Origin: Kiloniellales bacterium
GTDB lineage: Bacteria > Pseudomonadota > Alphaproteobacteria > Kiloniellales > J153
Assembly (NCBI GenBank): GCA_036397065.1
Contig: DASWJP010000023.1
Span: forward strand, 1 to 63,136
Direction: 5' to 3'
DNA: 63,136 bases
Shown here: positions 1-63,136 of the stretch, piece after piece
How positions within the stretch are numbered: position 1 is the first letter of the stretch
How the letters are laid out: the number at the start of each line of letters is the position of its first letter
Program-made: the position numbers and the translations under genes
Notes under the pieces: model-generated
What the model saw: only the letters and a program-made list of their open reading frames with translations
What the model was told of the DNA's origin: nothing
The model's database searches: none

Positions 1-1932
<1,932 letters not shown>

Positions 1933-2041
1933 TGATTGCCGCTGCGGTCGGTTGGGGATTGTCATCGATGGCTCTGCGGGCGCTTGCTTGCGAATCCGCG
2001 GATCATCGCCCTGCCCGGCAGCCTTTGGGGAGATCGCAACA

Positions 2042-2722
2042 ATGAGCCGCAGGTCAGACTCCGCGCCACGCACCGAGTTCGATCGCACGGCGCGCACCCG
2101 GGTCAAACGCCTGGGCAAGCGCGCCGTGTACGATCGCGACGAGGTGTATGGGGTTCTGGATGCCGGCCTGATGTGCCACGTCGGCTATGTGATCGACGGA
2201 CAACCCTATGTCACCCCCACCGCCTATTGGCGCGACGGCGACCAGGTCTTTTGGCACGGCTCGTCGGCGAGCCGCATGCTGCGGCAGGTGGAGACCGGCA
2301 TCCCCATCTGTTTTACCGTGGCGATGATGGATGGATTGGTGCTGGCCCGGTCCGGCTTCAACTCGTCCATCAACTACCGTTCCCTGATGGCCTTCGGCCA
2401 CGCCGATAAAGTGACCGAGCCGGCGGCCAAGCTGGCGGCCTTGGAAAAATTCAGCGAGCGGCTGGTGCCTGGGCGATGGGCCGAACAGCGGCCGGCCACC
2501 ACCCAGGAACTGAAGGCGACCACGATCCTGAAAATGCGCCTGGAGGAGGTCTCGGCGAAAATCCGCACCGGCCCGCCGGGCGACGACGAGGCGGACTATG
2601 CGCAGGATATTTGGGCCGGCGTGGTTCCGGTGTACAGCGTCCTCGGCGCGGTCGAGGACGACCCGCGCCTGAAGCCCGGCACTCCCCGGCCGGACTACCT
2701 CAAGGACATCAAGCTCGGCTAA
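2042..2722 (+). CDS. pyridoxamine 5'-phosphate oxidase-like FMN-binding family protein
   Basis: The ATG at 2042 is preceded by GGGGAG about 10 nt upstream. The translation (RAVYDRDEVYGVLDAGLMCHVGYVIDGQPYVTPTAYWRDGDQVFWHGS...) resembles the split-barrel PNPOx-like flavoprotein family. The upstream part of the listed ORF (1952-2041) looks non-coding. Confidence 0.7.
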   Translation: MSRRSDSAPRTEFDRTARTRVKRLGKRAVYDRDEVYGVLDAGLMCHVGYVIDGQPYVTPTAYWRDGDQVFWHGSSASRMLRQVETGIPICFTVAMMDGLVLARSGFNSSINYRSLMAFGHADKVTEPAAKLAALEKFSERLVPGRWAEQRPATTQELKATTILKMRLEEVSAKIRTGPPGDDEADYAQDIWAGVVPVYSVLGAVEDDPRLKPGTPRPDYLKDIKLG

Positions 2723-2740
2723 CCGCCCGCAGCGGCTGGT

Positions 2741-3223
2741 CTATTGTGCCTGGCCGGCGCGGGCGGTGATCTCCGCCTGGCGCTGCCCGATCGGCTCGGG
2801 CCAGGTGCTTTTGATGTAGTCGAGGATCGCCATGATCTCGTCGTCGCTCAACTTGTCGCCGAATCCGATCATCGTGGTTTTGTAGTCTCCGCCGACCAGG
2901 GCGGCGGTGCCGAGCTTGATGATCTGGAAAAGCTGCTGGTCCGGATGGTGCCAAGTATGGCCGGTCTCGTCGTGCGGCGGCGCCGGCAACAGGCCGTCGG
3001 CGCCTCGCTGTTGCCAGTTCGCCTGGCCTTCCCGGTTGACCCCATGGCACGCCGCGCAATAGGTGGCGTAAAGCTCGTGTCCGCGAGCCAGGCGCCCCGG
3101 CTCATCCTGCCGTACGGCGGAGGCGAATCCGCTTAGATAGAAGGCCAGGGCGGCCACCGCCAGCACCGCCGCGGCCCCCAGCAGGCCCGGCCACCCCATG
3201 TGCCGTTTGGATCGCCCTGCCAT
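2741..3223 (-). CDS. membrane-anchored mono-haem c-type cytochrome
   Basis: A single CAACHG (CxxCH) haem-binding motif follows an N-terminal hydrophobic anchor (GWPGLLGAAAVLAVAALAFYL). I chose the internal Met (MAGRSKRH...) as the start; the longer 197-aa ORF start is less likely. Confidence 0.8.
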   Translation of the reverse strand: MAGRSKRHMGWPGLLGAAAVLAVAALAFYLSGFASAVRQDEPGRLARGHELYATYCAACHGVNREGQANWQQRGADGLLPAPPHDETGHTWHHPDQQLFQIIKLGTAALVGGDYKTTMIGFGDKLSDDEIMAILDYIKSTWPEPIGQRQAEITARAGQAQ

Positions 3224-3352
3224 AGGCCCGCCCCGTTTTCGCTCAGTCCCGTTCCTGAGATCCATGACCTCGGAGACCAGCCTGTGGCTTCCAGCAGGGG
3301 GAAGGTCAAGTGACCGGCGGGCCCGGATGGACAACCTATTGAGAGCTTACAT

Positions 3353-3637
3353 CTAGGCCTGGCTGTCTTTCCCGGTTGTTTCCACCGCCACATCGCGGGC
3401 GGCCATCGCCGCCACGTCGAGCAGGTGCACGACTTCGACCAGACCGTGTCGCCGGGCCCGATCCGCCAAGATGTCGATCGCCTCGGCCAGACGCGCGGGA
3501 AAATAATCGCCTGTCGCTTGTCCGGGCAGGGCGGCGGTGCCCGGCGCGCCCCCAATTGGTGCAGTGCCCGGATCGAGTCCCTTCATCGATGCACCACGAA
3601 CGGGGGTGAGGACAACATTGGCGCGAGCAATAGACAA
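3353..3637 (-). CDS. hypothetical small protein (start uncertain; alternative Met at 3586)
   Basis: The ORF has high third-position GC and a helical-looking C-terminal half (YFPARLAEAIDILADRARRHGLVEVVHLLDVAAMAARD). I do not recognise a family. Confidence 0.3.
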   Translation of the reverse strand: MSIARANVVLTPVRGASMKGLDPGTAPIGGAPGTAALPGQATGDYFPARLAEAIDILADRARRHGLVEVVHLLDVAAMAARDVAVETTGKDSQA

Positions 3638-3740
3638 ACAATACGCCCATGGATGGCATGGTGCAAAAGCTCAATTAAGACCGGGATGGGTGTTTTCCGG
3701 GATTCAGGCAAAAATGCCCGCCACCGTTCGTGGCAAGCCT

Positions 3741-3900
3741 AGAATAAACAAAGAAAATAATTCGGATGATTTTCAATAAATTTGAAATTATCGTATATTA
3801 GATAAAATTTACTCAAATAAAATAGAAATGTATGTAATATAATATGGATCAATATTTTATTTTTATTTGCTTTACGGGAATTCATGTTGTATATTTTATT
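3741..3900. promoter_or_regulatory. extreme AT-rich island in a divergent intergenic region
   Basis: My hand count is 29 G+C in 160 nt (about 18 percent), against a flanking genome of roughly 65-70 percent. It has many TA steps and A/T tracts. It lies between the divergent small ORFs 3353-3637(-) and 3902-4129(+). Confidence 0.45.
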
Positions 3901-3901
3901 G

Positions 3902-4129
3902 ATGCAAGTTCCAAATCCCCTCGTCCCACCGCCCGTCGGCTCTCCCGGCGGCGCCCCGGCAGCGGTCGCCAATGCACCGAATGTCGTGGACAGCACGCGC
4001 CACGAGACATCGCGTCCGGTGACGGCCGGGAAGAGCAGCGACCGGGCCCGCTCCGACGGCGAGCGGCCCCGATCGGCGCCCAGCGGCGATGGCCAACAGC
4101 GCGGAACCCGGCTCGACATCACGGTCTGA
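3902..4129 (+). CDS. hypothetical 75-aa Pro/Ala/Ser/Arg-rich, probably disordered, protein (could instead be a non-coding RNA)
   Basis: The ATG sits at the edge of the AT-rich island with no clear Shine-Dalgarno. Third-position GC in this frame is about 79 percent by hand count (16 of 75 codons end in A/T), which fits coding. A strong terminator follows at 4165-4195. Confidence 0.35.
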   Translation: MQVPNPLVPPPVGSPGGAPAAVANAPNVVDSTRHETSRPVTAGKSSDRARSDGERPRSAPSGDGQQRGTRLDITV

Positions 4130-4164
4130 GCCCGGCGCATCGGTTGACCGTGGCAGTGTATCCT

Positions 4165-4195
4165 CGCGCGCCCACACAGGTGGGCGCGCGGTTTT
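4165..4195 (+). terminator. rho-independent terminator
   Basis: A perfect 11-bp GC-rich stem (CGCGCGCCCAC / GTGGGCGCGCG) with a 4-nt loop (ACAG) is followed by GTTTTGG. Confidence 0.6.
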
Positions 4196-4206
4196 GGCGT
4201 GGGCCG

Positions 4207-4710
4207 CTATCCTGAAGCGGCAGGCGCACACCAGGAGCCGCGCCCTTTGCCGCCATAGGGCCGCGCCAGACCGGCGGCCACCAGGCCTTGGCCCAGATCG
4301 CCGCCGTCGTCGGTGACCACCCGGGCCAGAACCCGCCCGCCGAATTTGTCGACGCGAATGTCGTAAAGGCGGACGTGCGCCCAGTGCCCATCGGCCGCCG
4401 CCAGGTGGTTGGCCAGGTGCGCCCGGGCGCGTTGCGCCAGATCCCGCTCCGTGCGGCAGCCGCCGCGCAGCTCCGGCGCATCGATGCCGCTCAGGCGCAC
4501 CAGGGTTTGCACCTCCTGGCCCAGCCAGATGTGCGCCCGGACCACCAGGGTATCGCCATCGACAACCCGCACGACCTGTGCCCCCACCGGACCCGCCAGG
4601 TCGTCCTTGGCGCCGGCCCCGATGGCACCGGTGACAGCCAGCCACAGTCCGGCCAGGCCGAACACGCCAGAGACCGCAAGGACCGGCAGGGATGGCGGGC
4701 GCTCCATCAT
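4207..4710 (-). CDS. thermonuclease (staphylococcal nuclease-like) family protein with N-terminal membrane anchor
   Basis: It has SNase-like motifs (VVRVVDGDTLVV...VRLSGIDAPE...CRTERDLAQRARAHL...DKFGRVLA-like). The start is chosen at the ATGATG (MMERPPSLPVLAVSGVFGLAGLWLAV) that precedes a TM segment. Confidence 0.8.
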   Translation of the reverse strand: MMERPPSLPVLAVSGVFGLAGLWLAVTGAIGAGAKDDLAGPVGAQVVRVVDGDTLVVRAHIWLGQEVQTLVRLSGIDAPELRGGCRTERDLAQRARAHLANHLAAADGHWAHVRLYDIRVDKFGGRVLARVVTDDGGDLGQGLVAAGLARPYGGKGRGSWCAPAASG

Positions 4711-4841
4711 ACCCGTAAAGGTTGCATACCAAACAAATCCGGAGCCGTTTCGGAAACCAAAGACAATCATGTCCCCGTGCAGAGAGTTCTGGCAAGGAAC
4801 AAATGAAGAACAAATGAGAGTTTGCCGGGTGGCCGGGCGGT

Positions 4842-5054
4842 CTAGAAATCCACGCAGATGCCTTTGCGTTCCCAATCGCCATAGCGCGTCGGCTCGGGCC
4901 CTTCCGGGCCGCCGATCTCGTCTTTAGGCGTGGCTGGCGGGGGCGCGGCACGGGCGGCGGCTGGACCGGGCCGCGGCGATGCGACGGCGGACATCGTCAG
5001 TGGCGTTACGGTCTTGGGGGCCGGGGCCCGATGCGCTGTGAAACGTCTCACCAT
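4842..5054 (-). CDS. DUF1674 / SDHAF4-like small protein
   Basis: The C-terminus EIGGPEGPEPTRYGDWERKGICVDF is the characteristic DUF1674 signature. I chose the internal Met MVRRFTA as the start. Confidence 0.75.
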   Translation of the reverse strand: MVRRFTAHRAPAPKTVTPLTMSAVASPRPGPAAARAAPPPATPKDEIGGPEGPEPTRYGDWERKGICVDF

Positions 5055-5197
5055 CTTCAATGATATGGCGCGCAGGCGGTATCCGCCAAGCCTTGACGGC
5101 GCCAAGTCTTGACGACGCCAAGTCTTGACGGACCTGGGCATATGTCCCAACTACCAACAGCGCATGGGGCGGCGGGCGTGAGGGAGTTGGACAAAAG

Positions 5198-6061
5198 ATG
5201 AATTACCTGCGCACGGCCGTGCTTCTGGCGGCGCTGACGGCCTTGTTCCTGGCGGTTGGATTCGCCCTTGGCGGCGAGGCCGGCATGATGATCGCCTTGG
5301 CCTTGGCGATCGCCACCAATGCCTTTGCCTATTGGAACGCCGACAAGCTGGTCCTGCGCCTCTATGGCGCGCGTGAAGTGGACCGGGCCGCGGCGCCGGC
5401 CTTGTATGGGGCCGTGGAACAACTGGCCCGCAATGCCGGGTTGCCCATGCCGCGGGTCTATTTGATCGACAGCGAGCAGCCCAATGCCTTCGCCACCGGC
5501 CGCAATCCGGAAAACGCGGCGGTCGCCGCCACCACCGGCCTGCTGCGGCGCCTCAACGCCGACGAGGTGGCCGGCGTCATGGCGCACGAGTTGGCGCACG
5601 TGCGCAATCGCGACACCCTGATCATGACCATCACCGCGACGATCGCCGGGGCGATCTCCATGCTCGCCAACTTCGCCTTTTTCTTCGGTCGCGGCCGGAA
5701 CAATCCCTTGGGCCTCGTCGGCGTTATCCTGATCGCCATCCTGGCGCCCCTGGCGGCGATGCTGGTGCAGACCGCCATCTCGCGCAATCGCGAGTTCGCC
5801 GCCGACCGCATCGGTGCCGAGATCAGCGGCCGGCCCTTGTGGCTGGCCTCGGCCCTGGCGAAGATCCACACGGCGGCCGAACGCATCGACAACCGCGCGG
5901 CGGAGGCGAATCCGGCCACGGCCCACATGTTCATCATCAACCCGTTGCACGCACACCGCATCGACAGCCTGTTTTCCACCCATCCCAGCACCGTGGCACG
6001 CATCGAGCGCCTGCGCGCCCTGGCGCACGAAATGGGTCAAGACGGCGGATCCGGACGCTGA
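5198..6061 (+). CDS. htpX: zinc metalloprotease HtpX
   Basis: It has the [10 protein letters not shown] (HExxH) motif, four TM segments and the conserved C-terminal [13 protein letters not shown]. Confidence 0.92.
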
Positions 6062-6117
6062 ACGCCAAGCAGCCAAGCCGGCGGCCGCGCGCAACGCCAC
6101 CCCCCGATGCGCGGGCG

Positions 6118-7386
6118 GTGGCCCTGCGCCTGCTGGCCGCCGTGCTGCATCGCCATCGGCCCCTGGACGACGTGCTGGCCGGGGATGCCGACATGGCCCG
6201 CCTGGCGCCGCGCGATCGCGCCTTTGCCCGCCTGCTGTGCGCCACCGTGCTGCGCCGCCTGGGTCAGATCGATGCCTTGATCGACGGCGCCCTGAACCGC
6301 CCGGGCAAGCGCGGCTTTGCCGATGTCCGCGATCTGCTGCGCCTGGGGGTGGCGCAACTCGTTTTCATTGGCACCCCGGCGCACGCGGCGGTCAGCACCA
6401 CCTTGCTGCTGGCCCAGGGCCCGAGCTTGGCCGGATTCAAGGGTTTGCTCAACGCGGTCCTGCACCGCCTGGCCCAGGACGGTGCCGCGTTGGCGGCGGC
6501 CCAGGATGCGGCGCGCCTCAATACCCCCGATTGGCTGTGGCAGTCCTGGTCCGCCGCCTATGGCGAGCCCACCGCCCGCGCCATCGCCCAGGCGCACATG
6601 GCCGAGCCGCCCCTCGATATTTCCGTCAAGCCGCCGGCCGATCTTGAACACTGGGCCAAGGCCCTGGACGCCGAGGTGCTGCCCACGGAGACCCTGCGCC
6701 TGCGCGGCGCCGGCGAGGTCAGCCAGCTGGCCGGATACGCGGACGGCGCCTGGTGGGTGCAGGATGCGGCGGCGTCCTTGCCCGCCCGCCTGCTGGGCGA
6801 CGTGGCCGGCATGCCGGTCGTCGATTTGTGCGCGGCGCCGGGGGGCAAGACCGCGGCGCTGGCCGCCGCCGGAGCCCAGGTCACCGCCGTCGAGATGGTG
6901 CCGGAGCGCCTGGACCGCCTGCGCGGCAATCTGAAGCGCCTGCGCCTCGAGGCCGCGCTGGTCGCCGCCGATGCCACGCTCTGGCGGCCGGCGCGGCCCG
7001 TGCCGGCGGTGCTGCTGGATGCGCCGTGTACCGGCACCGGCACCATCCGCCGCCATCCGGACATCGCCCACCTGAAGCGGCCGAGCGATGTGGCCGCCTT
7101 GGCGCAGGCGCAGGCCCGTCTGCTCGCGTCGGCGGTGGAGATGGTCCGCCCCGGCGGGCTGCTGGTCTATGCGACCTGTTCGTTGCAGCCGGAGGAAGGG
7201 CCGGCGCGCATCGCCGCGCTGCGCGACAGCGGCGCGCCGGTTGAGCGCGTACCCATCCAACCAACCGAGGTGGGCGGGCAAGCCGCGTGGATCGACGCGG
7301 TGGGCGATCTGCGCACCCTGCCGTGTCATTTGCCCGACCAGGGTGGCCTCGACGGGTTTTACGCCTGCCGCCTGCGCCGCCGCTGA
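6118..7386 (+). CDS. rsmB: 16S rRNA (cytosine-C5)-methyltransferase RsmB/Sun family
   Basis: An N-terminal NusB-like region is followed by the SAM-MTase motifs [10 protein letters not shown] and [15 protein letters not shown] plus the catalytic YATCS. The listed ORF start (5839) overlaps htpX and is an artefact. The GTG at 6118 is my best guess, and the CTG at 6058 is possible. Confidence 0.85.
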
Positions 7387-7444
7387 TTCCGCGCCCGCGC
7401 GCGGGCGCTTGCGAGGCGCGAAGCATGCTGATACCAAGGGATTC

Positions 7445-8140
7445 ATGGGACAGCCGGTTCGCATCGCGCCGTCGATTCTCTCCGCCGATTTCGCGAAAAT
7501 GGGCGAAGAGGTCGGCGCCATGACCCAGGCGGGTGCCGATCTTATTCATGTGGATGTGATGGATGGCCACTTCGTGCCCAACATCACCATCGGGCCGGCG
7601 GTGATCGCCGCCTTGCGGCCGCATTCGGCGCTGCCCTTCGATGTGCACCTGATGATCGCGCCGGTGGACCCGTTCATCGCCGGCTTTGCCGAGGCCGGCG
7701 CCGATATCATCACCATCCATCCGGAGGCCGGGCCGCACGCGCACCGCAGCCTGCAGCACATCAAGGCGCTGGGCAAGAGGGCGGGCCTCGCCCTCAATCC
7801 GGCGACGCCGGTGAACGCGGTCGATCACCTGCTGGACGATCTCGATTTGATCCTGGTCATGAGTGTCAATCCGGGTTTCGGCGGCCAGGCATTCATTCCG
7901 GACTCCCTCAACAAGATCGCCGCGCTGCGCCAACGGATCGAAGCCAGCGGCCGGGCCATCGATCTGGAGGTGGATGGCGGCGTCAACGACAAGACGGCAG
8001 CGCGGGCCATTGCCGCCGGCGCCGACATTCTGGTGGCCGGGTCCGCCTGTTTCCGGGGCGGGCCGGCGGCATATGCCGAGAATATTCGCCGTCTGCGCGG
8101 AACACCGGCAGCCGCGCGCAGCCGCGCCGGAGCCGCCTGA
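7445..8140 (+). CDS. rpe: ribulose-phosphate 3-epimerase
   Basis: [23 protein letters not shown]...[17 protein letters not shown]...[11 protein letters not shown] are canonical Rpe motifs. The upstream part of the listed ORF is an out-of-gene extension. Confidence 0.93.
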
Positions 8141-9918
8141 TGGCGGCGCGCGGAGCCGCCGTCCAACAGCGTTTGACCGGCGGCGGCAGCGGCCTGTCGG
8201 ACTTGGCCGGACACCTGCGCGATGTGGCGCGCCTGCCGGCCGGGCAGGCGCTCGCGCGGCTGGCCTACGATGCCAAGCGGCCGATCTTCGCCCTGCCTCT
8301 TTACCGCCTGACCTTGCCCGGAACCACGCCCCTGGCCCTGACGGTTTCGCCCGCCGATGCCTGGCCGGGCGATGCCAAGATCGGCGCCGAGATTCTGCGC
8401 GATGCCTTTACCTTCGCCGGCCGCCGCATCGCCGCGCCGGCCCCGTTGTGGGCGCCGCTGGGGGCGGAGCCCGCCTGGCTGGCCGAGCTGCATTCGTTCG
8501 CCTGGTTGCGCGACCTGCGCGCCGCCGGCGGCGACGGCGCGCGGCGGCGCGCCCGCGAGCTGGTCGTCTCGTGGCTGAGCGCGCATGACGCCTGGTCGGC
8601 CGTGGCGTGGCAGCCGCTGACCCTCGGGCGGCGCCTGTCCCACTGGCTCGGCTGTTACGAATTTTTTGCCGCCAGCGCCGAAATATCCTCGCGCCACCGC
8701 TTGCACGGCAGCCTGACCCGCCAGGCGCACCACTTGATGCGCGTGCTGCCCGCCGGCCTGGTCGGTGCCGATCTGATTGCCGCCGTCAAGGGCCTGATCT
8801 ATGCCGGCGTGTGCCTGCCCAACGGCGGCGCCTGGCGGGAACGCGGCCTGGCCATCCTGCGCCGCGAGCTGCCCCGGCAAATCCTCAGCGACGGCGTTCA
8901 CATCGAGCGCAATCCGGCGCGGCACATGGCGGTGCTGCGCGATCTGGTCGATCTGCGCGCCCTGCTGCTCAAGGGCGAAGCCCTGGCCAGCGGGGCTGGC
9001 GGCGGTGAAGTGCACGGCGGCCGCCGCGGCGTGCCGGCGGCGATTCAAGCCGCCATCGAGGCCATGGCCCCGGCGCTCAGCATGTTCCAGCATGGCGACG
9101 GGGGCCTGGCTGCCTTCAACGGCGGCACCGAGGAAGAAGGCTGGCAGGTGGACATGGCGCTGCAGCGGGCCACCGGCCGGCCGCGCGCCCAGGCGCAAGC
9201 CCCGGACAGCGGTTTTCACCGTTTGTGCGCCGGCCGCACCCTGGTGCTGGTGGACGCCGGCCGGCCGCCGCCGCCGGGCTTGGACCGCACCGCCCATGCC
9301 GGCGCCCTGAGCCTGGAAATCAGCATCGGGCGCGAGCGCTTGATCGTCAATTGCGGGGCCCAACCCGGCGATCCGCGCTGGCGGCAGGCGGAACGGGCGA
9401 CGGCGGCCCATTCCACCCTGGTGCTCAGCGATACCAACTCCAGCCAGGTGATCCCGGGCGGTCTCGGCCGGCGGGCGCGCATACGCCGCTGCCGGCGCAC
9501 CGAGACGGACGGCAATCAATGGTTGGATATGAGCCACGACGGCTACCAGGCGGGCTTTGGCCTGCGCCACCGCCGCCGGGTGTTTCTGGCGGCCGGCGGC
9601 ATGGACGTGCGCGGCGAGGACCGGCTTGAGCCGCACGGCACGGCGCGCCCAAGCGATTTTGCCATACGCTTCCATCTCCACCCCGATGTGCGCGCCAGCG
9701 TCGGCCAGGGCGGCGATTCGGCCCTGTTGCGCCTGGCCAAGGGCGGCGGCTGGCAATTGCACGCGGCCGGGGCGGCGGTTTCCCTGGAGCCGAGCATTTA
9801 TCTGGGGCGCAAGGGAGAAATTCGCCGCAGCCAGCAGATCGTTCTCAGCGGCCGGGCCGGCCGCGACGGCGCCCGGGTCAAATGGGCCGTGCGACGGATC
9901 GAGCCGCGCCATGACTAA
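8140..9918 (+). CDS. heparinase II/III-like family protein
   Basis: This 592-aa ORF has a start that overlaps the rpe stop by 1 nt (TGATG). Its overall similarity and its position between rpe and purH match the heparinase II/III family protein usually found there in alphaproteobacteria (from memory, not searched). Confidence 0.7.
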   Translation: MAARGAAVQQRLTGGGSGLSDLAGHLRDVARLPAGQALARLAYDAKRPIFALPLYRLTLPGTTPLALTVSPADAWPGDAKIGAEILRDAFTFAGRRIAAPAPLWAPLGAEPAWLAELHSFAWLRDLRAAGGDGARRRARELVVSWLSAHDAWSAVAWQPLTLGRRLSHWLGCYEFFAASAEISSRHRLHGSLTRQAHHLMRVLPAGLVGADLIAAVKGLIYAGVCLPNGGAWRERGLAILRRELPRQILSDGVHIERNPARHMAVLRDLVDLRALLLKGEALASGAGGGEVHGGRRGVPAAIQAAIEAMAPALSMFQHGDGGLAAFNGGTEEEGWQVDMALQRATGRPRAQAQAPDSGFHRLCAGRTLVLVDAGRPPPPGLDRTAHAGALSLEISIGRERLIVNCGAQPGDPRWRQAERATAAHSTLVLSDTNSSQVIPGGLGRRARIRRCRRTETDGNQWLDMSHDGYQAGFGLRHRRRVFLAAGGMDVRGEDRLEPHGTARPSDFAIRFHLHPDVRASVGQGGDSALLRLAKGGGWQLHAAGAAVSLEPSIYLGRKGEIRRSQQIVLSGRAGRDGARVKWAVRRIEPRHD

Positions 9919-10011
9919 GCCGTCGTCCGCGCCGAGACTGCAGCAGAGGAAATCTGCGCGGCGGACAACCGATGCGGTGAGTCCGGATCGCTGGCCGGAG
10001 GATCGCCGGTC

Positions 10012-11940
10012 ATGAGGCTGCGATCCCACCGCCTGTCGCGGCCATCGACCGCCTTCGTGCACGATCTGGCCATGGCGGCGCTGTCGTTCCTGGTGGCGAT
10101 CGCCTTGCGACTGGGTTTCGGTTCGATCTTCAGTATCCACACGGATACCTGGCTGGCGATGGGCCTCTTCACCGTGGTGTGCGGCATCGTCTTTTGGCGC
10201 GCCGGTCTCTATCGCGGTATCTGGCGCTACGCTTCGCTCAACGATCTGGTGACCATCGTTCGCGCCGTCACCTTGGCGATCCTGGTCTTCCTGCCGGTGA
10301 CCTTCCTGATCACCCGCCTCAACGAATTGCCGCGCACCTCCCTGGTCATCAACTGGTTCGTGCTGATCTTCCTGCTCGGGGCGCCGCGGTTGATCTACCG
10401 GATCTACAAGGACCGCGGATTTCATCACGCCTTCGAGCGCGACCGGCACAAGCGCATTCCGGTGCTGCTCATCGGCGTCGGCGACCGGGCCGAGGTCTTC
10501 ATCCGCGAAATGGCCCGCGACCGCGATGCCCCCTACGAGGTTCTCGGCATCGTCGACGAGAAGGGCACTCGGGTCGGCCGGCGGATTCACGGGGTTTCGG
10601 TGCTGGGTCATTTGAACGAGCTGGCGCGGGTGGTCGATGTGGTGGCCGCACGCGGCCGGATGCCGCAGCGGATGATCGTCACCAAGCGGCTGGAGCGGGA
10701 AGACTTCGAGCGGATTCTCGATGTGGCCGACGTCCGCGGCATGACCATTGCCCGCTTGCGCCGGCTGACCGAGTTCCGCACCGGCGAGGATCGGCTGAAG
10801 CTGCAGCCGGTGGCCATCGAGGACTTGCTGGGCCGCGCCCAGACCAAGCTGGATCGGGCGGCCATGCTGCGCCTCATCGAGGGCAAGCGGGTTCTGGTGA
10901 CCGGCGCCGGCGGCTCGATCGGCGCCGAACTGACCCGTCAGATCGCCGCCTTCAAGCCGGCGCACCTGGTGTTGCTGGATAGCTCCGAATACGCGCTCTA
11001 CGGCATCGGCCTGGAATTGGACGAGACCCAATCCGCACTGCCGCGCAGTCTGGTTTTGGGCGACGTGCGCGACCGCACCCGCCTGGACGAGGTCATGGCC
11101 GCGCACGCGCCCGAGCTGGTGTTCCACGCCGCCGCCCTGAAACATGTGCCCATGGTCGAGGCGAACCCGGTCGAAGGGGTGCTGACCAACGCCATCGGCA
11201 CCCGCAACACCGCCGAGGCGTGCCGCAAGGCCGGGGTCGCGGCCATGGTGCTGATCTCCACCGACAAGGCCATCAATCCGTCGAGCGTCATGGGCGCGAC
11301 CAAGCGCCTGGCGGAAATCTATTGCCAGGCCCTGGACATCGCCGGGCGGCGGCGCGGCGCCCAGGGCACGCGCTTCATCACCGTACGCTTCGGCAACGTG
11401 CTCGGCTCCACCGGCTCGGTGGTGCCCTTGTTTCACCGGCAATTGGCGGCCGGCGGGCCGCTGACGGTCACCCATCCGGACATGACCCGCTATTTCATGA
11501 CCGTGCGCGAGGCAGTGGAGCTGGTCCTGCAGGCCTCGGCCCTGGGCGCCGAGAGCCCGGCCACCGAAGCCGGCAAGATTTACGTCCTCGACATGGGCGA
11601 GCCGGTGAAGATCATCGACCTGGCGCGGCAGATGATCCGCCTGGCCGGCCTGCGTCCGGACAAGGACATTCAGATTTCCATCACCGGGCCGCGCCCCGGC
11701 GAGAAGCTGCGCGAGGAGGTTTTCCACGAGGCCGAGCCGTTGCTGCCGACCAGCCATCCCGGTCTGCGCCTGGCCTCGCCGCGCACGGTCAATCTGGAGC
11801 TGCTCAGCCGCAACTTCGACGAGCTGGCGGCCTTGACCGAGCAGCGCCGCCAGGCGGAGCTGATGGCCCTGGTGCACCGCCTGGTGCCCGAGTTCGGCGA
11901 CCCGGACGAGAGCGCCGGCACCGTCGTCGCGGTCTCTTAG
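10012..11940 (+). CDS. membrane-bound polysaccharide biosynthesis protein, CapD/WbpM/PglF-type NDP-sugar 4,6-dehydratase
   Basis: Four N-terminal TM helices are followed by two Rossmann regions, including VLVTGAGGSIGAEL and the STDKAINPSSVMGATKR (YxxxK-type) region. Confidence 0.88.
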   Translation: MRLRSHRLSRPSTAFVHDLAMAALSFLVAIALRLGFGSIFSIHTDTWLAMGLFTVVCGIVFWRAGLYRGIWRYASLNDLVTIVRAVTLAILVFLPVTFLITRLNELPRTSLVINWFVLIFLLGAPRLIYRIYKDRGFHHAFERDRHKRIPVLLIGVGDRAEVFIREMARDRDAPYEVLGIVDEKGTRVGRRIHGVSVLGHLNELARVVDVVAARGRMPQRMIVTKRLEREDFERILDVADVRGMTIARLRRLTEFRTGEDRLKLQPVAIEDLLGRAQTKLDRAAMLRLIEGKRVLVTGAGGSIGAELTRQIAAFKPAHLVLLDSSEYALYGIGLELDETQSALPRSLVLGDVRDRTRLDEVMAAHAPELVFHAAALKHVPMVEANPVEGVLTNAIGTRNTAEACRKAGVAAMVLISTDKAINPSSVMGATKRLAEIYCQALDIAGRRRGAQGTRFITVRFGNVLGSTGSVVPLFHRQLAAGGPLTVTHPDMTRYFMTVREAVELVLQASALGAESPATEAGKIYVLDMGEPVKIIDLARQMIRLAGLRPDKDIQISITGPRPGEKLREEVFHEAEPLLPTSHPGLRLASPRTVNLELLSRNFDELAALTEQRRQAELMALVHRLVPEFGDPDESAGTVVAVS

Positions 11941-12048
11941 GAGCGCGGCTGCGCCCGGGGACAGGGTGGGTCATCGCCATACCTTGACGCGCCGCGCTGT
12001 GACGCCTAAGCCCATGGCGCCGCAAAACCCCAGCGTGGAGTCCGCCTT

Positions 12049-13659
12049 GTGACGACTGCCGCACCCCTGCCGATTCGCCGCGCCTTGCTGTCCGTTTCCG
12101 ACAAGACCGGCCTGGTCGATTTCGCCCGCACCTTGGCCACGCACGGCGTGGAACTCCTTTCCACCGGCGGCTCGGCAAAAACCTTGCGCGATGCTGGGCT
12201 GGCCGTGACCGAGGTTTCGGCGCACACCGGCTTTCCCGAGATCATGGACGGCCGGGTGAAGACCCTGCATCCGAAAATCCACGGCGGCCTTCTGGCCCGC
12301 CGCGACAACGAGGCGCACCGCGCCGCCATGACCGCGCACGGCATCGTTCCCATCGATTTGCTGGTCAGCAACCTCTATCCCTTCGCGGCGACGCTGGCCT
12401 CCGGCGCCGATTTCGCCACGTGTATCGAGAACATCGATATCGGCGGGCCGGCCATGGTCCGCTCGGCGGCCAAGAATCATGACTTCGTCGCGGTGGTCAC
12501 CGACCCGGCGGACTACGGCGCCGTGGCGGCCGAGATGGCCGCCCATGACGGTGCCACCACCCTGGCGCTGCGCCGCCGCTTGGCCGCCACGGCCTTTGCC
12601 CACACCGCCGCCTACGATGCGGCCATTGCCGGCTGGATGGCGCGCGAGCAAGGTGAACCCTTTCCCGCCCATCTGGTTCTGGCCGGGCGCTGCCAGCAGG
12701 TTCTTCGCTATGGCGAAAATCCGCATCAGGCTGCCGCCCTTTACACCGATGGCTCGGCGCGGCCCGGTGTCGCCACCGCCCGGCAGCTTCAGGGCAAGGA
12801 GCTGAGCTACAACAACCTGAACGACACCGATGCGGCCTTCGAGCTGGTGGCCGAGTTCGCGCCGCCCGGTTTCGATCGGCCGACGGTGGCCATCGTCAAG
12901 CACGCCAACCCCTGCGGCGTGGCCATGGCCGATACCCTGATCGAGGCGTACCGGCGGGCGTTGGCCTGCGATCCGGTCAGCGCCTTCGGCGGCATCATCG
13001 CCGTCAATCGCCCCCTCGATGCGGCGACCGCCGGCGAGATCGGCAAGCTGTTCGCCGAAGTGGTGATCGCACCGGATATCGATCCGGCGGCCCAGGCAAT
13101 CCTGGCGGATAAAAAGAATCTGCGCCTGCTGGTCACCGGCGCCCTGCCGCAAGCCGCGGCGGCGGGCATGACCATGAAATCGCTCTCCGGCGGCTTCCTG
13201 CTACAGACCCGGGATGCTGGCTGCATCGACGCGGCGGCGCTCAAGGTGGTGACCAAGCGCACGCCGACCGCCGCCGAGATCGCCGATATGGTGTTCGCCT
13301 TCCGGGTAGCCAAGCATGTGAAGTCGAATGCCATCGTCTACGCCCGCGACGGCGCCACCGTGGGCATCGGCGCCGGGCAAATGAGCCGTGTCGATTCGGC
13401 GCGCATCGCCGCCTGGAAGGCACGCGAGGCCGCCGGGGCTGCCGGGGCCGAGGACGCCGACCGCCGCGGCACGGCGGGCTCGGTGGTCGCGTCCGATGCC
13501 TTCTTCCCCTTTGCCGACGGCCTGATGGCGACGGTGGAGGCGGGGGCCACGGCGGTGATTCAACCCGGCGGTTCGATGCGCGACAACGAGGTGATCGCCG
13601 CCGCCGATGCCGCCGGCATCGCCATGGTGTTCACCGGTCTGCGCCACTTCCGCCACTAG
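12049..13659 (+). CDS. purH: bifunctional AICAR transformylase / IMP cyclohydrolase
   Basis: [29 protein letters not shown] and the C-terminal QPGGSMRD...[11 protein letters not shown] are all hallmark PurH segments. The start is GTG. Confidence 0.95.
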
Positions 13660-13687
13660 CTCGCCCTAACGCTGGCGCCCGGGAATT

Positions 13688-15007
13688 TCACCGGGGATCG
13701 CGCAGCGGCAGCAGCAAGAGCAACCCGACCAGGAAGAAGAGCACGATCGTCGCCATGCCGGCGCGCTGGCTGTCGGCCCACAAGGTGACTGTGCCCACCA
13801 GGGCCGGCCCGACGAAGGCGGTCGCCTTACCGGACAGGGCATAGAGGCCGAACAGTTGCGTGCGCTGGTCCGCCGGGGCCAGATGCGCCATCAGCGAGCG
13901 GCTGGCCGATTGCGCCGGGCCAATGAAGACGCCGATAACGCAGCCGAGCGCCGTGAAGGCCAATCGGGAGTCGACCACCAGGATGGCGGTACTGGCGGCA
14001 CACAGGCCGGCGAGGGCGATGACGATGGTGCGCTTCGGGCCGATCCAATCGTCCACCCAGGCAAAGCCCGCCGCGCCCAGCCCGGCGGCGATGTTCAAGA
14101 CGATGCCGAAGATCAGAATCTCCTGGAACGTCATGCCGAAGGTGCCCGCCGCATAGATGCCGCCAAAGGCAAACAGCGTATTCAGACCGTCGGTGTAGAT
14201 CATGTGGGCGAGCAGAAAGAGCCCGGTCTGTCCGTGCCGCGGCAGGTCCTTGAGGGTGCGTCCGAGGCTGTGCAAGCCCCGGCGCAAACTCTCGGCCAGG
14301 GGCTGCCGGTGCGGCGGCGCATCGGGCACGAAGAGGAACAGCGGCAAGGCGAAGACGGCAAACCATCCGGCGACAAACGGACCGATGATGCGCACGTGCT
14401 CGGCGGCGTCCGCATCCAAACCGAACAAGGGCGGGCTCGGTTGCACGAACAGCACCAGGCTCAACGCCAGGCATGCGAGCCCGCCGGCGTAGCCGGCGCT
14501 CCACGCCCAGCCGGAGATCCGGCCCAGGCGCTCCGGCGCCGCCACATCCGGCAGCATGGCGTTGTAAAACACCTGGCCGAACTCGAAGGCCGCATTGCCG
14601 ATGGCCACCAGCACCAGGGCGAGCACGATGAACGCCGGGCCGGCTTCGACCCACCACAGGCCGGCGCCGCAGGCGATGGCCAGGATCGTGAAGGCGCCGA
14701 TCCACGGCTTGCGCCGCCCGCCCTGGTCGGCGATGGCCCCGAGAATGGGCGCCAGAATGGCCACGGCCAGCCCCGAGAGGGCAAGCGCATGGCCCCATTG
14801 CGCCGTACCGATTTCCGGCGTCTCGGCCACCGTGGAGGTGAAATAGGCGGCAAAGACGAAGGTGATGACCACCGTCGGATAGGACGAGTTGGCCCAATCG
14901 AAACTGCACCAGGCCAGCAGCCGGCCGAGCGGGCCAAAGCCCCGCCGGGTCCCGGAGCCGTTCCCGGCGGCGGGGCTGCTCTGTTGGCCCGGTTGGCCAG
15001 TGCCCAT
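13688..15007 (-). CDS. MFS transporter (UMF1/Atg22-like)
   Basis: The 439-aa protein has about 12 hydrophobic segments. Its N-terminal WCSFDWANSSY motif is typical of the UMF1 subfamily. Confidence 0.8.
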   Translation of the reverse strand: MGTGQPGQQSSPAAGNGSGTRRGFGPLGRLLAWCSFDWANSSYPTVVITFVFAAYFTSTVAETPEIGTAQWGHALALSGLAVAILAPILGAIADQGGRRKPWIGAFTILAIACGAGLWWVEAGPAFIVLALVLVAIGNAAFEFGQVFYNAMLPDVAAPERLGRISGWAWSAGYAGGLACLALSLVLFVQPSPPLFGLDADAAEHVRIIGPFVAGWFAVFALPLFLFVPDAPPHRQPLAESLRRGLHSLGRTLKDLPRHGQTGLFLLAHMIYTDGLNTLFAFGGIYAAGTFGMTFQEILIFGIVLNIAAGLGAAGFAWVDDWIGPKRTIVIALAGLCAASTAILVVDSRLAFTALGCVIGVFIGPAQSASRSLMAHLAPADQRTQLFGLYALSGKATAFVGPALVGTVTLWADSQRAGMATIVLFFLVGLLLLLPLRDPR

Positions 15008-15218
15008 GACGCGTATCCCCCCAAAACGACCCTAGTCCGGCGGCCTTGGGCCGCGGCGGCGGGGAGTATATCGCGGCCATCCGCAATCGCCGGACGGAAT
15101 CTGCCGTTCGTGTCGGGATTTAGGGATTGGGGGCCCCGGAGGCTCTACCTGAGCCCCCGGAGCAAGATCGGTGCGGTGATGGGTGGGCGGACGGGAAAAA
15201 GGGCGGGCGGCGCTGGCC

Positions 15219-15470
15219 TTAGAAAAGGCCCAGGGCGGCAAGCCCGAGGCCGGTCAGGCCGACCAGCACGGCGGTCTCATTCCGGTGCCGCACGCCGAGG
15301 GCGAAGCCGACGCCGCTCATGGGCACGCTGGCCGCCAGGAAGAACAAGGGCAGGCTTTGCAGGCTGACCGCGGCGCCGAGCAGCCCGATCAGGGCGGCCA
15401 CCGTGGCCGCCCGGGGCATATCCAGGGCCTCGGCCATTGTCGCATCGGGTAAGGTTGCTATGTCGCTCAT
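15219..15470 (-). CDS. hypothetical small two-TM membrane protein
   Basis: The ATG at 15470 is preceded by GGAGAG with 5-nt spacing. Two hydrophobic helices are present (AATVAALIGLLGAAV..., TAVLVGLTGLGLAALGLF). I do not recognise a family. Confidence 0.5.
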   Translation of the reverse strand: MSDIATLPDATMAEALDMPRAATVAALIGLLGAAVSLQSLPLFFLAASVPMSGVGFALGVRHRNETAVLVGLTGLGLAALGLF

Positions 15471-15540
15471 GCCGTCTCTCCGGTTCATGTCTCAAGTCCA
15501 TGTTATGTTCGAGCAGACTACAGCAAACACAGAAAGAACA

Positions 15541-15610
15541 CAACAATAATCACTCCTAATTCAATGTAGTACGTGATTTATATTATAATGTATTTGATAC
15601 TATCATGATT
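15541..15610. promoter_or_regulatory. AT-rich island upstream of the small membrane-protein gene
   Basis: My hand count is 17 G+C in 70 nt (about 24 percent). It contains TATATTATAATGTATTTGATACTATCATGATTAATTA and sits inside an unusually long (355 nt) intergenic region. Confidence 0.3.
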
Positions 15611-15843
15611 AATTAGGGCGAATAGCCCGAGTTACACACTAATGATCGGCGATTTTTCGCTATTTAGGGTTTCATGCCCTATATCTCTATCGGCCAAAAT
15701 GCCCTATCCAGTGCGCCGCGAATGATCCCCCATGGGGCCGGGAAGCCGTTAGACTGCCGCCCAGCAGCGGGCCGCTGGGACCTGGGCCACCGGAATCAGG
15801 GCCGCCGGAACCTGACCATGCCAAGATTAGGGGAGATCGACCG

Positions 15844-16158
15844 ATGCAGATTGTGACCACCGATACCATCGAGGGCCGGCGGATTACCGCCTATTTCGGC
15901 TTGGTGAGCGGCGATGCCATTGTCGGCGCCAACCTGTTTCGCGACCTGTTTGCCCGGGTCCGCGATGTGGTCGGGGGCCGCGCCGGCGGTTATGAGAAAG
16001 CCCTGCGCGGCGCCAAGGACGCGGCGGTGGCGGATATGGTCGAGGCGGCGGAGGCCTTGGGCGCCAATGCCATCGTCGGCGTCGACCTGGACTACGAGAC
16101 GGTCGGCGATTCCATGCTGATGGTCAGCGCCAACGGCACCGCCGTGCGCATTGAATAG
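15844..16158 (+). CDS. YbjQ/UPF0145 family protein
   Basis: [14 protein letters not shown]...[14 protein letters not shown]...GGRAGGYE...A....M...[15 protein letters not shown] is the typical YbjQ sequence. GGGGAG lies upstream of the ATG. Confidence 0.85.
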
Positions 16159-16161
16159 GCG

Positions 16162-19100
16162 CTAGCCGGACACCATGGAGCGCAACTGGCGGTTGGCCAC
16201 CGCCAGCATGGCCAGATCGGGGGTGCCCAGGGTTTGCAGCTCGGTCAGCAACAGCTCGGTGCGGGCGACCAGCGGCCGCCGCGCCTCGGCCCACCGCTCG
16301 ATCATGCCGTTGGACGCACCGGCCTTGTCCATGCCCGTGACCACGCGCGCCGTCAGCTCGCTCTGATGCCCGTAGAGATCGTCGACGATGGCGGTCACCG
16401 CCAGCTTGTCCCAGGCGCTGTCGCTGGGCAAATGGCCGGCGGCCCGGCGCAGCCAGTCGAAGCCGAACCGTGCGCCGATGGTGAAATAGGCGCGGCCCAC
16501 ATCGAGCACCGGCAGGCCGGCGGCACCGGCGATGCGCACGATATCGCACGCCGGCACGAGCAGAGCCAAACCGGCGACCCGGTCGGCCAAGGCAGGCGGC
16601 GCCCCCTGCCGGGCAAACTCGGCAACCCGGTCTTCCAGGTATTGGCGGTCGGCATCGGCCAGCAACGCCGGCAACTTCGCCGCCAGCTGTCCGACCCCAT
16701 CCGCATAGGCGCCGATGGTCGTTTCGATGTTCAACGGATGCGGGCCATGGCGCAGGAACCATACGGCGGTACGCTCGATCAGGCGGCCGCATTCGGTGAG
16801 CAGAAGCGTTTGCAACGTCGCCGGCACCTTGGTGTCCAGGGCCTCGACGGCGACGAATAGATCGCGCATCGCCAGGACCTCGCGGCTGATGGTATAGGCG
16901 CGCGCCACATCGGCCGCGGCCATGCCGGTTTTCTCGCGGCACTCATGCACGAAAGTGATGCCGACCCGATTGACCATGCCGTTGGTGACCATCGTCGCGA
17001 TGATCTCGCGGCGCAGGCGGTGACGGTGAATCTGCCGGCCGTGGTGCTCGCGCAGCGGCGTGGGGAAATAGCGCAGCAGCTCCCCCGCCATGTAGGGATC
17101 GTCCGGCAGGTCGGAGGACAGCAACTCCTCATACAGCGTGATCTTGGCATAGGAGAGCAGCACCGCGACTTCGGGCCGGGTGAGGCCGATCTTCTTGCCC
17201 ATGCGTTCGACGATGGTTTCCTCGTCGGGCAGGTACTCGATGGCGCGGTCGAGCCGCCCGGCCTTTTCAAGGGTGCGCATGAAGCGCGCCATGCGATCGA
17301 GCAGATGCGCGCCCAGCGTCACCGTCACGGTGATCGCCTGGGTCTGCAGGTAATTGTCGCGCAAGACCAGATCGGCCACCTCGTCGGTCATGCGCACCAG
17401 CAGCTTGTCGCGCTGCTTGCGGGTCATGTCGCCTGCGGCCTCCACCTCGCCCAGCAGGATCTTGATGTTGACCTCGTGATCCGAGCAATCGACGCCGGCC
17501 GAATTGTCGATCGAATCCGTGTTCAGGCGGCCGCCGTACAATCCGAACTCGATCCGGCCGCGCTGGCTGACCGCCAGGTTGGCGCCCTCGCCGATCACCT
17601 TGCAGCGCAGATCCGGGGCATCCACCCGCAAGGCCTCATTGGCCCTGTCGCCCACGTCCGCGTGCGATTCGTCGCTGGCCTTGACATAGGTGCCGATGCC
17701 GCCGAACCACAGCAACTCGATCTCCGCCGACAGCATGGCCTTGATCAGATCGCTCGGCGGCACCTGGTCCTTGTCCAGGCCGAAGATGGTTTTCATCTCC
17801 GGCGTCAGCTTGATCGACTTGGCCTTGCGCTCGAAAACGCCGCCGCCCTTGGAGATCAGAGTGGCGTCATAGTCGCTCCAGGCCGAGCGCGGCAGGTCGA
17901 ACAGGTGCTGGCGTTCGGCCCAGCTATTTGCCGGATCCGGATCGGGATCGACAAAGATGTGCATGTGGTTGAAGGCGCCGATCAGCTTGATGTGCTTGGA
18001 CAGCAGCATGCCGTTGCCGAACACATCGCCGGCCATATCGCCGCAGCCGACGACCGTGAAGTCCTCGTTCTGGATATCCTTGCCGATCTCGCGGAAGTGA
18101 CGCTTGACGGATTCCCAGGCTCCCCGCGCGGTAATGCCCATCTTCTTGTGATCGTAGCCGGCCGAGCCGCCGGAGGCGAAGGCATCGTCCAGCCAGAAGC
18201 CATAGCCCTGGGAGATGTCGTTGGCGATGTCCGAGAACGTCGCGGTGCCTTTGTCTGCCGCCACCACGAGATAGGGATCGTCGCCGTCGCGGCGGATCAC
18301 ATCCGCCGGCGGCACCACGGCGCCGCCCTTCAGATTGTCGGTGATATCCAAGAGGCCGGAGACGAACAATTTGTAGCAGGCAATGCCTTCTTCCTGGAAT
18401 GCCTCGCGGCCGGCTTCCGCCGGGGGCGGATTCTTGACCACGAAGCCGCCCTTGGAACCAACCGGGACGATGACCGAGTTCTTCACCTGCTGAGCCTTGA
18501 CCAGGCCCAGGACCTCAGTGCGGAAATCCTCGCGCCGGTCGGACCAGCGCAAGCCGCCGCGCGCCACCATGCCGAAGCGCAGGTGCACCCCCTCGACCCG
18601 CGGGCTGTAGACGAAGATCTCGCGAAACGGACGCGGCCGCGGCAACTCGTCCAGGGCATGCGAGTCGAACTTGATGGACAGATACGGCTTGACCGCGCCT
18701 TCGGCGGTGCGCTGCATGAAGTTGGTACGCAAGGTCGCTTCGATGCAATTGAGGAAGCGGCGGATGATGCGGTCCTCGTCCAGGTTGCTGACCGCTTCCA
18801 AGGCTGCTTCAATGTCGCCGACCAGCGTGCGGGCCAGTGTCTCCCGGTCGCCGGACGCCTTGCCGGCCTTCTTGCCGGCTGTCTTGTTGGCCGGCTTTTC
18901 GTCCGCAAAGCGGGTCAAGAACACATCCACCAGCCGGCGGGTGATCGCCGGGTTGTCCGCCAGTGTCTGCTCCATGTAGTCCTGGCTGAACGGGATGCGC
19001 ACCTGACGCAAATACTTGCTGTAGGCGCGCAGCACCTGCACCTCGCGGGCGCGCAGGCCGGCACGCAAGATCAGCTTGTTGAAGCCGTCGTCGTCCACTT

Positions 19101-21042
19101 CGCGACGCCAGATCTTGGCAAAGGCATCGTGGAACGCATCGCGCACGGCGTCGGTCACGACCGCCGCACCGCCCTGCGTGCGCATGGTGAAATCGTGCAT
19201 CCACACCGTTCCCGCGGCACCGGCCGGGCGGATGTGATAGGGAATTTCGCTGAGCACCTTCAGGCCCATATTTTCGAGCATGGGCAGCACATCGGAAAGC
19301 GGCACCGGTTCGCCGGTGACATAAATCTTGAAATTCATGGCATCGGCGGCAGCCTCGGCGGGCCGGTACAGATTCATCGCCAGCGACCCGCTGCTCAGGG
19401 CGTCCTCTATGCGGGCAATATCGAAGACCGCCGTCGGCGCGTCGAACGCCGCCTGGTAGCTGACGGGGAAGGCCTGGGCATAGCGTTGCAGCAGGCTGAG
19501 GCCCTGCTCCTCGCCGCGCTCGGCAATCAAGGCTTCTTCAAGACGATCGCTCCAGGACCGGCCGGCCTCGATCAGTTTGCGTTCGAGTGCCGCCAGATCC
19601 ACATCCGGTACTTCGCCGCGGGTCGTCTTGACGATGACGTGCAGGCGCGCCAGGGCTTCGTCGCTCAAATGCGTTGTGAAGGCGGCGACGGAGCCGGTGT
19701 AGGCCTCGGCGATCAGATCCTGCAATTTGAGCCGCAAGGCCGTGTCATAGCGGTCGCGCGGAACGAAAACCAAGCATGAAACGAAACGCTCAAACGGATC
19801 GCGGCGCACGAACAGGGCGATGCGCTGACGCTCCTGCAAGTGCAGGATGCCCATGGCGGTTTCGAGCAGCTCGTCCTCGGTGATCTGAAACAGCTCGTCG
19901 CGCGGATAGGTCTCCAGGATGTGCATCAACGCCTTGCCGTCATGGCTCTTGGCGGAGAGCCCGGCGCGCTTGGCGACACGCTCGATCTTTTCCCGCAACA
20001 GCGGGATGCCGTGCGGCGAGCGGGAATAGGCCACGGAGGTGAAGAGACCGAGGAACAAACGCTCGCCGGTCACCCGGCCCTTGTTGTCGAAGCGCTTGAT
20101 CGCCACAGTGTCCATGTGCACGGGCCGGTGCACGGTGGCGCGCCGGTTGGCCTTGGTACAGCGCAACAACTCCGGCTTTTTGACGAAGTCGCGCACATCA
20201 GGCGGCAGGCCGCCCAGGTTGCGCAAGCCGTCGAAGACGGATACCTCGTCATCGCGCAGCACGCCGAGGCCGCTGCCCGCCTGAATCCGCGCGACCGCCT
20301 TGGCGCCTTTTCCTTCGAAGCTGTATTCGCGGTAGCCCAGGTGGGTGAAATGATCGTCATCCACCCATTTGAGAAAGGCGATGCCTTGTTCGATTTCATG
20401 GGCGGGCAGGGCCGGCGGCGCCTTTTCCAGACCATCGATGATCGCGCGCAAGCTGAAGCGCATCGCCTGCCAGTCCTCGACGCTGGCGCGCACATCGGCC
20501 AGCACCTGGGTCAGGTCTGCGGCGATCTGGGCGTGCCGCTCGCTCGGCTGCTCGCTGATCTGCACGTGCATGAAGGATTCGCCGGCCGCGCCACCGGACG
20601 CCCGGCCCGGATCGGCCAGGGCCGTGAGCTTGCGCTTGCCGTTACGCTTGACGTTCAGAATCGGATGGATGATGAGAAAAACCTCGGCCCCCAGCCGATT
20701 GATCTCGGCGGTGACCGAATCGACCAGGAAGGGCATGTCGTCATTGACGATCTCGACGACGCTGTGGGTCGACTTCCAGCCGTGCTCGTCTTGGCGCGGA
20801 TTGTAGACCCGGACCTTGCTCGTGCCGGCCGCACGCACCTGGGCATGAGTCCACAGCGACATGGCCGCGCCAAAGAGATTGTCGGCCCCCTCCTCGATGA
20901 TGTCGTCCGGCGGCACTTGAGCATAGAACTGGCGCACGAAGCGTTCCGCCAAATCGGCGCGATCCGCGGCCACCCGTTCGGGCACGCGCGCAGCCACGCG
21001 GTCGATCAACTTGCGTTTCTGATCTTCGGCTTTCATCACCAT
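16162..21042 (-). CDS. gdhB: NAD-specific glutamate dehydrogenase, large (about 180 kDa) class
   Basis: A single 1626-aa ORF carries the architecture and conserved central catalytic region of the large bacterial NAD-GDH (...GGLRWSDRREDFRTEVLGLVKAQQVKNSVIVPVGSKGGF...). Confidence 0.92.
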   Translation of the reverse strand: MVMKAEDQKRKLIDRVAARVPERVAADRADLAERFVRQFYAQVPPDDIIEEGADNLFGAAMSLWTHAQVRAAGTSKVRVYNPRQDEHGWKSTHSVVEIVNDDMPFLVDSVTAEINRLGAEVFLIIHPILNVKRNGKRKLTALADPGRASGGAAGESFMHVQISEQPSERHAQIAADLTQVLADVRASVEDWQAMRFSLRAIIDGLEKAPPALPAHEIEQGIAFLKWVDDDHFTHLGYREYSFEGKGAKAVARIQAGSGLGVLRDDEVSVFDGLRNLGGLPPDVRDFVKKPELLRCTKANRRATVHRPVHMDTVAIKRFDNKGRVTGERLFLGLFTSVAYSRSPHGIPLLREKIERVAKRAGLSAKSHDGKALMHILETYPRDELFQITEDELLETAMGILHLQERQRIALFVRRDPFERFVSCLVFVPRDRYDTALRLKLQDLIAEAYTGSVAAFTTHLSDEALARLHVIVKTTRGEVPDVDLAALERKLIEAGRSWSDRLEEALIAERGEEQGLSLLQRYAQAFPVSYQAAFDAPTAVFDIARIEDALSSGSLAMNLYRPAEAAADAMNFKIYVTGEPVPLSDVLPMLENMGLKVLSEIPYHIRPAGAAGTVWMHDFTMRTQGGAAVVTDAVRDAFHDAFAKIWRREVDDDGFNKLILRAGLRAREVQVLRAYSKYLRQVRIPFSQDYMEQTLADNPAITRRLVDVFLTRFADEKPANKTAGKKAGKASGDRETLARTLVGDIEAALEAVSNLDEDRIIRRFLNCIEATLRTNFMQRTAEGAVKPYLSIKFDSHALDELPRPRPFREIFVYSPRVEGVHLRFGMVARGGLRWSDRREDFRTEVLGLVKAQQVKNSVIVPVGSKGGFVVKNPPPAEAGREAFQEEGIACYKLFVSGLLDITDNLKGGAVVPPADVIRRDGDDPYLVVAADKGTATFSDIANDISQGYGFWLDDAFASGGSAGYDHKKMGITARGAWESVKRHFREIGKDIQNEDFTVVGCGDMAGDVFGNGMLLSKHIKLIGAFNHMHIFVDPDPDPANSWAERQHLFDLPRSAWSDYDATLISKGGGVFERKAKSIKLTPEMKTIFGLDKDQVPPSDLIKAMLSAEIELLWFGGIGTYVKASDESHADVGDRANEALRVDAPDLRCKVIGEGANLAVSQRGRIEFGLYGGRLNTDSIDNSAGVDCSDHEVNIKILLGEVEAAGDMTRKQRDKLLVRMTDEVADLVLRDNYLQTQAITVTVTLGAHLLDRMARFMRTLEKAGRLDRAIEYLPDEETIVERMGKKIGLTRPEVAVLLSYAKITLYEELLSSDLPDDPYMAGELLRYFPTPLREHHGRQIHRHRLRREIIATMVTNGMVNRVGITFVHECREKTGMAAADVARAYTISREVLAMRDLFVAVEALDTKVPATLQTLLLTECGRLIERTAVWFLRHGPHPLNIETTIGAYADGVGQLAAKLPALLADADRQYLEDRVAEFARQGAPPALADRVAGLALLVPACDIVRIAGAAGLPVLDVGRAYFTIGARFGFDWLRRAAGHLPSDSAWDKLAVTAIVDDLYGHQSELTARVVTGMDKAGASNGMIERWAEARRPLVARTELLLTELQTLGTPDLAMLAVANRQLRSMVSG

Positions 21043-21151
21043 CGCGGCATGTTCCCCATTTCACTTCACACGGCCGATGCGCGGAGTGGTTGTGAAAGCA
21101 AATTAACCGATTCGTCGCGGCAGCGGGAGTGCCGGCAGGCTAGGGCTAAGT

Positions 21152-22390
21152 TTAGGGCTCGTGCCGGTGCGGTGACAGGCGGCTGCGCAACAGGCGCCGC
21201 ATCCGGCCCGCGGCGGCGCGCCGGTCTTCGATCGTCGGGCCCATGGATTCGAGAATGGCGAGCATGGCCATTTCCTCCGTCGGCAGGGCATCGGCGGCGG
21301 CCTGTGTTCCGGCCCGCGGCGCATCGCCGGCGCGCCGGTCGCCGGCCCGCTGTGGCGCTTGATTCGGCTTGATCGGCGGAAAGCGGCGAAAGGCTTCGGA
21401 ATCGCGCAGCGATTGGCCGATATCCTGGAGAATCCCGGCCAACTCGGCCGCTTCTTCCGGAGCAATGCCGCCGTTCTCGACGGACGCCGGCGCCCCGGAT
21501 GCCGGCGCTGCTGTCGGAGACGGCACGGGGTTCGGCGGGGGAATTGGCACGGGGGATGGCACGGGCGCCGCTTTTGGCATCACCGCGTGCGGCTCGCGCC
21601 GCCACTGGCCGTACCGGCCCGTGGCAAGATAAGCGGCGCTGGTCCCGGGCCGTTGACCGGATCCAGATCCGGGTCCGGGGCGGGCCCGGGAGTCACCCGG
21701 CGGCTTCTGGGCGGTCACGGTGCGGGTCAGCACCAATTCCGGCCGCGCATCCCGCCGATTGGCGTGGTCCGGCTTGGCGGCCGTCGCCGGGCGGGGCTTC
21801 AGATGGGGCGCGAGATAGGGCGCCGGACGGGAAGCCGGTTGAGATCTTGGTTGGGGGGCTGCCGCGACGTCGGGCGCCGGATTTGCCGGTGAAATGGGCG
21901 GTGAATTGGGTGGCGGCAGGGCCAGGCGGCCAGCGAGTTGATCGAACGTATCCTGGATCTGCTTGCGCAGGCCCTGTTCCTGCTGGCGCAGCACCTGCTC
22001 CCGCTGCTGCATATCCCGCAGGTGGCGAATCTCGTCCATCAGTTGGTCGAGGCGGGCATTCAACCGCTCGTTGTCGCGCAGCAGGCGGGTCAATTCCATC
22101 TTCTGGAATTCGACAACCACCGGCAGCGTGCCGTCGGCCGGCGGCGCACCGGCTGTGGCCGGGGCCGCATCCGGGGCGCCGCCGCTGCCGCCACCGCTGC
22201 TCCCACCGCCGCCAAATCGGCGTTCGGCGGCCGTTTCGCCCACATAGACGAAGTATTCGCCGTCGCGAATCAGGGCATGCGCCTCTCCGCGCATGACGCG
22301 CTGGCGCAACGCCTCGGCGCTCAGGCCGAGGCGCGCCGCAGCTTCCGCCAAGGGAAGCGCCGAGCGCTCCGTTCGCAGGCCATCAGTCAC
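21152..22390 (-). CDS. hypothetical protein: N-terminal HTH-like segment, Gly-rich linker, coiled coil, long Pro-rich region (start uncertain, GTG)
   Basis: The excisionase/MerR-like segment is LPLAEAAARLGLSAEALRQRVMRGEAHALIRDGEYFVYV. A heptad-like region follows (LTRLLRDNERLNARLDQLMDEIRHLRDMQQREQVLRQQEQGLRKQIQ), and then about 250 aa rich in P/A/S. The gene starts 46 nt downstream of the RTX gene on the same strand. Confidence 0.6.
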   Translation of the reverse strand: MTDGLRTERSALPLAEAAARLGLSAEALRQRVMRGEAHALIRDGEYFVYVGETAAERRFGGGGSSGGGSGGAPDAAPATAGAPPADGTLPVVVEFQKMELTRLLRDNERLNARLDQLMDEIRHLRDMQQREQVLRQQEQGLRKQIQDTFDQLAGRLALPPPNSPPISPANPAPDVAAAPQPRSQPASRPAPYLAPHLKPRPATAAKPDHANRRDARPELVLTRTVTAQKPPGDSRARPGPGSGSGQRPGTSAAYLATGRYGQWRREPHAVMPKAAPVPSPVPIPPPNPVPSPTAAPASGAPASVENGGIAPEEAAELAGILQDIGQSLRDSEAFRRFPPIKPNQAPQRAGDRRAGDAPRAGTQAAADALPTEEMAMLAILESMGPTIEDRRAAAGRMRRLLRSRLSPHRHEP

Positions 22391-22436
22391 CCGGGAACGA
22401 TAACACGAACCGCCCGGTCCGCAAGGCTGTGCAGGC

Positions 22437-25400
22437 TTAGAGCAGGAGATCGCCGTTCAATGTGATATCGCTGTCGACGATCAGGGTGGCGACCACGCCG
22501 CCGACGGTCTGGGTATAGATGTCGTGGCCCTGGCCATCGCTGCCGGCCTGGGTCCAACCGGTGCCGGCATTCACGCTATCGCCCGCATCGCCCAGAACGG
22601 TCAATACATCGGTGTCCGAGAGATCCAGGACATCCTGGACCCGGAGGGTCAGCTGGTTGGTCCCGGTATCTGTTGCCATATCAATGACTTCGAGGCCACC
22701 GATCTTGCCGGCAAAGGCCGGCAGATTCACGTTACCCCCCATGACTTGCAGAGTATCGGTCCCGGCGCCGCCATCGATCACCGCATCGGCCGGGTCCCAG
22801 AGCAGGATGTCATCGCCGCTGCCGCCGAACAGCTGATCGGCGCCCAGAGCGCCCTCCAGCCGGTCATTGCCGGCACCGCCCGACAGGGTATCCGCCAGGC
22901 TGCCGCCGATGAAGCTGTCGTTGCCGGACCCGCCGGTGAGGGTATGGCCGGTGGAGGGCGAGACGTCGACCACCCGGGCGATGATGCCTTCGGAAGCGCC
23001 GTCCTGCCCGGTCGATTGCCAGCTGACGGCCAGGCTGCCGTCGGCCAGGACCGCCACGTCGGGTACGCCTTGGCCACCGGCGGTAAAGACGTTGATCTGG
23101 AATTCCTGCCCGGTGGTGGCACCGTTGGCGTCGTAGCGTTGCCCAAAAATGCCAAAGCCGCTGCCGTCCTGACCGTCGGATTGCCAGACGACCGTGAAGC
23201 CGCCATCGGCCAAGGCGGTGATCGAGGCCGCCTGTTGCGCTCCGGCGGCCGTGGTGTTGACCTGGAACTCGCCGCCCAGCCGCGATCCGCCGGCGGCAAA
23301 GCGCTGACCGAAGATGCCGAAATTGCTGCCGTCCTGGTTTTGCGACTCCCACACCACCACGAAGCCGCCGCCGGCCAGGGCCGCCGCATGGGGCGCTTGC
23401 TGGGCGTTCTGGGTGGTGGTGTTGACCTGGAATTCGCCACCGATCCTAAGGCCGTTGGCGGCGTAACGCTGGCCGAAGACGCCCGCATTGTTGCCGTCCT
23501 GGTTCTGCGACTCCCAGACGATGACGAAACCGCCATCGGAGAGGGCGGTTACATCCGGCGCCTGCTGGGCATTTTGCGTGAAGGTGTTGACTTGGAATTC
23601 GCGGCCGGCGGCCTGGCCCGCGGCATCGTAACGCAGGGCGAAGACGCCGTTGTTGTTGCCGTCCTGGTTCTGCGACTGCCAGGCCACGACGAAGCCGCCA
23701 TCGGCCAGCGCCGCCACAGCCGGCGAGTCCTGCGCGCCCAGTGCAAAGGTGTTGACCTGAAATTCTGGACCGACGGCCTGGCCGTTCGCATCGAAGCGCT
23801 TGCCGAAGACGCCCAGATTGTTGCCGTCCTGGTTCGGCGACTGCCAGACCAAGACGAACCCGCCGTCGGCGAGCGCCGCGGCGCTGGGCGCCTGCTGATG
23901 ATTCAAGACGTACGTATTGGCCCGGAATTCGGGACCGATGGCCGTGCCGTCCGCATCGAAGCGTTGGGCAAAGATACCGAAGCCGCTGCCGTCCTGGTTC
24001 TGCGATTCCCAGGCGATGACGAAGCCGCCGTCCTTGAGCGCCGCCATGGCCGGAACCTGTTGCGCCCCGGCCGTGGTGGTATTGGCCACGAACTCGCCGC
24101 CGGCGCCGCTGCCTGTGGGACTCGGTAAAACCGAAACGGTCACACTGGCGCTGGCGCTGGCGCCCGAGGGGTCGGCGACCGTGAAGGTGAATGTGTCGGT
24201 GCCGGTGAAACCGGTAGCCGGCGTATACGTGTACGTGCCGTCCGCCTGCACCACGGCCGTGCCGTGCGCCGGCGCCGTCGCCAGGCTGAAGCGCAGATCG
24301 GCCGGCGAATTGTCCGGGTCCGCAGCCGTCAGCAGTCCGCTGATCGGGGTCCCGGATTCCATGGCCGCCACGCTGTCGGCCGCGACGGGCGGGGCGTTGA
24401 CCGCGTTGACGAGGACGCTGACCGTCGCCTGGGCGCTGCCGCCCTGGCCGTCGGAGACCGTGTAGGTGAAGGAATCCGTGCCGGCAAATCCGCTCGCTGG
24501 AACATAGGTGAGGGTGCCATCGGCGTTGATCGCCACCTTGCCGTTGGCGCCCGATGTGACCGAGGTCACGGTCAGTGGGTCGCCGTCCACATCGCTGTCG
24601 TTGGCCAGCACGGCGAAGGTGACCGGTTGTCCCTGGTCGGTGCTGGCCGCGTCATCGGCGGCGACCGGCGCATCGTTGACCGGCTTGATCACCAGCGAGA
24701 CGGTGGCGGTGGAGAAGCCGCCGCGGCCATCGGAGATCGTGTAGCTAAAGGAATCCACACCGAAGAAATCGGCCTGGGGGATATAGGTCAAGGTGCCGTC
24801 CGAATTGATCGACACCTGGCCGTGTTGCCCCTGGGTCACCGCGGATACCTGCAACGTATCGCCGTTCGCATCCGTATCGTTGCCGAGCACGTTGATGACG
24901 ACCGCGGCATCTTCGGCGGTGGCGGCCTGATCGTTCTGGGCGACGGGCGCCACGTTGACCGGCGGCAGCGGCGGCGCAACGGTGACACTGACCGCGGCGC
25001 TGCTGCTGCCGCCGTTGCCGTCGGAAATGGTGTAGGTGAACGTGTCGATACCGGAGAAGCCGGCCTTGGGCGCATAGGTCAGGGTGCCATCCGGGTTGAT
25101 GGCCACCGACCCATGGACGCCCTGGGTTACCGCCATGACGTGCAGGCGGGAGCCTTCCGGGTCGCTATCGTTGGCCAGCACCGAGACGGTGACCGGGGTG
25201 GCCGCCGCGGTGGCCGCCGTATCGCCCTTGGCCAGCGGCGCCGCATTCGGCGGCGGCGTGCTCGCCGCCACCTGCTGCACCACCACGGGGGCCGCCGCGA
25301 CGGGTTGCGTCACAGGCGCACTCTGCACCGGATCGCCGCTGCTCAGCGCGGCGGCGTAGACCAGATCGGCCGGCAGAACCTGGATGGTCCGGCCGAAGCT

Positions 25401-25988
25401 GGAAACTTCGCTTTCGCCGCTGCTGCTGCCGCTGTTCTGCGGCGGCGCTGGCTCACCCCCACTGCCGGTTCCATTCCCGGTTCCATCGCCGGTCCCGTCC
25501 CCCGTCCCGTCACCGGTTCCATCGCCGTCACCCTGGGCCGCTTCGCCCTCGCCATTCTGCCCCGCGCCGGCGGCCGCGGCGGCCGGGTCATCGGCCGCGA
25601 TTTGCTGCGCCTCGCCCGCATCTTCGCCGTTGTTCCCGGGATCGGTCGGGTCCTTGTCGTCCTTTTTGTCCTTTTCCTTCTCTTCTTCCTGCTGCACCGC
25701 CCGCAGGCGCAGGTTCATCAAGGCATCCAGGGTCATGGTGGTGAGATCGGCCGGCAGCTCGTCGAGAGTCGGCACATCGTTGCCGGCCGCCGGCGGCGCC
25801 TTGTCCCGGAGGGCGTCGGCCGGGTCCTGCCCCGGCGCGGACCGCAGGGGCAGATCCATCAGCTGTTCAATATCGACCGTGGTCGGATCGGCGGGCAGGG
25901 GTTTAGGCGCCAGGGAACCGCCGTCATCGGGCGATGCGGCGGGCTCCGCGGTCGTCGCGGCCATTTGAACGATCGAAGGTGGAGCCAC
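22437..25988 (-). CDS. large secreted RTX-type surface protein (Ig/cadherin-like modules + 7-repeat module + Ca-binding repeats + type I secretion C-terminal target domain)
   Basis: The GTG start has AGGA 5 nt upstream. GGxGxD-type nonapeptides (GGSGNDSFIGGSLADTLSGGAGNDRLEGALGADQLFGGSGDD) span aa 1018-1080. The C-terminal tail ends ...ATLIVDSDITLNGDLLL, like T1SS substrates of the VCA0849 type. There is no N-terminal signal peptide. Confidence 0.9.
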   Translation of the reverse strand: MAPPSIVQMAATTAEPAASPDDGGSLAPKPLPADPTTVDIEQLMDLPLRSAPGQDPADALRDKAPPAAGNDVPTLDELPADLTTMTLDALMNLRLRAVQQEEEKEKDKKDDKDPTDPGNNGEDAGEAQQIAADDPAAAAAGAGQNGEGEAAQGDGDGTGDGTGDGTGDGTGNGTGSGGEPAPPQNSGSSSGESEVSSFGRTIQVLPADLVYAAALSSGDPVQSAPVTQPVAAAPVVVQQVAASTPPPNAAPLAKGDTAATAAATPVTVSVLANDSDPEGSRLHVMAVTQGVHGSVAINPDGTLTYAPKAGFSGIDTFTYTISDGNGGSSSAAVSVTVAPPLPPVNVAPVAQNDQAATAEDAAVVINVLGNDTDANGDTLQVSAVTQGQHGQVSINSDGTLTYIPQADFFGVDSFSYTISDGRGGFSTATVSLVIKPVNDAPVAADDAASTDQGQPVTFAVLANDSDVDGDPLTVTSVTSGANGKVAINADGTLTYVPASGFAGTDSFTYTVSDGQGGSAQATVSVLVNAVNAPPVAADSVAAMESGTPISGLLTAADPDNSPADLRFSLATAPAHGTAVVQADGTYTYTPATGFTGTDTFTFTVADPSGASASASVTVSVLPSPTGSGAGGEFVANTTTAGAQQVPAMAALKDGGFVIAWESQNQDGSGFGIFAQRFDADGTAIGPEFRANTYVLNHQQAPSAAALADGGFVLVWQSPNQDGNNLGVFGKRFDANGQAVGPEFQVNTFALGAQDSPAVAALADGGFVVAWQSQNQDGNNNGVFALRYDAAGQAAGREFQVNTFTQNAQQAPDVTALSDGGFVIVWESQNQDGNNAGVFGQRYAANGLRIGGEFQVNTTTQNAQQAPHAAALAGGGFVVVWESQNQDGSNFGIFGQRFAAGGSRLGGEFQVNTTAAGAQQAASITALADGGFTVVWQSDGQDGSGFGIFGQRYDANGATTGQEFQINVFTAGGQGVPDVAVLADGSLAVSWQSTGQDGASEGIIARVVDVSPSTGHTLTGGSGNDSFIGGSLADTLSGGAGNDRLEGALGADQLFGGSGDDILLWDPADAVIDGGAGTDTLQVMGGNVNLPAFAGKIGGLEVIDMATDTGTNQLTLRVQDVLDLSDTDVLTVLGDAGDSVNAGTGWTQAGSDGQGHDIYTQTVGGVVATLIVDSDITLNGDLLL
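22941..24095 (-). repeat. seven tandem in-frame 165-bp (55-aa) coding repeats
   Basis: The EF(Q/R/V)(V/A/I)N motif begins at aa 632, 687, 742, 797, 852, 907 and 962, a period of exactly 55 aa with no indels. The consensus is EFQVNT....AQQAP...ALADGGFVVVWQSQNQDG...G(V/I)FGQR(F/Y)DA.G...G. Confidence 0.88.
24129..25235 (-). repeat. four tandem Ig/cadherin-like coding modules of about 90-95 aa
   Basis: The repeated pattern is V(L)ANDSD.(D/E)G..L.V..VT.G.HG.V.IN.DGTLTY.P..GF.G.D.F.YT(I/V)SDG.GG...A.VSV, at roughly aa 252-338, 347-434, 440-527 and 533-620. Confidence 0.75.
25455..25532 (-). repeat. short coding micro-repeat (GDGT/GNGT tetrapeptide units, aa 153-178)
   Basis: The translation is GDGDGTGDGTGDGTGDGTGNGTGSGG, encoded by near-identical 12-nt units. 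Confidence 0.7.
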
Positions 25989-26326
25989 GGCGGTCCTAGT
26001 ACATACTTAGGCAATTCGAAAAATCATAGCCAAGGTAAGTAAAGATTCTTTGTATGCTCGCCTTGATTTCGCCAGAAATCAGCCGTATTTGCCGGCTTTC
26101 TAAGCAATATCTATGAATATATTTGGTTAACGGCGACTCTGTATTAAGGTTAATCGGCAAGTAACCAGCGTATCTTTGGGAAATCGCGGCATTCGCCGCC
26201 AGGAGGGCCCGGCGCGAGGATACGCGCGCGGATTGGGCGGCGCCCGGCCGGAGGCGCGCGGACTCCGCCCTGGGGCCGTGGGCCCGGGAATTTTGCTGCC
26301 AAAAGTCTAGGGAATCTGCCGGATTT

Positions 26327-26401
26327 TGGAGCGGGCGATGAGATTCGAACTCACGACCCCAACCTTGGCAAGGTTGTGCTCTACCCCTGAGCTACGCCCG
26401 C
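26327..26401 (-). tRNA. tRNA-Gly (anticodon GCC)
   Basis: The reverse complement reads GCGGGCGTAGCTCAGGGGTAGAGCACAACCTTGCCAAGGTTGGGGTCGTGAGTTCGAATCTCATCGCCCGCTCCA. It folds as a cloverleaf with a 7-bp acceptor stem, GCC in the anticodon loop (CTTGCCAAG), a TTCGAAT T-loop and an encoded CCA. Confidence 0.93.
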
Positions 26402-26563
26402 GCGCGGATCGTCCGGCAGGCCGGAAAGTTATACGTTTTCTCCGGCTTTGCAAGCCGCGATCGAGGGCGGCGGCCGGCGGCCTTGCCAGGGCCTTCCGGG
26501 CCGGTTAAGAGGCCCAGCATCGAGCCCCAAGCGGGCGAAACCCAGGCGCTGACGGATCCGGCC

Positions 26564-27109
26564 ATGACCGAACCGACCCCGACCCAACTGCCGACCAGCC
26601 CGGAGGCTCTGCTGGCGCGCCTGGAAAGCCTGGGAATCGGCAGCCGCACGGTCGATCACCCGCCGGTCTTCACCGTCGAGCAGGCCAAGGCCCTGCGCGG
26701 CGAACTGCCCGGCCATCACATCAAGAACCTATTCCTGCGCAACAAGAAGGGCGCCATGTGGCTGGTGGTCTGTCTGGAAGACCGGCAGATCGACCTGAAG
26801 GCCCTGGCCATGGCCCTCGATGCGGGCCGGTTTTCCTTCGGCAGCGCCGATCGCCTGATGACCTACCTGGGAGTCGAGCCGGGATCGGTCACCCCCTTCG
26901 CCGCGATCAACGACACGGAGCATCAGGTCGAGGTGGTGCTGGACACGGCGGTGACCGCGGGCGGGCCGGTCAATTGCCATCCCCTGGTCAACCACCGGAC
27001 CACGGCCATCGCCCCGGCGGACTTGATCCGTTTTCTCGAAAGCACGGGACACCCGCCGCGCCTGCTCGACATGGGGCAGGTTTCGGCCGCCACGGTCCCC
27101 GGCGCCTAG
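26564..27109 (+). CDS. prolyl-tRNA editing (YbaK/ProX-like, aminoacyl-tRNA deacylase) domain protein
   Basis: HIKNLFLRNKKG..WLVV......IDLKALA...G..R.SF......M...LGV.PGSVTPF is the typical ProX/YbaK core. I chose the ATG at 26564 as the start. Confidence 0.85.
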   Translation: MTEPTPTQLPTSPEALLARLESLGIGSRTVDHPPVFTVEQAKALRGELPGHHIKNLFLRNKKGAMWLVVCLEDRQIDLKALAMALDAGRFSFGSADRLMTYLGVEPGSVTPFAAINDTEHQVEVVLDTAVTAGGPVNCHPLVNHRTTAIAPADLIRFLESTGHPPRLLDMGQVSAATVPGA

Positions 27110-27237
27110 TCCCCCGGCGCCCGTGCGCCCGGCACGGCCCAGGCTTGCGCCAGTGGCCGAAAGACGCCATTTATGGTGACGACGGTTGCCGCCGGCATCG
27201 CTGCGGTGGCGCGTGGTGCAAACGATCGGAAAGTCAT

Positions 27238-28173
27238 ATGGAAACTCTCATCGGCGCAGGCCGATCCAACGGCGCCGAAGGCGGCCCGCCGGCCGATCTG
27301 ATCAAGGACGGCAGCACGGCGCGCTTCGGCCAGGATGTCATCGAGGCCTCCATGAAGGTGCCGGTGATCGTCGATTTCTGGGCGCCCTGGTGCGGCCCGT
27401 GCAAGCAGCTTGGGCCGCTGCTGGAAAAGGTGGTGCAGGCGGCCCGCGGCGGCGTGCGCCTGGTCAAGATCGACATCGATCAGAACCAGGCCCTGGCCGG
27501 ACAATTGCGCATCCAATCGATTCCCGCCGTCTACGCCTTCTATCAGGGCCAGCCGGTGGATGGCTTCGTCGGCGCGCAGAGCGAGAGCGAGATCAAAAGC
27601 TTCGTCGACCGCCTGCTCAAGCAAAGCGGCGGCGGGGCCGGGCCATCGCCCATCGAACAGGCCCTGGAACAGGCGCAGACGGCCTTGACCGACAAGCAGG
27701 TGGGCGCCGCCGCGGCGATGTTCGGACAGGTCTTGCAGTACGAGCCCGACAACGAGACCGCATTGGCGGGGATGATCCGCTGCCACCTGGCGGCCGGCGA
27801 TACGGCCGCGGCCCGCGAGATGTTCGATACCCTGCCCGCCAACGTCTCCGCCAAGCCGGTCTTCGCCTCGGTCGCGGCCGCCCTGGAGTTGGCCGAACAA
27901 AGTGCCACCGCCGGGTCGCTGCCCGATCTGACGGCGCGGGTGGCGCAAAATCCGGCCGATCACCAGGCACGTTTCGATCTGGCGGTGGCCCTGCACGCCG
28001 CCGGACAGCCCGAGGCGGCGGCGGATGCCTTGCTGGAGATCATCCGCCGCGAGCGGACCTGGAACGAGGACGCGGCCCGGCAGCAACTGGTGAAATTCTT
28101 CGAGGCCTGGGGGCCGGCCGATCCGAACACCTTGGCGGCGCGGCGGCGATTGTCGTCGCTGCTCTTTTCATGA
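27238..28173 (+). CDS. thioredoxin-domain plus TPR co-chaperone (YbbN/CnoX-like)
   Basis: VIVDFWAPWCGPCKQLGP (a WCGPC active site) is followed by a TPR-like helical C-terminal half. The real start is the ATG at 27238 (METLIG); the upstream ORF extension is spurious. Confidence 0.88.
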   Translation: METLIGAGRSNGAEGGPPADLIKDGSTARFGQDVIEASMKVPVIVDFWAPWCGPCKQLGPLLEKVVQAARGGVRLVKIDIDQNQALAGQLRIQSIPAVYAFYQGQPVDGFVGAQSESEIKSFVDRLLKQSGGGAGPSPIEQALEQAQTALTDKQVGAAAAMFGQVLQYEPDNETALAGMIRCHLAAGDTAAAREMFDTLPANVSAKPVFASVAAALELAEQSATAGSLPDLTARVAQNPADHQARFDLAVALHAAGQPEAAADALLEIIRRERTWNEDAARQQLVKFFEAWGPADPNTLAARRRLSSLLFS

Positions 28174-28835
28174 GTCCTCCGGAGCCAACCAAGTCCGCGG
28201 ACCGGCCGCAGATACTGCCGATCTTTCCTTTGCCCGGCGTTCTCTTGCTGCCCGGCGGCCGGCTGCCGCTGAATATTTTCGAGCCGCGCTATCTGGCCAT
28301 GGTGCGCGATGCCCTGGCCGGCGAGCGCATGATCGGCATGGTTCAACCCTGCGCGCCGGCCGAGGATGTGGGCGCCGCCCAGATCTACGGCATCGGCTGT
28401 GCCGGGCGCATCACCGCCTTCAGCGAAACCCCGGACGGCCGCTTTCTGATCACCCTGACCGGCGTGATCCGCTTCGGGGCGGGCCGCGAGCTGCCGGCCA
28501 TCGACGGCTATCGCCGCGTGGCCGCCGACTATGGCCGGTTCCTGGGCGATCTGGCCGGCGATGAGACCGACCCGGCGGACGGCATCGACCGGGAGCATTT
28601 GCTGAGCACCCTGGGCGCCTATTTCGATGCCACGGGGATCGAGGGCGACTGGTCGGCGATCAAGGAGGCGGGCGATGCCCCGCTGATCACCTCCTTGGCC
28701 ATGGTCTGCCCCTTCGACGGGGCGGAAAAACAGGCGCTCTTGGAGGCCATGACCTTGCGCGACCGGGTTGCGGCCATGACCATGATGATGAATCTTGCGG
28801 TCCACGGCGGCGACGGCGCGGGCGCGCGCCACTGA
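28170..28835 (+). CDS. LON peptidase N-terminal (substrate-binding) domain protein
   Basis: [30 protein letters not shown] is the canonical LonN start. The ATG overlaps the upstream stop (ATGA). Confidence 0.85.
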
Positions 28836-28876
28836 TCCGGCCGGGCCGCGCACGGAAGACGGGAGCGGGAGCGATC

Positions 28877-29065
28877 ATGAAAGACACAACATCCGGGGTC
28901 GATCCCAGGCTGCTGGAGATCCTGGTCTGTCCGCTGACCAAGGGGCCGCTGGAATACGACGCCGAGGCGCAGGAATTGATCAGCCGCCAGGCGCGCCTGG
29001 CCTATCCGATCCGCGATGGCATTCCGATCATGTTGGCCGACGAGGCCCGGCCGCTCGATGACTGA
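28877..29065 (+). CDS. Trm112/UPF0434 family small protein
   Basis: [17 protein letters not shown]......LIS....[16 protein letters not shown] is the family signature. Confidence 0.85.
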
Positions 29066-29094
29066 TCGCCGGCGGCGGCCATGAGCGATCTCCC

Positions 29095-29478
29095 ATGAGC
29101 GATACCTTCGTCACCGCCCATTGGCCGAAAGAGATCCGCTACATCGCGCAAGACAAGCGCCTGGAGATCGATTTCGACGACGGCGCGTCGTTTTCCTATC
29201 CGGCCGAGCTGTTGCGCGTCGAAAGCCCGTCCGCCGAGGTCCAGGGTCATGGGCCCGGCGGCAAGACCATCGTCTCCGGCCGCCGCCACGTGGGCATCAT
29301 GGCGATCGAGCCGGTGGGCAACTATGCCGTCCGCATCAAGTTCGACGATCTGCACGACACCGGCATCTTCACCTGGCCGTATTTCTATCAGCTGGGCCAG
29401 GAGCAGGCGGCGGTCTGGGATGCCTATCTAGCCGCACTTGACGCGCGCGGTCTTTCCCGCGATCCGCCGCGGCGCTAA
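29095..29478 (+). CDS. DUF971 (gamma-butyrobetaine hydroxylase-like N-terminal domain) protein
   Basis: L.I.F.DG....YPAELLRV.SPSAEV.GH.........G.R.V.I...EPVGNYAVRI.F.DLHDTGI(F/Y)(T/S)W.Y is typical of DUF971. Confidence 0.8.
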   Translation: MSDTFVTAHWPKEIRYIAQDKRLEIDFDDGASFSYPAELLRVESPSAEVQGHGPGGKTIVSGRRHVGIMAIEPVGNYAVRIKFDDLHDTGIFTWPYFYQLGQEQAAVWDAYLAALDARGLSRDPPRR

Positions 29479-29488
29479 TCTCCCAGCC

Positions 29489-30724
29489 ATGGCCATGGAC
29501 CAACCTCTCGCGGATGCCCGTATCGCTGCTGCTTCCGCGGTAGACATGGCCGCCGTGCGCGCTTATCGCCTGGCGCGGGTGCGGGCGCAATTGCGCGCCC
29601 GCGACTATGCCGGCTGCGTGCTGTTCGATCCGCTGAACCTGCGCTATGCCACCGACAGCCGCAACATGGCGGTGTGGACCCTGCACAACGCCGCCCGGTA
29701 TTGCTTCGTGCCCACCGAAGGGCCGGTGATCGTTTTCGATTTCCACAACTGCGCCCACTTGTCCGACGGCTTGGAAACCGTCGACGAAGTGCGCCCGGCG
29801 CGCTCTTGGTATTACTTTGCCGCCGGACCGCGCGTCGCGGAGTTGGCCAACGCCTGGGCGGTGGAGATCGCCGATCTGGTGCGCACCTATGGCGGCGGCA
29901 ACCGGCGCCTGGCCATCGACCATTGCGATCCGGCCGGCGCGGCCGCCCTGGCGCGCGAAGGGATCGAGGTGCACGACGGGCAAGAAGTCCTGGAACAGGC
30001 CCGGGTGATCAAATCGCCGGAGGAACTGACGCTCATGGGCGCGGCGATTGCCGTCTGCGAAACAGGCATGGGGGCCATGCGCGAAGCCCTGAGACCGGGC
30101 ATGAGCGAGAATGCGCTGTGGTCCATCCTGCACCAGGTCAACATCGCCATGGGCGGCGAGTGGATCGAAACCCGGCTGCTCTCATCGGGCCCGCGCACCA
30201 ATCCCTGGTTTCAAGAATCCGGCGAGCGGATCATCCAAGCCGGCGATCTGGTCAGTTTCGATACGGATCTAATCGGCCCGTACGGCTATTGCGCCGATAT
30301 CTCACGCACCTTCCTGTGCGGCGGGGGCCGGGCCAGCGCCGAGCAGCAGCGGCTCTACCGGCTGGCCTGGGAGCAGATCGAGTACAACACCGCCCTGCTG
30401 CGCCCCGGCCTGACCACCCGCGAATTGGCGGAGCGCGCCTTTGCCCTGCCGGCCACGTGCGCGCCCAACCGGTACTCGGTGGTCATCCACGGGGTTGGCC
30501 TGTGCGACGAGTATCCACACGCCGCCTATGCCGAGGATATCGATGCGAGCGGTTACGATGTGCCCCTGCTGGCGGGCATGACCGTGTGCGTCGAAAGCTA
30601 CATGGGCGAGGTGGGCGGCGGCGAAGGGGTGAAGCTGGAACAGCAGGTGCTGATCACCGAGACCGGTGCCGAGCTGTTGTCCAGGTTTCCCTTCGAGGAC
30701 GCGCTCATGCCGCGGCAGATTTAG
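29489..30724 (+). CDS. M24 family metallopeptidase (Xaa-Pro dipeptidase / creatinase-like fold)
   Basis: A creatinase-like N-domain is followed by a pita-bread C-domain with metal-ligand contexts (GDLVSFDTDLIGPYGYCADISRTF, VIHGVGL..EYP, CVESY). I cannot assign substrate specificity. Confidence 0.82.
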   Translation: MAMDQPLADARIAAASAVDMAAVRAYRLARVRAQLRARDYAGCVLFDPLNLRYATDSRNMAVWTLHNAARYCFVPTEGPVIVFDFHNCAHLSDGLETVDEVRPARSWYYFAAGPRVAELANAWAVEIADLVRTYGGGNRRLAIDHCDPAGAAALAREGIEVHDGQEVLEQARVIKSPEELTLMGAAIAVCETGMGAMREALRPGMSENALWSILHQVNIAMGGEWIETRLLSSGPRTNPWFQESGERIIQAGDLVSFDTDLIGPYGYCADISRTFLCGGGRASAEQQRLYRLAWEQIEYNTALLRPGLTTRELAERAFALPATCAPNRYSVVIHGVGLCDEYPHAAYAEDIDASGYDVPLLAGMTVCVESYMGEVGGGEGVKLEQQVLITETGAELLSRFPFEDALMPRQI

Positions 30725-30746
30725 CGCCAGCTCCTCATCCCGGTTT

Positions 30747-31439
30747 TCAACTCGGCGGGAAGATCACCAACGGACGGCTGGCATCCAGCGGCGCCAGCAC
30801 CGGTTGCCAATCGGCCGGGCACGGTTGCGTCGGCGCGCCGCGCAGGCACGGAAGGCCGAAAGCGATGGCGGCGCGGCCGGCCTCCAGTTCCGCCGGGGCC
30901 AGGGGCACGCCGTCGGTGGTGAACGGCGGCACCCGGTAGGCCCGCTGCACCACATACAGCGCCCGCGCACCGGCGATCACCCGGTAGAGGGAAATGTTGC
31001 CCTTGCCGCTTTGCTTGTCGCGGGTACAGGCGATCAGGCGAGAGGCGGCGGCATAGCCGTTGATCGGCGCGCTGGCCACCTCGGTGACCATGACCGCCGC
31101 ACAGGTATCCGTCGACAGGGCCGCCAGGTTGTCGAGAAAGCGCTCCGGCGCCTGCCCGATCACATCGGGAATCAGCTGCACGGTGATGCGATCGCGCCAA
31201 TCCTGCAAGGTCTGGTCGGCGGGCAGCCAGTCGGCCCGATAGCCCAGGGCATCGCTGGCCTCGGCCAGCTTGCGCCAGCCCATGGGCAAGCCGGCGATGT
31301 AAACCTCGTCGCCTCCGCCCAGCAGAACCGCCGTATCGCCACCCTGCGCCGCCGCCGGACCGGCCGCGGGCACCAGCAGCAAGGCGGCCAACAGCGCCGC
31401 CCAAAGCCCGCGCCTGCCGTGCACGGCCACACCGTTCAC
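30747..31439 (-). CDS. hypothetical secreted protein (signal peptide); start uncertain
   Basis: A GTG at 31439 overlaps the ubiH-family stop (TAGTG). The N-terminus is signal-peptide-like (GRRGLWAALLAALLLVPAAGPAAAQG). The listed 557-aa ORF upstream of this point overlaps the ubiH-family gene out of frame and is an artefact. Confidence 0.55.
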   Translation of the reverse strand: MNGVAVHGRRGLWAALLAALLLVPAAGPAAAQGGDTAVLLGGGDEVYIAGLPMGWRKLAEASDALGYRADWLPADQTLQDWRDRITVQLIPDVIGQAPERFLDNLAALSTDTCAAVMVTEVASAPINGYAAASRLIACTRDKQSGKGNISLYRVIAGARALYVVQRAYRVPPFTTDGVPLAPAELEAGRAAIAFGLPCLRGAPTQPCPADWQPVLAPLDASRPLVIFPPS

Positions 31440-32794
31440 TAGAGAGCCTGACCGCGCATGAGGCGCGGCACATCGCCGACCAGCCCCATGGCATGGCGCA
31501 TGAAGAAGCGCTTCAGGGGCGGCAATCGGTTGACCGCCGCCAGACCGGCATCGCGGGCCAGGCGCAGCGGCCCGATGTCGTTCGAGAACAGCCGGTTGAG
31601 GCCGTCGGTGGCGACCATCAGCACGGTGTTGTCGAAGCGCCGCCATTGCTGATAGCGGGCCAGCACCGCCGCATCCCCCGGATCGAGGCCGAGGCGACTG
31701 GCCTCCACCACGCACTCCGCCAGGGCGGCAACGTCGCGCAGGCCCAGGTTCAAGCCTTGCCCGGCAATCGGGTGGATGACATGCGCCGCATCGCCGACCA
31801 GCGCCAGGCGGTGGTCGATATAGCGCTCCGCGTGCATGAGCGAGAGCGGATAGCTCCAGCGCCGTCCCGCCGGGGCGAGGGTTCCCAGGCTGTCGCCGAA
31901 GCGGCGCTGCAATTCGCCGCCGAAGGCCGCATCGTTCAGGGCCATCAGGGCATCCACCAGGTCGCGCCGCTCGGTCCAGACCAGGGAGGAGCGGTGCGTG
32001 CCATCGGCCGCATCGGTCATGGGCAGCATGGCGAAGGGCCCGGCGGGCAGGAAATGCTCGTGCGCCACGCCGTGGTGCGGGGCTTCGTGCGCCACCGTGC
32101 AGACGATGCCGCATTGCGCATAGTCCCAGGCGGTCACCCGAATGCCGGCGGCCGTGCGCAGGGGCGAGCCGCGGCCCTCGGCGGCCACCGCCAGGCGGGC
32201 GTTCAGTTGCCGCCCGTCGGCCAGCGCGGCCACCGCCGGCGCCGCCCCGGTGCCGCGCGCCACATGGACCAGACGCCCGGGCGCGATCAGCCGCAGTTTG
32301 GGCAGCCTTGCCGCCCGCGCGTAGAGGGCGGTGCGCACCGCCCGGTTTTCCACGATATGGCCCAGGGGTTCGTCCGTCTCCTCGGCCAGCTCGCGCCGGT
32401 CGTAGTGCAGGAACAGGCACGAGGCGACGGCCCCCACGCGCCCGTCGGAAACGCGGATATCCAGGATCGGCTCGGCCGCCGCGGCCATGCCCGGCCAGAT
32501 GCCGAGCGCCGCCAGCAGCCGTTGCGAGCCGCGGGCAATGGCCGAGGATCGCCCGTCGAAGGCGGCATCGGTGAGTGCTGCCGGATCGGCCGCATCCACG
32601 ACCGTCACAGGGATCCCGGCATCGGCCAGACCGATGGCCAGGGTCAGGCCGACCATGCCCCCGCCGGAGATCAAGACCTCCGTCGTCCCGTCACCGTTTT
32701 CGCCGCCGCCGACCGGTTTTCGCCCCATGGGCGCAGAATCGCCGGGCCTTGCCGTCTTGTCCAGCCTCCCGTTTGACGGCCGAAAATTGCCCAT
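31439..32794 (-). CDS. UbiH/UbiF/VisC/COQ6-family FAD-dependent ubiquinone-biosynthesis hydroxylase
   Basis: It has the FAD motif VLISGGGMVGLTLAIGLA, the DG.S motif, GDAAHVIHPIAGQGLNLGLRD and the C-terminal RL..D.GL..V. An alternative start Met is at 32728. Confidence 0.88.
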   Translation of the reverse strand: MGNFRPSNGRLDKTARPGDSAPMGRKPVGGGENGDGTTEVLISGGGMVGLTLAIGLADAGIPVTVVDAADPAALTDAAFDGRSSAIARGSQRLLAALGIWPGMAAAAEPILDIRVSDGRVGAVASCLFLHYDRRELAEETDEPLGHIVENRAVRTALYARAARLPKLRLIAPGRLVHVARGTGAAPAVAALADGRQLNARLAVAAEGRGSPLRTAAGIRVTAWDYAQCGIVCTVAHEAPHHGVAHEHFLPAGPFAMLPMTDAADGTHRSSLVWTERRDLVDALMALNDAAFGGELQRRFGDSLGTLAPAGRRWSYPLSLMHAERYIDHRLALVGDAAHVIHPIAGQGLNLGLRDVAALAECVVEASRLGLDPGDAAVLARYQQWRRFDNTVLMVATDGLNRLFSNDIGPLRLARDAGLAAVNRLPPLKRFFMRHAMGLVGDVPRLMRGQAL

Positions 32795-33040
32795 ATTTTA
32801 AGCGCACGTCATGATGTGACTAAAATTTAGGCTAATTTGACCCGATTTGGGGGTGCGCGGAGGCAGCCTGGCAGGCCAGGCCCCAGGAAATCCGCGGGGT
32901 TGGCGGGTCACCCCGGCGATTCGCCCCGTTGGCATGGTTCTTGGAATGGCCTAGTCGACCTTCGGCTAAGGCACGCCGCAAAAGAAGGCCCGGTGCCGGA
33001 CCGGATTTGTCGATTCAACAGCCCTTGAGGAGGCCCGGGG

Positions 33041-34399
33041 ATGAAATCCATTCGTTTCACGCTCATGTTGGCCGGCGCCGTGGGTGCCGCCGTATTGGTC
33101 ACGACCAACCCTGTCCAGGCGGAGGTGACCGGCGAAACACAATATGTTTTCAATACGTTCTCGTTCCTGGTCCATGGTTTCCTGGTCATGTGGATGGGCG
33201 CCGGCTTCGCCATGCTCGAATCCGGCCTGGTGCGCACCAAGAACACCGCCACCATCTGCTTGAAGAACGTGGCCCTCTATTCGGTGGCCGGCCTGATGTA
33301 CTACCTGGTCGGCTACAATCTCATGTACGTCGACGTCAGCAATTGGATGGGCTCTATTGCCCTGTTCTACAATTCGTCCGAGGCGGAACTGGCCCTGCTC
33401 AATGCCGATGCCGCCACGCCCGAGCTGGTCGCGCCGGTGGTGGAGAACGGCTATTCGGTCATGTCCGACTGGTTCTTCCAGATGGTCTTTGTCGCCACCG
33501 CCGCCTCCATCGTTTCCGGCACCCTGGCGGAACGCATCAAGGTTTGGCCGTTCCTGCTGTTCGTGGTGATCCTGACCGCCATCATCTATCCCATCCAGGG
33601 GGCGTGGACGTGGGGCGGCGGCTGGTTGAGCCAGCTCGGCTTCTCCGATTTCGCCGGCTCGACCATCGTTCATTCGGTGGGCGGCTGGGCGGCCCTGACC
33701 GGCGCCATCATTCTCGGCGCCCGGCGCGGCAAATACGCCGCCGGCGGGCGGGTCACGCCGCTGCCCGGGGCCAATCTGCCCTTGGCCACCCTGGGCACCT
33801 TCATCCTGTGGTTCGGCTGGTTCGGCTTCAACGGCGGCTCGCAGCTGGCCCTGGGTTCGGCCCTGGATGCCACCGCCATGGGCATCGTCTATGTGAACAC
33901 CAACCTGGGTGCCGCCGCCGGCCTGATTGCCGCCATGGTGCTGACCCAGCTGCTCTATAAGAAGATCGATCTGACCATGACCTTGAACGGGGCCATTGCC
34001 GGGCTGGTATCGATCACCGCCGGGCCGGACCTGCAAAACCACGCCCTGGCCATTGTCGTGGGCGGCATCGGCGGGGCCATCGTGGTCTTCGCCGTGCCCC
34101 TGCTCGACCGCCTGCGCATCGACGATGTGGTGGGCGCCATCTCGGCCCATCTGTTCGCCGGCATCTGGGGCACCCTGGCGGTGGCCATCTTCGGCGGCGG
34201 CAGCCTGGCCGCCCAGTTGACCGGCATTGCCGCCATCGGTGCCTTTGTCGTGGTCACCAGCTCGATCGTCTGGCTGGCCATCAAGTATTCCATGGGCCTG
34301 CGGGTCAGCCCCGAGAACGAGGATCTGGGGCTCGACAAGGCCGAGCTGGGCATGGAGGCGTACCCGGAGTTCGGGCACGGCTCGCAGACCATCTACTGA
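33041..34399 (+). CDS. amtB: ammonium transporter AmtB (with cleavable signal peptide)
   Basis: GAGGAGG lies upstream of the ATG. There are 11-12 TM segments and Amt signatures (DFAGSTIVHSVGGWAALTGAIILGAR.GKY, FGWFGFNGGS, VGAISAHLFAGIWGTLAV). Confidence 0.93.
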   Translation: MKSIRFTLMLAGAVGAAVLVTTNPVQAEVTGETQYVFNTFSFLVHGFLVMWMGAGFAMLESGLVRTKNTATICLKNVALYSVAGLMYYLVGYNLMYVDVSNWMGSIALFYNSSEAELALLNADAATPELVAPVVENGYSVMSDWFFQMVFVATAASIVSGTLAERIKVWPFLLFVVILTAIIYPIQGAWTWGGGWLSQLGFSDFAGSTIVHSVGGWAALTGAIILGARRGKYAAGGRVTPLPGANLPLATLGTFILWFGWFGFNGGSQLALGSALDATAMGIVYVNTNLGAAAGLIAAMVLTQLLYKKIDLTMTLNGAIAGLVSITAGPDLQNHALAIVVGGIGGAIVVFAVPLLDRLRIDDVVGAISAHLFAGIWGTLAVAIFGGGSLAAQLTGIAAIGAFVVVTSSIVWLAIKYSMGLRVSPENEDLGLDKAELGMEAYPEFGHGSQTIY

Positions 34400-34414
34400 G
34401 GCGTTCCCGCGCGG

Positions 34415-34439
34415 GCCCGGACGGCATTGCCGTTCGGGC
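34415..34439 (+). terminator. possible terminator hairpin downstream of amtB
   Basis: GCCCGGACGGC-ATT-GCCGTTCGGGC forms an 11-bp stem with one G-U pair. There is no clear U-tract. Confidence 0.35.
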
Positions 34440-34577
34440 GCGTCGGGGGAGCGCAATAGTTGTACAAATACCACATAATGTGTTACCAGGGCTGCAAGGC
34501 CGCTCATCGTGTGGCGGCCGTGGGATCACGCGGTGCGGTCATAGGCGCCGCCGCCGCTCACATACGGGCCCTGGACC

Positions 34578-34886
34578 ATGCGCCCTTATTGGCTCTTTGC
34601 CGCTCCCGTCGTGGCCGTGACGGGATTTTTTCAGCCCGCGCCCGCCGCCGCCTTGGGACCCTGCGAACAGCGGAAAAATCTGGTCGCGGCCCTGGCGGAA
34701 CGCTATCTCGAGGTGCCGGTGGCCCTGGGGGTGACCAACAGCGGCAGCCTAGTCGAGGTTCTCAAAGGCAAGACCAGCGAAACCTGGACCATCATCGTCA
34801 CCTCGCCGCAAGGCATCAGCTGCTTGGTGTTTTCCGGCGACGGCTGGCGCGCGCACGCCCAGTCCGCCCCTGAACCCGGGGCTTAA
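34578..34886 (+). CDS. hypothetical small periplasmic protein
   Basis: It has an N-terminal signal-like segment (MRPYWLFAAPVVAVTGFFQPAPAAA) and two Cys residues. I do not recognise a family. Confidence 0.5.
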   Translation: MRPYWLFAAPVVAVTGFFQPAPAAALGPCEQRKNLVAALAERYLEVPVALGVTNSGSLVEVLKGKTSETWTIIVTSPQGISCLVFSGDGWRAHAQSAPEPGA

Positions 34887-35025
34887 TTCAAGCCCCGATG
34901 TACTCTCGCAGTCTCTTGCGCACCTTGCTTGTTGGCGACTTCCGGCGGCGCTAGACTCTGCGCATGAAATTGAGATTTGGCGCCGGATCGGCGCCGGCCG
35001 ATGGCTGCGGGCAGAGAATCGCCCC

Positions 35026-36237
35026 ATGACCGATCGGCGTGATCTGCAGACCTTTCATCCCTTCGCCCGTCTCAACCGGCTGCTCGACGGCATTCCGCCC
35101 GGCCGTTCGGGCATCGATCTGCCAGGCATGGCGGCAGATGCGCCGATCCTGCTCTCGGTCGGCGAGCCGCAGAACCAGCCGCCGGCTTTTGTCGCCGAGG
35201 AGCTGGCCCGTGCCGCCGCCGGCTGGTCCCGCTATCCGCCGCCGCGCGGCACCCTGGACTATGCCGAGACGTGTGTCGCCTGGCTGGCCCGGCGGTACGG
35301 TCCGGCCGCCGCCGCTCTGGTCGATGCGAAGACCATGTGCCTGCCGTTGGCTGGAACCCGCGAAGGCCTGTTCTTCGCGGCCCTGGCCACGACCCCGGCG
35401 CACGGCCAGCCGCCGCCGGCCATCCTCATGCCGAATCCGTTCTATCATGTCTATGCCGGAGCGGCGGCCGCCGCCGGGGCCGAGGCGATCTGCGTGCCGG
35501 CCACCCGCGAAAGCGGCTTTTTGCCCGACTATGGCGCCCTGCCGCCGGAGGTCCTGGCGCGCACCACCCTGTGCTATCTGTGTTCGCCGGCCAATCCGCA
35601 AGGGGCGGTGGCCAGCCTGGCCCAGCTTCAGGATTTGATTGCCCTGGCCCGGCGCTATGATTTCACCGTCGCCTTCGACGAATGCTATGCCGAGATCTAC
35701 ACGGAAACGCCGCCTCCCGGCGCTCTGCAGGCGGCCGCGGCCCTGGGCGGCGGCCTGGACAACATGCTGGTCTTTCATTCCCTCTCGAAACGCTCCAGCG
35801 CGCCGGGCTTGCGCTGCGGTTTCGTGGCCGGCGGGCAAACGCCGGTGCTGGCCCTGGAGGGCCTGTTGCGCGTCGGCAGCGCCGGCGTGCCCTTGCCGAC
35901 CCTGGCCGCCGGCACCCGCCTGTGGCAGGAGGAAAGCCACGTCCAGGCCAACCGCGCCCGCTATCAGGCCAATTTCGCCGTGGCCGAGCGGCTGCTCGGC
36001 AACCGCTTCGGCTTTCGCACGCCGGCCGGCGGCTTCTTTCTCTGGCTCGACGTGGGCGACGGCGAGGCGGCCACGCTTGCCTTGTGGCGCGAGGCCGGCA
36101 TCAAGGTCGTGCCCGGCGCCTACATGTGCGCCGGAAGTGGGGCGGGCAATCCGGGCGCGCCTTACGTGCGGATCGCCCTGGTCTATGACGCGGCGCTGAC
36201 CGAAGCGGCCCTGACCCGGCTCGGCGAGATTCTCTAG
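35026..36237 (+). CDS. class I/II PLP-dependent aminotransferase (succinyldiaminopimelate aminotransferase DapC-like)
   Basis: The PLP-lysine context is [17 protein letters not shown]. The N-terminal LSVGEPQ and PNPFY segments are typical of the family. The DapC-like assignment comes from memory of the family, not from a search. Confidence 0.82.
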
Positions 36238-36326
36238 GCCGAGATTCTCTAGGACGCACGGGCCAGCCAAGAAACTCTTGCTTTCAGGGCCTAGACCAAT
36301 GGGAACGGGTGGAGCATAAGGGGGTC

Positions 36327-38753
36327 ATGGCCACACGCACGAGCAGCCGCCGGGCCGCACCGGCGCCACATCCAGGCATCTTCGCGGATGGTTTCGGCAT
36401 CTTCGCCCGCAGGCGTCTGATCGAGGGGATCGGTCTGGCCTTCATCGCCCTGGGCGGGGCCGTGGTGGCGGCCTGTCTGACGTTCGATCCGGCCGACCCG
36501 TCGCTCAACCGGGCGGTCGACGGGCCGGTGGTCAATCTTGTCGGCCTGCCCGGTGCCTATGTGGCCGATGCCCTGCTCGGCGGCCTGGGCTTCGGCGCCT
36601 TGCTGATCCCACCGGCATTGATCGCCTGGGGCTGGCGTTTTGTGCGCCATTGGCCCGTGCGCCATTGGTGGCTGCGCCTGCCCAGCTTGCTGGCCGGCCT
36701 GCTGCTTATCGCCACCGCCTTGGCCTGGCTGCCGAAGTCGCTGCCCTGGCCGCCGGAGTTGGCCTCCGGCGGCGTGGTGGGCGGCGTCCTACTCGTCACC
36801 ATCGCCGCCAAGACCGCGCTCCAGCCAATGCTGACGGCACTGATCGCCGGCGGCCTGGGGGCCATTGTGTATCTGTACAGCCTGGGCATCAGCCGGGCGG
36901 CCTGGCGACGTGCCGGGCAAGGCCTGCTGACCTTGATCGTCGCTTTCTTCGGGGCGATCTCGCTCCTCGTCCGCTGGCGGCCCGCGGCGGGTGATCGAGC
37001 CGACGCCGGGCGCCCGGCCAAGCGGCGGCGCGAGCCGAAACTCATCGCCGATGATGAGGACGCGTATGCGGACGAAGAGTTCGCGGACGTCGAGGGCGAA
37101 GAAGATGAGGAGGAGGCGGAGATTGCCGCCTTCGCGCCGCGTACGACCCAGCGGCCGGCCCGGCGCAATCTGATCGAACCCCTGCGCAGCCGCGCCCCGG
37201 CGGGCAAGCGGGGGCGGGAAGCCAACCAGCGGCGCCTCAATTTCGGCTCCAGCACGGATTACGAGCTGCCGCCGCTCTCCCTCCTCGATCAGCCGCCGAG
37301 CGATGCGACGCAAACGGCGCTCAATCAGGATTCCCTGGAAAAGAACGCGCGTCTGCTGGAAGGCGTGCTCGACGATTTCGGCGTGCGCGGCGAGATCGTG
37401 AAGGTGCGTCCCGGCCCGGTGGTCACCCGCTATGAGCTGGAACCGGCGCCGGGCACCAAGACCAGCCGCGTGGTCGGCCTGGCCGATGATATCGCCCGCT
37501 CCATGAGCGCCGTCTCGGTGCGCGCCGCGGTGGTGCCGGGCTCGAGCGCCATCGGCATCGAGCTGCCCAACGCCAAGCGCGAGACGGTGTATTTGCGCGA
37601 GTTGCTCGCCTCGCGTGCCTACGAAAACTCCCCTGGCAAGCTGCCCCTGATCCTGGGCAAGGATATCGGCGGCGCCCCGGTGATGGTCGATCTGGCGCGC
37701 ATGCCGCATCTCCTGATCGCCGGCACCACCGGCTCCGGCAAGTCGGTCGGCGTCAATTCCATGATCCTGTCCCTGCTCTACCGGCTGGGCCCAGACAAGT
37801 GCAAGTTCATCCTCATTGATCCGAAGATGCTGGAGCTGTCCGTCTATGACGGCATTCCGCACCTGCTCTCGCCGGTGGTCACCGAGCCGAAGAAGGCGAT
37901 CGTCGCCCTGAAATGGACCGTGCGCGAGATGGAGGAGCGTTACCGCGCCATGTCGCGCCTGGGGGTGCGCAACATCGAAGGCTACAACACCCGCATCGAG
38001 GAGGCACGCAAGCGCGGCGAGGTACTGACCCGCCGGGTGCAGACCGGCTTCGATCCGGATACCGGCCAGCCGGTGCACGAGGAGCAGCCCTTCGATCTGG
38101 AGCCATTGCCCTTCATCGTCGTGGTGGTCGACGAGATGGCCGATCTGATGATGGTCGCCGGCAAGGACATCGAGATCGCGGTGCAGCGCCTGGCGCAGAT
38201 GGCGCGGGCCGCCGGCATACATCTGATCATGGCGACGCAACGCCCCTCGGTCGATGTGATCACCGGCACCATCAAGGCCAACTTCCCGACCCGCATCAGC
38301 TTCCACGTCACCTCGAAGATCGACAGCCGCACCATTCTCGGCGAGGGCGGCGGCGAGCAGCTGCTCGGCCAGGGCGACATGCTGTACATGGCCCAGGGCG
38401 GGCGCATTTCTCGCGTGCACGGGCCGCTGGTCACCGACCACGAGGTGGAAGAAGTGGTCACCTTCTTGAAACGTCAGGGTGAGCCTTCCTATATCGAAGC
38501 GGTCACCGAAGAAGAGGAGTCGGGCATCGACGCCTTCCTCGGCGGCGAAGGCGCCGACGATCTCTACGACAAGGCCGTTGCCTTGGTCTTTCAGCATCGC
38601 AAGGCATCGACCAGCTTCATCCAGCGCCACCTGCAGATCGGCTACAACCGGGCGGCGCGCATTGTCGAGCGCATGGAGGCGGAAGGCGTGGTCAGCCAGG
38701 CCAACCACGTCGGCAAGCGCGAGGTTCTGGTGCCCGGATCGGCCGATATCTAA
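36327..38753 (+). CDS. ftsK: DNA translocase FtsK
   Basis: The ATG at 36327 is preceded by AAGGGGG (the listed GTG at 36309 is also possible). It has N-terminal TM helices, an acidic/Pro-rich linker, a motor domain with Walker A (GTTGSGKSV) and Walker B ([12 protein letters not shown]), and a C-terminal gamma (winged-helix) domain. Confidence 0.93.
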
Positions 38754-38771
38754 CAGAAGAGGCGATCACCG

Positions 38772-39419
38772 ATGAGGCGAACCGTCGCCGCCCTGATCTT
38801 GAGTCTGGTGATTGGTGGTGCTGGCGTGACCGGCGCGCACGCCGCCACCGGTTTGGCCGCGCTGCCGCCCGACGATGCCGCCGCGGTGCAGCGGGCCATT
38901 CGCTATCTCAACGATCTCTCCACCTTGCGCGCACGCTTCGTGCAGATTTCTTCGAACGGCACCTATGCGGAAGGAGAGGTGATCGTGGCGCGGCCCGGAC
39001 GCCTGCGTTTCGATTACGACCCGCCGACTCCGGTGCTGCTGATCGCCAACGGCCTGAGCCTGCTGTTCTATGACCGCGAGCTGAAGCAGGCGAGTTTCCT
39101 GCCGCTGTGGGAAACGCCGCTGTGGTTCCTGATCCGCGAGGAAGTGAAACTCTCCGACGATTTGCAGGTCACCGCCGTGGAGCGCGGCCAGGGTGTCTTG
39201 AAGGTCACCTTGCGTAATGCCGCCGCCGATGCCGGCAGCCTGTCCCTGATCTTTGGCGATGCGCCGATGAGTCTGCGCAAGTGGGAGCTGGTGGATGCGC
39301 AAGGCATCTCGACCCAGGTCTCGCTGATCAATCCGGAATTCGGCGGTCCCGTGGATTCCGCCGCCTTCGAGTACGACGATCTGGAAATTCAAAGCGGCAC
39401 GCGGCAACCCAGCCGCTAG
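38772..39419 (+). CDS. lolA: outer-membrane lipoprotein carrier protein LolA
   Basis: A signal peptide is followed by a LolA-like body (L..L...F.Q.......A.G.....RPG.LRF.Y..P...L...NG..L..YD). It sits immediately after ftsK, as in most proteobacteria. Confidence 0.85.
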   Translation: MRRTVAALILSLVIGGAGVTGAHAATGLAALPPDDAAAVQRAIRYLNDLSTLRARFVQISSNGTYAEGEVIVARPGRLRFDYDPPTPVLLIANGLSLLFYDRELKQASFLPLWETPLWFLIREEVKLSDDLQVTAVERGQGVLKVTLRNAAADAGSLSLIFGDAPMSLRKWELVDAQGISTQVSLINPEFGGPVDSAAFEYDDLEIQSGTRQPSR

Positions 39420-39428
39420 CAGGTGCAG

Positions 39429-39680
39429 CTATTGGCCCGGCGCCGGCGCGCCCGAGCGCAAGTTCCACCACGCCTCCAAGCAGTCAGCAGCACCGGGCTC
39501 TGTAATGCCGCGCACCAGGAACCCGGTGCGGATGCGCGCTTCCTCCGCCAGGGGCGGCAAGCCGGATTGGCGGGCCGCGTCCTGGACCAGCCAGGCGCAT
39601 GGATCAAAGCTTTCATAGCGCGCATAGGTCGCCGCACCCGCGGCGGCCAAGAGTCCAACCACGATCAGCAGAATTTTCAC
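39429..39680 (-). CDS. hypothetical small exported protein (83 aa)
   Basis: The GTG at 39680 overlaps the upstream desaturase-family stop (GTGA). The N-terminus is hydrophobic (KILLIVVGLLAAAGAATYA) and there are two Cys residues. The rest of the listed 710-aa ORF is an artefact. Confidence 0.45.
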   Translation of the reverse strand: MKILLIVVGLLAAAGAATYARYESFDPCAWLVQDAARQSGLPPLAEEARIRTGFLVRGITEPGAADCLEAWWNLRSGAPAPGQ

Positions 39681-40540
39681 GCGCCACTTTCCTTTGCGCT
39701 GGGCACGATCCGGACGCGGGCCTGGAACGGGCGGACGAGAAGACCCAGGAACGGCCGTTCCGCAACACCTTCCGCGCCGATGGCCATGGCCAGGGTGCGC
39801 GGGGTCGGACTGCGGGTGCCGAACAGGGGATCCCAAAAGCTGAAGACGGTGCCGTAATTCGCATCCGTATCCCGGCGCCGAGCGTGATGGTGCACCCAAT
39901 GGATGGAGGGCGTGATGATCAGCCGCGCCAGTGCCCGTTCCAGGCGGGGCGGGAGCGCCAGGTTGGAATGGTGAAACACGGTGCTGACCAGGACCAGGGT
40001 TTCGAAGACCAGCACCGAGGTGATCGGAACGTCGAAGGACATGATCAGCCCGCCGCGCACCAGGGCGGAGAGAATCACCTCGCCGAAATGAAAGCGCAGG
40101 GCGGAGCTGGCATCGAGAAATCGATCCAGATGGTGCACCTCGTGAAAGCGCCACAGGATGGGGATCTCGTGATTGGCCCGGTGCCACCAGAAGATCAGGA
40201 CATCGAGCAGCACGATATCGAGCGCCAGCCCCCAGCCGCCGCGCCACCAATCCGGACGCCAGCCGAGGGTGTGTTCCGTGGCCCAGAAGGTCACCGGCAG
40301 GACGATGAGCGGATACAGGCCGATGTTGGCCAGCCACAAGCCCAGGTTCCGTGCCAGACGGTGCCAATGGCCAGGCGGGCCGGAGGGAACCGGCGCCGGC
40401 TCGTGGTCCGCCGGAACCAGGCGCTCGGCAACCAGGATGGCCGCCAGCCAGACCAGTCCGGCTGCGCCCTTCCACGGCAAGAGCGATTGAACCACCTCGT
40501 TCATGGCCCGAGATATGGCCGCCCCGGGCGCCCGACGCAA
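39677..40540 (-). CDS. fatty acid hydroxylase / sterol desaturase superfamily membrane protein
   Basis: It carries the histidine boxes HRANH, HEVHH and HWVHHH, plus four TM segments. Confidence 0.85.
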   Translation of the reverse strand: MRRAPGAAISRAMNEVVQSLLPWKGAAGLVWLAAILVAERLVPADHEPAPVPSGPPGHWHRLARNLGLWLANIGLYPLIVLPVTFWATEHTLGWRPDWWRGGWGLALDIVLLDVLIFWWHRANHEIPILWRFHEVHHLDRFLDASSALRFHFGEVILSALVRGGLIMSFDVPITSVLVFETLVLVSTVFHHSNLALPPRLERALARLIITPSIHWVHHHARRRDTDANYGTVFSFWDPLFGTRSPTPRTLAMAIGAEGVAERPFLGLLVRPFQARVRIVPSAKESGA

Positions 40541-40589
40541 GAAAGATCGCCCCCTTGCGCCACACCCGGCGCCACCCTAGCTTTGTCCG

Positions 40590-41477
40590 ATGACCGGACA
40601 CCCCCCCGCGCCCCGCACGCCCGCGGCCGCCACTTCCACCACGCTGGCCGCCAAGCCGTTGATCGGCCTGCCGGCCTGCATCCGGACCATCGAGCACATG
40701 CCGTTCCACACGGTCGGCGACAAGTACCTGCGCGCCGCCGCCGTGGCCGCCCATGGCATCCCCATGATCATTCCGTCCTTCGGCGATTTGCTCGACCCGG
40801 CGGATCTGGTCTCGCGCCTGGACGGCCTGCTCTTGACCGGCAGCCCGTCGAACGTGCACCCGGCCCACTATGGTGCCCCGGCCCATCCCGAGGCGGAACC
40901 CCATGATCCGGACCGGGATGCGACCACCCTGCCGTTGATCCATGCGGCGCTGGCCGACGGGTTGCCCCTGCTGGCGATTTGCCGCGGCATGCAGGAATTG
41001 AATGTCGCCCTGGGCGGCACCTTGCATGCCCGGGTGCACGAGCAAACCGGGCGCATCGATCACCGCCGGCCAAGCCACGAGGATATGGACGTGCAGTACG
41101 CACCGCGCCACGAGGTTCGCTTGACCACTGGCGGCGCCATGGCCCGAATCGCCGGTCCCGTTGCGCAATCGGGGGCGCTGATGGTCAATTCTCTGCATTG
41201 GCAAGCCATCGACCGGGTCGCCGATGATCTGGTGGTCGAAGCGGTGGCCCCGGACGGCACCATCGAGGCCGTTGCGGTGCGCAGCGCCCGGGCCTTTGCC
41301 CTGGGCGTGCAATGGCATCCGGAATACCGGGTGCTCGACGATCCTTTCTCCGTCCGCCTGTTCGCCGACTTTGGCGCCGCAGCGCGGGCCCGTGCCGCCA
41401 ACCGCGGTATGCCTGTCGCAACCGGGCCCGGAACGGGTGTTGCGGCCGGTGCCGGATGGGTCGGCATTGCAACCTGA
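40590..41477 (+). CDS. class I glutamine amidotransferase-like, gamma-glutamyl-gamma-aminobutyrate hydrolase (PuuD/peptidase C26) family
   Basis: It has the nucleophile elbow LAICRGMQELNVALGGTL and a C-terminal ..GVQWHPE motif. Confidence 0.85.
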   Translation: MTGHPPAPRTPAAATSTTLAAKPLIGLPACIRTIEHMPFHTVGDKYLRAAAVAAHGIPMIIPSFGDLLDPADLVSRLDGLLLTGSPSNVHPAHYGAPAHPEAEPHDPDRDATTLPLIHAALADGLPLLAICRGMQELNVALGGTLHARVHEQTGRIDHRRPSHEDMDVQYAPRHEVRLTTGGAMARIAGPVAQSGALMVNSLHWQAIDRVADDLVVEAVAPDGTIEAVAVRSARAFALGVQWHPEYRVLDDPFSVRLFADFGAAARARAANRGMPVATGPGTGVAAGAGWVGIAT

Positions 41478-41584
41478 AAAATCGACACTAAATCTATGAA
41501 CATGAGCTGGCGCCGCAAAGGCGACCGGCCAATACGCGGAAGGGCAACGTCCCCCTGCCATCCTTCCGCGGCTCTACGGAGCAT

Positions 41585-41617
41585 GGAACGCCCGGATCCC
41601 CCCCGACCGGGCGTTCC
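41585..41617. terminator. hairpin between convergent genes (likely end of the minus-strand ABC/CNB/MT operon and/or the puuD-like gene)
   Basis: GGAACGCCCGG-(11-nt C-rich loop)-CCGGGCGTTCC forms a perfect 11-bp stem. There is a weak T-rich tail on the plus strand. Confidence 0.5.
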
Positions 41618-41635
41618 TCGTTCGCGGATTGGTTT

Positions 41636-42124
41636 TCAGCGCCGCCGATAGAGAAAATAGCGGCCCGGTGAAACACCTGGGGGCAGGTTCAATGCCATGG
41701 CATCGAGGCCGGGCAGCGCAAGATCCGAGACCAGCACTCCGCCCGGCACCAACAGGCCGGGCAGATGCTGGGCAAGAAAATCCGCCAGCCGCGCATTCAG
41801 CGCCCGGTCGCCACTGCCGATATCGCTATGGATCAGCGGCACGCGGGCGCGCAGCCGCACCGCCACCGCCGGCAGGGTGTCCCGGATATCGCCGAGGATC
41901 AGATCGTCCCCAGCCGGGCCGATCATGGGATCGTGGGGCGCGAATTGTTCGAAGACGATGATTTGGCGGCCGGGGAAAAGTTCCCGCACATGGTCGTAGG
42001 TCCGCCCATTGCCCAAGCCCACCTCGAGAATGGGGCCGCTCCGGTGGCCCATCAGCTCGGCGGCATGGGCCAGGCACGCGTGTTGCGCGCGCAACCGGCG
42101 GATCAGGCTGTCGAGGCGGCTCAC
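41636..42124 (-). CDS. small class I SAM-dependent methyltransferase-like protein (paralogue B, 162 aa)
   Basis: Motif I-like ILEVGLGNGRTYDH, an acidic end of strand 2 (IIVFEQ), LILGDIRDTLP and LIHSDIGSGDR resemble cation-dependent O-MT / Methyltransf_24-type folds. The GTG start overlaps the upstream stop (GTGA). Confidence 0.6.
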   Translation of the reverse strand: MSRLDSLIRRLRAQHACLAHAAELMGHRSGPILEVGLGNGRTYDHVRELFPGRQIIVFEQFAPHDPMIGPAGDDLILGDIRDTLPAVAVRLRARVPLIHSDIGSGDRALNARLADFLAQHLPGLLVPGGVLVSDLALPGLDAMALNLPPGVSPGRYFLYRRR

Positions 42125-42633
42125 CCGGGACCGGTGGGTCCGGCGCGCCGATACAGGAAATAGGTGCCCGGCATCACCGGCGCCGGGGCCGGGGCCGGCA
42201 CCGGCTGCGCCCTGGCAAAGGCCACATCCCGGTCCGACGCGACCAGGCCGCCGGGCCGCAGCAGGTCCGGCAGAAAACCGGCGATGAAACGGGCCAGCCG
42301 GGCATCCCGCTGCCTATCCGCCGAACCCACATCGGCGTGCACCAGGGCCACCGTCCCGGCGAAGCGCGCCGCCGCCTGGGGCAGGGTCTCGTGAAAATCA
42401 CCGAGCAACAGGTGCGCCGCATCGGGAATACAGTCGGGATGGGCGGAGGCCTCCCGGTCGAAAACGAATATCTCCCGGCCCGGCAAGATCTCGCGCAGAT
42501 GGTCGTAGGTGCGGCCGTTGCCGAGTCCGAGCTCCAGGATCGGCCCCGGCAGATCGCGCACCAGATCAGCCAACGCATTCAGGCACGCCCGTTGCGTCTC
42601 CAGACGCCGGATATTGATATCCAACCGACTCAC
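42121..42633 (-). CDS. small class I SAM-dependent methyltransferase-like protein (paralogue A, 170 aa)
   Basis: It is roughly half identical by eye to paralogue B. Both start MSRLD..IRRL..Q.ACL and share ILELGLGNGRTYDH, LLLGDFHETLP, LVHADVGSADR and the C-terminal YFLYRR. Confidence 0.6.
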   Translation of the reverse strand: MSRLDINIRRLETQRACLNALADLVRDLPGPILELGLGNGRTYDHLREILPGREIFVFDREASAHPDCIPDAAHLLLGDFHETLPQAAARFAGTVALVHADVGSADRQRDARLARFIAGFLPDLLRPGGLVASDRDVAFARAQPVPAPAPAPVMPGTYFLYRRAGPTGPG

Positions 42634-42664
42634 TGTTCCCGTGCTCCCGTCCCAGTGACTTCCG

Positions 42665-43117
42665 TCAGCCGCGCGCCGCGGTGCGCTCCTTGGTCAGTTG
42701 CGCCGTGGTTTGTTCCAGGCGATGGGCCAATACACGCATGACCTCGACTCCCATCTCGGGAAAATCCGTGACCATGCGGAAAAACAGATCCTTGGTGATC
42801 CGCAAGGTCGTCAGCTCGCTGGTGGCGGTCACGGTCGCGGTCCGCGGCACTTCGCAGAGAATGGCGATTTCGCCGACGATGTCGTTCTGGGCCAGCTTGG
42901 CGACCACCGTGGGCTTGTCGGTGGTGACGATCACATCCGCGGTGCCGCTGGCGATGATATACGCCGAGTCGGCGGAATCGCCCTGATCGAACAGCGACTG
43001 TCCCGGCTTGAAGGTCAGGCGTTCGCTGGCAAAGCACATGAGCTTGAGCTTTGCCGGATCGATGTTGGCGAAAAGCGGGATTTTCCGCAGAATTTCAACT
43101 TCCTGTTCAATACTCAC
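42665..43117 (-). CDS. stand-alone cyclic nucleotide-binding (CNB/cNMP) domain protein, no output domain
   Basis: The 150-aa protein starts at GTG with GGAGG 5 nt upstream. It begins LRKIPLFANID and has a phosphate-binding-cassette-like GEIAILCEVPRTATVTA. No HTH or other domain follows. Confidence 0.85.
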   Translation of the reverse strand: MSIEQEVEILRKIPLFANIDPAKLKLMCFASERLTFKPGQSLFDQGDSADSAYIIASGTADVIVTTDKPTVVAKLAQNDIVGEIAILCEVPRTATVTATSELTTLRITKDLFFRMVTDFPEMGVEVMRVLAHRLEQTTAQLTKERTAARG

Positions 43118-43138
43118 CTATGCCTCCGATCGCCCCGA

Positions 43139-45850
43139 TTATTCCGCTGCCAAAATACCACTGAGTGCCGAGCCCGGTTTGCACAATTCGGCGAAGCTGC
43201 CCTGTTCCAACAAACGCCCGTCGCGCATGACCATCACCCGGTCGAAGCGTTCGCCGGCCCGCGGCCGCTGCAGGGTCCAGACCACGCCGCGGCCCTGGCG
43301 GTGGTCGAGAACCTTGCCGAGCAGCCGCGTCTGCGTGGCCTCGTCCATGGCGGCCAGGGCGTCGTTGACGATCAGCATATCCGGTTGCTTCAACAGGGCC
43401 CGGGCCAAGCCGATTTTCTGCCGCTGGTTGCCGCTGAGGCGATTGCCGCCGATGCCGACGCCATAATCGAGCCCGGCCTCGATGACGATCGCACGCAGAC
43501 CCAGATCGTCGAGAACCGCGGTCATGGCCCGGCCGACGATATCCTCCGCCTTGGCCTGGCCATAGGCAAGGCGGCCGAACAGGATGTTGTCCTGCAAAGT
43601 CGCGGCGGCGTTGTAGGCGTCCGGCCGGTAGATGGCCACCGCCTCGGGATCGCTCTCGGCCAGGCGCTCGGCGAACAGACGGCGGGCCTCGACCGCCCGC
43701 GCCTCGACCGCATCGTCGATCAGGCCCAGACGGTGGCGGGCCTCGACATAGGCGAAGGGCAGGCGGCGTAGCGCCAGGCTTTCGGCGGCCGCCAGGGCCT
43801 GCTCGCCCTGGCGGTCCACCTTGCTGAGCAGGTTGCGGTATTCCGGCAGCCCATCGGCATCGATAAAGCTGAACTGTTCGAAGAACGGGTGGCCGGGCGG
43901 CAGGCCGGCGAAGATTTCCACCATGGTGCGGGCGATGCTCAGGCCCATGCGCAGCATATCGTCCATCATGCCGGAATCGGTCAGAACCCGTATCATCAAC
44001 GGATTTTCCGCCAACATTTCTGTAGCGAACCCGGCCTTGCGCGGGGTTCCGAACAAAAGATTCTCGGCCAGTGAGGCATTGCGGTTGTAGGCCTCGGGAT
44101 CGAAGCGAACGACCAGGGTTTGCCCGTCCACCGCCGCCAACCGGCCGGGCAGTGCCGCCCGCGCCTTGAGAATCGCACCGGTGATATCCGGGTGGACCCG
44201 GGGGTCGACGGTTCCGACCAATCCGAAGCGATAGACCTCGTCCTCCATCTCCACCAGGGACAAAACCTCGATCAGCCGCTGGGTCAACGCCGCGGGACTG
44301 GATGCGCCGGCGGCCTCGTAGTCGACCCAATCGGCGGCAATATCGAGGCTCGGATTGCCGGTGCGCACGGCTTCGGCGATCCAGCGCGTCCTGTCGGCAC
44401 CGTCATGTCCGGCGGCCTCCCGCAGAGGTCGATGCTTGAGGCCATAAAGCAGGTTTTCGCGCACCGACAGCGGAAACAGATAGGTCTCCGGCCCCACATA
44501 GGACAGGCGCCGGCCGGTGACCGCCTGCGGCAGGGTGCCCAGATCGCGCTTGCCGATCTCGATGCGCCCAGCGCTGGGCAGCTCGAGACCGCAGAGCATC
44601 AGCGCCAATCGTTCCTTGCCGCTGCCGTCGGTGCCGACGATGGCCGTATGCTCGGCCACGCCGATCTTGAAGCTGATCGAATCGAGCAGCCTGTTGTTGT
44701 TCTCATCGACCAGGCCCACCGCCTGGGCCACGATCTCGCCGGTCAGGGGCGGGCCGACGTCGGCCTCCGGATCCTGCTGTTCCGGCGCCAGGATTTGCGG
44801 CGGCTGGAACTGCTCGATCACCTGTTCATATTTGATCTGCACGTCATTGCGCTGCTGGTCCCAATCGATCAGTTCCTTGATCGGGCTCGGCAAATCCTTG
44901 TAGGCGGCGATCACGGCAACCAGGGCGCCGATATCGAGCTGCCCGTAGATGGCCAGCAAACCGCCGGCGGCGTAAAAGATGAACGGCGTGAGTTGCGCCA
45001 GGAAATTGTTCAGGAACTTGACGAAGAACTTGCGGCGAAAGATCTCGTAGCGGATGTCGAAGATCCGGCCCAGCCGCGCCGCCATATCGGCCCGCTCCAG
45101 ATTCGAGGCATCGTGCGCGTGCACCTCGGTGGCGCCGTCGATGATCTCGCCCACCCGGCCGGCCAGTAGCCGCGCGGTGATCTGCCGCTCCCGCCCGAGG
45201 CGCAGGATCGGCCGGCGCAACCGCGGGATAAAGAAGGCTTGCGCCAGCACGATCCCCGCCGCCACCAGGCCGAGCCACAGGCTTTGCAGCAGGATGAACG
45301 CCATGGCGGTGATCGCCTGGCCGCCCAAAAAGGCCGGTGCGATGAAGGCATCGCCGATGAAGCCGCCCAGCGGCTCCACCTCGTCCTTGATCATGGTGGC
45401 CATCTCGGCCTGCTTGACCTTGCGCACCTGAGGGATGGGGAAGCGCAGGATTCGATCGGTCAGCTCATAGCGCAGCCGGCGCAGCATGCGCTCGCCCAAG
45501 CGTCCCTTGTTGGTGTTGATGATGAATTTGAAGCCGCCATTGATCACAACCATGAACAGGAAGGCGAAGCTCAACGCCATCAAGTACTGGGGCTGGGTCA
45601 GCGCGAAGCCGTCGAACAGCCGCACCGGTGCCAGGTTCAGCCAATCGGCGAAGGGCAGATCGATGACCAGGAACGATTGCGTGGATCCGGGGCCGGCGAA
45701 GCCGACCCCCTGGATGCCGCGGTTGACGATGCCCTTGGGCAGATCGAGGGCGAGGAAATAGAACGGCAGCGACACCAACACCATGACCAGGATGTTGATC
45801 TGCTCGCCCTTGGAATGGCGCCAGATGTATTTGAAAAGGTTCGGTTCCAT
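43139..45850 (-). CDS. ABC exporter, fused TMD-NBD half-transporter with atypical expanded/degenerate NBD (903 aa)
   Basis: The N-terminal 6-TM type I exporter domain spans about aa 1-345. The NBD motifs are Walker A-like GTDGSGKE (aa 406-413), signature LSGNQ (aa 805-809) and Walker B MLIVND (aa 825-830). See the findings for the anomalies. Confidence 0.85.
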   Translation of the reverse strand: MEPNLFKYIWRHSKGEQINILVMVLVSLPFYFLALDLPKGIVNRGIQGVGFAGPGSTQSFLVIDLPFADWLNLAPVRLFDGFALTQPQYLMALSFAFLFMVVINGGFKFIINTNKGRLGERMLRRLRYELTDRILRFPIPQVRKVKQAEMATMIKDEVEPLGGFIGDAFIAPAFLGGQAITAMAFILLQSLWLGLVAAGIVLAQAFFIPRLRRPILRLGRERQITARLLAGRVGEIIDGATEVHAHDASNLERADMAARLGRIFDIRYEIFRRKFFVKFLNNFLAQLTPFIFYAAGGLLAIYGQLDIGALVAVIAAYKDLPSPIKELIDWDQQRNDVQIKYEQVIEQFQPPQILAPEQQDPEADVGPPLTGEIVAQAVGLVDENNNRLLDSISFKIGVAEHTAIVGTDGSGKERLALMLCGLELPSAGRIEIGKRDLGTLPQAVTGRRLSYVGPETYLFPLSVRENLLYGLKHRPLREAAGHDGADRTRWIAEAVRTGNPSLDIAADWVDYEAAGASSPAALTQRLIEVLSLVEMEDEVYRFGLVGTVDPRVHPDITGAILKARAALPGRLAAVDGQTLVVRFDPEAYNRNASLAENLLFGTPRKAGFATEMLAENPLMIRVLTDSGMMDDMLRMGLSIARTMVEIFAGLPPGHPFFEQFSFIDADGLPEYRNLLSKVDRQGEQALAAAESLALRRLPFAYVEARHRLGLIDDAVEARAVEARRLFAERLAESDPEAVAIYRPDAYNAAATLQDNILFGRLAYGQAKAEDIVGRAMTAVLDDLGLRAIVIEAGLDYGVGIGGNRLSGNQRQKIGLARALLKQPDMLIVNDALAAMDEATQTRLLGKVLDHRQGRGVVWTLQRPRAGERFDRVMVMRDGRLLEQGSFAELCKPGSALSGILAAE

Positions 45851-46118
45851 CGCGGCGCACAGTTGTGATGACGCGCCTGCGGCGCCCGGCGAACCCAGGC
45901 ATCGCAGGCAGCCGATGACGTTAGCCCATGGCGGTATACCCGTAAACTGACCTTAACCGACGGGGCACCGGGGGGCGTCCGCCAGACGAACGCAAGCGGA
46001 ACATCCATAGGATCCCGTCACAAAACCGTCCTCAGGGCGCCTCTTCACGCGCGCCGGGCGGTATGCCATAGTCCGCCAAACAGGACATCGCGTCCTGAAC
46101 CAGGGGGAGGATCGCGGC

Positions 46119-47360
46119 ATGGGGCACGGCCGCAAAGATAATCGCGTTCTCATTTACAGTCATGACAGTTTCGGCCTCGGCCATTTGCGCCGTTGCCGCG
46201 AGATCGCACACAGTTTGGTGGGTGCGGAGAACAACCTGTCGGTGTTGATTCTGTCCGGCTCGCCGATCATCGGCAGCTTCGATTTCCGCTCGCGCGTGGA
46301 TTTCGTGCGTATCCCGGGAGTCATCAAGCTGCGCAACGGCGAATACACGTCGCTGGGTCTGCATATCGATATCGAACAGACGTTGGCCATCCGCGCGTCG
46401 ATCGTCGAGCATACGGCGAACATTTTCGATCCGGATCTGTTCATCGTCGACAAGGAACCGTTGGGCCTGCACGGCGAGGTCCGCCGGACCCTGGCCATGA
46501 TGCAGGCGCGGGGGACGCCGTGCGTGCTTGGCCTGCGCGATGTGATGGACGATCCGGCCATTCTCAAGCCGGAATGGAAGCGCAAGAACGTGATTCCGGC
46601 CCTGAGCGCCTATTACGACGCGATCTGGGTCTATGGCCTGCCGCAGATCTGCGATCCCTTGGCCGATCTGGGCGTGCCGGACTGGATCCGCCAGAGGATG
46701 ACCTATACCGGCTATCTCAACCGGCATGTGCCGGAAACCGGGCCGACGTTTGTTCCGGAAAAGATCGCCGATCCCTATCTGCTGGTGACCGTCGGCGGCG
46801 GCGGCGATGGCGAGGCGATCATCGACTGGGTGCTGTCGGCCTACGAAACCGATCCGGATCTGCCGGACCCGGCCTTGCTCGTTCTTGGCCCCTTCATGGG
46901 TCCGCAGTATCAGGCGGAGTTCCTGCAGCGTGCCGCGCGCCTGGACAAGGTGGAGGCGATCACCTTCGATGCCCATATCGAAAGCCTTATGGCCAGCGCC
47001 AAGGGGATCGTCTGCATGGGCGGCTACAACACATTTTGCGAGGTACTCTCATTCGACAAGCGGGCCCTGGTGATTCCGCGCACCGTGCCCCGGCTTGAGC
47101 AGTACATTCGCGCCGTTCGCGCCCAGGAGCTGGGCCTGGTGCAGGTTCTGGTCGATGAAGGGGTGCGCGATCCGCGCCAGATGGCCCAGGCTCTGCGCCG
47201 TCTGCCGACCCAGCCGCTGCCCTCGAGCGTCAGCGTGCCGGGCCTGCTCGATGGCCGCGAGAACGTGGTCAAGCTGGCCAGCCAATTGCTGCACGACCGC
47301 CGGCACTCGTTCGTCTCGCGCGCGAATGTGTCCATGGCCGCCGGCCGCGGCGCGAAATAG
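46119..47360 (+). CDS. GT-B fold glycosyltransferase (MurG/GT28-like, COG4671-type), paralogue 1
   Basis: GGGGGAGG lies upstream of the ATG. It has the N-terminal RVLIYSHDSFGLGHLRRC motif and a C-terminal GGYNT.CE...F.K.ALV.PR nucleotide-sugar-binding region. Confidence 0.78.
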   Translation: MGHGRKDNRVLIYSHDSFGLGHLRRCREIAHSLVGAENNLSVLILSGSPIIGSFDFRSRVDFVRIPGVIKLRNGEYTSLGLHIDIEQTLAIRASIVEHTANIFDPDLFIVDKEPLGLHGEVRRTLAMMQARGTPCVLGLRDVMDDPAILKPEWKRKNVIPALSAYYDAIWVYGLPQICDPLADLGVPDWIRQRMTYTGYLNRHVPETGPTFVPEKIADPYLLVTVGGGGDGEAIIDWVLSAYETDPDLPDPALLVLGPFMGPQYQAEFLQRAARLDKVEAITFDAHIESLMASAKGIVCMGGYNTFCEVLSFDKRALVIPRTVPRLEQYIRAVRAQELGLVQVLVDEGVRDPRQMAQALRRLPTQPLPSSVSVPGLLDGRENVVKLASQLLHDRRHSFVSRANVSMAAGRGAK

Positions 47361-47431
47361 GAGAGAGAGACCGGATCCCCAGTGGGCCGGTGCCTTGACG
47401 GACCGGCGCCGGGCTCCCTAACCTCACTGCC

Positions 47432-48691
47432 ATGCCGGATCGTGCCGCACCCGGGCTTGTCGCTGTTGTGCTGAAGGGCTATCCGCGCCTGTCGGAAACC
47501 TTCATCGCCCAGGAGATCCATTCCCTGCAACAGCGCGGCTTGCGCCTCGCCCTCTATTCCCTGCGCCAGCCCACGGAAGCCGCGGTGCACCCGATCCACC
47601 GGGAGATCACCGCGCCGGTCACCTATTTGCCGGAGTATCTGCACGCGCAGCCGGGGCGCGTCTGGGCCGCCTGGCGGCGGGCACGGCGATTGCCGGGATA
47701 CGCCGCCGCGTGGCGCATCTTCCGGGGCGATCTGGCGCGCGAGCGCAGCCGCAACCGCATCCGCCGGTTCGGCCAGGCGTGCGTTCTGGCCGCCGAACTG
47801 CCGACCCAGGTGACGCGCCTCTATGCCCATTTTCTCCATACGCCGGCTTCGGTCGCCCGCTATGCCGCGGTCATGACCGGTTTGCCGTGGTGCGCCTCGG
47901 CCCATGCCAAGGATATCTGGACCACGCCGGAGTGGGAGATACGGGAAAAGCTGGCCGCCGCCGATTGGGTCACCACCTGCAGCGCCGCGGCCCGCGATCA
48001 TCTGGCCGCCCTGGCGCCCGGCCCGGAGAAGGTCACGCTCTCCTACCACGGCCTCGATTTCGCGCGCCTGCCGCCGCCACCCACCCGCCCACGCCGCGAT
48101 GGCGCGGACGCCGCCGATCCGGTGATCGTGCTGTCCGTCGGCCGCGCCGTCGAAAAGAAAGGGTACGACGATGTGCTCGATGCCCTGGTGCAATTGCCCA
48201 CGGATCTGCACTGGCGGCTGGTGCACATCGGCGGCGGCGAACGCACCAAGGCGCTGGCCGCCCGTGCCGCTGCCCTGGGATTGGCGCCGCGCATCACCTG
48301 GTTGGGCGCCCAGCCGCAGGAGCGGGTGCTGAGCGAATACGGTCGCGCCGATCTGTTCGTCCTGGCCAGCCGGATCGCCCGGGATGGCGATCGCGACGGC
48401 CTGCCGAACGTGTTGATGGAGGCGCAGAGCCAGGGCTTGCCCTGCATCGCCACCCGCGTCTCGGCCATTCCCGAACTGATCGAGCATCAGGCGACCGGCC
48501 TGCTGGTGCCGCCGGGCGATCCGGCCGCCTTGGCCGCGGCGCTGGCGCAGCTGATTCGCGACCCGCGGGCCCGGTCCGATTTGGGCGCCGCTGGGTGCCG
48601 GCGTGTGCGCGCCGACTTTTCCCTGACCGCCGGCATCGACACCATCGCCGCACGTTTCGGCTTGCCGCCCGCCGCCGCGGCGGCGCAGTAG
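47432..48691 (+). CDS. GT4 family glycosyltransferase (WcaL-like)
   Basis: The GT-B retaining family signature is EGLPNVLMEAQSQGLPCIATRVSAIPELIE (EX7E). The N-terminal YPRLSETFI motif is typical of WcaL-like enzymes. Confidence 0.86.
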   Translation: MPDRAAPGLVAVVLKGYPRLSETFIAQEIHSLQQRGLRLALYSLRQPTEAAVHPIHREITAPVTYLPEYLHAQPGRVWAAWRRARRLPGYAAAWRIFRGDLARERSRNRIRRFGQACVLAAELPTQVTRLYAHFLHTPASVARYAAVMTGLPWCASAHAKDIWTTPEWEIREKLAAADWVTTCSAAARDHLAALAPGPEKVTLSYHGLDFARLPPPPTRPRRDGADAADPVIVLSVGRAVEKKGYDDVLDALVQLPTDLHWRLVHIGGGERTKALAARAAALGLAPRITWLGAQPQERVLSEYGRADLFVLASRIARDGDRDGLPNVLMEAQSQGLPCIATRVSAIPELIEHQATGLLVPPGDPAALAAALAQLIRDPRARSDLGAAGCRRVRADFSLTAGIDTIAARFGLPPAAAAAQ

Positions 48692-48723
48692 CCGGGCGGC
48701 GCGGCCGCCGGCCCAGACCCCGC

Positions 48724-49857
48724 ATGCGGATCGCTTTTTACGCCCCCCTGAAGCCGCCCTCCCATCCGGTCCCCTCGGGCGACCGGCGCATGTCGCGGCT
48801 GCTGCTCTTGGCCCTGCGCCGCGCCGGCCACCGGGTGGAGGTGGCCAGCCGTCTGCGCAGCCGCGACGGCACCGGCGATTCGGCCCGGCAAGCACGCGTC
48901 GCCCGCGCCGGGGCGGCCACCGCCCAGCGCCTGATCCAGCGCTACCGGAAACGGCCGGCGGCGGAGCGGCCGCGCGTTTGGATGACCTATCACCTCTACT
49001 ACAAGGCACCGGATTGGCTGGGCCCGGCGGTCAGCGCGGCCCTGGGCATTCCCTACGTGGCGGTGGAGGCTTCGGTGGCCGGCAAACGGGCGGAAGGATC
49101 GTGGGCCGATGGCCATCGCGCGACATTGGAAGCCTTGGCGCACGCGGCCGCCGTGATCGCCGTCAATCCGGCGGATGTGGCCGCCTTGCCCGATCCCGGC
49201 CGGGTGCATCTGCTGCCGCCGTTTCTCGACCCGGCACCCTTTCGCGCCGCCGTCCAGGCGCGCGAATCCAATCGCGCCGCTTTTGCAAAACAACTGGGCA
49301 TCGCCGCCGCGCCGCCGTGGCTGCTGGCGGTGGCCATGATGCGCCCCGGCGACAAGCTGACCTCCTACCGGCAATTGGCCACGGCCCTGGCCGGTCTCGC
49401 GGATCGCCCTTGGCGGTTGCTGATCGCCGGCGACGGCGCGGCCCGGCCGGAGGTGGAGCGGGCTTTCGCCTGGGCGCCGCCGGAGCGGGTGCAATTTCTC
49501 GGCGCCTTGCCGGGTGCGGCCCTGCCCGCTCTGTATGCCGCCTGCGACGTGCTGGTCTGGCCGGCGCACAACGAGGCCTATGGCATGGCTTTGCTGGAGG
49601 CGCAGGCGGCCGGGCTGCCGGTGCTCGCCGGAGCCAGCGGCGGGGTCGCCGCCATCGTGCGCGACGGGCGCACGGGCGTGCTCACGCCGCCGGGCGACAC
49701 GAATGCCTTTGCCGCCGCCCTGGACGGGCTATTGGCGGACCCGGCGCGGCGCCGGACCATGGCCGAAGCGGCCGAGGCAACGGTTGCCGCCGCGCATGGC
49801 ATCGACCGGGCGGCCGCCCGATTGGATGAGATTCTCAATCGGGTGACGGCGCCATGA
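48724..49857 (+). CDS. GT4 family glycosyltransferase
   Basis: The real start is the ATG at 48724 (MRIAFYAPLKPP). It has the EX7E region EAYGMALLEAQAAGLPVLAGASGGVAAIV. The upstream part of the listed 715-aa ORF is an artefact. Confidence 0.85.
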   Translation: MRIAFYAPLKPPSHPVPSGDRRMSRLLLLALRRAGHRVEVASRLRSRDGTGDSARQARVARAGAATAQRLIQRYRKRPAAERPRVWMTYHLYYKAPDWLGPAVSAALGIPYVAVEASVAGKRAEGSWADGHRATLEALAHAAAVIAVNPADVAALPDPGRVHLLPPFLDPAPFRAAVQARESNRAAFAKQLGIAAAPPWLLAVAMMRPGDKLTSYRQLATALAGLADRPWRLLIAGDGAARPEVERAFAWAPPERVQFLGALPGAALPALYAACDVLVWPAHNEAYGMALLEAQAAGLPVLAGASGGVAAIVRDGRTGVLTPPGDTNAFAAALDGLLADPARRRTMAEAAEATVAAAHGIDRAAARLDEILNRVTAP

Positions 49858-50480
49858 CTCCGCTGGTGCTCATCCGCCACGGCCCGACCGAATGGAATGC
49901 CGAGGGCCGCATCCAGGGCCATACGGACGTGCCGCTGTCGCCCGCCGGGGTGCAAACGGTGCGCGGATGGTCCTTGCCGGCCGAGATCGTGGCCGCCGCC
50001 GAAGCCTGGGACTGGCGGGTCAGCCCCCTGGCCCGCGCCCGGCAAACCGCCGAACTGCTGGTGCCGTCGGCGGCCCGCGCCGCGCTTCAGTGCGAGCCGG
50101 CGCTGATCGAGAGCCATTGGGGCGCGTGGGAGGGGCAGCACCTGGCGGATGTCCGCCAGGCCGGCGGTGCCGAGGTGGCCGAGGCGGAGGCCCGCGGCCT
50201 CGACTTCGCGGCCCCCGGCGGCGAATCGCCGCGCCAGGCGCAGGCGCGGCTGGCACCGTTCCTGGCCGCGGTCGCGGCGGGCAGGCGGCCCACGGTCGCC
50301 ATCACCCACAAGGGCGTGATCCGCGCCATCTTCGCCTGGGCCGCCGCCTGGGACATGACCGGCAGGGCGCCGGTTCGCCTGCACTATGACTGCGCCCACG
50401 GTTTTCTGCTGCAAACCGATGGGGTCCCCATCATCGACCGCCTGAACATCCCGCTGCACCGGCCGGAGAATGCGCCATGA
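49854..50480 (+). CDS. histidine phosphatase (phosphoglycerate mutase-like) family protein
   Basis: It has the catalytic RHG motif (LIRHGPTEWN) and a downstream ITHKGVIR (His) motif. The ATG overlaps the upstream stop (ATGA). Confidence 0.85.
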   Translation: MTPLVLIRHGPTEWNAEGRIQGHTDVPLSPAGVQTVRGWSLPAEIVAAAEAWDWRVSPLARARQTAELLVPSAARAALQCEPALIESHWGAWEGQHLADVRQAGGAEVAEAEARGLDFAAPGGESPRQAQARLAPFLAAVAAGRRPTVAITHKGVIRAIFAWAAAWDMTGRAPVRLHYDCAHGFLLQTDGVPIIDRLNIPLHRPENAP

Positions 50481-51631
50481 CCGACGTGCTGTTCTATGTG
50501 CAGCACCTGCTCGGCATCGGCCATCTGCGCCGGGCGGCGTTGATCGCCAAGGCCATGGATCGGGCCGGCCTCGGCGTGGTCCTGGTCAGCGGCGGACAGC
50601 CGGTGCCGGGGCTGGACGTGGGCGGGGCGGCGCTCGTGCAACTGCCGCCGCTGCGGGCCCGCGACGATCGCTTTTCCGAGCTGGTCGACGGCGCTGGCAA
50701 ACCGGTAGGTGCGGCATGGAAAGCGGCGCGGGCCGCCCGCTTGCTTGAAATTTACGACCAGTCCCGGCCCAAGGTGCTGCTCATCGAGATGTTTCCCTTT
50801 GGCCGGCGCCTCATGCGCTTCGAGCTGCTTCCGCTATTGGAGGCGGCGCAAGCATCCCGGCCTCGGCCGCAAATTCTCTGTTCCCTGCGCGATGTGCTCG
50901 GTGCGGCGCGCTCGGCCGAGAAGGTTGAGTGGATGCTGACTACGTTCCATCGATTCTTCGATCAACTCCTGGTGCACGGCGATCCGGCGTTCCTGCCGTT
51001 GCAACACAGCTTTCCCCGGGCCGGCGAGATTGCCGCCAAGACGCGCTATACCGGCTACGTGGTCGAAGACGTGCACAAAGGCGAAGCGAAGGCGGGCTCG
51101 TCTGGCGAGGTCGTCATCTCCGCCGGCGGCGGTGCCGTGGCCGGGCCGTTGATCGCGGCGGCCCTGGCGGCACGGCCCCTGAGCCCGTTGGCATCGGTGC
51201 CCTGGCGCATCCTGGTGGGCAACAACCTGCCCGAGGACGCATTCCAGGCCGCCCGCGGCGCGGCGCCGGCCGGGGTCATGGTCGAACGGGCGCGCGCGGA
51301 TTTCACCGCCCTCTTGGCACGGGCGCGTTTGTCCATCAGCCAGGGCGGCTATAACACGATCCTTGAGGTTCTCGCCGCCAGGATACCCGCGGTCGTCGTG
51401 CCCTTTGCCGGCAGCGGCGAGACCGAGCAGAATGTGCGCGCCACGGCCCTGGGCGACCGCGGGGCGATCACCGTGCTGACGGAGGCGCAGCTGTCGCCGG
51501 CGGCCCTGGCCGCGGCGATCCAGCGGGCCCTGTCGGCCGCACCGCAACCGACGGATTTGCGCCTCGATCTGGGCGGCATGGAGAAAACAGCGCAGATCGT
51601 GGGCCAAGCTGCTGCTATAGTAACCCCATGA
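50477..51631 (+). CDS. GT-B fold glycosyltransferase (MurG/GT28-like, COG4671-type), paralogue 2
   Basis: The N-terminal VLFYVQHLLGIGHLRRA parallels the motif in 46119-47360. The C-terminal region is SQGGYNTILEVLAARIPAVVVPF. It has ATGA overlaps at both ends. Confidence 0.78.
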   Translation: MTDVLFYVQHLLGIGHLRRAALIAKAMDRAGLGVVLVSGGQPVPGLDVGGAALVQLPPLRARDDRFSELVDGAGKPVGAAWKAARAARLLEIYDQSRPKVLLIEMFPFGRRLMRFELLPLLEAAQASRPRPQILCSLRDVLGAARSAEKVEWMLTTFHRFFDQLLVHGDPAFLPLQHSFPRAGEIAAKTRYTGYVVEDVHKGEAKAGSSGEVVISAGGGAVAGPLIAAALAARPLSPLASVPWRILVGNNLPEDAFQAARGAAPAGVMVERARADFTALLARARLSISQGGYNTILEVLAARIPAVVVPFAGSGETEQNVRATALGDRGAITVLTEAQLSPAALAAAIQRALSAAPQPTDLRLDLGGMEKTAQIVGQAAAIVTP

Positions 51632-52461
51632 CCGATTGGCCGGATCTGACCCAGGAACTGGATGCGTGGGCCGCCGACGGCACCGCCGTGACCCTGTGGT
51701 GGCGCGACGACGATGCGGTGGAGCCGACGCCGGCGCTCGAACACCTGCTCGAGCTGACGGTGCGCCATGGGGTGCCCTTGGCCTTGGCGGTCATTCCCGG
51801 ACGCGCGTCCCTGGCCTTGGCGGCCCGCATCGCCGCCACCAGCGACACGATCGTGCCGGTGCAACATGGCTTTGCCCACCGCAACCACGCCCAGCCGCCG
51901 GCCCGCAAGGCCGAGCTGGGCGCGGACCGGCCGGCCACCGTGGTATGCGAGGAACTGGCGCGTGGCCAGGCGCGCATGGCGGCCTTGTTCGGCGCCCGGG
52001 CCATGCCCTTTCTGGTGGCGCCATGGAACCGGATCGACGGCGGCGTGATTGCGGCCTTGCCCGGCCTGGGATACCGGGCGCTCTCGACCTATGACGCGCG
52101 GCCCGCCACGCATGCGGCGCCCGGCTTGGCGCAGGTGAATTGCCATCTCGATATCATGCGCTGGACGGCGTCACGGGGATTTGCCGGCGATGCCGTTGCC
52201 CTGAAGCGTTTGCTGCATCATCTGCGCGCACGGCGCAGCGGCGCCGTGGACGCGACCGAGCCCACGGGACTTCTCACCCACCACGCCGCGCACGATGCCG
52301 AAAGCTGGATCTTCCTGGACCGGCTGCTCATGGTCCTGCGCGCCCATCCGGCGGTGCGATTCGTCTCCATCGTGGAGGCGGTGCAGGCCGCGTTGTCCAG
52401 TCAAGAAGAGCGCCCCGCTGTGCAAAATACCGCCCTGAAGTCTGCCGCGGGGGCGGCGTGA
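51628..52461 (+). CDS. polysaccharide deacetylase (CE4/NodB-like) family protein
   Basis: LWWRDDD (the TFDD-like Asp pair) and HGFAHRNH (a His pair) are plausible CE4 metal/catalytic motifs. The assignment is by eye. Confidence 0.65.
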   Translation: MTDWPDLTQELDAWAADGTAVTLWWRDDDAVEPTPALEHLLELTVRHGVPLALAVIPGRASLALAARIAATSDTIVPVQHGFAHRNHAQPPARKAELGADRPATVVCEELARGQARMAALFGARAMPFLVAPWNRIDGGVIAALPGLGYRALSTYDARPATHAAPGLAQVNCHLDIMRWTASRGFAGDAVALKRLLHHLRARRSGAVDATEPTGLLTHHAAHDAESWIFLDRLLMVLRAHPAVRFVSIVEAVQAALSSQEERPAVQNTALKSAAGAA

Positions 52462-52961
52462 CGGTTCATCGCTATCCGCCCCAGGCGTTGTTGGGAGATT
52501 ACGCACGCAGCGCCGCGGGACTAAGTGTCGGTCTTGGGGTGCTGGTCTCGGTGCCGACCTCGCCGGTCATCGTGGCGATCTTCGGCGGATTGACGGCCCT
52601 GTTTCTTGTTTTCGCCCTGCGCACGGTGCAACGCCATGTGGTGCAGGTGGCGGTGACCGAGGACGGCATCGCCGCCGCCGGCCTGGTGACCCGCGCCCTC
52701 CGCTGGGAGGCGCTGGAGCGCCTGACCCTGCGCTATTACGGAACCCGGCGCCAGCGCAAGGAAGGCGGCAGCGGCTTCATGCAATTGAGCCTGCGCGGCG
52801 GCGGGATCTCCCTGCGCCTGGAATCCTCGATCGACGGCTTCGACCAGATCATCCGCCAGGCCGCGCAGGCGGCCCGGCGCAAGGGTCTGGCGCTCGACCC
52901 GGCCTCGGCGGGCAACCTGCTCGGGCTGGGGATCGATGTGGATGCGTCGGCCGAAGGCTGA
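52458..52961 (+). CDS. hypothetical membrane protein (two TM helices plus a small soluble, possibly bacterial PH-like, domain)
   Basis: The GTG overlaps the upstream stop (GTGA). It has the hydrophobic hairpin GLSVGLGVLVSVPTSPVIVAIFGGLTALFLVFAL, followed by ...RALRWEALERLTLRYYG....GFMQLSLRGGG.SLRLES. Confidence 0.5.
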   Translation: MTVHRYPPQALLGDYARSAAGLSVGLGVLVSVPTSPVIVAIFGGLTALFLVFALRTVQRHVVQVAVTEDGIAAAGLVTRALRWEALERLTLRYYGTRRQRKEGGSGFMQLSLRGGGISLRLESSIDGFDQIIRQAAQAARRKGLALDPASAGNLLGLGIDVDASAEG

Positions 52962-53108
52962 CCGATCGCCACCCGTGGCTGCATCCGGGGCCGCGCCCGG
53001 CTTCTAACCTGAGGCCGATTCGTCTCTTTTTGTCCGTCCGTGTCCGTTAACAACGCTTTAAACCTTTTCGGGCAGGCTTGGATCGGCATGCTGTAACAAG
53101 GCCGAGAT

Positions 53109-53330
53109 ATGACCAAAGACCGGCTATTAACGCCGCCGCAAGTGGCCACGCGCCTGCAGGTCAACGAGCGAACCGTGACCCAATGGCTGCGCAAGGGACA
53201 TTTGCGCGGATTCAAGATCGGCAAGGAGTGGCGCGTCTCCGCGGTCGACCTGGAGTCGTTCCTGGACGCCAGCGCCAATGTGCCGCCCAGCCCGGACCGG
53301 CCGACCCACGAGAGCTTCGAGGACGACTGA
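53109..53330 (+). CDS. excisionase-family (HTH_17/MerR-like) DNA-binding protein, 73 aa
   Basis: LLTPPQVATRLQVNERTVTQWLRKGHLRGFKIGKEWRVSAVDLESFL is the classic excisionase-type HTH pattern. Confidence 0.75.
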   Translation: MTKDRLLTPPQVATRLQVNERTVTQWLRKGHLRGFKIGKEWRVSAVDLESFLDASANVPPSPDRPTHESFEDD

Positions 53331-53368
53331 CCCGGGGCCAGGGTGAGATCGCTCAAGGCGATCCGTTT

Positions 53369-54733
53369 CTACGGCACCAGCACCACCACATCGACGGGAT
53401 GACCGACGCCGGCCACCGCCGAGGCCGCGATCCGGCGCGGTGGGCCGGCGGGGGCGGGGGCGTAGCCTTGCGCCAGGGCCCGCGCGTAGGTTTCGGCATC
53501 GCAGATCGCATGGGTTCCCAACGGCTTGTTGTGCTGCTCCAACTTGGCGGAGCGATTCACCGCATCGCCGATGACCGTATATTCCAGGCGCGTCTCGTCG
53601 CCGACGGCCCCGAAAAGGACCCGGCCGGTGGCCACCGCCGCATTCACCTCCGGGCAATCTTCGCCGCGTCCGCGCAATTCGTCGCGCCAGTCTTGGGCGT
53701 TGCGGATGGCCTCATCGACGGCGCGCAGCGCATCGGCCGCATAGGTCGTCGACGGCAGGGCCGCGCCGAAGGTCGCCATGATCCCGTCGCCGAGAAATTT
53801 GTCGATGCTGCCGCCGTGCGCCTGAACGACCGGCACGATGTGATGCTGGTAGTCGGCCAGCAATTTCATCACCCGGTCCGGGCTGGCGGTCTCGGCCAAC
53901 CGGGTAAAGCCGCGCATGTCGAAGTTGACCACGGCGGCCTCGCGAATCTCGCCGCTGCCGGCGGCGATCGCTTGATCGGAGCCGCGGATCTTTCGCGCGA
54001 TCTCGGGGGCGAAGAAGCGCGACAGCTCGCGCGCGGCGGCGGCCTCGGCGACCGAGCGGACCAGAAGCGCGCGGCCGCGAATCAAGGCCGCGCCGAGAAT
54101 CAGGGAGACCACGAGGATGGAGACGATCTTGTCGAACTCGGCGCCCAGCAGAATGCTGTTCGAGGTCATGTATTCCACATAGTTGCGGGTGATCATGTTG
54201 TCGTTCGGATCGACCGAGATCACGTAGAACACCATGGCCAGCCAGCCCACCGCCGCCGCCACGCCGGCGGCGAGCACGAAGCGCGCCTCGAAGCGCAGCG
54301 CCCGCAAAGCGATGAAGATGAAGACATAGAGCAAGGTCGGCGCCTTCAGATAGAACGACGCCGGCTGCATGTATTGAATGTGGAAGCTCCAGATGAGGCC
54401 GAACAGCAGGGCCATGTCGATGACAATGGAGACCAGCAGGAACCAGCCGGGCAGACTGATGCGATAGGCCAGCATCAGACGAATCAGGGTGAACACCATA
54501 TAGGCGCCGATGGCCCAGGGCACCGGCCGGAACGCTTGCTCCACCGGGAATGTTTTCGGCGAGATCGCATAGAGGGCGGCGAAGGTCACGACGACGGCCA
54601 ATTGCACCCAGCCGATCAGGCGCTCGGTCGCATCGCCCTGTTCCTGGATCGTATGGCGCACCCGCTCCGGCAGCCCAGTCTCCGGGCCACGGCGTAACCT
54701 GCCGATCTTCATGCGCCGCAACACGGTTGCCAT
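53369..54733 (-). CDS. membrane-bound class III adenylate/guanylate cyclase (6 TM + cyclase homology domain)
   Basis: Six N-terminal hydrophobic helices are followed by a CHD with the metal Asp contexts VVNFDMRGFT and KFLGDGIMATFG, and the downstream YTVIGDAVNRSAKLE. Confidence 0.9.
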   Translation of the reverse strand: MATVLRRMKIGRLRRGPETGLPERVRHTIQEQGDATERLIGWVQLAVVVTFAALYAISPKTFPVEQAFRPVPWAIGAYMVFTLIRLMLAYRISLPGWFLLVSIVIDMALLFGLIWSFHIQYMQPASFYLKAPTLLYVFIFIALRALRFEARFVLAAGVAAAVGWLAMVFYVISVDPNDNMITRNYVEYMTSNSILLGAEFDKIVSILVVSLILGAALIRGRALLVRSVAEAAAARELSRFFAPEIARKIRGSDQAIAAGSGEIREAAVVNFDMRGFTRLAETASPDRVMKLLADYQHHIVPVVQAHGGSIDKFLGDGIMATFGAALPSTTYAADALRAVDEAIRNAQDWRDELRGRGEDCPEVNAAVATGRVLFGAVGDETRLEYTVIGDAVNRSAKLEQHNKPLGTHAICDAETYARALAQGYAPAPAGPPRRIAASAVAGVGHPVDVVVLVP

Positions 54734-54814
54734 TTTATCTCTCCTGGCGCGATCAGGTGACGAGCTTAGCCCAACTCATGGCGCGCGTCGCGTCAGCTTG
54801 CCGTGAGCGCCGCG

Positions 54815-55699
54815 TTACCGGACCCTCAGCCACAGGCTGGACTCGAAGGTCTCCGGCAAAAGCGGCACGCCCGCTATGGGCGTGCCGGCCACCGCCGCGG
54901 CCATGCGCGTTGCGACATAGCGGCTGGCGAAAATCACCTCCCAGCCGGCATCGAGGATCAGGGGCAGGACGCCGAGCTGTTCGTTATACCCGCACCACGC
55001 CCATTCCACCGGATAGTCGTCGGGCAGGAAGATATCGTGGAAATGCACGAATACGCCGGCCGGCAATTCCGGCAGAACGCGGGAGAGCAGAAAATCCACA
55101 TCGCTGCCCGGCATCAGGACATGACTGGAATCGATCATCAGGATATCGCCGGCTTGCAAGTCCGCCACATCCTCGGGCGCCAGGTCCTGCACCTGATGCC
55201 GGCGATGGTCGACCGCGATGGCGGAAAGATCGGCGCGCGGCGCCGGATCGATGGCCGTGATGCGGCACGTCAAGCCGCCGTCGGCCACCGCGCGGGCGAC
55301 AAAGCGCGTGGAATGGCCCGAGCCGATTTCGACAATGCGCCGGGGCGCCATGCGCCGCACCAGCGCATAGGCCACCGCCGCATCCAGACGTGGGAACCAG
55401 TCCTGCGCCCACCGCGGCGACCGGTCGTCGGAGCCCGCCGGGTGCACGGCAATGCGCGCAAGATCCGGTGCGATGGCATCGAGCCAGCCGAGCACCGCGC
55501 TGAAGTGCGACTCCTGCCCGGCCAGAACCGACTCGATGGCCGCATACGGTTGGCGGCGGACCGCCGGTGCGGCGACCGCATGGCGTTGGGGAATGAAATA
55601 ACCCCGCCGCGCCAACCCGGAGACGGTCAGGAGACCGAACCACAGGCGCCGGCGAAAGCCCCGGCCGGCGCTGACCGGCCACGAAACCGATGGGATCAT
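54815..55699 (-). CDS. class I SAM-dependent methyltransferase (Methyltransf_24-like)
   Basis: Motif I is RIVEIGSGHSTRF. There is an acidic ITAIDP and a later ILMIDSSH. The ATG overlaps the upstream MBL gene stop (ATGA). Confidence 0.68.
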   Translation of the reverse strand: MIPSVSWPVSAGRGFRRRLWFGLLTVSGLARRGYFIPQRHAVAAPAVRRQPYAAIESVLAGQESHFSAVLGWLDAIAPDLARIAVHPAGSDDRSPRWAQDWFPRLDAAVAYALVRRMAPRRIVEIGSGHSTRFVARAVADGGLTCRITAIDPAPRADLSAIAVDHRRHQVQDLAPEDVADLQAGDILMIDSSHVLMPGSDVDFLLSRVLPELPAGVFVHFHDIFLPDDYPVEWAWCGYNEQLGVLPLILDAGWEVIFASRYVATRMAAAVAGTPIAGVPLLPETFESSLWLRVR

Positions 55700-56577
55700 G
55701 GCCGCAACACCATCCCCTCGCGCGCCACCACCGTGCCCGGCCGCGCCTGTTCGGCATCCGCGGCCACCTGGTCCATGAACGAATCGTCATGCTTGGGGTC
55801 GTGATGAAAGATCACCAGCCGCTCGACATCCGCCTGGTCGCACAGGCGCACCCCCTCCTGCCACGTCGAATGCCCCCATGTCTTGTACTTGGGAAATTCG
55901 TCGTCGGTGTATGTGGCATCGTAGATCACGATGTCGGCCCCATGAATGAGATCGAGAACATCCTGATCCTGCGCGCCCTCCACGTGTTCCGTATCGGTGA
56001 CGTAGCAAATCGCCCGGCCGTTGTATTCGACCCGGTATCCGGTGGCCCCGTTGGGATGATTGAGCGCCGCCGTGCGCAGGCGTATGCCCGGCCGTGGCTC
56101 CAGGGTCTCGCCGGAGGTGAAATCGTGGAACGAGATGTTGCCGGAAAAGACTTGCGGCGGCACCGGAAACAACGGCGCCGCCATGAACTTGGACAGCGCA
56201 TCGAGCAAGGTCAGATTCGGCTGCAAATGCCCGGCCCACAGGCGGAAGCGGGCATTGGGATTGAACAGCGGCGCGAAAAAGGGCAGCCCGACGATGTGAT
56301 CGAGATGGGTATGGGTCAGGAACAGATCGCCGCTGGTGATTCCGTCCGCCACCAGCTGTTGCCCCAGGGGGCGCAACCCGGTGCCGGCATCGAACACCAG
56401 CACATGCTCGCCACAGCGAATCTCAAGGCAGGAGGTATTGCCGCCGTATTTGCGATGCTGATCCCCGGGACAGGCGATGGAGCCGCGGACACCCCAGAAT
56501 CGAACGCTGAACTCTCCCGGTTTGGGCAAAGACCATCCCCTGCACTGCCGATCCTCGTGGCGGACATGGACCGACAC
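55696..56577 (-). CDS. MBL-fold metallo-hydrolase (Lactamase_B_2-like); start uncertain (GTG 56577 or TTG 56529)
   Basis: It has RFWGVRGS..., THTHLDHIVGLPFF (HxHxDH), a later HPNGATGYR and a C-terminal FHHDP. Confidence 0.85.
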   Translation of the reverse strand: MSVHVRHEDRQCRGWSLPKPGEFSVRFWGVRGSIACPGDQHRKYGGNTSCLEIRCGEHVLVFDAGTGLRPLGQQLVADGITSGDLFLTHTHLDHIVGLPFFAPLFNPNARFRLWAGHLQPNLTLLDALSKFMAAPLFPVPPQVFSGNISFHDFTSGETLEPRPGIRLRTAALNHPNGATGYRVEYNGRAICYVTDTEHVEGAQDQDVLDLIHGADIVIYDATYTDDEFPKYKTWGHSTWQEGVRLCDQADVERLVIFHHDPKHDDSFMDQVAADAEQARPGTVVAREGMVLRP

Positions 56578-56775
56578 GACTGTCTAGCATAGCCGTGTTC
56601 CTGGCCGGACGAAAACCTTCCTGGCGGTGCCGGCCGGGCGCCGCTATGAATTCCAGTTGCCGCACCATCGGGGCTGCGCCAGACTGCGTCCAGTGTCGCT
56701 GAGTCGCGGTCCCGAGGCGGCGCGCACGCCCTGGTTTTCACCCCTTGTTTTGATTGACGCGATGTCGCGAGGCCC

Positions 56776-57978
56776 ATGATCGCACACCGCAGCACTTGGA
56801 CGGGCATCGCCTTTGGCCTGAGTTTGGCCTACTTCGCCGCCTATCAGCAGTTCAAGCTGCCGCCCGCCCTGCCCATACTGTTGCAGACCTACGGCTATGA
56901 CCGGGCACTGGCCGGGGGCTTCATGTCCATCTACGCGGCGGCCGGATTGATCTTGTCGATCCCGTTGGCGCGGCTGCTCGAGCGTCTCGGCATCCTGGCG
57001 CCGGTGATCGCCGCCCTGGGGTGCATGGTCGCCGGCTGTGCCATCGGCCTGCTGGCGCCGGAAAACGGCTGGCTGATGCTGGCCGGGCGCGGTCTGGAGG
57101 GTATCGGATTTGCGGTTCTGGCGATCGCCGGCCCGGTGCTGGCCAACGCCAATGCCACGGTGCGCCTGCTGCCCCTGGTCGCCGGCTTGAACGCCAGTTG
57201 GGTTCCCATCGGCCAGCTCGGCGCCACCGCGGCCGCGCCCATTGCCTTTGCCGGCCCCGGCTGGCCGCTCTTGTGGTGGCTGGGGATCGCCGGGGCGCTG
57301 GCCTTGGCGGTGTGGGCGGGCGTGCTCCATCGCGGGCGGCGGATCGACTTCGCCCCGTCACGCTCCGCCGGGGGTGAAAAACCGCCCGCCCTGCGGCACA
57401 CCAGCCTGGTTCTGGCCGCCGGCGCCTTCATGATCTTTTCCGGCCAGTACTACGCCTACATGACCTGGCTGCCGCAATACCTGGTCGAGGTTCACGGCCT
57501 GTCGCCGTCGATGGCCGTGCTCGGCTACACGGTGCCGCCGGCTGCCCTGATCGCCACCACCCTGGTGTTGGCGGCAGTCCTGCGCGCCGGCGTGCCGTTG
57601 GGGCCGCTCTTGGTCGCCGGCATGGCGACCCAGACCGCGGTGTGGTGGCTGATTCCCGTGACCGGTGGCGGGCTCGGCGGGGTTATATCGCTGATCGTTT
57701 ACGGCATCGGCGCCGGGTTCGTGCCGACCTGTCTGTTCGCGGTGCCGAGCGTTCTGGCCGGCAGCGGCCGGCCGCCTCCCTCCGCCTTCGGCATTCTCAT
57801 GACGGGACGCAACCTGGGAGTCCTGGTCGGCCCGGTCCTGCTGGCGCTGGCCTTCAAGAGCAGCGGCGGCTGGGATGTGGCGAGCCCGATCTTCGGTGCC
57901 CTGTCGACCTTTGGACTGGTCTTGTGCGTTTGGCTGGCCTTCGTCTTGGGCGGGGCGCGTTACGGGATGAGCCGGTAG
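56776..57978 (+). CDS. MFS transporter
   Basis: The 400-aa protein has about 12 hydrophobic segments and a loop 2-3-like motif (LARLLERLG). Confidence 0.8.
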   Translation: MIAHRSTWTGIAFGLSLAYFAAYQQFKLPPALPILLQTYGYDRALAGGFMSIYAAAGLILSIPLARLLERLGILAPVIAALGCMVAGCAIGLLAPENGWLMLAGRGLEGIGFAVLAIAGPVLANANATVRLLPLVAGLNASWVPIGQLGATAAAPIAFAGPGWPLLWWLGIAGALALAVWAGVLHRGRRIDFAPSRSAGGEKPPALRHTSLVLAAGAFMIFSGQYYAYMTWLPQYLVEVHGLSPSMAVLGYTVPPAALIATTLVLAAVLRAGVPLGPLLVAGMATQTAVWWLIPVTGGGLGGVISLIVYGIGAGFVPTCLFAVPSVLAGSGRPPPSAFGILMTGRNLGVLVGPVLLALAFKSSGGWDVASPIFGALSTFGLVLCVWLAFVLGGARYGMSR

Positions 57979-58658
57979 CCCCCCGATTCGGTCACCAGCA
58001 GCTGGGCATTCGACGGATCCGCCTCGATCTTCTGCCGCAGGCGGTAGACATGGGTTTCCAGCGTGTGGGTGGTCACTCCGGCGTTATAACCCCACACCTC
58101 GCCGAGCAGGGTATCGCGGCCGACCACGCTGGCGCCGCTGCGATACAGGTATTTGAGGATCGAGGTTTCCTTTTCCGTCAGGCGCACCTTTTTCTTGGTT
58201 TCGCCGTGGGTCAGCAGCTTGGCGCTGGGCCGGAAGGTATAGGGCCCGATGGTGAATATCGCGTCCTCGCTTTGCTCGTGCTGGCGCAGCTGCGCCCGCA
58301 GGCGGGCCAGCAGGACCGAGAGGCGAAACGGCTTGGCCACATAGTCGTTGGCGCCGGAATCGAGGCCGAGGATGGTATCCGCATCGGTCTGCGCCGCCGT
58401 CAGCATGATGATCGGCGACTTGACGCCATTGCGCCGCAGCAGGCGGCAGACCTCGCGTCCGTCCATATCCGGCAAGCCCACGTCGAGCAGGATGGCGTCG
58501 AAGTATTCGCCCTTGGCCAACTCGATGGCCCGGCCGCCGGAGGACGCCTCGGCGGTGGCGAACTCCTCGTGCAGGCGCAATTGGTCGCCCAGCGACTGGC
58601 GCAAGGCATCGTCGTCATCGACCAGCAGTATCTTTTTCGCCGTACCAGCGACCATCAT
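57960..58658 (-). CDS. OmpR-family response regulator (CenR-like, orphan)
   Basis: The receiver domain has ILLVDDDD...ILLDVGLPDMDG...MLTA...KPF, followed by a winged-helix output domain (LT.KE..IL.YLYR..G.VV.R..LL.EVWGY). It closely resembles the alphaproteobacterial CenR as I remember it. No kinase gene is adjacent. Confidence 0.88.
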   Translation of the reverse strand: MMVAGTAKKILLVDDDDALRQSLGDQLRLHEEFATAEASSGGRAIELAKGEYFDAILLDVGLPDMDGREVCRLLRRNGVKSPIIMLTAAQTDADTILGLDSGANDYVAKPFRLSVLLARLRAQLRQHEQSEDAIFTIGPYTFRPSAKLLTHGETKKKVRLTEKETSILKYLYRSGASVVGRDTLLGEVWGYNAGVTTHTLETHVYRLRQKIEADPSNAQLLVTESGGYRLIP

Positions 58659-58779
58659 GCCCCCGTTGGCCGATACCCAGGACAGCCCGAAATGTTAAGG
58701 CCTATGACCAGGATAAGCGCCTGTTTCGCCCTGAGATAACATTGGCGCGAAGACGGTTCAAGCAGAGGTCCGGCGCCGG

Positions 58780-59676
58780 TCAGCCGCCGTCGACCATGTC
58801 CTTGACCGCGGTGAAGAGCGGATGGCCGGCCATGCCGAGCGCATCCGCCGCCGAAAAGTGGTTCCGGCCGGGCAGATCCACGACCCGGACCGGCAGGCCG
58901 TGGTCCGTCCAGGCCGCCGCCAGTTCCGCCTGCTGAAGCAAGAATTCCGCGGTTTCCTCGCCGCCGACGGCGAGAATCAGCGGCCCGGACTCCTTTGGCA
59001 GCAGGCGGGCCGGGCTCATGGTCGCCTCGGTGGCCGGGTCGATGCGCAGAATATCTTGATGATAGCTGCGGCGCAGGGGCTCCAGCTCATAGACGCCGGA
59101 GATGGCGCAGGCGCCCTTGACCGGCCGGGGCCGGCCGTTCGCGATCGCGGCCCATTCGGTGAGCAGGGCCATGGCGGCCAAATGGCCGCCCGCCGAATGG
59201 CCGGCCACGTACAGGCGATCCACGTCCAGGCCATGGTTCGCACCGGTATCGGCCAGCCAGAGAATGGCGCGGCGAATCTGGGCGACGATATCGGCGATGC
59301 CGATCTTCGGTGCCAGATCGTAGTTCACGGAGGCGAAGGCAATGCCGGCCTCCAGGAAGGGGGGCGCCAGATAGCTGAAATCGCCCTTGTCCAGACTTTG
59401 CCAATAGCCGCCGTGGATGAAGACGAGAACCGGGGGGCGGACCGAGACGCCCTCCGGCCCGACGCTGGACCCATTTTTGGGCAGGAACAGATCGAGAGTT
59501 TGCCCCCCGGTATCCCCATAGGCCAGATCGAGACGGCCGCCGATCCGCGCCCGTACCGCCGCGCTCTCCTTGGCCCAGCGGTCGAAATAGAGCGCATGTT
59601 CCGGCCAGCGCGCGCGAAGGTTGAGCTGGCGGTCCAGTTCCGCCCGGTCCATCCCTCGATAAAGCCCTTGCGGCAT
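58780..59676 (-). CDS. alpha/beta hydrolase (arylformamidase/esterase-like)
   Basis: It has an oxyanion HGG motif (VFIHGGYW) and the nucleophile elbow GHSAGG. Confidence 0.85.
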   Translation of the reverse strand: MPQGLYRGMDRAELDRQLNLRARWPEHALYFDRWAKESAAVRARIGGRLDLAYGDTGGQTLDLFLPKNGSSVGPEGVSVRPPVLVFIHGGYWQSLDKGDFSYLAPPFLEAGIAFASVNYDLAPKIGIADIVAQIRRAILWLADTGANHGLDVDRLYVAGHSAGGHLAAMALLTEWAAIANGRPRPVKGACAISGVYELEPLRRSYHQDILRIDPATEATMSPARLLPKESGPLILAVGGEETAEFLLQQAELAAAWTDHGLPVRVVDLPGRNHFSAADALGMAGHPLFTAVKDMVDGG

Positions 59677-59850
59677 GGCGATTTACCCTCTTATCTGACG
59701 TCGCGGGCGTGAGCCGGTGGTTTTGGGCCCGGCGGTTGTTGGGCCGGCGTTGGTGCCCCATCTAATGAGTCGGCCCGCAGCCGCTGTTATGACCCGGATC
59801 ACCGCCATCGGTGACTCTAGGATCGCTAGGTCTTAGACTATACAGGATTT

Positions 59851-60984
59851 ATGCTCGAACCACTCGCAAGCCAGAATGTTGCCGATGGCACGGTCCTGCA
59901 AGCCGTGGCGCGGGCTATTGCCGATTTGCGCCGGGGCGCCCCGATTGTGTTGCATGGCGCCGGTGAAGCGGCCCTGATCGTGGCCGCCGAACAGGCGAGC
60001 GACGATTCCCTGACTCGCCTGACTACCCTGGCGTCCAGTGCGCCGAAGCTGCTGCTGACCGGCCGGCGGGCCGCGGCCCTTGGTTTATCGCCAAGCCAGG
60101 CGGCCGCGACCGTGGTGGCCCTGCATCTCGATGACTCCCCGGCGGCCACGGTGGTCGAGTTGGCGGACCCAACCAGCGGCCGATCGACTGACCCTGGAGC
60201 CTCCCTGCCCATGGCCACGGTGAGCCGTGGCTTGGCCGCCGCAGCGATCGACGTGTGCAAGCTGTCGCGTCTATTGCCCGCCGCTATGTTTGCCCGGATC
60301 AGCCCGGTTCCGGCCAATCCGGCGGCGTGGGCGGCCAGTCACGATCTTCTGGCCCTGCGGACCAGCGACGTGGAGGAGTATCGCTTTGCCGGGGCCCGGT
60401 CGCTGACCCGCGTGGCCGCGGCCAGACTGCCGTTGGCGCAGGCGGAAAACGCTCGGGTCATCGCATTCCGCCCCGGCGATGGCGGGATCGAGCATATGGC
60501 CCTGGTGATCGGCGAGCCGCAAGGAGATGCACCGGTGCTGGTGCGCCTGCATTCCGAGTGTTTCACCGGCGATTTGCTGGGCAGCCTGCGGTGCGATTGC
60601 GGCGATCAATTGCACGGCGCCATCGAGGCCATCGCCAAGGCCGGATCGGGTGTCCTGCTCTATCTGGCCCAGGAGGGGCGGGGCATCGGCCTGGTCAACA
60701 AGCTTCGGGCGTACAGCCTGCAGGACCGCGGGGCCGATACGGCCGAGGCCAACGAGCAGCTGGGCTTCGACGCGGACGAACGGATCTACCTGCCGGCCGC
60801 GGCGATGCTGCGCCAGCTTGGCTTTCGCCGGGTCCGCCTGCTGACCAACAATCCCCATAAGATGGCGGCCCTGGCCCGATGCGGCATCAGCGTGGAGGAG
60901 CGGGTGCCCCATGCCTTCCCCTCCAACGGCCACAACGCCTTCTATCTGGCCACCAAGGCGGCCCGCTTCGGTCACGAGTTCTAA
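59851..60984 (+). CDS. ribA: GTP cyclohydrolase II with N-terminal degenerate DHBP-synthase-like domain
   Basis: The C-terminal half has RLHSECFTGDLLGSLRCDCGDQL, EGRGIGL.NKL.AY.LQD.G.DT.EAN..LGF..DER.Y and LLTNNP.K. The N-terminal roughly 200 aa lacks the RibB catalytic acidic motif. Confidence 0.88.
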   Translation: MLEPLASQNVADGTVLQAVARAIADLRRGAPIVLHGAGEAALIVAAEQASDDSLTRLTTLASSAPKLLLTGRRAAALGLSPSQAAATVVALHLDDSPAATVVELADPTSGRSTDPGASLPMATVSRGLAAAAIDVCKLSRLLPAAMFARISPVPANPAAWAASHDLLALRTSDVEEYRFAGARSLTRVAAARLPLAQAENARVIAFRPGDGGIEHMALVIGEPQGDAPVLVRLHSECFTGDLLGSLRCDCGDQLHGAIEAIAKAGSGVLLYLAQEGRGIGLVNKLRAYSLQDRGADTAEANEQLGFDADERIYLPAAAMLRQLGFRRVRLLTNNPHKMAALARCGISVEERVPHAFPSNGHNAFYLATKAARFGHEF

Positions 60985-61017
60985 AGCCGCTTCCGCGATC
61001 CCTTTGGTCCGCGCGGA

Positions 61018-61036
61018 CCCGGCAAATATTGCCGGG
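61018..61036 (+). terminator. possible terminator hairpin after ribA
   Basis: CCCGGCAA-ATA-TTGCCGGG is a near-perfect palindrome, followed by TGTGTCGGTTT. Confidence 0.35.
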
Positions 61037-61121
61037 TGTGTCGGTTTAGGCCCCCAAGAATACTAGAAATATACGTTGAATCAGATAGTTAAGTCTGGCC
61101 CCGTTCTTGCGACAATAGCGG

Positions 61122-61952
61122 GTGATGGAGCCGTCGACACTCTTACCCGTTGCCGCCACCCGGCCCGACGCCCGCCCGCTCGCGCGGGCGGCTGTGCCGC
61201 AGGGGGGTGATCTGGATCGCCCGACCCTGCGCACACCCATGGCTGTGCCCGAGGTCGATCTGGCGTTTGCCGACATCCTAGATCTGTTTAACCCCTTGCA
61301 ACATATCCCCATTGTGTCGTCCATCTACCGGGCTGTGACCGGGGACGAGATTTCCGGCCCGGCCACGGTGCTGGGCGGCGCCCTGTTCGGCGGACCGTTG
61401 GGGTTCGTGGCCGGCATCGTGGAGGCCATTTCCAGCCAGATCGCCGGCGAAAGTCTCGGCGAGATGGCGATTGCCGCCGCGTTCGGTGGCGTCGAACAGG
61501 GTCACGGCCAGGGCCAAACCACCGCGGTGGCCGCAGCCGATCCGGCGGATGCCCGGCCAACACCCTCCCTGGTTGCGGCGCAGGCGCCAGAGCCCGAGAT
61601 CCGGGCGGCGCCCGCCGCGTTCCACACTGCAGCCAAAAGCACGGAAATGCCGGCCAAACTCAAGCCGGTTCCGGTTATACCCGTGAGCGAGCAGCCCCTG
61701 ACCGGAGACGCGGCGTTGCAGGCGCTGGCCGCCGATTTGCGCGGGCCCGGCGTATCCGCCGCCGTGCTGCAGCCACCAAGCATGGCACCAAGAATCGGCA
61801 CGACAGAGACCGATGCGCGGTTGATGACACCACTGCCACCGGATGAATTCGCCGCGCAAATGCTTGAGGGATTGGACAAGTACAAGGCGCTGGCCGCGGA
61901 ACGGGCACAACAACAGGCGGCCCCCACCCGGCGTATCGATCAAGCGCTCTAA
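61122..61952 (+). CDS. hypothetical protein (conserved-looking DILDLFNPLQHIPIVSSIYR motif, Gly-rich hydrophobic segment, Ala/Pro-rich tail)
   Basis: The 276-aa ORF has coding-like GC3. It is preceded by a locally AT-rich stretch (61041-61110). I do not recognise a family. Confidence 0.55.
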   Translation: MMEPSTLLPVAATRPDARPLARAAVPQGGDLDRPTLRTPMAVPEVDLAFADILDLFNPLQHIPIVSSIYRAVTGDEISGPATVLGGALFGGPLGFVAGIVEAISSQIAGESLGEMAIAAAFGGVEQGHGQGQTTAVAAADPADARPTPSLVAAQAPEPEIRAAPAAFHTAAKSTEMPAKLKPVPVIPVSEQPLTGDAALQALAADLRGPGVSAAVLQPPSMAPRIGTTETDARLMTPLPPDEFAAQMLEGLDKYKALAAERAQQQAAPTRRIDQAL

Positions 61953-61997
61953 CGCGTGATCCGCGACCGGGCGGGCCGATTTGGCTATACTCCGGAT

Positions 61998-62522
61998 ATG
62001 GATCTGATCGTTACCCACGCGGATGGGCATTGGCGCGCCGTATTCGGCGATGCCATTTGGCCCTGTGCCGTCGGCCGGAGCGGGGTGACCCGCGACAAGC
62101 GCGAAGGCGACGGGGCCACACCCGCCGGGTGTTGGATCTTACGCCGGGTGCTCTATCGGCCGGACCGGATGGCGGCCCCGGCCACGGTCCTGCCCACGGC
62201 ACCGCTGTCCCCAACGGACGGCTGGTGCGACGATGCCGATGACCTTCGATACAATCAACCGGTCACCCTTCCCACGGCCGGGCGGCATGAGCGGCTGTGG
62301 CGCGCGGATGGCCTCTACGATGTCATCGTGGTGCTCAGCCACAACGAAGCCCCGGCGGTCGCCGGCCGCGGCAGCGCCATCTTCCTGCACGTCGCCGCAC
62401 CCGGCTACGCGCCGACCGAGGGGTGCGTCGCCTTGGCGTTGCCCGATCTGCTGACCGTACTGGCCGCCGCCGACGTGCACACCCGTGTGTGCGTCGCGGA
62501 CTCTGACGTCCGGGCGACTTAG
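61998..62522 (+). CDS. L,D-transpeptidase catalytic (YkuD) domain family protein
   Basis: SAIFLHVAAPGYAPTEGCVAL contains the His...(S/T)xGC catalytic signature. I chose the ATG at 61998 (MDLIVT) as the start. Confidence 0.8.
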   Translation: MDLIVTHADGHWRAVFGDAIWPCAVGRSGVTRDKREGDGATPAGCWILRRVLYRPDRMAAPATVLPTAPLSPTDGWCDDADDLRYNQPVTLPTAGRHERLWRADGLYDVIVVLSHNEAPAVAGRGSAIFLHVAAPGYAPTEGCVALALPDLLTVLAAADVHTRVCVADSDVRAT

Positions 62523-63136
62523 ACCGGTAGCGGCCGGGCGCCGAAAATAGCCGTTCCCACGCGCACATGGGTGGCGCCGAAGCGGATGGCGGTTTCGAAA
62601 TCGCCGCTCATGCCCATGGACAAATTCGTCAGGCCGTTGCGCGCCGCGATTTTCGCCAGCAGGGCGAAATGCAGGGCCGGTTCCTCGTCCAGGGGCGGAA
62701 TGCACATGAGACCGGTCACCGGCAGGCCCAATTCGTCGCGCGCCAAGGCAACGAATGCATCGGTTTCGCGCGGCAGGACGCCGGCCTTTTGCGGTTCCTC
62801 GCCGGTATTGACCTGGACAAAGCATTCGGGGCGGCGCTTGGCTTTTGCCATTTCCTTGGCCAGGGCCTTGGCCAGTTTCGGCCGGTCCACGGTTTCGATC
62901 ACATCGAACAGGGCCACCGCATCGCCCGCCTTGTTGGTTTGCAGCGGCCCGATCAGGTGCAAGGACAGATCCGGATGGGCGGCGCGCAAAGCCGGGAATT
63001 TGCCTTGCGCTTCCTGCACCCGGTTTTCGCCGAAGGTGCGGTGCCCGGCGCGGATGGCCTCCTCGATACGCGCCGCGCCATGAGTCTTGCCGACCGCCAC
63101 CAAGGTGACAGCCCCGGCGGGCCGGCCGGCCGCCGC
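62519..63136 (-). CDS. yggS: YggS-family PLP-binding (PLP homeostasis) protein; 5' end runs off the window
   Basis: LVAVGKT (the PLP lysine), FGENRVQE, HLIGPLQTNK, SMGMSGDFE.AI..GAT.VRVGTAIFG are present. The frame stays open to nt 63136 (..GRPAGAVTLVAVGKT), so the start is outside the window. Confidence 0.88.
   Translation of the reverse strand, partial: AAAGRPAGAVTLVAVGKTHGAARIEEAIRAGHRTFGENRVQEAQGKFPALRAAHPDLSLHLIGPLQTNKAGDAVALFDVIETVDRPKLAKALAKEMAKAKRRPECFVQVNTGEEPQKAGVLPRETDAFVALARDELGLPVTGLMCIPPLDEEPALHFALLAKIAARNGLTNLSMGMSGDFETAIRFGATHVRVGTAIFGARPLPV

Follow-up and report, generated by a model that had tools for sequence, protein, structure and literature searches.

Analysis of a 63,136-nucleotide stretch of a Kiloniellales bacterium genome (contig DASWJP010000023.1), here called the window, revealed a divergent gene cluster that is conserved across many Alphaproteobacteria and undescribed in the literature and curated families searched. 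No description of the locus was found in the literature and no NCBIfam model reaches its cut-off. The best explanation, to which we give an even chance, is a system of two halves, namely a cyclic-nucleotide (cNMP)-gated ABC-like translocator and a glycoconjugate assembly line. The gene list was reproduced by ORF calls, Pfam and NCBIfam, and the eleven genes of the first-pass annotation, their junctions, a GGAGG motif and an 11-bp hairpin all lie where it had placed them.

The minus-strand run starts with the gene for a 903-aa ABC-type membrane protein (43139..45850; Pfam ABC_membrane and a split ABC_tran match), followed by CNB, a stand-alone cyclic-nucleotide-binding protein of 150 aa (42665..43117; PF00027, E 7.5e-19). 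CNB begins with GTG, has the GGAGG 6 nt ahead of this start and is separated by 21 nt from the ABC stop and by 31 nt from MT-b (42121..42633, 170 aa). MT-b and the 162-aa SAM methyltransferase MT-a (41636..42124) both match Methyltransf_17 (PF12692; Pfam E 6.1e-51 and 2.6e-45, respectively), are 51.5% identical and meet in a GTGA overlap. Between MT-a and a convergent plus-strand Peptidase_C26 gene (40590-41477) lies an inverted repeat (41585..41617) with a perfect 11-bp stem and a loop of 11 nt. Its RNA folds at -31.6 kcal/mol (energy z-score -1.95), no U-tract or T-run follows it and the terminator scan made no call there; it is probably a bidirectional terminator-like element.

Across 81 loci fetched from Kiloniellaceae, Dongia, Reyranella, Hyphomicrobiales and rhizobial plasmids, the divergent layout recurs throughout and is always alike. 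Because 80 independent species-level loci share order and orientation, the layout is far beyond chance. The ABC gene is found in all 81 loci and CNB in 79, followed by the GT-B glycosyltransferase GTB1 (76), the family 4 glycosyltransferase GT4a (70), Methyltransf_17 (63), GT4b (61), GTB2 and a histidine phosphatase (56 each), a small membrane protein (52) and a CE4-like deacetylase (42). Every gene family is present in 35 of the 51 loci that are fully covered by their contig. This synteny bears out the proposal that these genes are co-conserved and supports the two divergent runs as one co-conserved unit. The closest relatives of the window's locus are Kiloniellaceae MAGs, and rhizobial versions keep ABC, CNB and three transferases but have neither GT4b nor the phosphatase.

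MT-b is the conserved methyltransferase copy of the system, located after CNB in 63 of the 81 loci and upstream of a fused ABC::CNB gene in Azospirillum; among solved structures, 3IHT, whose function is unknown, comes closest to it. MT-a is a lineage-specific second copy, as a second Methyltransf_17 gene after the first is found only in the window and in loci L002-L005. In S. meliloti, CNB is followed by an FkbM-type methyltransferase, and the position upstream of the ABC gene, which Methyltransf_17 occupies in other lineages, is taken by an unassigned class I SAM methyltransferase. Methyltransf_17 and CE4 genes are both present in 36 loci, both absent from 9 and discordant in 6, counts that are uncorrected for phylogeny. 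That CE4 and SAM-methyltransferase tailoring genes belong to the system, as first suggested, is supported.

CNB has no output domain. Its phosphate-binding cassette, VGEIAILCEVPRTATV, is of the canonical PKA/PKG type; across 19 orthologues, G82, R92, T93 and A94 never vary and E83 hardly does. The CNB profile matches the cNMP-binding domains of PKG, PKA-R and Epac (E 1e-24 to 1e-38). A link between CNB and the ABC protein had been proposed in the first-pass annotation. CNB adjoins the ABC gene in 79 of 81 loci, both exceptions being contig ends, and gene fusion provides the strongest evidence added to the earlier case. A single operon of A. lipoferum 4B encodes, in order, MT17, ABC::CNB, an Opp importer, GTB1, GT4a, GT4b, the histidine phosphatase, GTB2 and CE4, with PF00027 located at the C-terminus of the ABC homologue. 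The enzymes are 37-58% identical to those of the window and the ABC homologue 32%. Among the 120 best relatives of this ABC::CNB protein, about 105 carry PF00027 as a fusion, which brings further fused proteins to at least 100. A role of CNB as a partner dedicated to the ABC protein is thus supported, and with a small predicted cNMP receptor as its partner, the ABC-type protein may be controlled by cAMP or cGMP. It should be noted that CNB-fold domains can take other ligands, as in HetC, where this domain binds ppGpp in vitro (PMC10986499).

The ABC protein had been described as a highly atypical exporter. The exporter label is an assumption. The protein does combine a six-helix type IV exporter transmembrane domain (TMD) with a non-canonical nucleotide-binding domain (NBD), and its AF2 model (pLDDT 79) matches Pgp, TmrAB, PCAT1, MsbA and Atm1 in Foldseek; its ATPase motifs, however, are non-canonical. 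Its atypical character is confirmed by a motif census, in which canonical residues are kept at 0/197 (Walker A Ser/Thr), 2/197 (Walker B Asp), 7/197 (H-loop His) and 96/197 (Q-loop Gln), and by internal repeats, an insert of ~260 aa in the NBD adding two Q-loop/'NLLFG' units that result in a triplicated Q-loop unit. The Walker A Lys is missing in 19% of family members, and also in S. meliloti, Azospirillum and Ruegeria. Because the motifs are non-canonical family-wide and the Q-loop unit is triplicated, ATP-driven export is not assured, and a conventional ATP-driven pump appears doubtful. The E/D-for-S/T and N-for-D changes resemble a compensated charge swap, and the domain could still bind Mg-nucleotide. 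Mean column conservation is 0.77 in the TMD versus 0.64-0.69 in the NBD parts, and the segments holding the most conserved motifs are those modelled worst by AF2. MsbA is the best NCBIfam match, below its cut-off, and PglK is also among the matches. No glycosyltransferase neighbours are found beside the ABC gene in Ruegeria or in L088 and L089 (fused) and L090 (unfused), three loci of uncertain taxonomy, so that glycan export is not an intrinsic property of the translocator.

The two runs are separated by a divergent control region of 268 bp (45851..46118) with no Rfam match and no sigma-70 consensus match. Alignment of 10 intergenic regions identified two blocks conserved among Kiloniellaceae loci. 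One, GTTTAC-N~16-GGGCTAA(G/C)GT at about 45915-45950 of the window, precedes the ABC start by ~100 nt; the other, GACTATGGCA at about 46062-46075, precedes the start of the first GT-B gene by ~45 nt.

The plus-strand run opens with GTB1 (46119..47360, 413 aa), a GT-B glycosyltransferase whose C-terminal domain is MurG/GT28-like (PF04101, E 1.2e-7) and which matches TIGR00661 below cut-off. No other enzyme of the set is as well conserved; identity is 54-88% across its 76 loci, and a profile search finds no solved relative. The nearest solved structures of GT4a (47432..48691, 419 aa; PF00534, E 5e-35) are PimB', BshA, sucrose-phosphate synthase and MshA, and those of GT4b (48724..49857, 377 aa; PF13692/PF00534) are sucrose-phosphate synthase 6KIH and MshA 3C4Q, both of which use phosphorylated acceptors. 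The gene set first listed for this strand stands, but the start of GT4b was corrected to ATG 48724, 32 nt past the TAG of GT4a. The branch 1 histidine phosphatase (49854..50480, 208 aa; His_Phos_1, PF00300, E 1.9e-36) carries RHG at residues 8-10, is translationally coupled to GT4b by a 4-nt overlap and has PDB relatives that include alpha-ribazole phosphatase and glucosyl-3-phosphoglycerate phosphatase. GTB2 (50477..51631, 384 aa; PF04101, E 2e-12) is a distant GTB1 paralogue (26% identity), with two copies in Kiloniella and Pelagibius loci.

The next protein (51628..52461, 277 aa) has no sequence match in Pfam, NCBIfam or PDB. Its AF2 model (pLDDT 90.1) matches CE4 deacetylases in Foldseek (E about 1e-7, TM 0.5-0.65), so that the predicted structure agrees with the initial guess of a CE4-like, NodB-fold deacetylase. 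WWRDDDA, H80-G81..H84, PPWNR and THH motifs are invariant, and Q79, N86 and H87 are highly conserved (QHGxxHxNH), so that the fold comes with Asp-Asp and His motifs. The run ends with a conserved small membrane protein (52458..52961, 167 aa) that consists of two TM helices and a ~90-aa cytoplasmic domain; a Pfam scan gave no match and no family could be assigned. On re-reading the sequence, the last five genes are joined by four ATGA/GTGA overlaps as originally described, and a terminator-like site follows at 53011-53026. Ten of the products were scanned with Pfam and NCBIfam and the small membrane protein with Pfam alone. Among these eleven products (41.5-53 kb), no match was found to Wzx, Wzy, Wza, Wzc, Kps or Wzm/Wzt families, nor to priming phosphoglycosyltransferase or sugar-nucleotide enzyme families, and the reported absence of standard EPS, capsule and O-antigen genes holds within this interval.

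CNB had also been considered the only regulatory component. It is not, because a cyclase and an HTH_17 gene adjoin the cluster directly downstream, outside the region then considered. The HTH_17 DNA-binding protein (53109..53330, plus strand, 73 aa; PF12728, E 4.3e-13) is an accessory specific to the closest relatives, its gene and an upstream GTTAAC-containing block being conserved in L002 and L005. The membrane-anchored class III adenylate/guanylate cyclase (53369..54733, minus strand, 454 aa; PF00211, E 1.9e-7) is encoded convergently with the enzyme operon, and both L002 (84%) and L005 (72%) have an orthologue beside the cluster. Cyclases that are not orthologous adjoin the system in R. 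leguminosarum, S. meliloti and L059, and four cyclase contexts were counted; this adjacency concerns a minority of loci in bacteria that carry many cyclases. The cyclase is a candidate local cNMP source. In many lineages (48/81 loci, Azospirillum, rhizobia), translational coupling links the enzyme genes to an Opp/Yej-type importer whose double ATPase is intact, while the locus of the window's clade lacks it and keeps ABC and CNB. The S. meliloti copy is adjoined by a polysaccharide lyase (PF14099).

We hypothesize that the ABC-like protein, CNB and Methyltransf_17 form a membrane translocation and sensing module, in which the NBD of a type IV (MsbA/PglK/PCAT-like) exporter fold would have been remodelled, at least partly, into a docking platform for a small cAMP/cGMP receptor. 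Cyclic nucleotide bound to CNB, possibly supplied by the cyclases recruited beside the locus in several lineages, would then switch the translocator on or off post-translationally. The other half would be a cytoplasmic assembly line for a short glycoconjugate, made up of two MurG-like GT-B and two GT4 enzymes, the GT4-coupled histidine phosphatase, the CE4 deacetylase and the small membrane protein. In the likeliest route, a GT4 enzyme would glycosylate a phosphorylated acceptor and the phosphatase would strip the phosphate, after which the other transferases would extend the product, an N-acetyl sugar would be deacetylated and the product methylated. The finished molecule, soluble or membrane-anchored, would be the cargo of the ABC-like protein, and the Opp/Yej-type importer could serve re-uptake of this molecule, of part of it or of a precursor. 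A methylated, partly de-N-acetylated oligosaccharide is a reasonable prediction for the product. The locus contains no acceptor, sugar-nucleotide or priming gene as a pointer to its chemistry; a lipid-linked route primed elsewhere in the genome would fit the missing priming enzyme and the MurG-like transferases.

Such a route is central to the foremost alternative, itself unlikely, in which the cluster makes an ordinary lipid-linked surface glycan (LPS core, O-antigen-like or an EPS side branch) on undecaprenyl phosphate or a membrane lipid, with WecA-/PssA-type priming from elsewhere, PglK/MsbA-like flipping and cNMP as a mere modulator. Enzymes with a GT28 C-terminal domain (MurG, PssE-type) use lipid-linked acceptors, priming genes often lie away from their pathways, and the MsbA and PglK matches and the S. 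meliloti lyase point the same way. However, in flanks of at most 10 kb (shorter where a contig ends), none of the families that recur around the 81 loci is a conserved priming enzyme, chain-length regulator, polymerase, ligase or outer-membrane exporter. None of the EPS or LPS equivalogs of NCBIfam attains its cut-off, and the non-canonical NBD sets the ABC protein apart from PglK and MsbA. To our knowledge, such pathways also feature neither an Opp-type importer nor a coupled histidine phosphatase.

Ranked next, and also unlikely, is a cNMP-responsive pseudo-ABC protein in the membrane that would scaffold or regulate, for instance, the glycosyltransferases or the Opp/Yej-type permease, with any transport left to other proteins. 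The family-wide degenerate ATPase motifs, the Walker A Lys absent in several clades and the NBD enlarged by the triplicated Q-loop unit would suit it, as would the genuine importer coupled to the enzyme genes and the poorly modelled conserved motifs, which is what interfaces would look like. Against this, the TMD is the best conserved part and has a complete exporter fold, ABC and CNB persist in the window's clade without an Opp-type importer in the locus, and the apparent charge swap may preserve Mg-nucleotide binding. The relatives of GT4b and of the phosphatase, and the overlap of their genes, would also suit a compatible-solute or storage glycoside built from a phosphorylated acceptor by the logic of sucrose, glucosylglycerate or mycothiol-precursor synthesis and then elaborated, with regulated release through the ABC/CNB pair as a valve and re-uptake by the Opp-type importer; exporter-like and importer genes do share one operon in many lineages. 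This is improbable, as the GT4 matches cover the generic nucleotide-sugar-binding half and rhizobia dispense with the GT4b and phosphatase pair. Moreover, we know of no solute pathway that needs four transferases plus a deacetylase and a methyltransferase, and the solute importers known to us belong to other ABC families.

For the translocator and assembly line, a role in encystment, suggested earlier with reference to the R. centenum/Azospirillum clade, would be an analogy, the closest relatives being Kiloniellaceae MAGs outside that clade; Azospirillum does carry a version of the system.

The window proteins were mapped onto 80 fetched species-level loci and one R. leguminosarum plasmid locus (n=81). 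Genes for the ABC-type membrane protein (ABC) are present in all 81 loci, those for the stand-alone cNMP-binding protein (CNB) in 79, both misses being contig ends, and those for the glycosyltransferases GTB1 and GT4a in 76 and 70, respectively. The other families follow with the methyltransferase (63/81), GT4b (61/81), GTB2 and the histidine phosphatase (56/81 each), the small TM protein (52/81) and the CE4-like protein (42/81). ABC, CNB, GTB1 and GT4a form the core of the system, to which the GT4b-phosphatase pair, GTB2, CE4, the TM protein and the methyltransferase are added as accessory parts. The divergent layout is identical in all mapped loci, and every gene family is present in 35 of the 51 loci fully covered by their contig. 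Rhizobial plasmid versions retain ABC, CNB and three transferases. The first-pass annotation had proposed a cNMP-gated locus for glycoconjugate synthesis and export; co-conservation of its gene set across the 81 loci confirms a real, coherent locus that behaves as one conserved unit. Full-length relatives of the ABC protein at 50-90% identity number in the thousands, the closest named one coming from a Kiloniellaceae MAG (81% identity), which makes Kiloniellaceae the most likely origin of the window. At E <= 1e-20, public data hold at least 6,800 relatives of the split-form ABC family, a count that may include generic ABC proteins, with matches in more than 550 species-level genomes. Tractable, plant-associated hosts of the system include R. 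leguminosarum, R. etli, S. meliloti and A. lipoferum.

An ORF listing combined with Pfam and NCBIfam scans of the window proteins reproduced the initial gene list. The minus-strand run starts with the 903-aa ABC protein (43139-45850), followed after 21 nt by CNB (42665-43117), a 150-aa protein consisting of a cNMP-binding domain only (PF00027) and preceded by a GGAGG. After a further 31 nt come two Methyltransf_17 (MT17) genes, MT-b (42121-42633, minus strand) and MT-a (41636-42124, minus strand), which are joined by a GTGA overlap and whose products are 51.5% identical; gaps, ribosome-binding motif and overlap all match the initial description. The plus-strand run encodes, in order, a GT-B protein (GTB1), two GT4 proteins (GT4a and GT4b), a histidine phosphatase, a second GT-B protein (GTB2), a 277-aa protein and a 167-aa two-TM protein. 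All seven genes and the four 4-nt overlaps joining the last five were borne out, the sole correction being the start of the second GT4 gene, now placed at ATG 48724. The reported 11-bp hairpin (41585-41617) has a perfect stem, is located between convergent genes, lacks a U-tract and has a modest energy z-score of -1.95. A terminator-like hairpin with a T-run is found at 53011-53026 (plus strand), 50 nt past the last plus-strand operon gene. A 710-aa ORF at 39429-41561 (minus strand) was rejected as a gene, being a GC-rich shadow ORF over two real genes that encode a fatty-acid hydroxylase (FA_hydroxylase, 39677-40540, minus strand) and a Peptidase_C26 protein (40590-41477, plus strand).

Alignment of the 268-bp divergent control region (45851-46118) from Kiloniellaceae loci revealed two conserved blocks, GTTTAC-N~16-GGGCTAAGGT (~45915-45950) and GACTATGGCA (~46062-46075), which are possible promoters of the two operons. 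No riboswitch or other RNA element was matched in this region by Rfam at E <= 0.1, and visual inspection of the aligned 268 bp revealed no CRP-type palindrome.

The phosphate-binding cassette of CNB, VGEIAILCEVPRTATV, is canonical and fits the G-E-x-A ... R-[ST]-A pattern of cNMP-binding beta-rolls. Among 19 orthologues, G82, R92, T93 and A94 are invariant and E83 is nearly so. The PF00027 score lies above the cut-off, and a CNB profile matches the cNMP-binding domains of PKG, PKA-R and Epac with E-values of 1e-24 to 1e-38. Neither an HTH nor any other output domain was detected in the 150 residues by Pfam or NCBIfam. CNB is accordingly hard to read as a CRP/FNR transcription factor: its NCBIfam CRP match spans only model positions 16-137 of 214, scores far below the cut-off and is not accompanied by any HTH family. 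CNB had initially been described as the only regulatory component of the locus, lacking an output domain. The second part of this description stands, but the first does not, as an HTH_17 gene and a nucleotidyl cyclase gene are located directly downstream of the enzyme operon.

The strongest evidence for the pairing of CNB with the ABC protein comes from versions in which the two are fused. Plasmid p4 of A. lipoferum 4B carries a single 12-gene operon encoding MT17, ABC, an Opp-type importer (four genes), GTB1, GT4a, GT4b, histidine phosphatase, GTB2 and CE4. The enzymes are 37-58% identical to those of the window, and the ABC protein (1048 aa, 32% identical to that of the window) ends in a C-terminal PF00027 domain. 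Among the 120 best relatives of the Azospirillum ABC::CNB protein, about 105 likewise have a fused PF00027 domain. That diverged split and fused versions of the ABC protein are both linked to the same enzyme set is strong evidence for an action of CNB on the ABC protein and for a role of the pair in serving the enzyme set. The CNB-ABC link suggested by the first-pass annotation is thus well founded, given the Azospirillum fusion and the 79 of 81 loci with CNB. In Ruegeria and three additional loci (L088-L090), the ABC gene has no adjoining glycan genes, so the module seems to be more general than its glycan partnership; two of these three ABC proteins are fused to CNB and one is unfused. The unfused relative, from Marinobacterium rhizophilum (L089:9001-12259), is 867 aa long, and the 180-aa ORF that follows its gene is not recognisable as a CNB. 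One member of the fused family (P0359, 1186 aa) additionally bears a GGDEF domain (PF00990), which would tie the module to c-di-GMP synthesis.

The ABC protein is predicted to have a type IV exporter fold, with a six-helix transmembrane domain (TMD) that has long intracellular extensions and is followed by a nucleotide-binding domain (NBD). The TMD is matched by PF00664 and modelled as six long helices (AF2, pLDDT 79), and the top Foldseek matches are Pgp, TmrAB, PCAT1, MsbA and Atm1 (E ~1e-14). In the NBD, a census of 197 non-identical family members revealed substitutions in several motifs. Walker A reads GTDGSGKE in the window vs the canonical GxxGxGK[ST]; its Ser/Thr is kept in none of the 197 proteins, being replaced by Glu (125) or Asp (72), and its Lys is kept in 159, with replacement mostly by Met (22) but also by Gly, Ala and Arg. 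In the S. meliloti, Azospirillum and Ruegeria homologues, the Walker A Lys is absent altogether. The Walker B Asp is retained only twice and is Asn in 191 members, the residue after it being E or D in 179. The H-loop His is kept in 7/197 (Gln in 128/197) and the Q-loop Gln in 96/197 (Pro in the window). The signature motif (LSGGQ) retains L805 and Q809, while its two Gly residues are in most members replaced by A, S, V or T. Because the acid gained in Walker A and the one lost in Walker B could be compensatory, the nucleotide site is described here as non-canonical rather than dead. The NBD further contains an insert of about 260 aa between Q-loop and signature that consists of two extra copies of the Q-loop/'xLxxN[IL]LFG' unit (repeat B vs C alignment score 73; shuffles 22 +/- 4.7). 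The ABC protein thus does not look like a standard pump, and its designation as an exporter is used here in a putative sense. Conservation across the family is highest in the TMD. Of the sequence motifs, the three most strongly conserved (residues 157-178, ~317-340 and 746-766) coincide with the segments that AF2 models worst (pLDDT < 50), which would fit interface regions.

GT4a and GT4b match Glycos_transf_1 / Glyco_trans_1_4 far above the gathering scores. GTB1 and GTB2 match PF04101 (32.3 and 47.9 bits vs a cut-off of 22) with their C-terminal halves only and fail against full-length models (TIGR01133 murG, 32.5 vs 250; TIGR00661, 32 vs 196); PDB searches with the GTB1 sequence and profile returned noise and no solved relative. 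In known enzymes, a MurG-like C-terminal domain goes together with lipid-linked acceptors. The histidine phosphatase (PF00300, 126 bits) has its RHG motif at residues 8-10 and its second His in ITHKG. Its gene is overlapped by that of GT4b, for which the best relatives of solved structure, sucrose-phosphate synthase and MshA, both use phosphorylated acceptors, and the phosphatase itself resembles, among others, glucosyl-3-phosphoglycerate phosphatase. The 277-aa protein had been guessed to be CE4-like. Pfam and NCBIfam gave no match, PDB searches with single sequences and profiles returned only noise, and its 19 orthologues show sub-threshold traces of PF01522 (1/19, E 0.027) and DUF2334 (5/19, E 0.009). 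However, an AF2 model built from 26 sequences (pLDDT 90.1) shows a deformed (beta/alpha) barrel and retrieves 3RXZ, SpPgdA, CE4 xylan esterases, PdaC, ArnD and chitin deacetylases in Foldseek (E 1e-7 to 1e-4). The motifs WWRDDDA, QHGxxHxNH, PPWNR and THH show little or no variation, with H80, G81 and H84 invariant and the remaining positions of the second motif strongly conserved; they resemble CE4 motifs 1, 2, 3 and 5 and are candidates for the Asp-Asp and His-His metal-binding motifs of that family. At fold level the guess was right, and the protein is predicted to be a CE4-fold enzyme, which would imply an N- or O-acetylated sugar. MT17 and CE4 presence co-varies (both in 36 loci, neither in 9, discordant in 6), counts that are uncorrected for phylogeny, and methyltransferases of differing families hold comparable positions in different lineages. 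The most economical reading of this enzyme set would be a short, methylated and partly deacetylated glycoconjugate, either soluble or lipid-anchored. The initial interpretation is supported in part: the coherent locus and the CNB-ABC link stand, whereas the exporter role, the identity of the cyclic nucleotide (cAMP or cGMP) and the chemistry of the product are still inferred.

Directly downstream of the enzyme operon lies the gene for a 73-aa HTH_17 (excisionase/MerR-like) protein (53109-53330, plus strand). It is preceded by a conserved TGTCCGTTAACA..TTTAAA block (~53036-53062), and both gene and block are kept in L002 and L005, the two closest relatives. Convergent with the enzyme operon is a gene for a membrane-anchored class III nucleotidyl cyclase (53369-54733, minus strand), which together with the HTH_17 gene is likewise kept beside the cluster in these two relatives. 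We read its substrate-specifying positions as Lys and Thr (IDKFLGDG ... YTVIGDAVN), which would point to an adenylyl cyclase. In both R. leguminosarum and S. meliloti, the operon opens with a non-orthologous cyclase gene; another such gene, for a GAF-PAS-cyclase, lies directly upstream of ABC-CNB in one MAG. Adjoining cyclases as a local source of cNMP have moderate support, since cyclases are numerous in these bacteria and at most loci none was seen within 10 kb. Upstream of the window cyclase, on the same strand, are a Methyltransf_24 gene and a metallo-beta-lactamase-fold gene (54815-55699 and 55696-56577, both minus strand). An Opp/Yej-type importer, which comprises two permeases, a double ATPase in one fused protein and, in most cases, an SBP_bac_5 protein, belongs to the unit in 48 of 81 loci as well as in Azospirillum and rhizobia, and in two loci (L082 and L083) overlaps the last gene of the enzyme operon by 4 nt. 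The window's clade is without this importer. Its inclusion in the unit suggests a release-and-recovery cycle or precursor import.

Several known kinds of system were considered and rejected. Against a known EPS, LPS or capsule locus, none of the ten scanned proteins matches an NCBIfam equivalog at cut-off. Likewise, Pfam and NCBIfam detected no Wzx/Wzy, Wzm/Wzt, GT2 synthase, priming phosphoglycosyltransferase or outer-membrane export genes in the locus, nor do these hallmark genes occur among the recurrent flank families of the 81 loci, although such genes may lie elsewhere in the genome. A Pycsar-like anti-phage system would consist of a cyclase and an effector with CNB fused to a TIR or TM killing module; PADLOC matches only the generic CNB part, with no effector domain. 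The other nine scanned locus proteins yielded no Pycsar or cNMP-defence component in PADLOC, the ABC protein giving one weak match (mad3, E 1.3e-9), and the locus is syntenic with housekeeping flanks. A RiPP or glycopeptide as product is disfavoured by the absence of a precursor gene among the small ORFs in gaps, of which the HTH_17 protein is the sole conserved one. The locus instead relates to two known kinds of system, namely CNB-associated ABC exporters and second-messenger-gated glycan secretion. For the former, the closest precedent is HetC of Nostoc PCC 7120, a peptidase-containing ABC exporter that depends for its function on a CNB-type domain, which in vitro bound ppGpp (PMC10986499). 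Both systems place a CNB-fold domain on or beside a type IV ABC exporter, and the window CNB has a sub-threshold match to TIGR03896 ('bacteriocin-type transport-associated' CNB proteins). HetC differs in its canonical and essential ATPase residues, C39 peptidase, N-terminal CNB domain and cargo, thought to be a peptide; the window system has no peptidase, a non-canonical NBD, glycan enzymes as neighbors and a CNB that is separate or, in relatives, fused to the C-terminus. As the HetC domain bound ppGpp, the ligand of a related CNB should not be assumed.

Functionally, the closest analogy would be c-di-GMP gating of polysaccharide synthases. In BcsA-PilZ, Alg44, PgaCD and PelD, the receptor belongs to the membrane machinery or binds to it, and control is post-translational. 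A nucleotide messenger read at membrane machinery would be common to both, but here the messenger would be cAMP/cGMP, the receptor CNB and the machinery not a GT2 synthase but a half-transporter of the ABC fold, without homology. In the Nod-factor pathway (NodC, NodB, NodS, NodIJ), a CE4 de-N-acetylase acting on an oligosaccharide is followed by a SAM methyltransferase and an ABC exporter to yield a secreted glyco-signal. The CE4, methyltransferase and ABC logic is shared, including the co-variation of MT17 with CE4, whereas the window locus lacks a GT2 chitin-oligosaccharide synthase and an acyltransferase, uses GT-B/GT4 transferases and another methyltransferase family, and has a type IV half-transporter in place of the NodIJ type. 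The combination of a GT4 with phospho-acceptor relatives, a coupled GpgP-like phosphatase and a subsequent deacetylase recalls the MshA/MshA2/MshB, BshA/BshB, SPS/SPP and GpgS/GpgP routes. MshB and BshB are LmbE-type and not CE4 enzymes, though, and instead of a thiol-ligase and downstream genes the window encodes three further transferases and the ABC/CNB module. MsbA and PglK flippases share the type IV exporter fold, MsbA being the best NCBIfam match of the ABC protein (below cut-off), but not its non-canonical Walker A, Walker B and H-loop, its NBD insert or its dedicated CNB partner. CFTR (ABCC7) combines a degenerate nucleotide site, cAMP control and a gated pathway rather than a pump. 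The likeness is by analogy only, with no evolutionary link: cAMP acts on CFTR via PKA phosphorylation of the R domain, and one of its ATP sites is still catalytic.

A further-reaching reading, which we consider improbable when taken whole, is that the ABC fold has been repurposed as a cyclic-nucleotide-gated translocator that is largely ATP-independent and releases a recoverable glyco-signal. The remodelled NBD, with its swapped Mg-ligand chemistry and triplicated Q-loop unit, would no longer power transport and would relay to the transmembrane gate whether the bound or fused CNB is occupied by cAMP/cGMP. What the gate releases in this clade would be a small methylated amino-sugar glycoside acting as a secreted signal or public good, to be recovered by the co-encoded Opp/Yej-type importer. 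If true, this would represent a previously unrecognised glyco-signal circuit of Alphaproteobacteria. To our knowledge, bacterial cAMP/cGMP signalling is understood almost entirely via CRP-type transcription factors, and rhizobial and Azospirillum hosts carry many orphan cyclases for which we know of no targets. A dedicated, non-DNA-binding cNMP receptor that is wired, and often fused, to a membrane protein of the ABC fold suggests that transport is controlled directly and post-translationally, which would parallel the action of c-di-GMP on cellulose, alginate and PNAG. An NBD with a conserved charge swap and internal triplication is unusual in its own right. The product could be a new envelope component or a secreted glycoside, with relevance for life in the rhizosphere and in marine habitats.

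In the full-text literature covered, which excludes most subscription journals, no description of the cluster was found. For S. meliloti, the named targets of Clr are exo genes and the nodP2-smb21248 cluster (PMC5498481). The S. meliloti copy of the locus additionally has a polysaccharide lyase. In the pSymB locus of strain ml46 (L084), the GTB1 and GTB2 homologues look frameshifted (7435-8632 and 9901-11008), and most RefSeq pSymB records have no CDS under the ABC gene (strain 1021, 841723-844435). These observations may reflect decay of the S. meliloti locus or artefacts of sequencing or annotation.

Follow-up and report, generated by a model that had tools for sequence, protein, structure and literature searches.

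ABC exporters are defined mechanistically by the ATP-driven dimerisation of their nucleotide-binding domains (NBDs), and several well-described systems depart from this scheme in one respect or another. Heterodimers such as TAP1/2 and TM287/288 have a degenerate subunit, in which the H-loop typically reads Gln and the Walker B/catalytic pair departs from the canon, while the CFTR and SUR type illustrates that the ABC fold can serve as a gated channel or a regulator rather than a pump. To our knowledge, TM287/288, TmrAB, TAP1/2, CFTR and SUR1/2 always keep one consensus ATP site by way of a second subunit or NBD, and we know of no well-studied degenerate ABC case that does not retain one working site. 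In the SMC/Rad50/RecF-type proteins, a large insert, which takes the form of a long antiparallel coiled coil, separates Walker A and the Q-loop from the signature and Walker B, and the ATPase is active. SbmA and BacA, which are proton-driven importers devoid of an NBD, employ an ABC-exporter-like membrane fold for transport without any ATPase. As for bacterial cAMP/cGMP signalling, it is known mostly through transcription factors of the Crp type.

A dependence on a cNMP-binding-type domain has been described for the HetC/NHLP-type exporters of cyanobacteria (TIGR03796/TIGR03896). In HetC this domain is essential in vivo, the ligand found for it in vitro is ppGpp, which shows that domains of the cNMP type, when carried by an ABC exporter, need not have a cyclic nucleotide as ligand, and the NBD is canonical, with an essential catalytic Glu970 (PMC10986499). 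The locus described here likewise joins an ABC exporter fold to a cyclic nucleotide-binding (CNB) domain; however, the latter is C-terminal or separate, whereas that of HetC is N-terminal and adjoins a C39 peptidase, its cassette is by sequence a canonical cAMP/cGMP one, and the NBD is degenerate. An identity as a HetC/NHLP bacteriocin exporter was rejected, with neither a peptidase nor an N-terminal CNB domain detected by Pfam, and with scores well below the cut-offs both for the ABC protein (TIGR03796, 136 bits against 853; TIGR03797, 130 against 709) and for the CNB protein (TIGR03896, 37 bits against 161).

The window, that is, the whole stretch of 63,136 nucleotides analysed from a Kiloniellales bacterium (GCA_036397065.1, contig DASWJP010000023.1), carries a gene (Table 1) whose product is a type IV (ABCB-like) exporter-fold half-transporter of a large uncharacterised family. 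Both Pfam domains exceed the gathering score (PF00664, E 8.5e-12; PF00005, E 9.2e-16), placing the protein in the ABC superfamily with the type IV exporter fold, and the AF2 model of the whole chain (pLDDT 90, pTM 0.84) retrieves TmrAB, MsbA and PCAT1 in Foldseek (probability 1.00), as well as TM287/288. The order of a 6-TM ABC_membrane region followed by the NBD, and the fold itself, are those of MsbA, Sav1866, PglK and the PCAT1 core (TM-score about 0.55-0.62 over the target). None of the named exporter equivalog cut-offs is reached, all 171 NCBIfam hits being partial and below cut-off, with MsbA (TIGR02203) the best at 154 bits against 602; HepA, CydDC, NdvA/ChvA, HlyB and PglK are ruled out on the same grounds, and no description of the family was found in the literature that was searched. 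Like the MsbA-type exporters, the protein is genomically tied to glycoconjugate enzymes, but it differs from them in lacking the catalytic consensus, in carrying about 290 extra residues between Q-loop and signature, in having a transmembrane domain (TMD) more conserved than its NBD, and in possessing a CNB partner.

Table 1. Coordinates of the ABC gene, its domains and its neighbours in the window
Feature	Position (nt)	Strand	Evidence
Two tandem Methyltransf_17 (PF12692) genes, 4-nt overlap, downstream of CNB gene	42121-42633, 41636-42124	-	Pfam
Stand-alone CNB protein gene, 150 aa	42665..43117	-	PF00027, E 7.5e-19
ABC half-transporter gene, 903 aa (TMD and enlarged degenerate NBD)	43139..45850	-	ORF, PF00664, PF00005, AF2, Foldseek
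C-terminal NBD core, aa 804-903	43142..43441	-	Signature, Walker B, D-loop and H-loop positions
Repeat unit 3, aa 713-803	43442..43714	-	hhalign; NCBIfam and PDB profile alignments
Unique helical segment, aa 640-712	43715..43933	-	Insert-only model; repeat comparison
Repeat unit 2, aa 554-639	43934..44191	-	hhalign; invariant columns
Repeat unit 1, aa 434-553	44192..44551	-	hhalign; alignment to ABCB19 Q-loop region
N-terminal RecA-like NBD core, aa 372-433, degenerate Walker A	44552..44737	-	Alignments, orthologue counts
Transmembrane domain, aa 1-347, six long helices	44810..45850	-	PF00664 (aa 88-314); DSSP on model
Divergent operon: GT28-like, GT4, GT4, histidine phosphatase, GT28-C, 277-aa ORF	46119..52461	+	Pfam; synteny
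Class III adenylate/guanylate cyclase gene, 454 aa	53369..54733	-	PF00211

An earlier note on this DNA, made by eye, had proposed that the NBD is catalytically degenerate and expanded between Walker A and signature; upon re-indexing of the translation, all the strings that it quoted were found at the residues and nucleotides given. Alignment to ABCB19 agrees that the Walker A-like motif is GTDGSGKE (aa 406-413, nt 44612-44635, minus strand), with Glu413 in place of Ser/Thr, and that the H-loop His is replaced by Gln861 in VVWTLQRP (aa 856-863), both as proposed. The signature, LSGNQ (aa 805-809), does lie about 400 residues beyond Walker A, rather than the usual 105 or so. The Walker B region was correctly located at MLIVND (aa 825-830), but its reading as an intact Asp followed by Ala was off by one residue: in the ABCB19 register, where PDMLIVN-D-ALAAMD aligns with PKILLLD-E-ATSALD, it is the Walker B Asp that is replaced, by Asn829, while Asp830 occupies the catalytic-Glu position. 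Pro454, which the note had not listed, stands at the Q-loop Gln position. GTDGSGKE, LIVN-D, LSGNQ, Pro454 and Gln861 thus all deviate from the consensus of a catalytically competent NBD, while the D-loop Asp836 is present.

Profile alignments split the NBD as the note had claimed, with positions 1-80 of ABC_tran covering aa 389-492 and the NCBIfam and PDB alignments picking up again at about aa 737-750, the remainder of the cassette corresponding to about aa 749-890. The intervening region consists of a tandem triplication of a segment of some 85 aa, which extends from the Q-loop into the helical subdomain, together with two unique pieces. The three 20-mers in which the repeat had been noticed (aa 451-470, 582-601 and 740-759) form part of longer units whose similarity far exceeds chance, as indicated by hhalign for unit 2 against unit 3 (aa 554-639 and 713-796; 84 columns, probability 99.2%, E 2e-19), unit 1 against unit 3 (aa 434-552 and 724-802; 79 columns, 95.6%, E 1.3e-8) and unit 1 against unit 2 (E 5.6e-6). 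Unit 1, the counterpart of the canonical Q-loop region in the ABCB19 alignment, comprises, in order, a helix, a strand, the Q-loop position, the ENLLYG helix, a 38-aa sub-insert (aa 476-513) and the VL..GL helices. Unit 2 carries the motif YNxNA[ST]xAENLLFG, with Arg564 and Asn597 invariant, and unit 3, in which Arg723 and Asn755 are invariant, is the copy that runs on into the canonical helical subdomain and the X-loop (VGIGG). The unique segment between them has a conserved motif, LPPGHPFFEQFSF, and Arg707; hhalign detected no repeat in it, and no known homologue of it was found.

The insert, made up of duplicated helical-subdomain units, is modelled with confidence (insert-only model, pLDDT 91.6), and in both this and the whole-protein model its helices, of at most 21 residues, pack as a compact bundle. 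Searches of the insert against the PDB gave no fold or sequence match, RecF appearing in Foldseek only with an E of 6.8. The point of insertion after the Q-loop is shared with SMC, Rad50 and RecF, but the compact bundle is not a coiled coil, and an SMC/Rad50-like split ATPase was rejected on the basis of the short helices and the absence of a significant structural match. An assembly artefact or a fusion of two NBD genes is excluded by the occurrence of the same architecture of about 900 aa in at least 489 species genomes, that of Sinorhizobium meliloti (on pSymB) included, and by purifying selection; at E <= 1e-30 the family comprises 907 cluster representatives.

The survey of homologues shows that the substitutions extend to the whole family. 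Walker A Ser/Thr is replaced by Glu or Asp in 76 of 79 species and Walker B Asp by Asn in 73, while the H-loop His is found in only 7 and the Q-loop Gln in 30; the Walker A Lys is retained in 59 species, and the catalytic-Glu position is Glu in 48. Among 137 clusters at 50% identity, whose alignment can shift by one residue at GK[ST]E, LSGGQ occurs in none, the H-loop His in 7, the Walker A Lys in 44 and a full Walker A in 14, and a complete canonical motif set was found in 0 of the 137. The S. meliloti orthologue reads GGTSGGGE at Walker A, with no Lys. As judged from sequence, the ATP-hydrolysis consensus has been lost throughout the family. The NBD nevertheless retains its fold and the surfaces that contact the membrane domain and the partner NBD: the X-loop glycines, Asp836 (invariant in the 79 species), signature residues Leu805 and Gln809, and Arg817 are all kept. 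The TMD is the best-conserved part, its conservation index being 0.615 where that of the NBD is 0.38-0.42, and numerous polar and charged positions in it are invariant; omega, at 0.08 in the TMD and 0.16 across NBD and insert, indicates that the gene is not a pseudogene. Unlike SbmA/BacA, then, the protein retains a complete, albeit degenerate and enlarged, NBD under purifying selection.

The CNB gene begins 21 nt past the ABC stop codon and has its own GGAGG ribosome-binding site. Its product scores 67.9 bits against a PF00027 threshold of 27.5, which assigns it to the CNB-domain proteins, and its phosphate-binding cassette, GEIAILCEVPRTAT, is PKA-R-like and aligns to that of PKA RII-alpha; of the 81 CNB sequences that the loci yielded, nearly every one conserves the pattern G[ED]IAIL..PR[TS]A. 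The earlier note saw in this neighbour the obvious partner of the ABC protein, and by gene order and domain fusion it is one: the two genes are adjacent in 78 of 80 species loci, and a CNB domain is fused to the ABC C-terminus in 40 of 150 representative clusters and in all nine long members examined by Pfam. A strict cassette pattern is not matched by about 17 of the 39 fused CNB domains, and in some members the fusion comprises a GGDEF-like domain in addition to the CNB domain, both such GGDEF domains being devoid of the GGDEF motif. Although PGAP names the S. meliloti orthologue Crp/Fnr, a Crp/Fnr transcription factor was rejected for the protein of the window, in whose 150 aa Pfam detects a CNB domain only, with no C-terminal helix-turn-helix, and which matches the CRP model of NCBIfam below cut-off, over positions 16-137 of 214.

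A source of cyclic nucleotide may lie nearby, in the form of the cyclase gene that converges on the end of the glycosyltransferase operon. A cyclase occupies the same position in four other loci (L001, L004, L054 and L086), and that of the window shares 42% full-length identity with a cyclase flanking a fused ABC-CNB gene (L082). Cyclases adjoin both fused members and unfused members without glycosyltransferase genes (L053, L064, L066); in 4 of the 9 alphaproteobacterial loci that reach far enough (L085, L087-L089), no cyclase is adjacent.

In this lineage, the ABC gene is locked into a cluster with four glycosyltransferases, a histidine phosphatase and methyltransferases. A GT28-like gene is divergent from it in 74 of 80 loci, GT4 is present in 68 and at least one Methyltransf_17 copy in 59; the 277-aa ORF that closes the divergent operon has no Pfam hit. 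The association with glycosyltransferases extends to Acidiferrobacteraceae (39% identity) and to S. meliloti pSymB (48%; NC_003078.1, 841684-844996), and a methyltransferase is always nearby, its family varying from Methyltransf_17 here to FkbM and class I in S. meliloti. The locus as a whole belongs to a stable part of the core genome, with FtsK, LolA and AmtB as neighbours, and its gene order is shared by different orders.

These observations lead us to favour, with a probability of roughly 0.4, a reading in which the ABC protein would be a cNMP-gated, hydrolysis-independent translocator of, or regulator for, the methylated glycoconjugate made by the neighbouring cluster. Apart from the Walker B register, the interpretation given in the earlier note holds in each part accessible in silico, and the non-hydrolytic, partner-gated function that it suggested would be in keeping with this. 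The protein would form a homodimer, in which, as the earlier note had anticipated, both ATP sites are degenerate, since Walker A, Walker B, the H-loop and the signature all deviate within the product of a single gene, unlike the genes of the TM287/288, TmrAB, TAP1/2, CFTR and SUR1/2 group, with which it shares the non-canonical Walker B/catalytic residue and, with TAP1, the H-loop Gln; no second exporter TMD was found within 8-10 kb of the ABC gene in 84 loci. Binding of cAMP or cGMP to the CNB partner, and not ATP hydrolysis, would drive NBD closing and opening, which in turn would switch the well-conserved membrane domain between inward and outward states. The enlarged helical subdomain could offer an extra surface for CNB control of the NBD; the insert is found in members with and without CNB or glycosyltransferase neighbours, and thus it is not assignable specifically to CNB docking. 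A second messenger would in this manner gate the passage of the methylated glycoconjugate, by export or by flipping, in a step that is probably downhill in energy.

Other explanations deserve consideration. It is possible, if rather unlikely, that the protein does not transport at all but acts in signalling or as a scaffold, the TMD sensing a cue in the membrane or periplasm or providing an anchor for the complex while NBD and CNB domain relay cNMP status to partners, namely glycosyltransferases here and cyclases or GGDEF-type domains elsewhere, in a SUR-like manner that regulates channels instead of pumping. The family-wide decay of the catalytic motifs in the 137 clusters speaks for this idea, as do the fusions to CNB and GGDEF-like domains, the several loci of pure signalling content that lack glycosyltransferase genes (cyclases and response regulators occur there, as does an MBL-fold phosphodiesterase-like gene), and an insert which, having no known fold, could be a protein-docking platform. 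However, a substrate path explains the invariant polar and charged residues of the TMD at least as well, the association with glycosyltransferases and methyltransferases spans Alpha- and Gammaproteobacteria as expected of a pathway-dedicated translocator, and the two GGDEF domains lack their own motif. Less plausible still is an ATP-driven exporter with an unorthodox site, in which the acidic residue would have moved from Walker B to Walker A, Mg-ATP would be bound and slowly hydrolysed, and the CNB protein would modulate only the rate. Since GxxGxGK is kept in the window protein, as is an acidic residue (Glu or Asp in most alphaproteobacterial orthologues) at the catalytic position, slow or unorthodox hydrolysis may occur, and the D-loop Asp is invariant. 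In addition, Walker A Glu/Asp pairs with Walker B Asn (115 against 8) and Ser/Thr with Asp (15 against 6), with a Fisher p of 2e-10 that is uncorrected and ignores phylogeny, a trend that holds in 50%-identity clusters (24:7 against 6:12). That covariation carries no phylogenetic correction and the one-residue ambiguity at GK[ST]E; furthermore, the Walker A Lys is absent from 20 of the 79 close orthologues, from about two thirds of clusters and from S. meliloti, LSGGQ is found in no cluster, and hardly any cluster retains the H-loop His.

Improbable, in turn, is the suggestion that the protein is the degenerate half of a heterodimer of the TM287/288, TmrAB or TAP1/2 kind, with the gene for its canonical partner at some other place in the genome. 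Its H-loop Gln and Walker B/catalytic pair are those of degenerate subunits, and TM287/288 and TmrAB are among the best structural matches; but the genes of heterodimeric half-transporters are normally adjacent, and the 84 loci offer no such neighbour. Moreover, the signature is degenerate too, so that a canonical partner would likewise have an impaired site where this signature completes it, and both composite sites would remain non-canonical; a heterodimer half of this type was therefore rejected for the vicinity of the locus. A Pycsar-like anti-phage module, in which the cyclase would make a cyclic nucleotide upon infection and a CNB-coupled membrane effector would respond, is very improbable: PADLOC matches PycTIR with the CNB protein at 5e-17 and PycC with the cyclase at 6.6e-20, and an Apyc1-like MBL gene adjoins the cyclase in L082, but the PADLOC matches are confined to the generic CNB and cyclase domains, the conserved core neighbourhood differs from that of defence islands, and the locus is tied to a biosynthetic glycosyltransferase operon.

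The gated translocator remains the preferred reading, and it is probably a second messenger, and not the hydrolysis of ATP, that switches the ABC protein. More tentatively, the family could be the first with an ABC-exporter fold to dispense with ATP hydrolysis altogether, its membrane domain being opened and closed by a cAMP/cGMP-binding domain, separate or fused, that acts on an NBD with a triplicated subdomain; it would then be a translocator, or a receptor, gated by cyclic nucleotide and coupled to glycoconjugate export. Both sites have decayed, whereas purifying selection maintains the fold, the interface between TMD and NBD, and the enlarged subdomain. The family therefore offers a case, supplied by nature, in which to study what other than ATP might power the ABC cycle or stand in for its power stroke. 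The CNB pairing and the recurrent cyclases point to a post-translational, membrane-level output of cAMP/cGMP; if this is correct, cNMP signalling would be directly coupled to envelope glycoconjugate export in many Alphaproteobacteria, rhizobia included. Since one member resides on pSymB of S. meliloti, the family can be tested in a genetic model in which both cAMP signalling and surface glycans matter for symbiosis.

The interval picked out in the earlier note proved to be the complete nucleotide-binding domain (NBD) of an ABC half-transporter encoded by a single open reading frame, and each motif string quoted there was found at the residues and nucleotides assigned to it. Pfam recognizes an ABC_membrane domain at residues 88-314 and a split ABC_tran domain, of which profile positions 1-80 match residues 389-492; NCBIfam and PDB alignments show the cassette resuming at about residues 737-750 and ending at about 890-900, so that 399 residues separate Walker A (406) from the signature (805), the corresponding distance being about 105 in the ABCB19 chain used for alignment. 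Residue-by-residue alignment with ABCB19, together with family columns, upheld the replacement of GSGKS by GSGKE in Walker A (Glu413), of the H-loop His by Gln861, and of LSGGQ by LSGNQ in the signature, and also placed Pro454 at the position of the Q-loop Gln. The description of an expanded, degenerate NBD therefore stands except in the register of Walker B, which had been read one residue too far along: PDMLIVN-D-ALAAMD pairs with PKILLLD-E-ATSALD of ABCB19, so that Asn829 stands in place of the Walker B Asp, and Asp830 in that of the catalytic Glu.

Coordinates of the ABC gene, its landmarks and other genes in the window
Feature	Position (nt)	Strand	Extent
ABC half-transporter ORF	43139-45850	-	903 codons
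Complete NBD of the ABC protein	43139-44737	-	aa 372-903
Membrane-domain motif EVEPLGGFIGDAF	about 45335-45382	-	aa 157-172
Membrane-domain motif AYKDLPxPxKEL	about 44870-44905	-	aa 316-327
Walker A residue 413	44612-44614	-	
Walker B residue 829	43364-43366	-	
Cyclic-nucleotide-binding (CNB) ORF	42665-43117		150 aa
Two tandem Methyltransf_17 (PF12692) paralogues	41636-42633	-	170 and 162 aa, 4-nt overlap
Class III adenylate/guanylate cyclase	53369-54733	-	454 aa
NAD-specific glutamate dehydrogenase	16162-21042	-	1626 aa
Cadherin/Big_9/RTX-repeat surface protein	22437-25988	-	1183 aa
Heparinase II/III-like gene beside Polysacc_synt_2 dehydratase	8140-11940	+	

As far as can be told, the glutamate dehydrogenase, surface-protein and heparinase-like genes are unrelated to the ABC protein. 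The latter belongs to a widespread and conserved family. In a collection of 5.8 billion proteins, the best 120 relatives are all covered in full, share 62-100% identity and measure 897-950 aa; when representatives at 50% identity were searched exhaustively with HMMER, 907 proteins came out at E <= 1e-30, and full-length relatives extended down to 31% identity. With each species represented by one genome, at least 489 encode relatives, the species among the matches listed being mostly Kiloniellales, Rhodospirillales, Dongiaceae, Reyranella and Hyphomicrobiales, and the family-specific insert also occurs on 259 plasmid or chromid records from Rhizobium, Sinorhizobium, Azospirillum, Ruegeria and others. 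One such copy lies with its CNB gene on pSymB of S. meliloti 1021 (NC_003078.1 841684-844996, the ABC gene itself covering 841684-844396), and encodes a 903-aa orthologue with 48% identity over its full length. The presence of the same gene in many species and on plasmids shows that it is no artefact. Readings of the gene as an assembly artefact, as a pseudogene and as two fused NBD genes were each rejected on the basis of equal length in hundreds of species and of omega, which against the closest orthologue is 0.08 in the transmembrane domain (TMD) and 0.16 in the N-terminal NBD part, the insert and the C-terminal NBD part, dN/dS being unreliable for pairs beyond the related locus L001, where dS is near saturation. 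Full-text literature searches found no description of the family, the paper on the S. meliloti Clr regulon does not mention the locus, and the PGAP name of the protein is 'ABC transporter ATP-binding protein'.

The survey of homologues that the earlier note had called for reveals motif degeneracy as a trait of the family, beyond the protein of the window, both among 79 species and among 137 clusters formed at 50% identity.

Conservation of NBD motifs across the ABC family
Feature	Species	Clusters
Walker A Ser/Thr replaced by Glu/Asp	76/79	58/137
Walker A Lys retained	59/79	44/137
Full Walker A		14/137
Walker B Asn	73/79	67/137
Walker B Asp	4/79	46/137
Glu at catalytic position	48/79	30/137
H-loop His	7/79	7/137
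Q-loop Gln	30/79	11/137
LSGGQ signature		0/137
Complete canonical motif set		0/137

In the S. meliloti orthologue, Walker A reads GGTSGGGE and lacks the lysine. The D-loop Asp836 is conserved in all 79 species, and conservation is also seen at the X-loop glycines 799 and 802, Leu805, Gln809 and Arg817, residues which we take, from established ABC structures, to form NBD-NBD and NBD-coupling-helix contacts. The conservation index is highest in the TMD (0.615 versus 0.38-0.42), which is unusual among ABC exporters, and the many invariant charges in this domain include Glu120, Arg127, Glu157, Arg222, Arg227 and Arg267. Taken together, these sequences suggest a protein that has kept a specific function of its membrane domain and the machinery of conformational change, and not the chemistry of an ATPase. 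The two most conserved TMD motifs, EVEPLGGFIGDAF and AYKDLPxPxKEL, overlap the only two low-confidence helix breaks of the AlphaFold2 model (pLDDT below 50; residues 168-174 and 322-324), and are candidate hinge or substrate-gate elements. A single sequence of 174, P0160 from Acidiferrobacteraceae (locus L090), is canonical at Walker A and B in all four residues (Lys, Ser, Asp and Glu); it retains the insert and GT4-GT4-phosphatase neighbours, and no adjacent CNB gene. This one protein is consistent with loss of catalysis having occurred together with the gain of CNB control, and may represent an intermediate toward that loss.

The internal triplication suspected within the insert is real, since three units align pairwise by profile comparison. 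Alignments of close relatives already matched residues 554-601 to 713-759 (E 1.7e-9), and a refined comparison, with improved unit boundaries and 99 sequences as distant as 31% identity, paired unit 2 (554-639) with unit 3 (713-796) over 84 columns (probability 99.2%, E 2e-19), unit 1 (434-552) with unit 3 over 79 columns (95.6%, E 1.3e-8), and unit 1 with unit 2 over 73 columns (85.5%, E 5.6e-6). In canonical terms, each unit corresponds to the stretch that starts shortly ahead of the Q-loop, takes in the helical subdomain and stops just short of the X-loop and signature, and unit 3 alone continues into the signature motif. By DSSP, the common order is a helix, a beta-strand, a Q-loop-like turn, an 'xNLLFG' helix, a short second strand and two helices, the last two following the pattern VL..hGL..h..GL in every unit; unit 1 harbors a 38-aa sub-insert (residues 476-513). 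Arg564 and Asn597 of unit 2 are equivalent to Arg723 and Asn755 of unit 3, and these four are among the few residues invariant throughout the family. No relative was detectable for the 73-aa helical segment between units 2 and 3 (640-712). AlphaFold2 models of the full-length protein (mean pLDDT 90, pTM 0.84) and of the insert, the latter built from an alignment of sub-sequences of proteins found in searches (pLDDT 91.6, pTM 0.81), are of high predicted quality; the full model matches TmrAB, MsbA, PCAT1 and TM287/288. A Foldseek search of the PDB with the insert model found nothing significant (best E 1.3, TM below 0.2), and an insert HMM yielded only chance matches to PDB sequences (E 0.1 or worse), so that homology between the insert and the canonical cassette is visible only via the internal repeat.

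The partnership with the neighboring CNB protein, proposed in the earlier note, is borne out both by adjacency and by C-terminal fusions in relatives. The CNB ORF begins 21 nt past the ABC stop codon, is preceded by a GGAGG ribosome-binding site, and encodes a stand-alone cNMP_binding domain (Pfam) whose cassette, GEIAILCEVPRTAT, aligns with that of PKA regulatory subunits; the cassette motif is kept in nearly all of 81 CNB sequences from the related loci. Of 80 species loci, 78 have the gene behind the ABC gene, and the other two are truncated contigs. A C-terminal cNMP_binding domain was recognized by Pfam in all nine tested relatives of about 1000-1200 aa, and of 150 representative clusters a local HMM showed 40 to be fused, among them every one of the 39 of at least 990 aa; P0155 (1058 aa) is one natural fusion. 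Such fusions are classical Rosetta-stone evidence of a joint function of the two proteins. Two fused proteins, P0163 and P0189, bear an additional C-terminal GGDEF-like domain without the GG[DE]EF motif. The S. meliloti CNB orthologue (L094 13848-14312; NC_003078.1 about 844.5 kb) has 154 aa and no helix-turn-helix or other DNA-binding domain, so that its PGAP name, 'Crp/Fnr family transcriptional regulator', is probably a misannotation propagating in rhizobial genomes.

A potential source of cyclic nucleotide is the cyclase gene at the end of the operon divergent from the ABC gene, a position shared with the closest relatives (L001, L004, L054 and L086). Its catalytic-domain match is weak and confined to residues 264-404 (E 1.9e-7), and its N-terminal region of about 250 residues has no Pfam match. 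Of four fused ABC-CNB loci examined, two are flanked by cyclase genes, one of which encodes a protein that shares 42% identity with the cyclase of the window along its whole length; cyclase genes also lie near three unfused members without glycosyltransferase (GT) neighbours (L053, L064 and L066). The neighbour is not universal, since L085 and L087-L089 have no cyclase beside the GT operon. The cyclase gene of L082 has beside it an MBL-fold gene (5803-6573) whose Pfam match is Apyc1-like and which possibly encodes a cNMP phosphodiesterase. The 268-bp intergenic region between the divergent genes was inspected for a palindrome of the CRP/Clr type; it holds only one GC-rich imperfect hairpin and nothing convincing.

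The divergent operon encodes a GT28-like protein, two GT4 enzymes, a histidine phosphatase, a GT28-C protein and two ORFs without a Pfam match; its GT28-like gene is present in 74 of 80 loci and the first GT4 gene in 68. One or two Methyltransf_17 genes lie downstream of the CNB gene in 59 of the 80, related loci mostly having one copy and some of them two, and no literature was found on this family (PF12692). Judging from distant loci, the association with a GT cluster is old: in Acidiferrobacteraceae, GT4, GT4 and histidine phosphatase genes diverge from the gene of a family member with 39% identity, two GT28 genes lying nearby, and pSymB carries, in order, an Opp-like importer, GT28, GT4, GT28, a class I methyltransferase, the ABC and CNB genes, and an FkbM methyltransferase. 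No similarity was found between the Methyltransf_17 proteins of the window and the S. meliloti class I enzyme, which makes them analogous and not orthologous; such non-homologous methyltransferases across lineages suggest that methylation of the product is a conserved requirement. Next to the GT genes, both of Kiloniellales-like loci and of S. meliloti pSymB (L085, L087-L089, L091 and L092/L094), lies an ABC importer of the Opp/Dpp type (fused double ATPase, SBP_bac_5 and two permeases), which may belong with the cluster, serving, for example, re-uptake or precursor supply.

By fold the protein belongs to the ABC superfamily; its motifs depart from the catalytic consensus, and it falls below all curated exporter family cut-offs in NCBIfam. 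Its nearest functional precedents are degenerate-site heterodimers together with CFTR and SUR, SMC/Rad50, SbmA/BacA and HetC-type exporters. To our knowledge, one consensus site is always retained in the first group. SMC and Rad50 are interrupted at the same topological point, but by a coiled coil, and SbmA/BacA share the membrane fold and have no NBD at all. In HetC-type exporters, the cNMP domain is N-terminal, the catalytic Glu is canonical and essential, and the in-vitro ligand is ppGpp (PMC10986499).

The slow or non-hydrolytic, gated exporter or regulator envisaged in the earlier note is supported at every point that can be checked in silico. We infer, with a probability of roughly 0.4, a composite in which the protein would form a homodimer with two non-catalytic composite sites, cNMP would control conformational switching through the CNB domain, and the output would be gated translocation of the cluster's methylated glycoconjugate. 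That it serves instead as a signalling scaffold that transports nothing seems rather unlikely. It is harder still to credit a real ATPase with unorthodox chemistry, a reading favored by the pairing of Glu or Asp at residue 413 with Asn at 829 (115:8) and of Ser or Thr with Asp (15:6; Fisher p = 2e-10 with sequences treated as unrelated, phylogeny being ignored). This coupling could reflect a relocated metal ligand or mere shared ancestry, and the 'GKE' of the alphaproteobacterial clade could equally be a one-residue deletion, since many Ser/Thr members read GK[ST]E.

A heterodimer with a distantly encoded partner is very improbable: no second half-transporter adjoins the ABC gene in any of 84 loci, and a canonical partner would still leave a degenerate element in both sites, because the signature of the ABC protein is degenerate too. 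Pycsar-like defence was suggested by PADLOC matches at the domain level only, the best for the cyclase being PycC (6.6e-20); this reading was rejected on synteny grounds and we give it almost no credence. For the preferred reading of a cNMP-gated, non-catalytic homodimer, and for the family as a whole, S. meliloti offers an experimentally tractable host.
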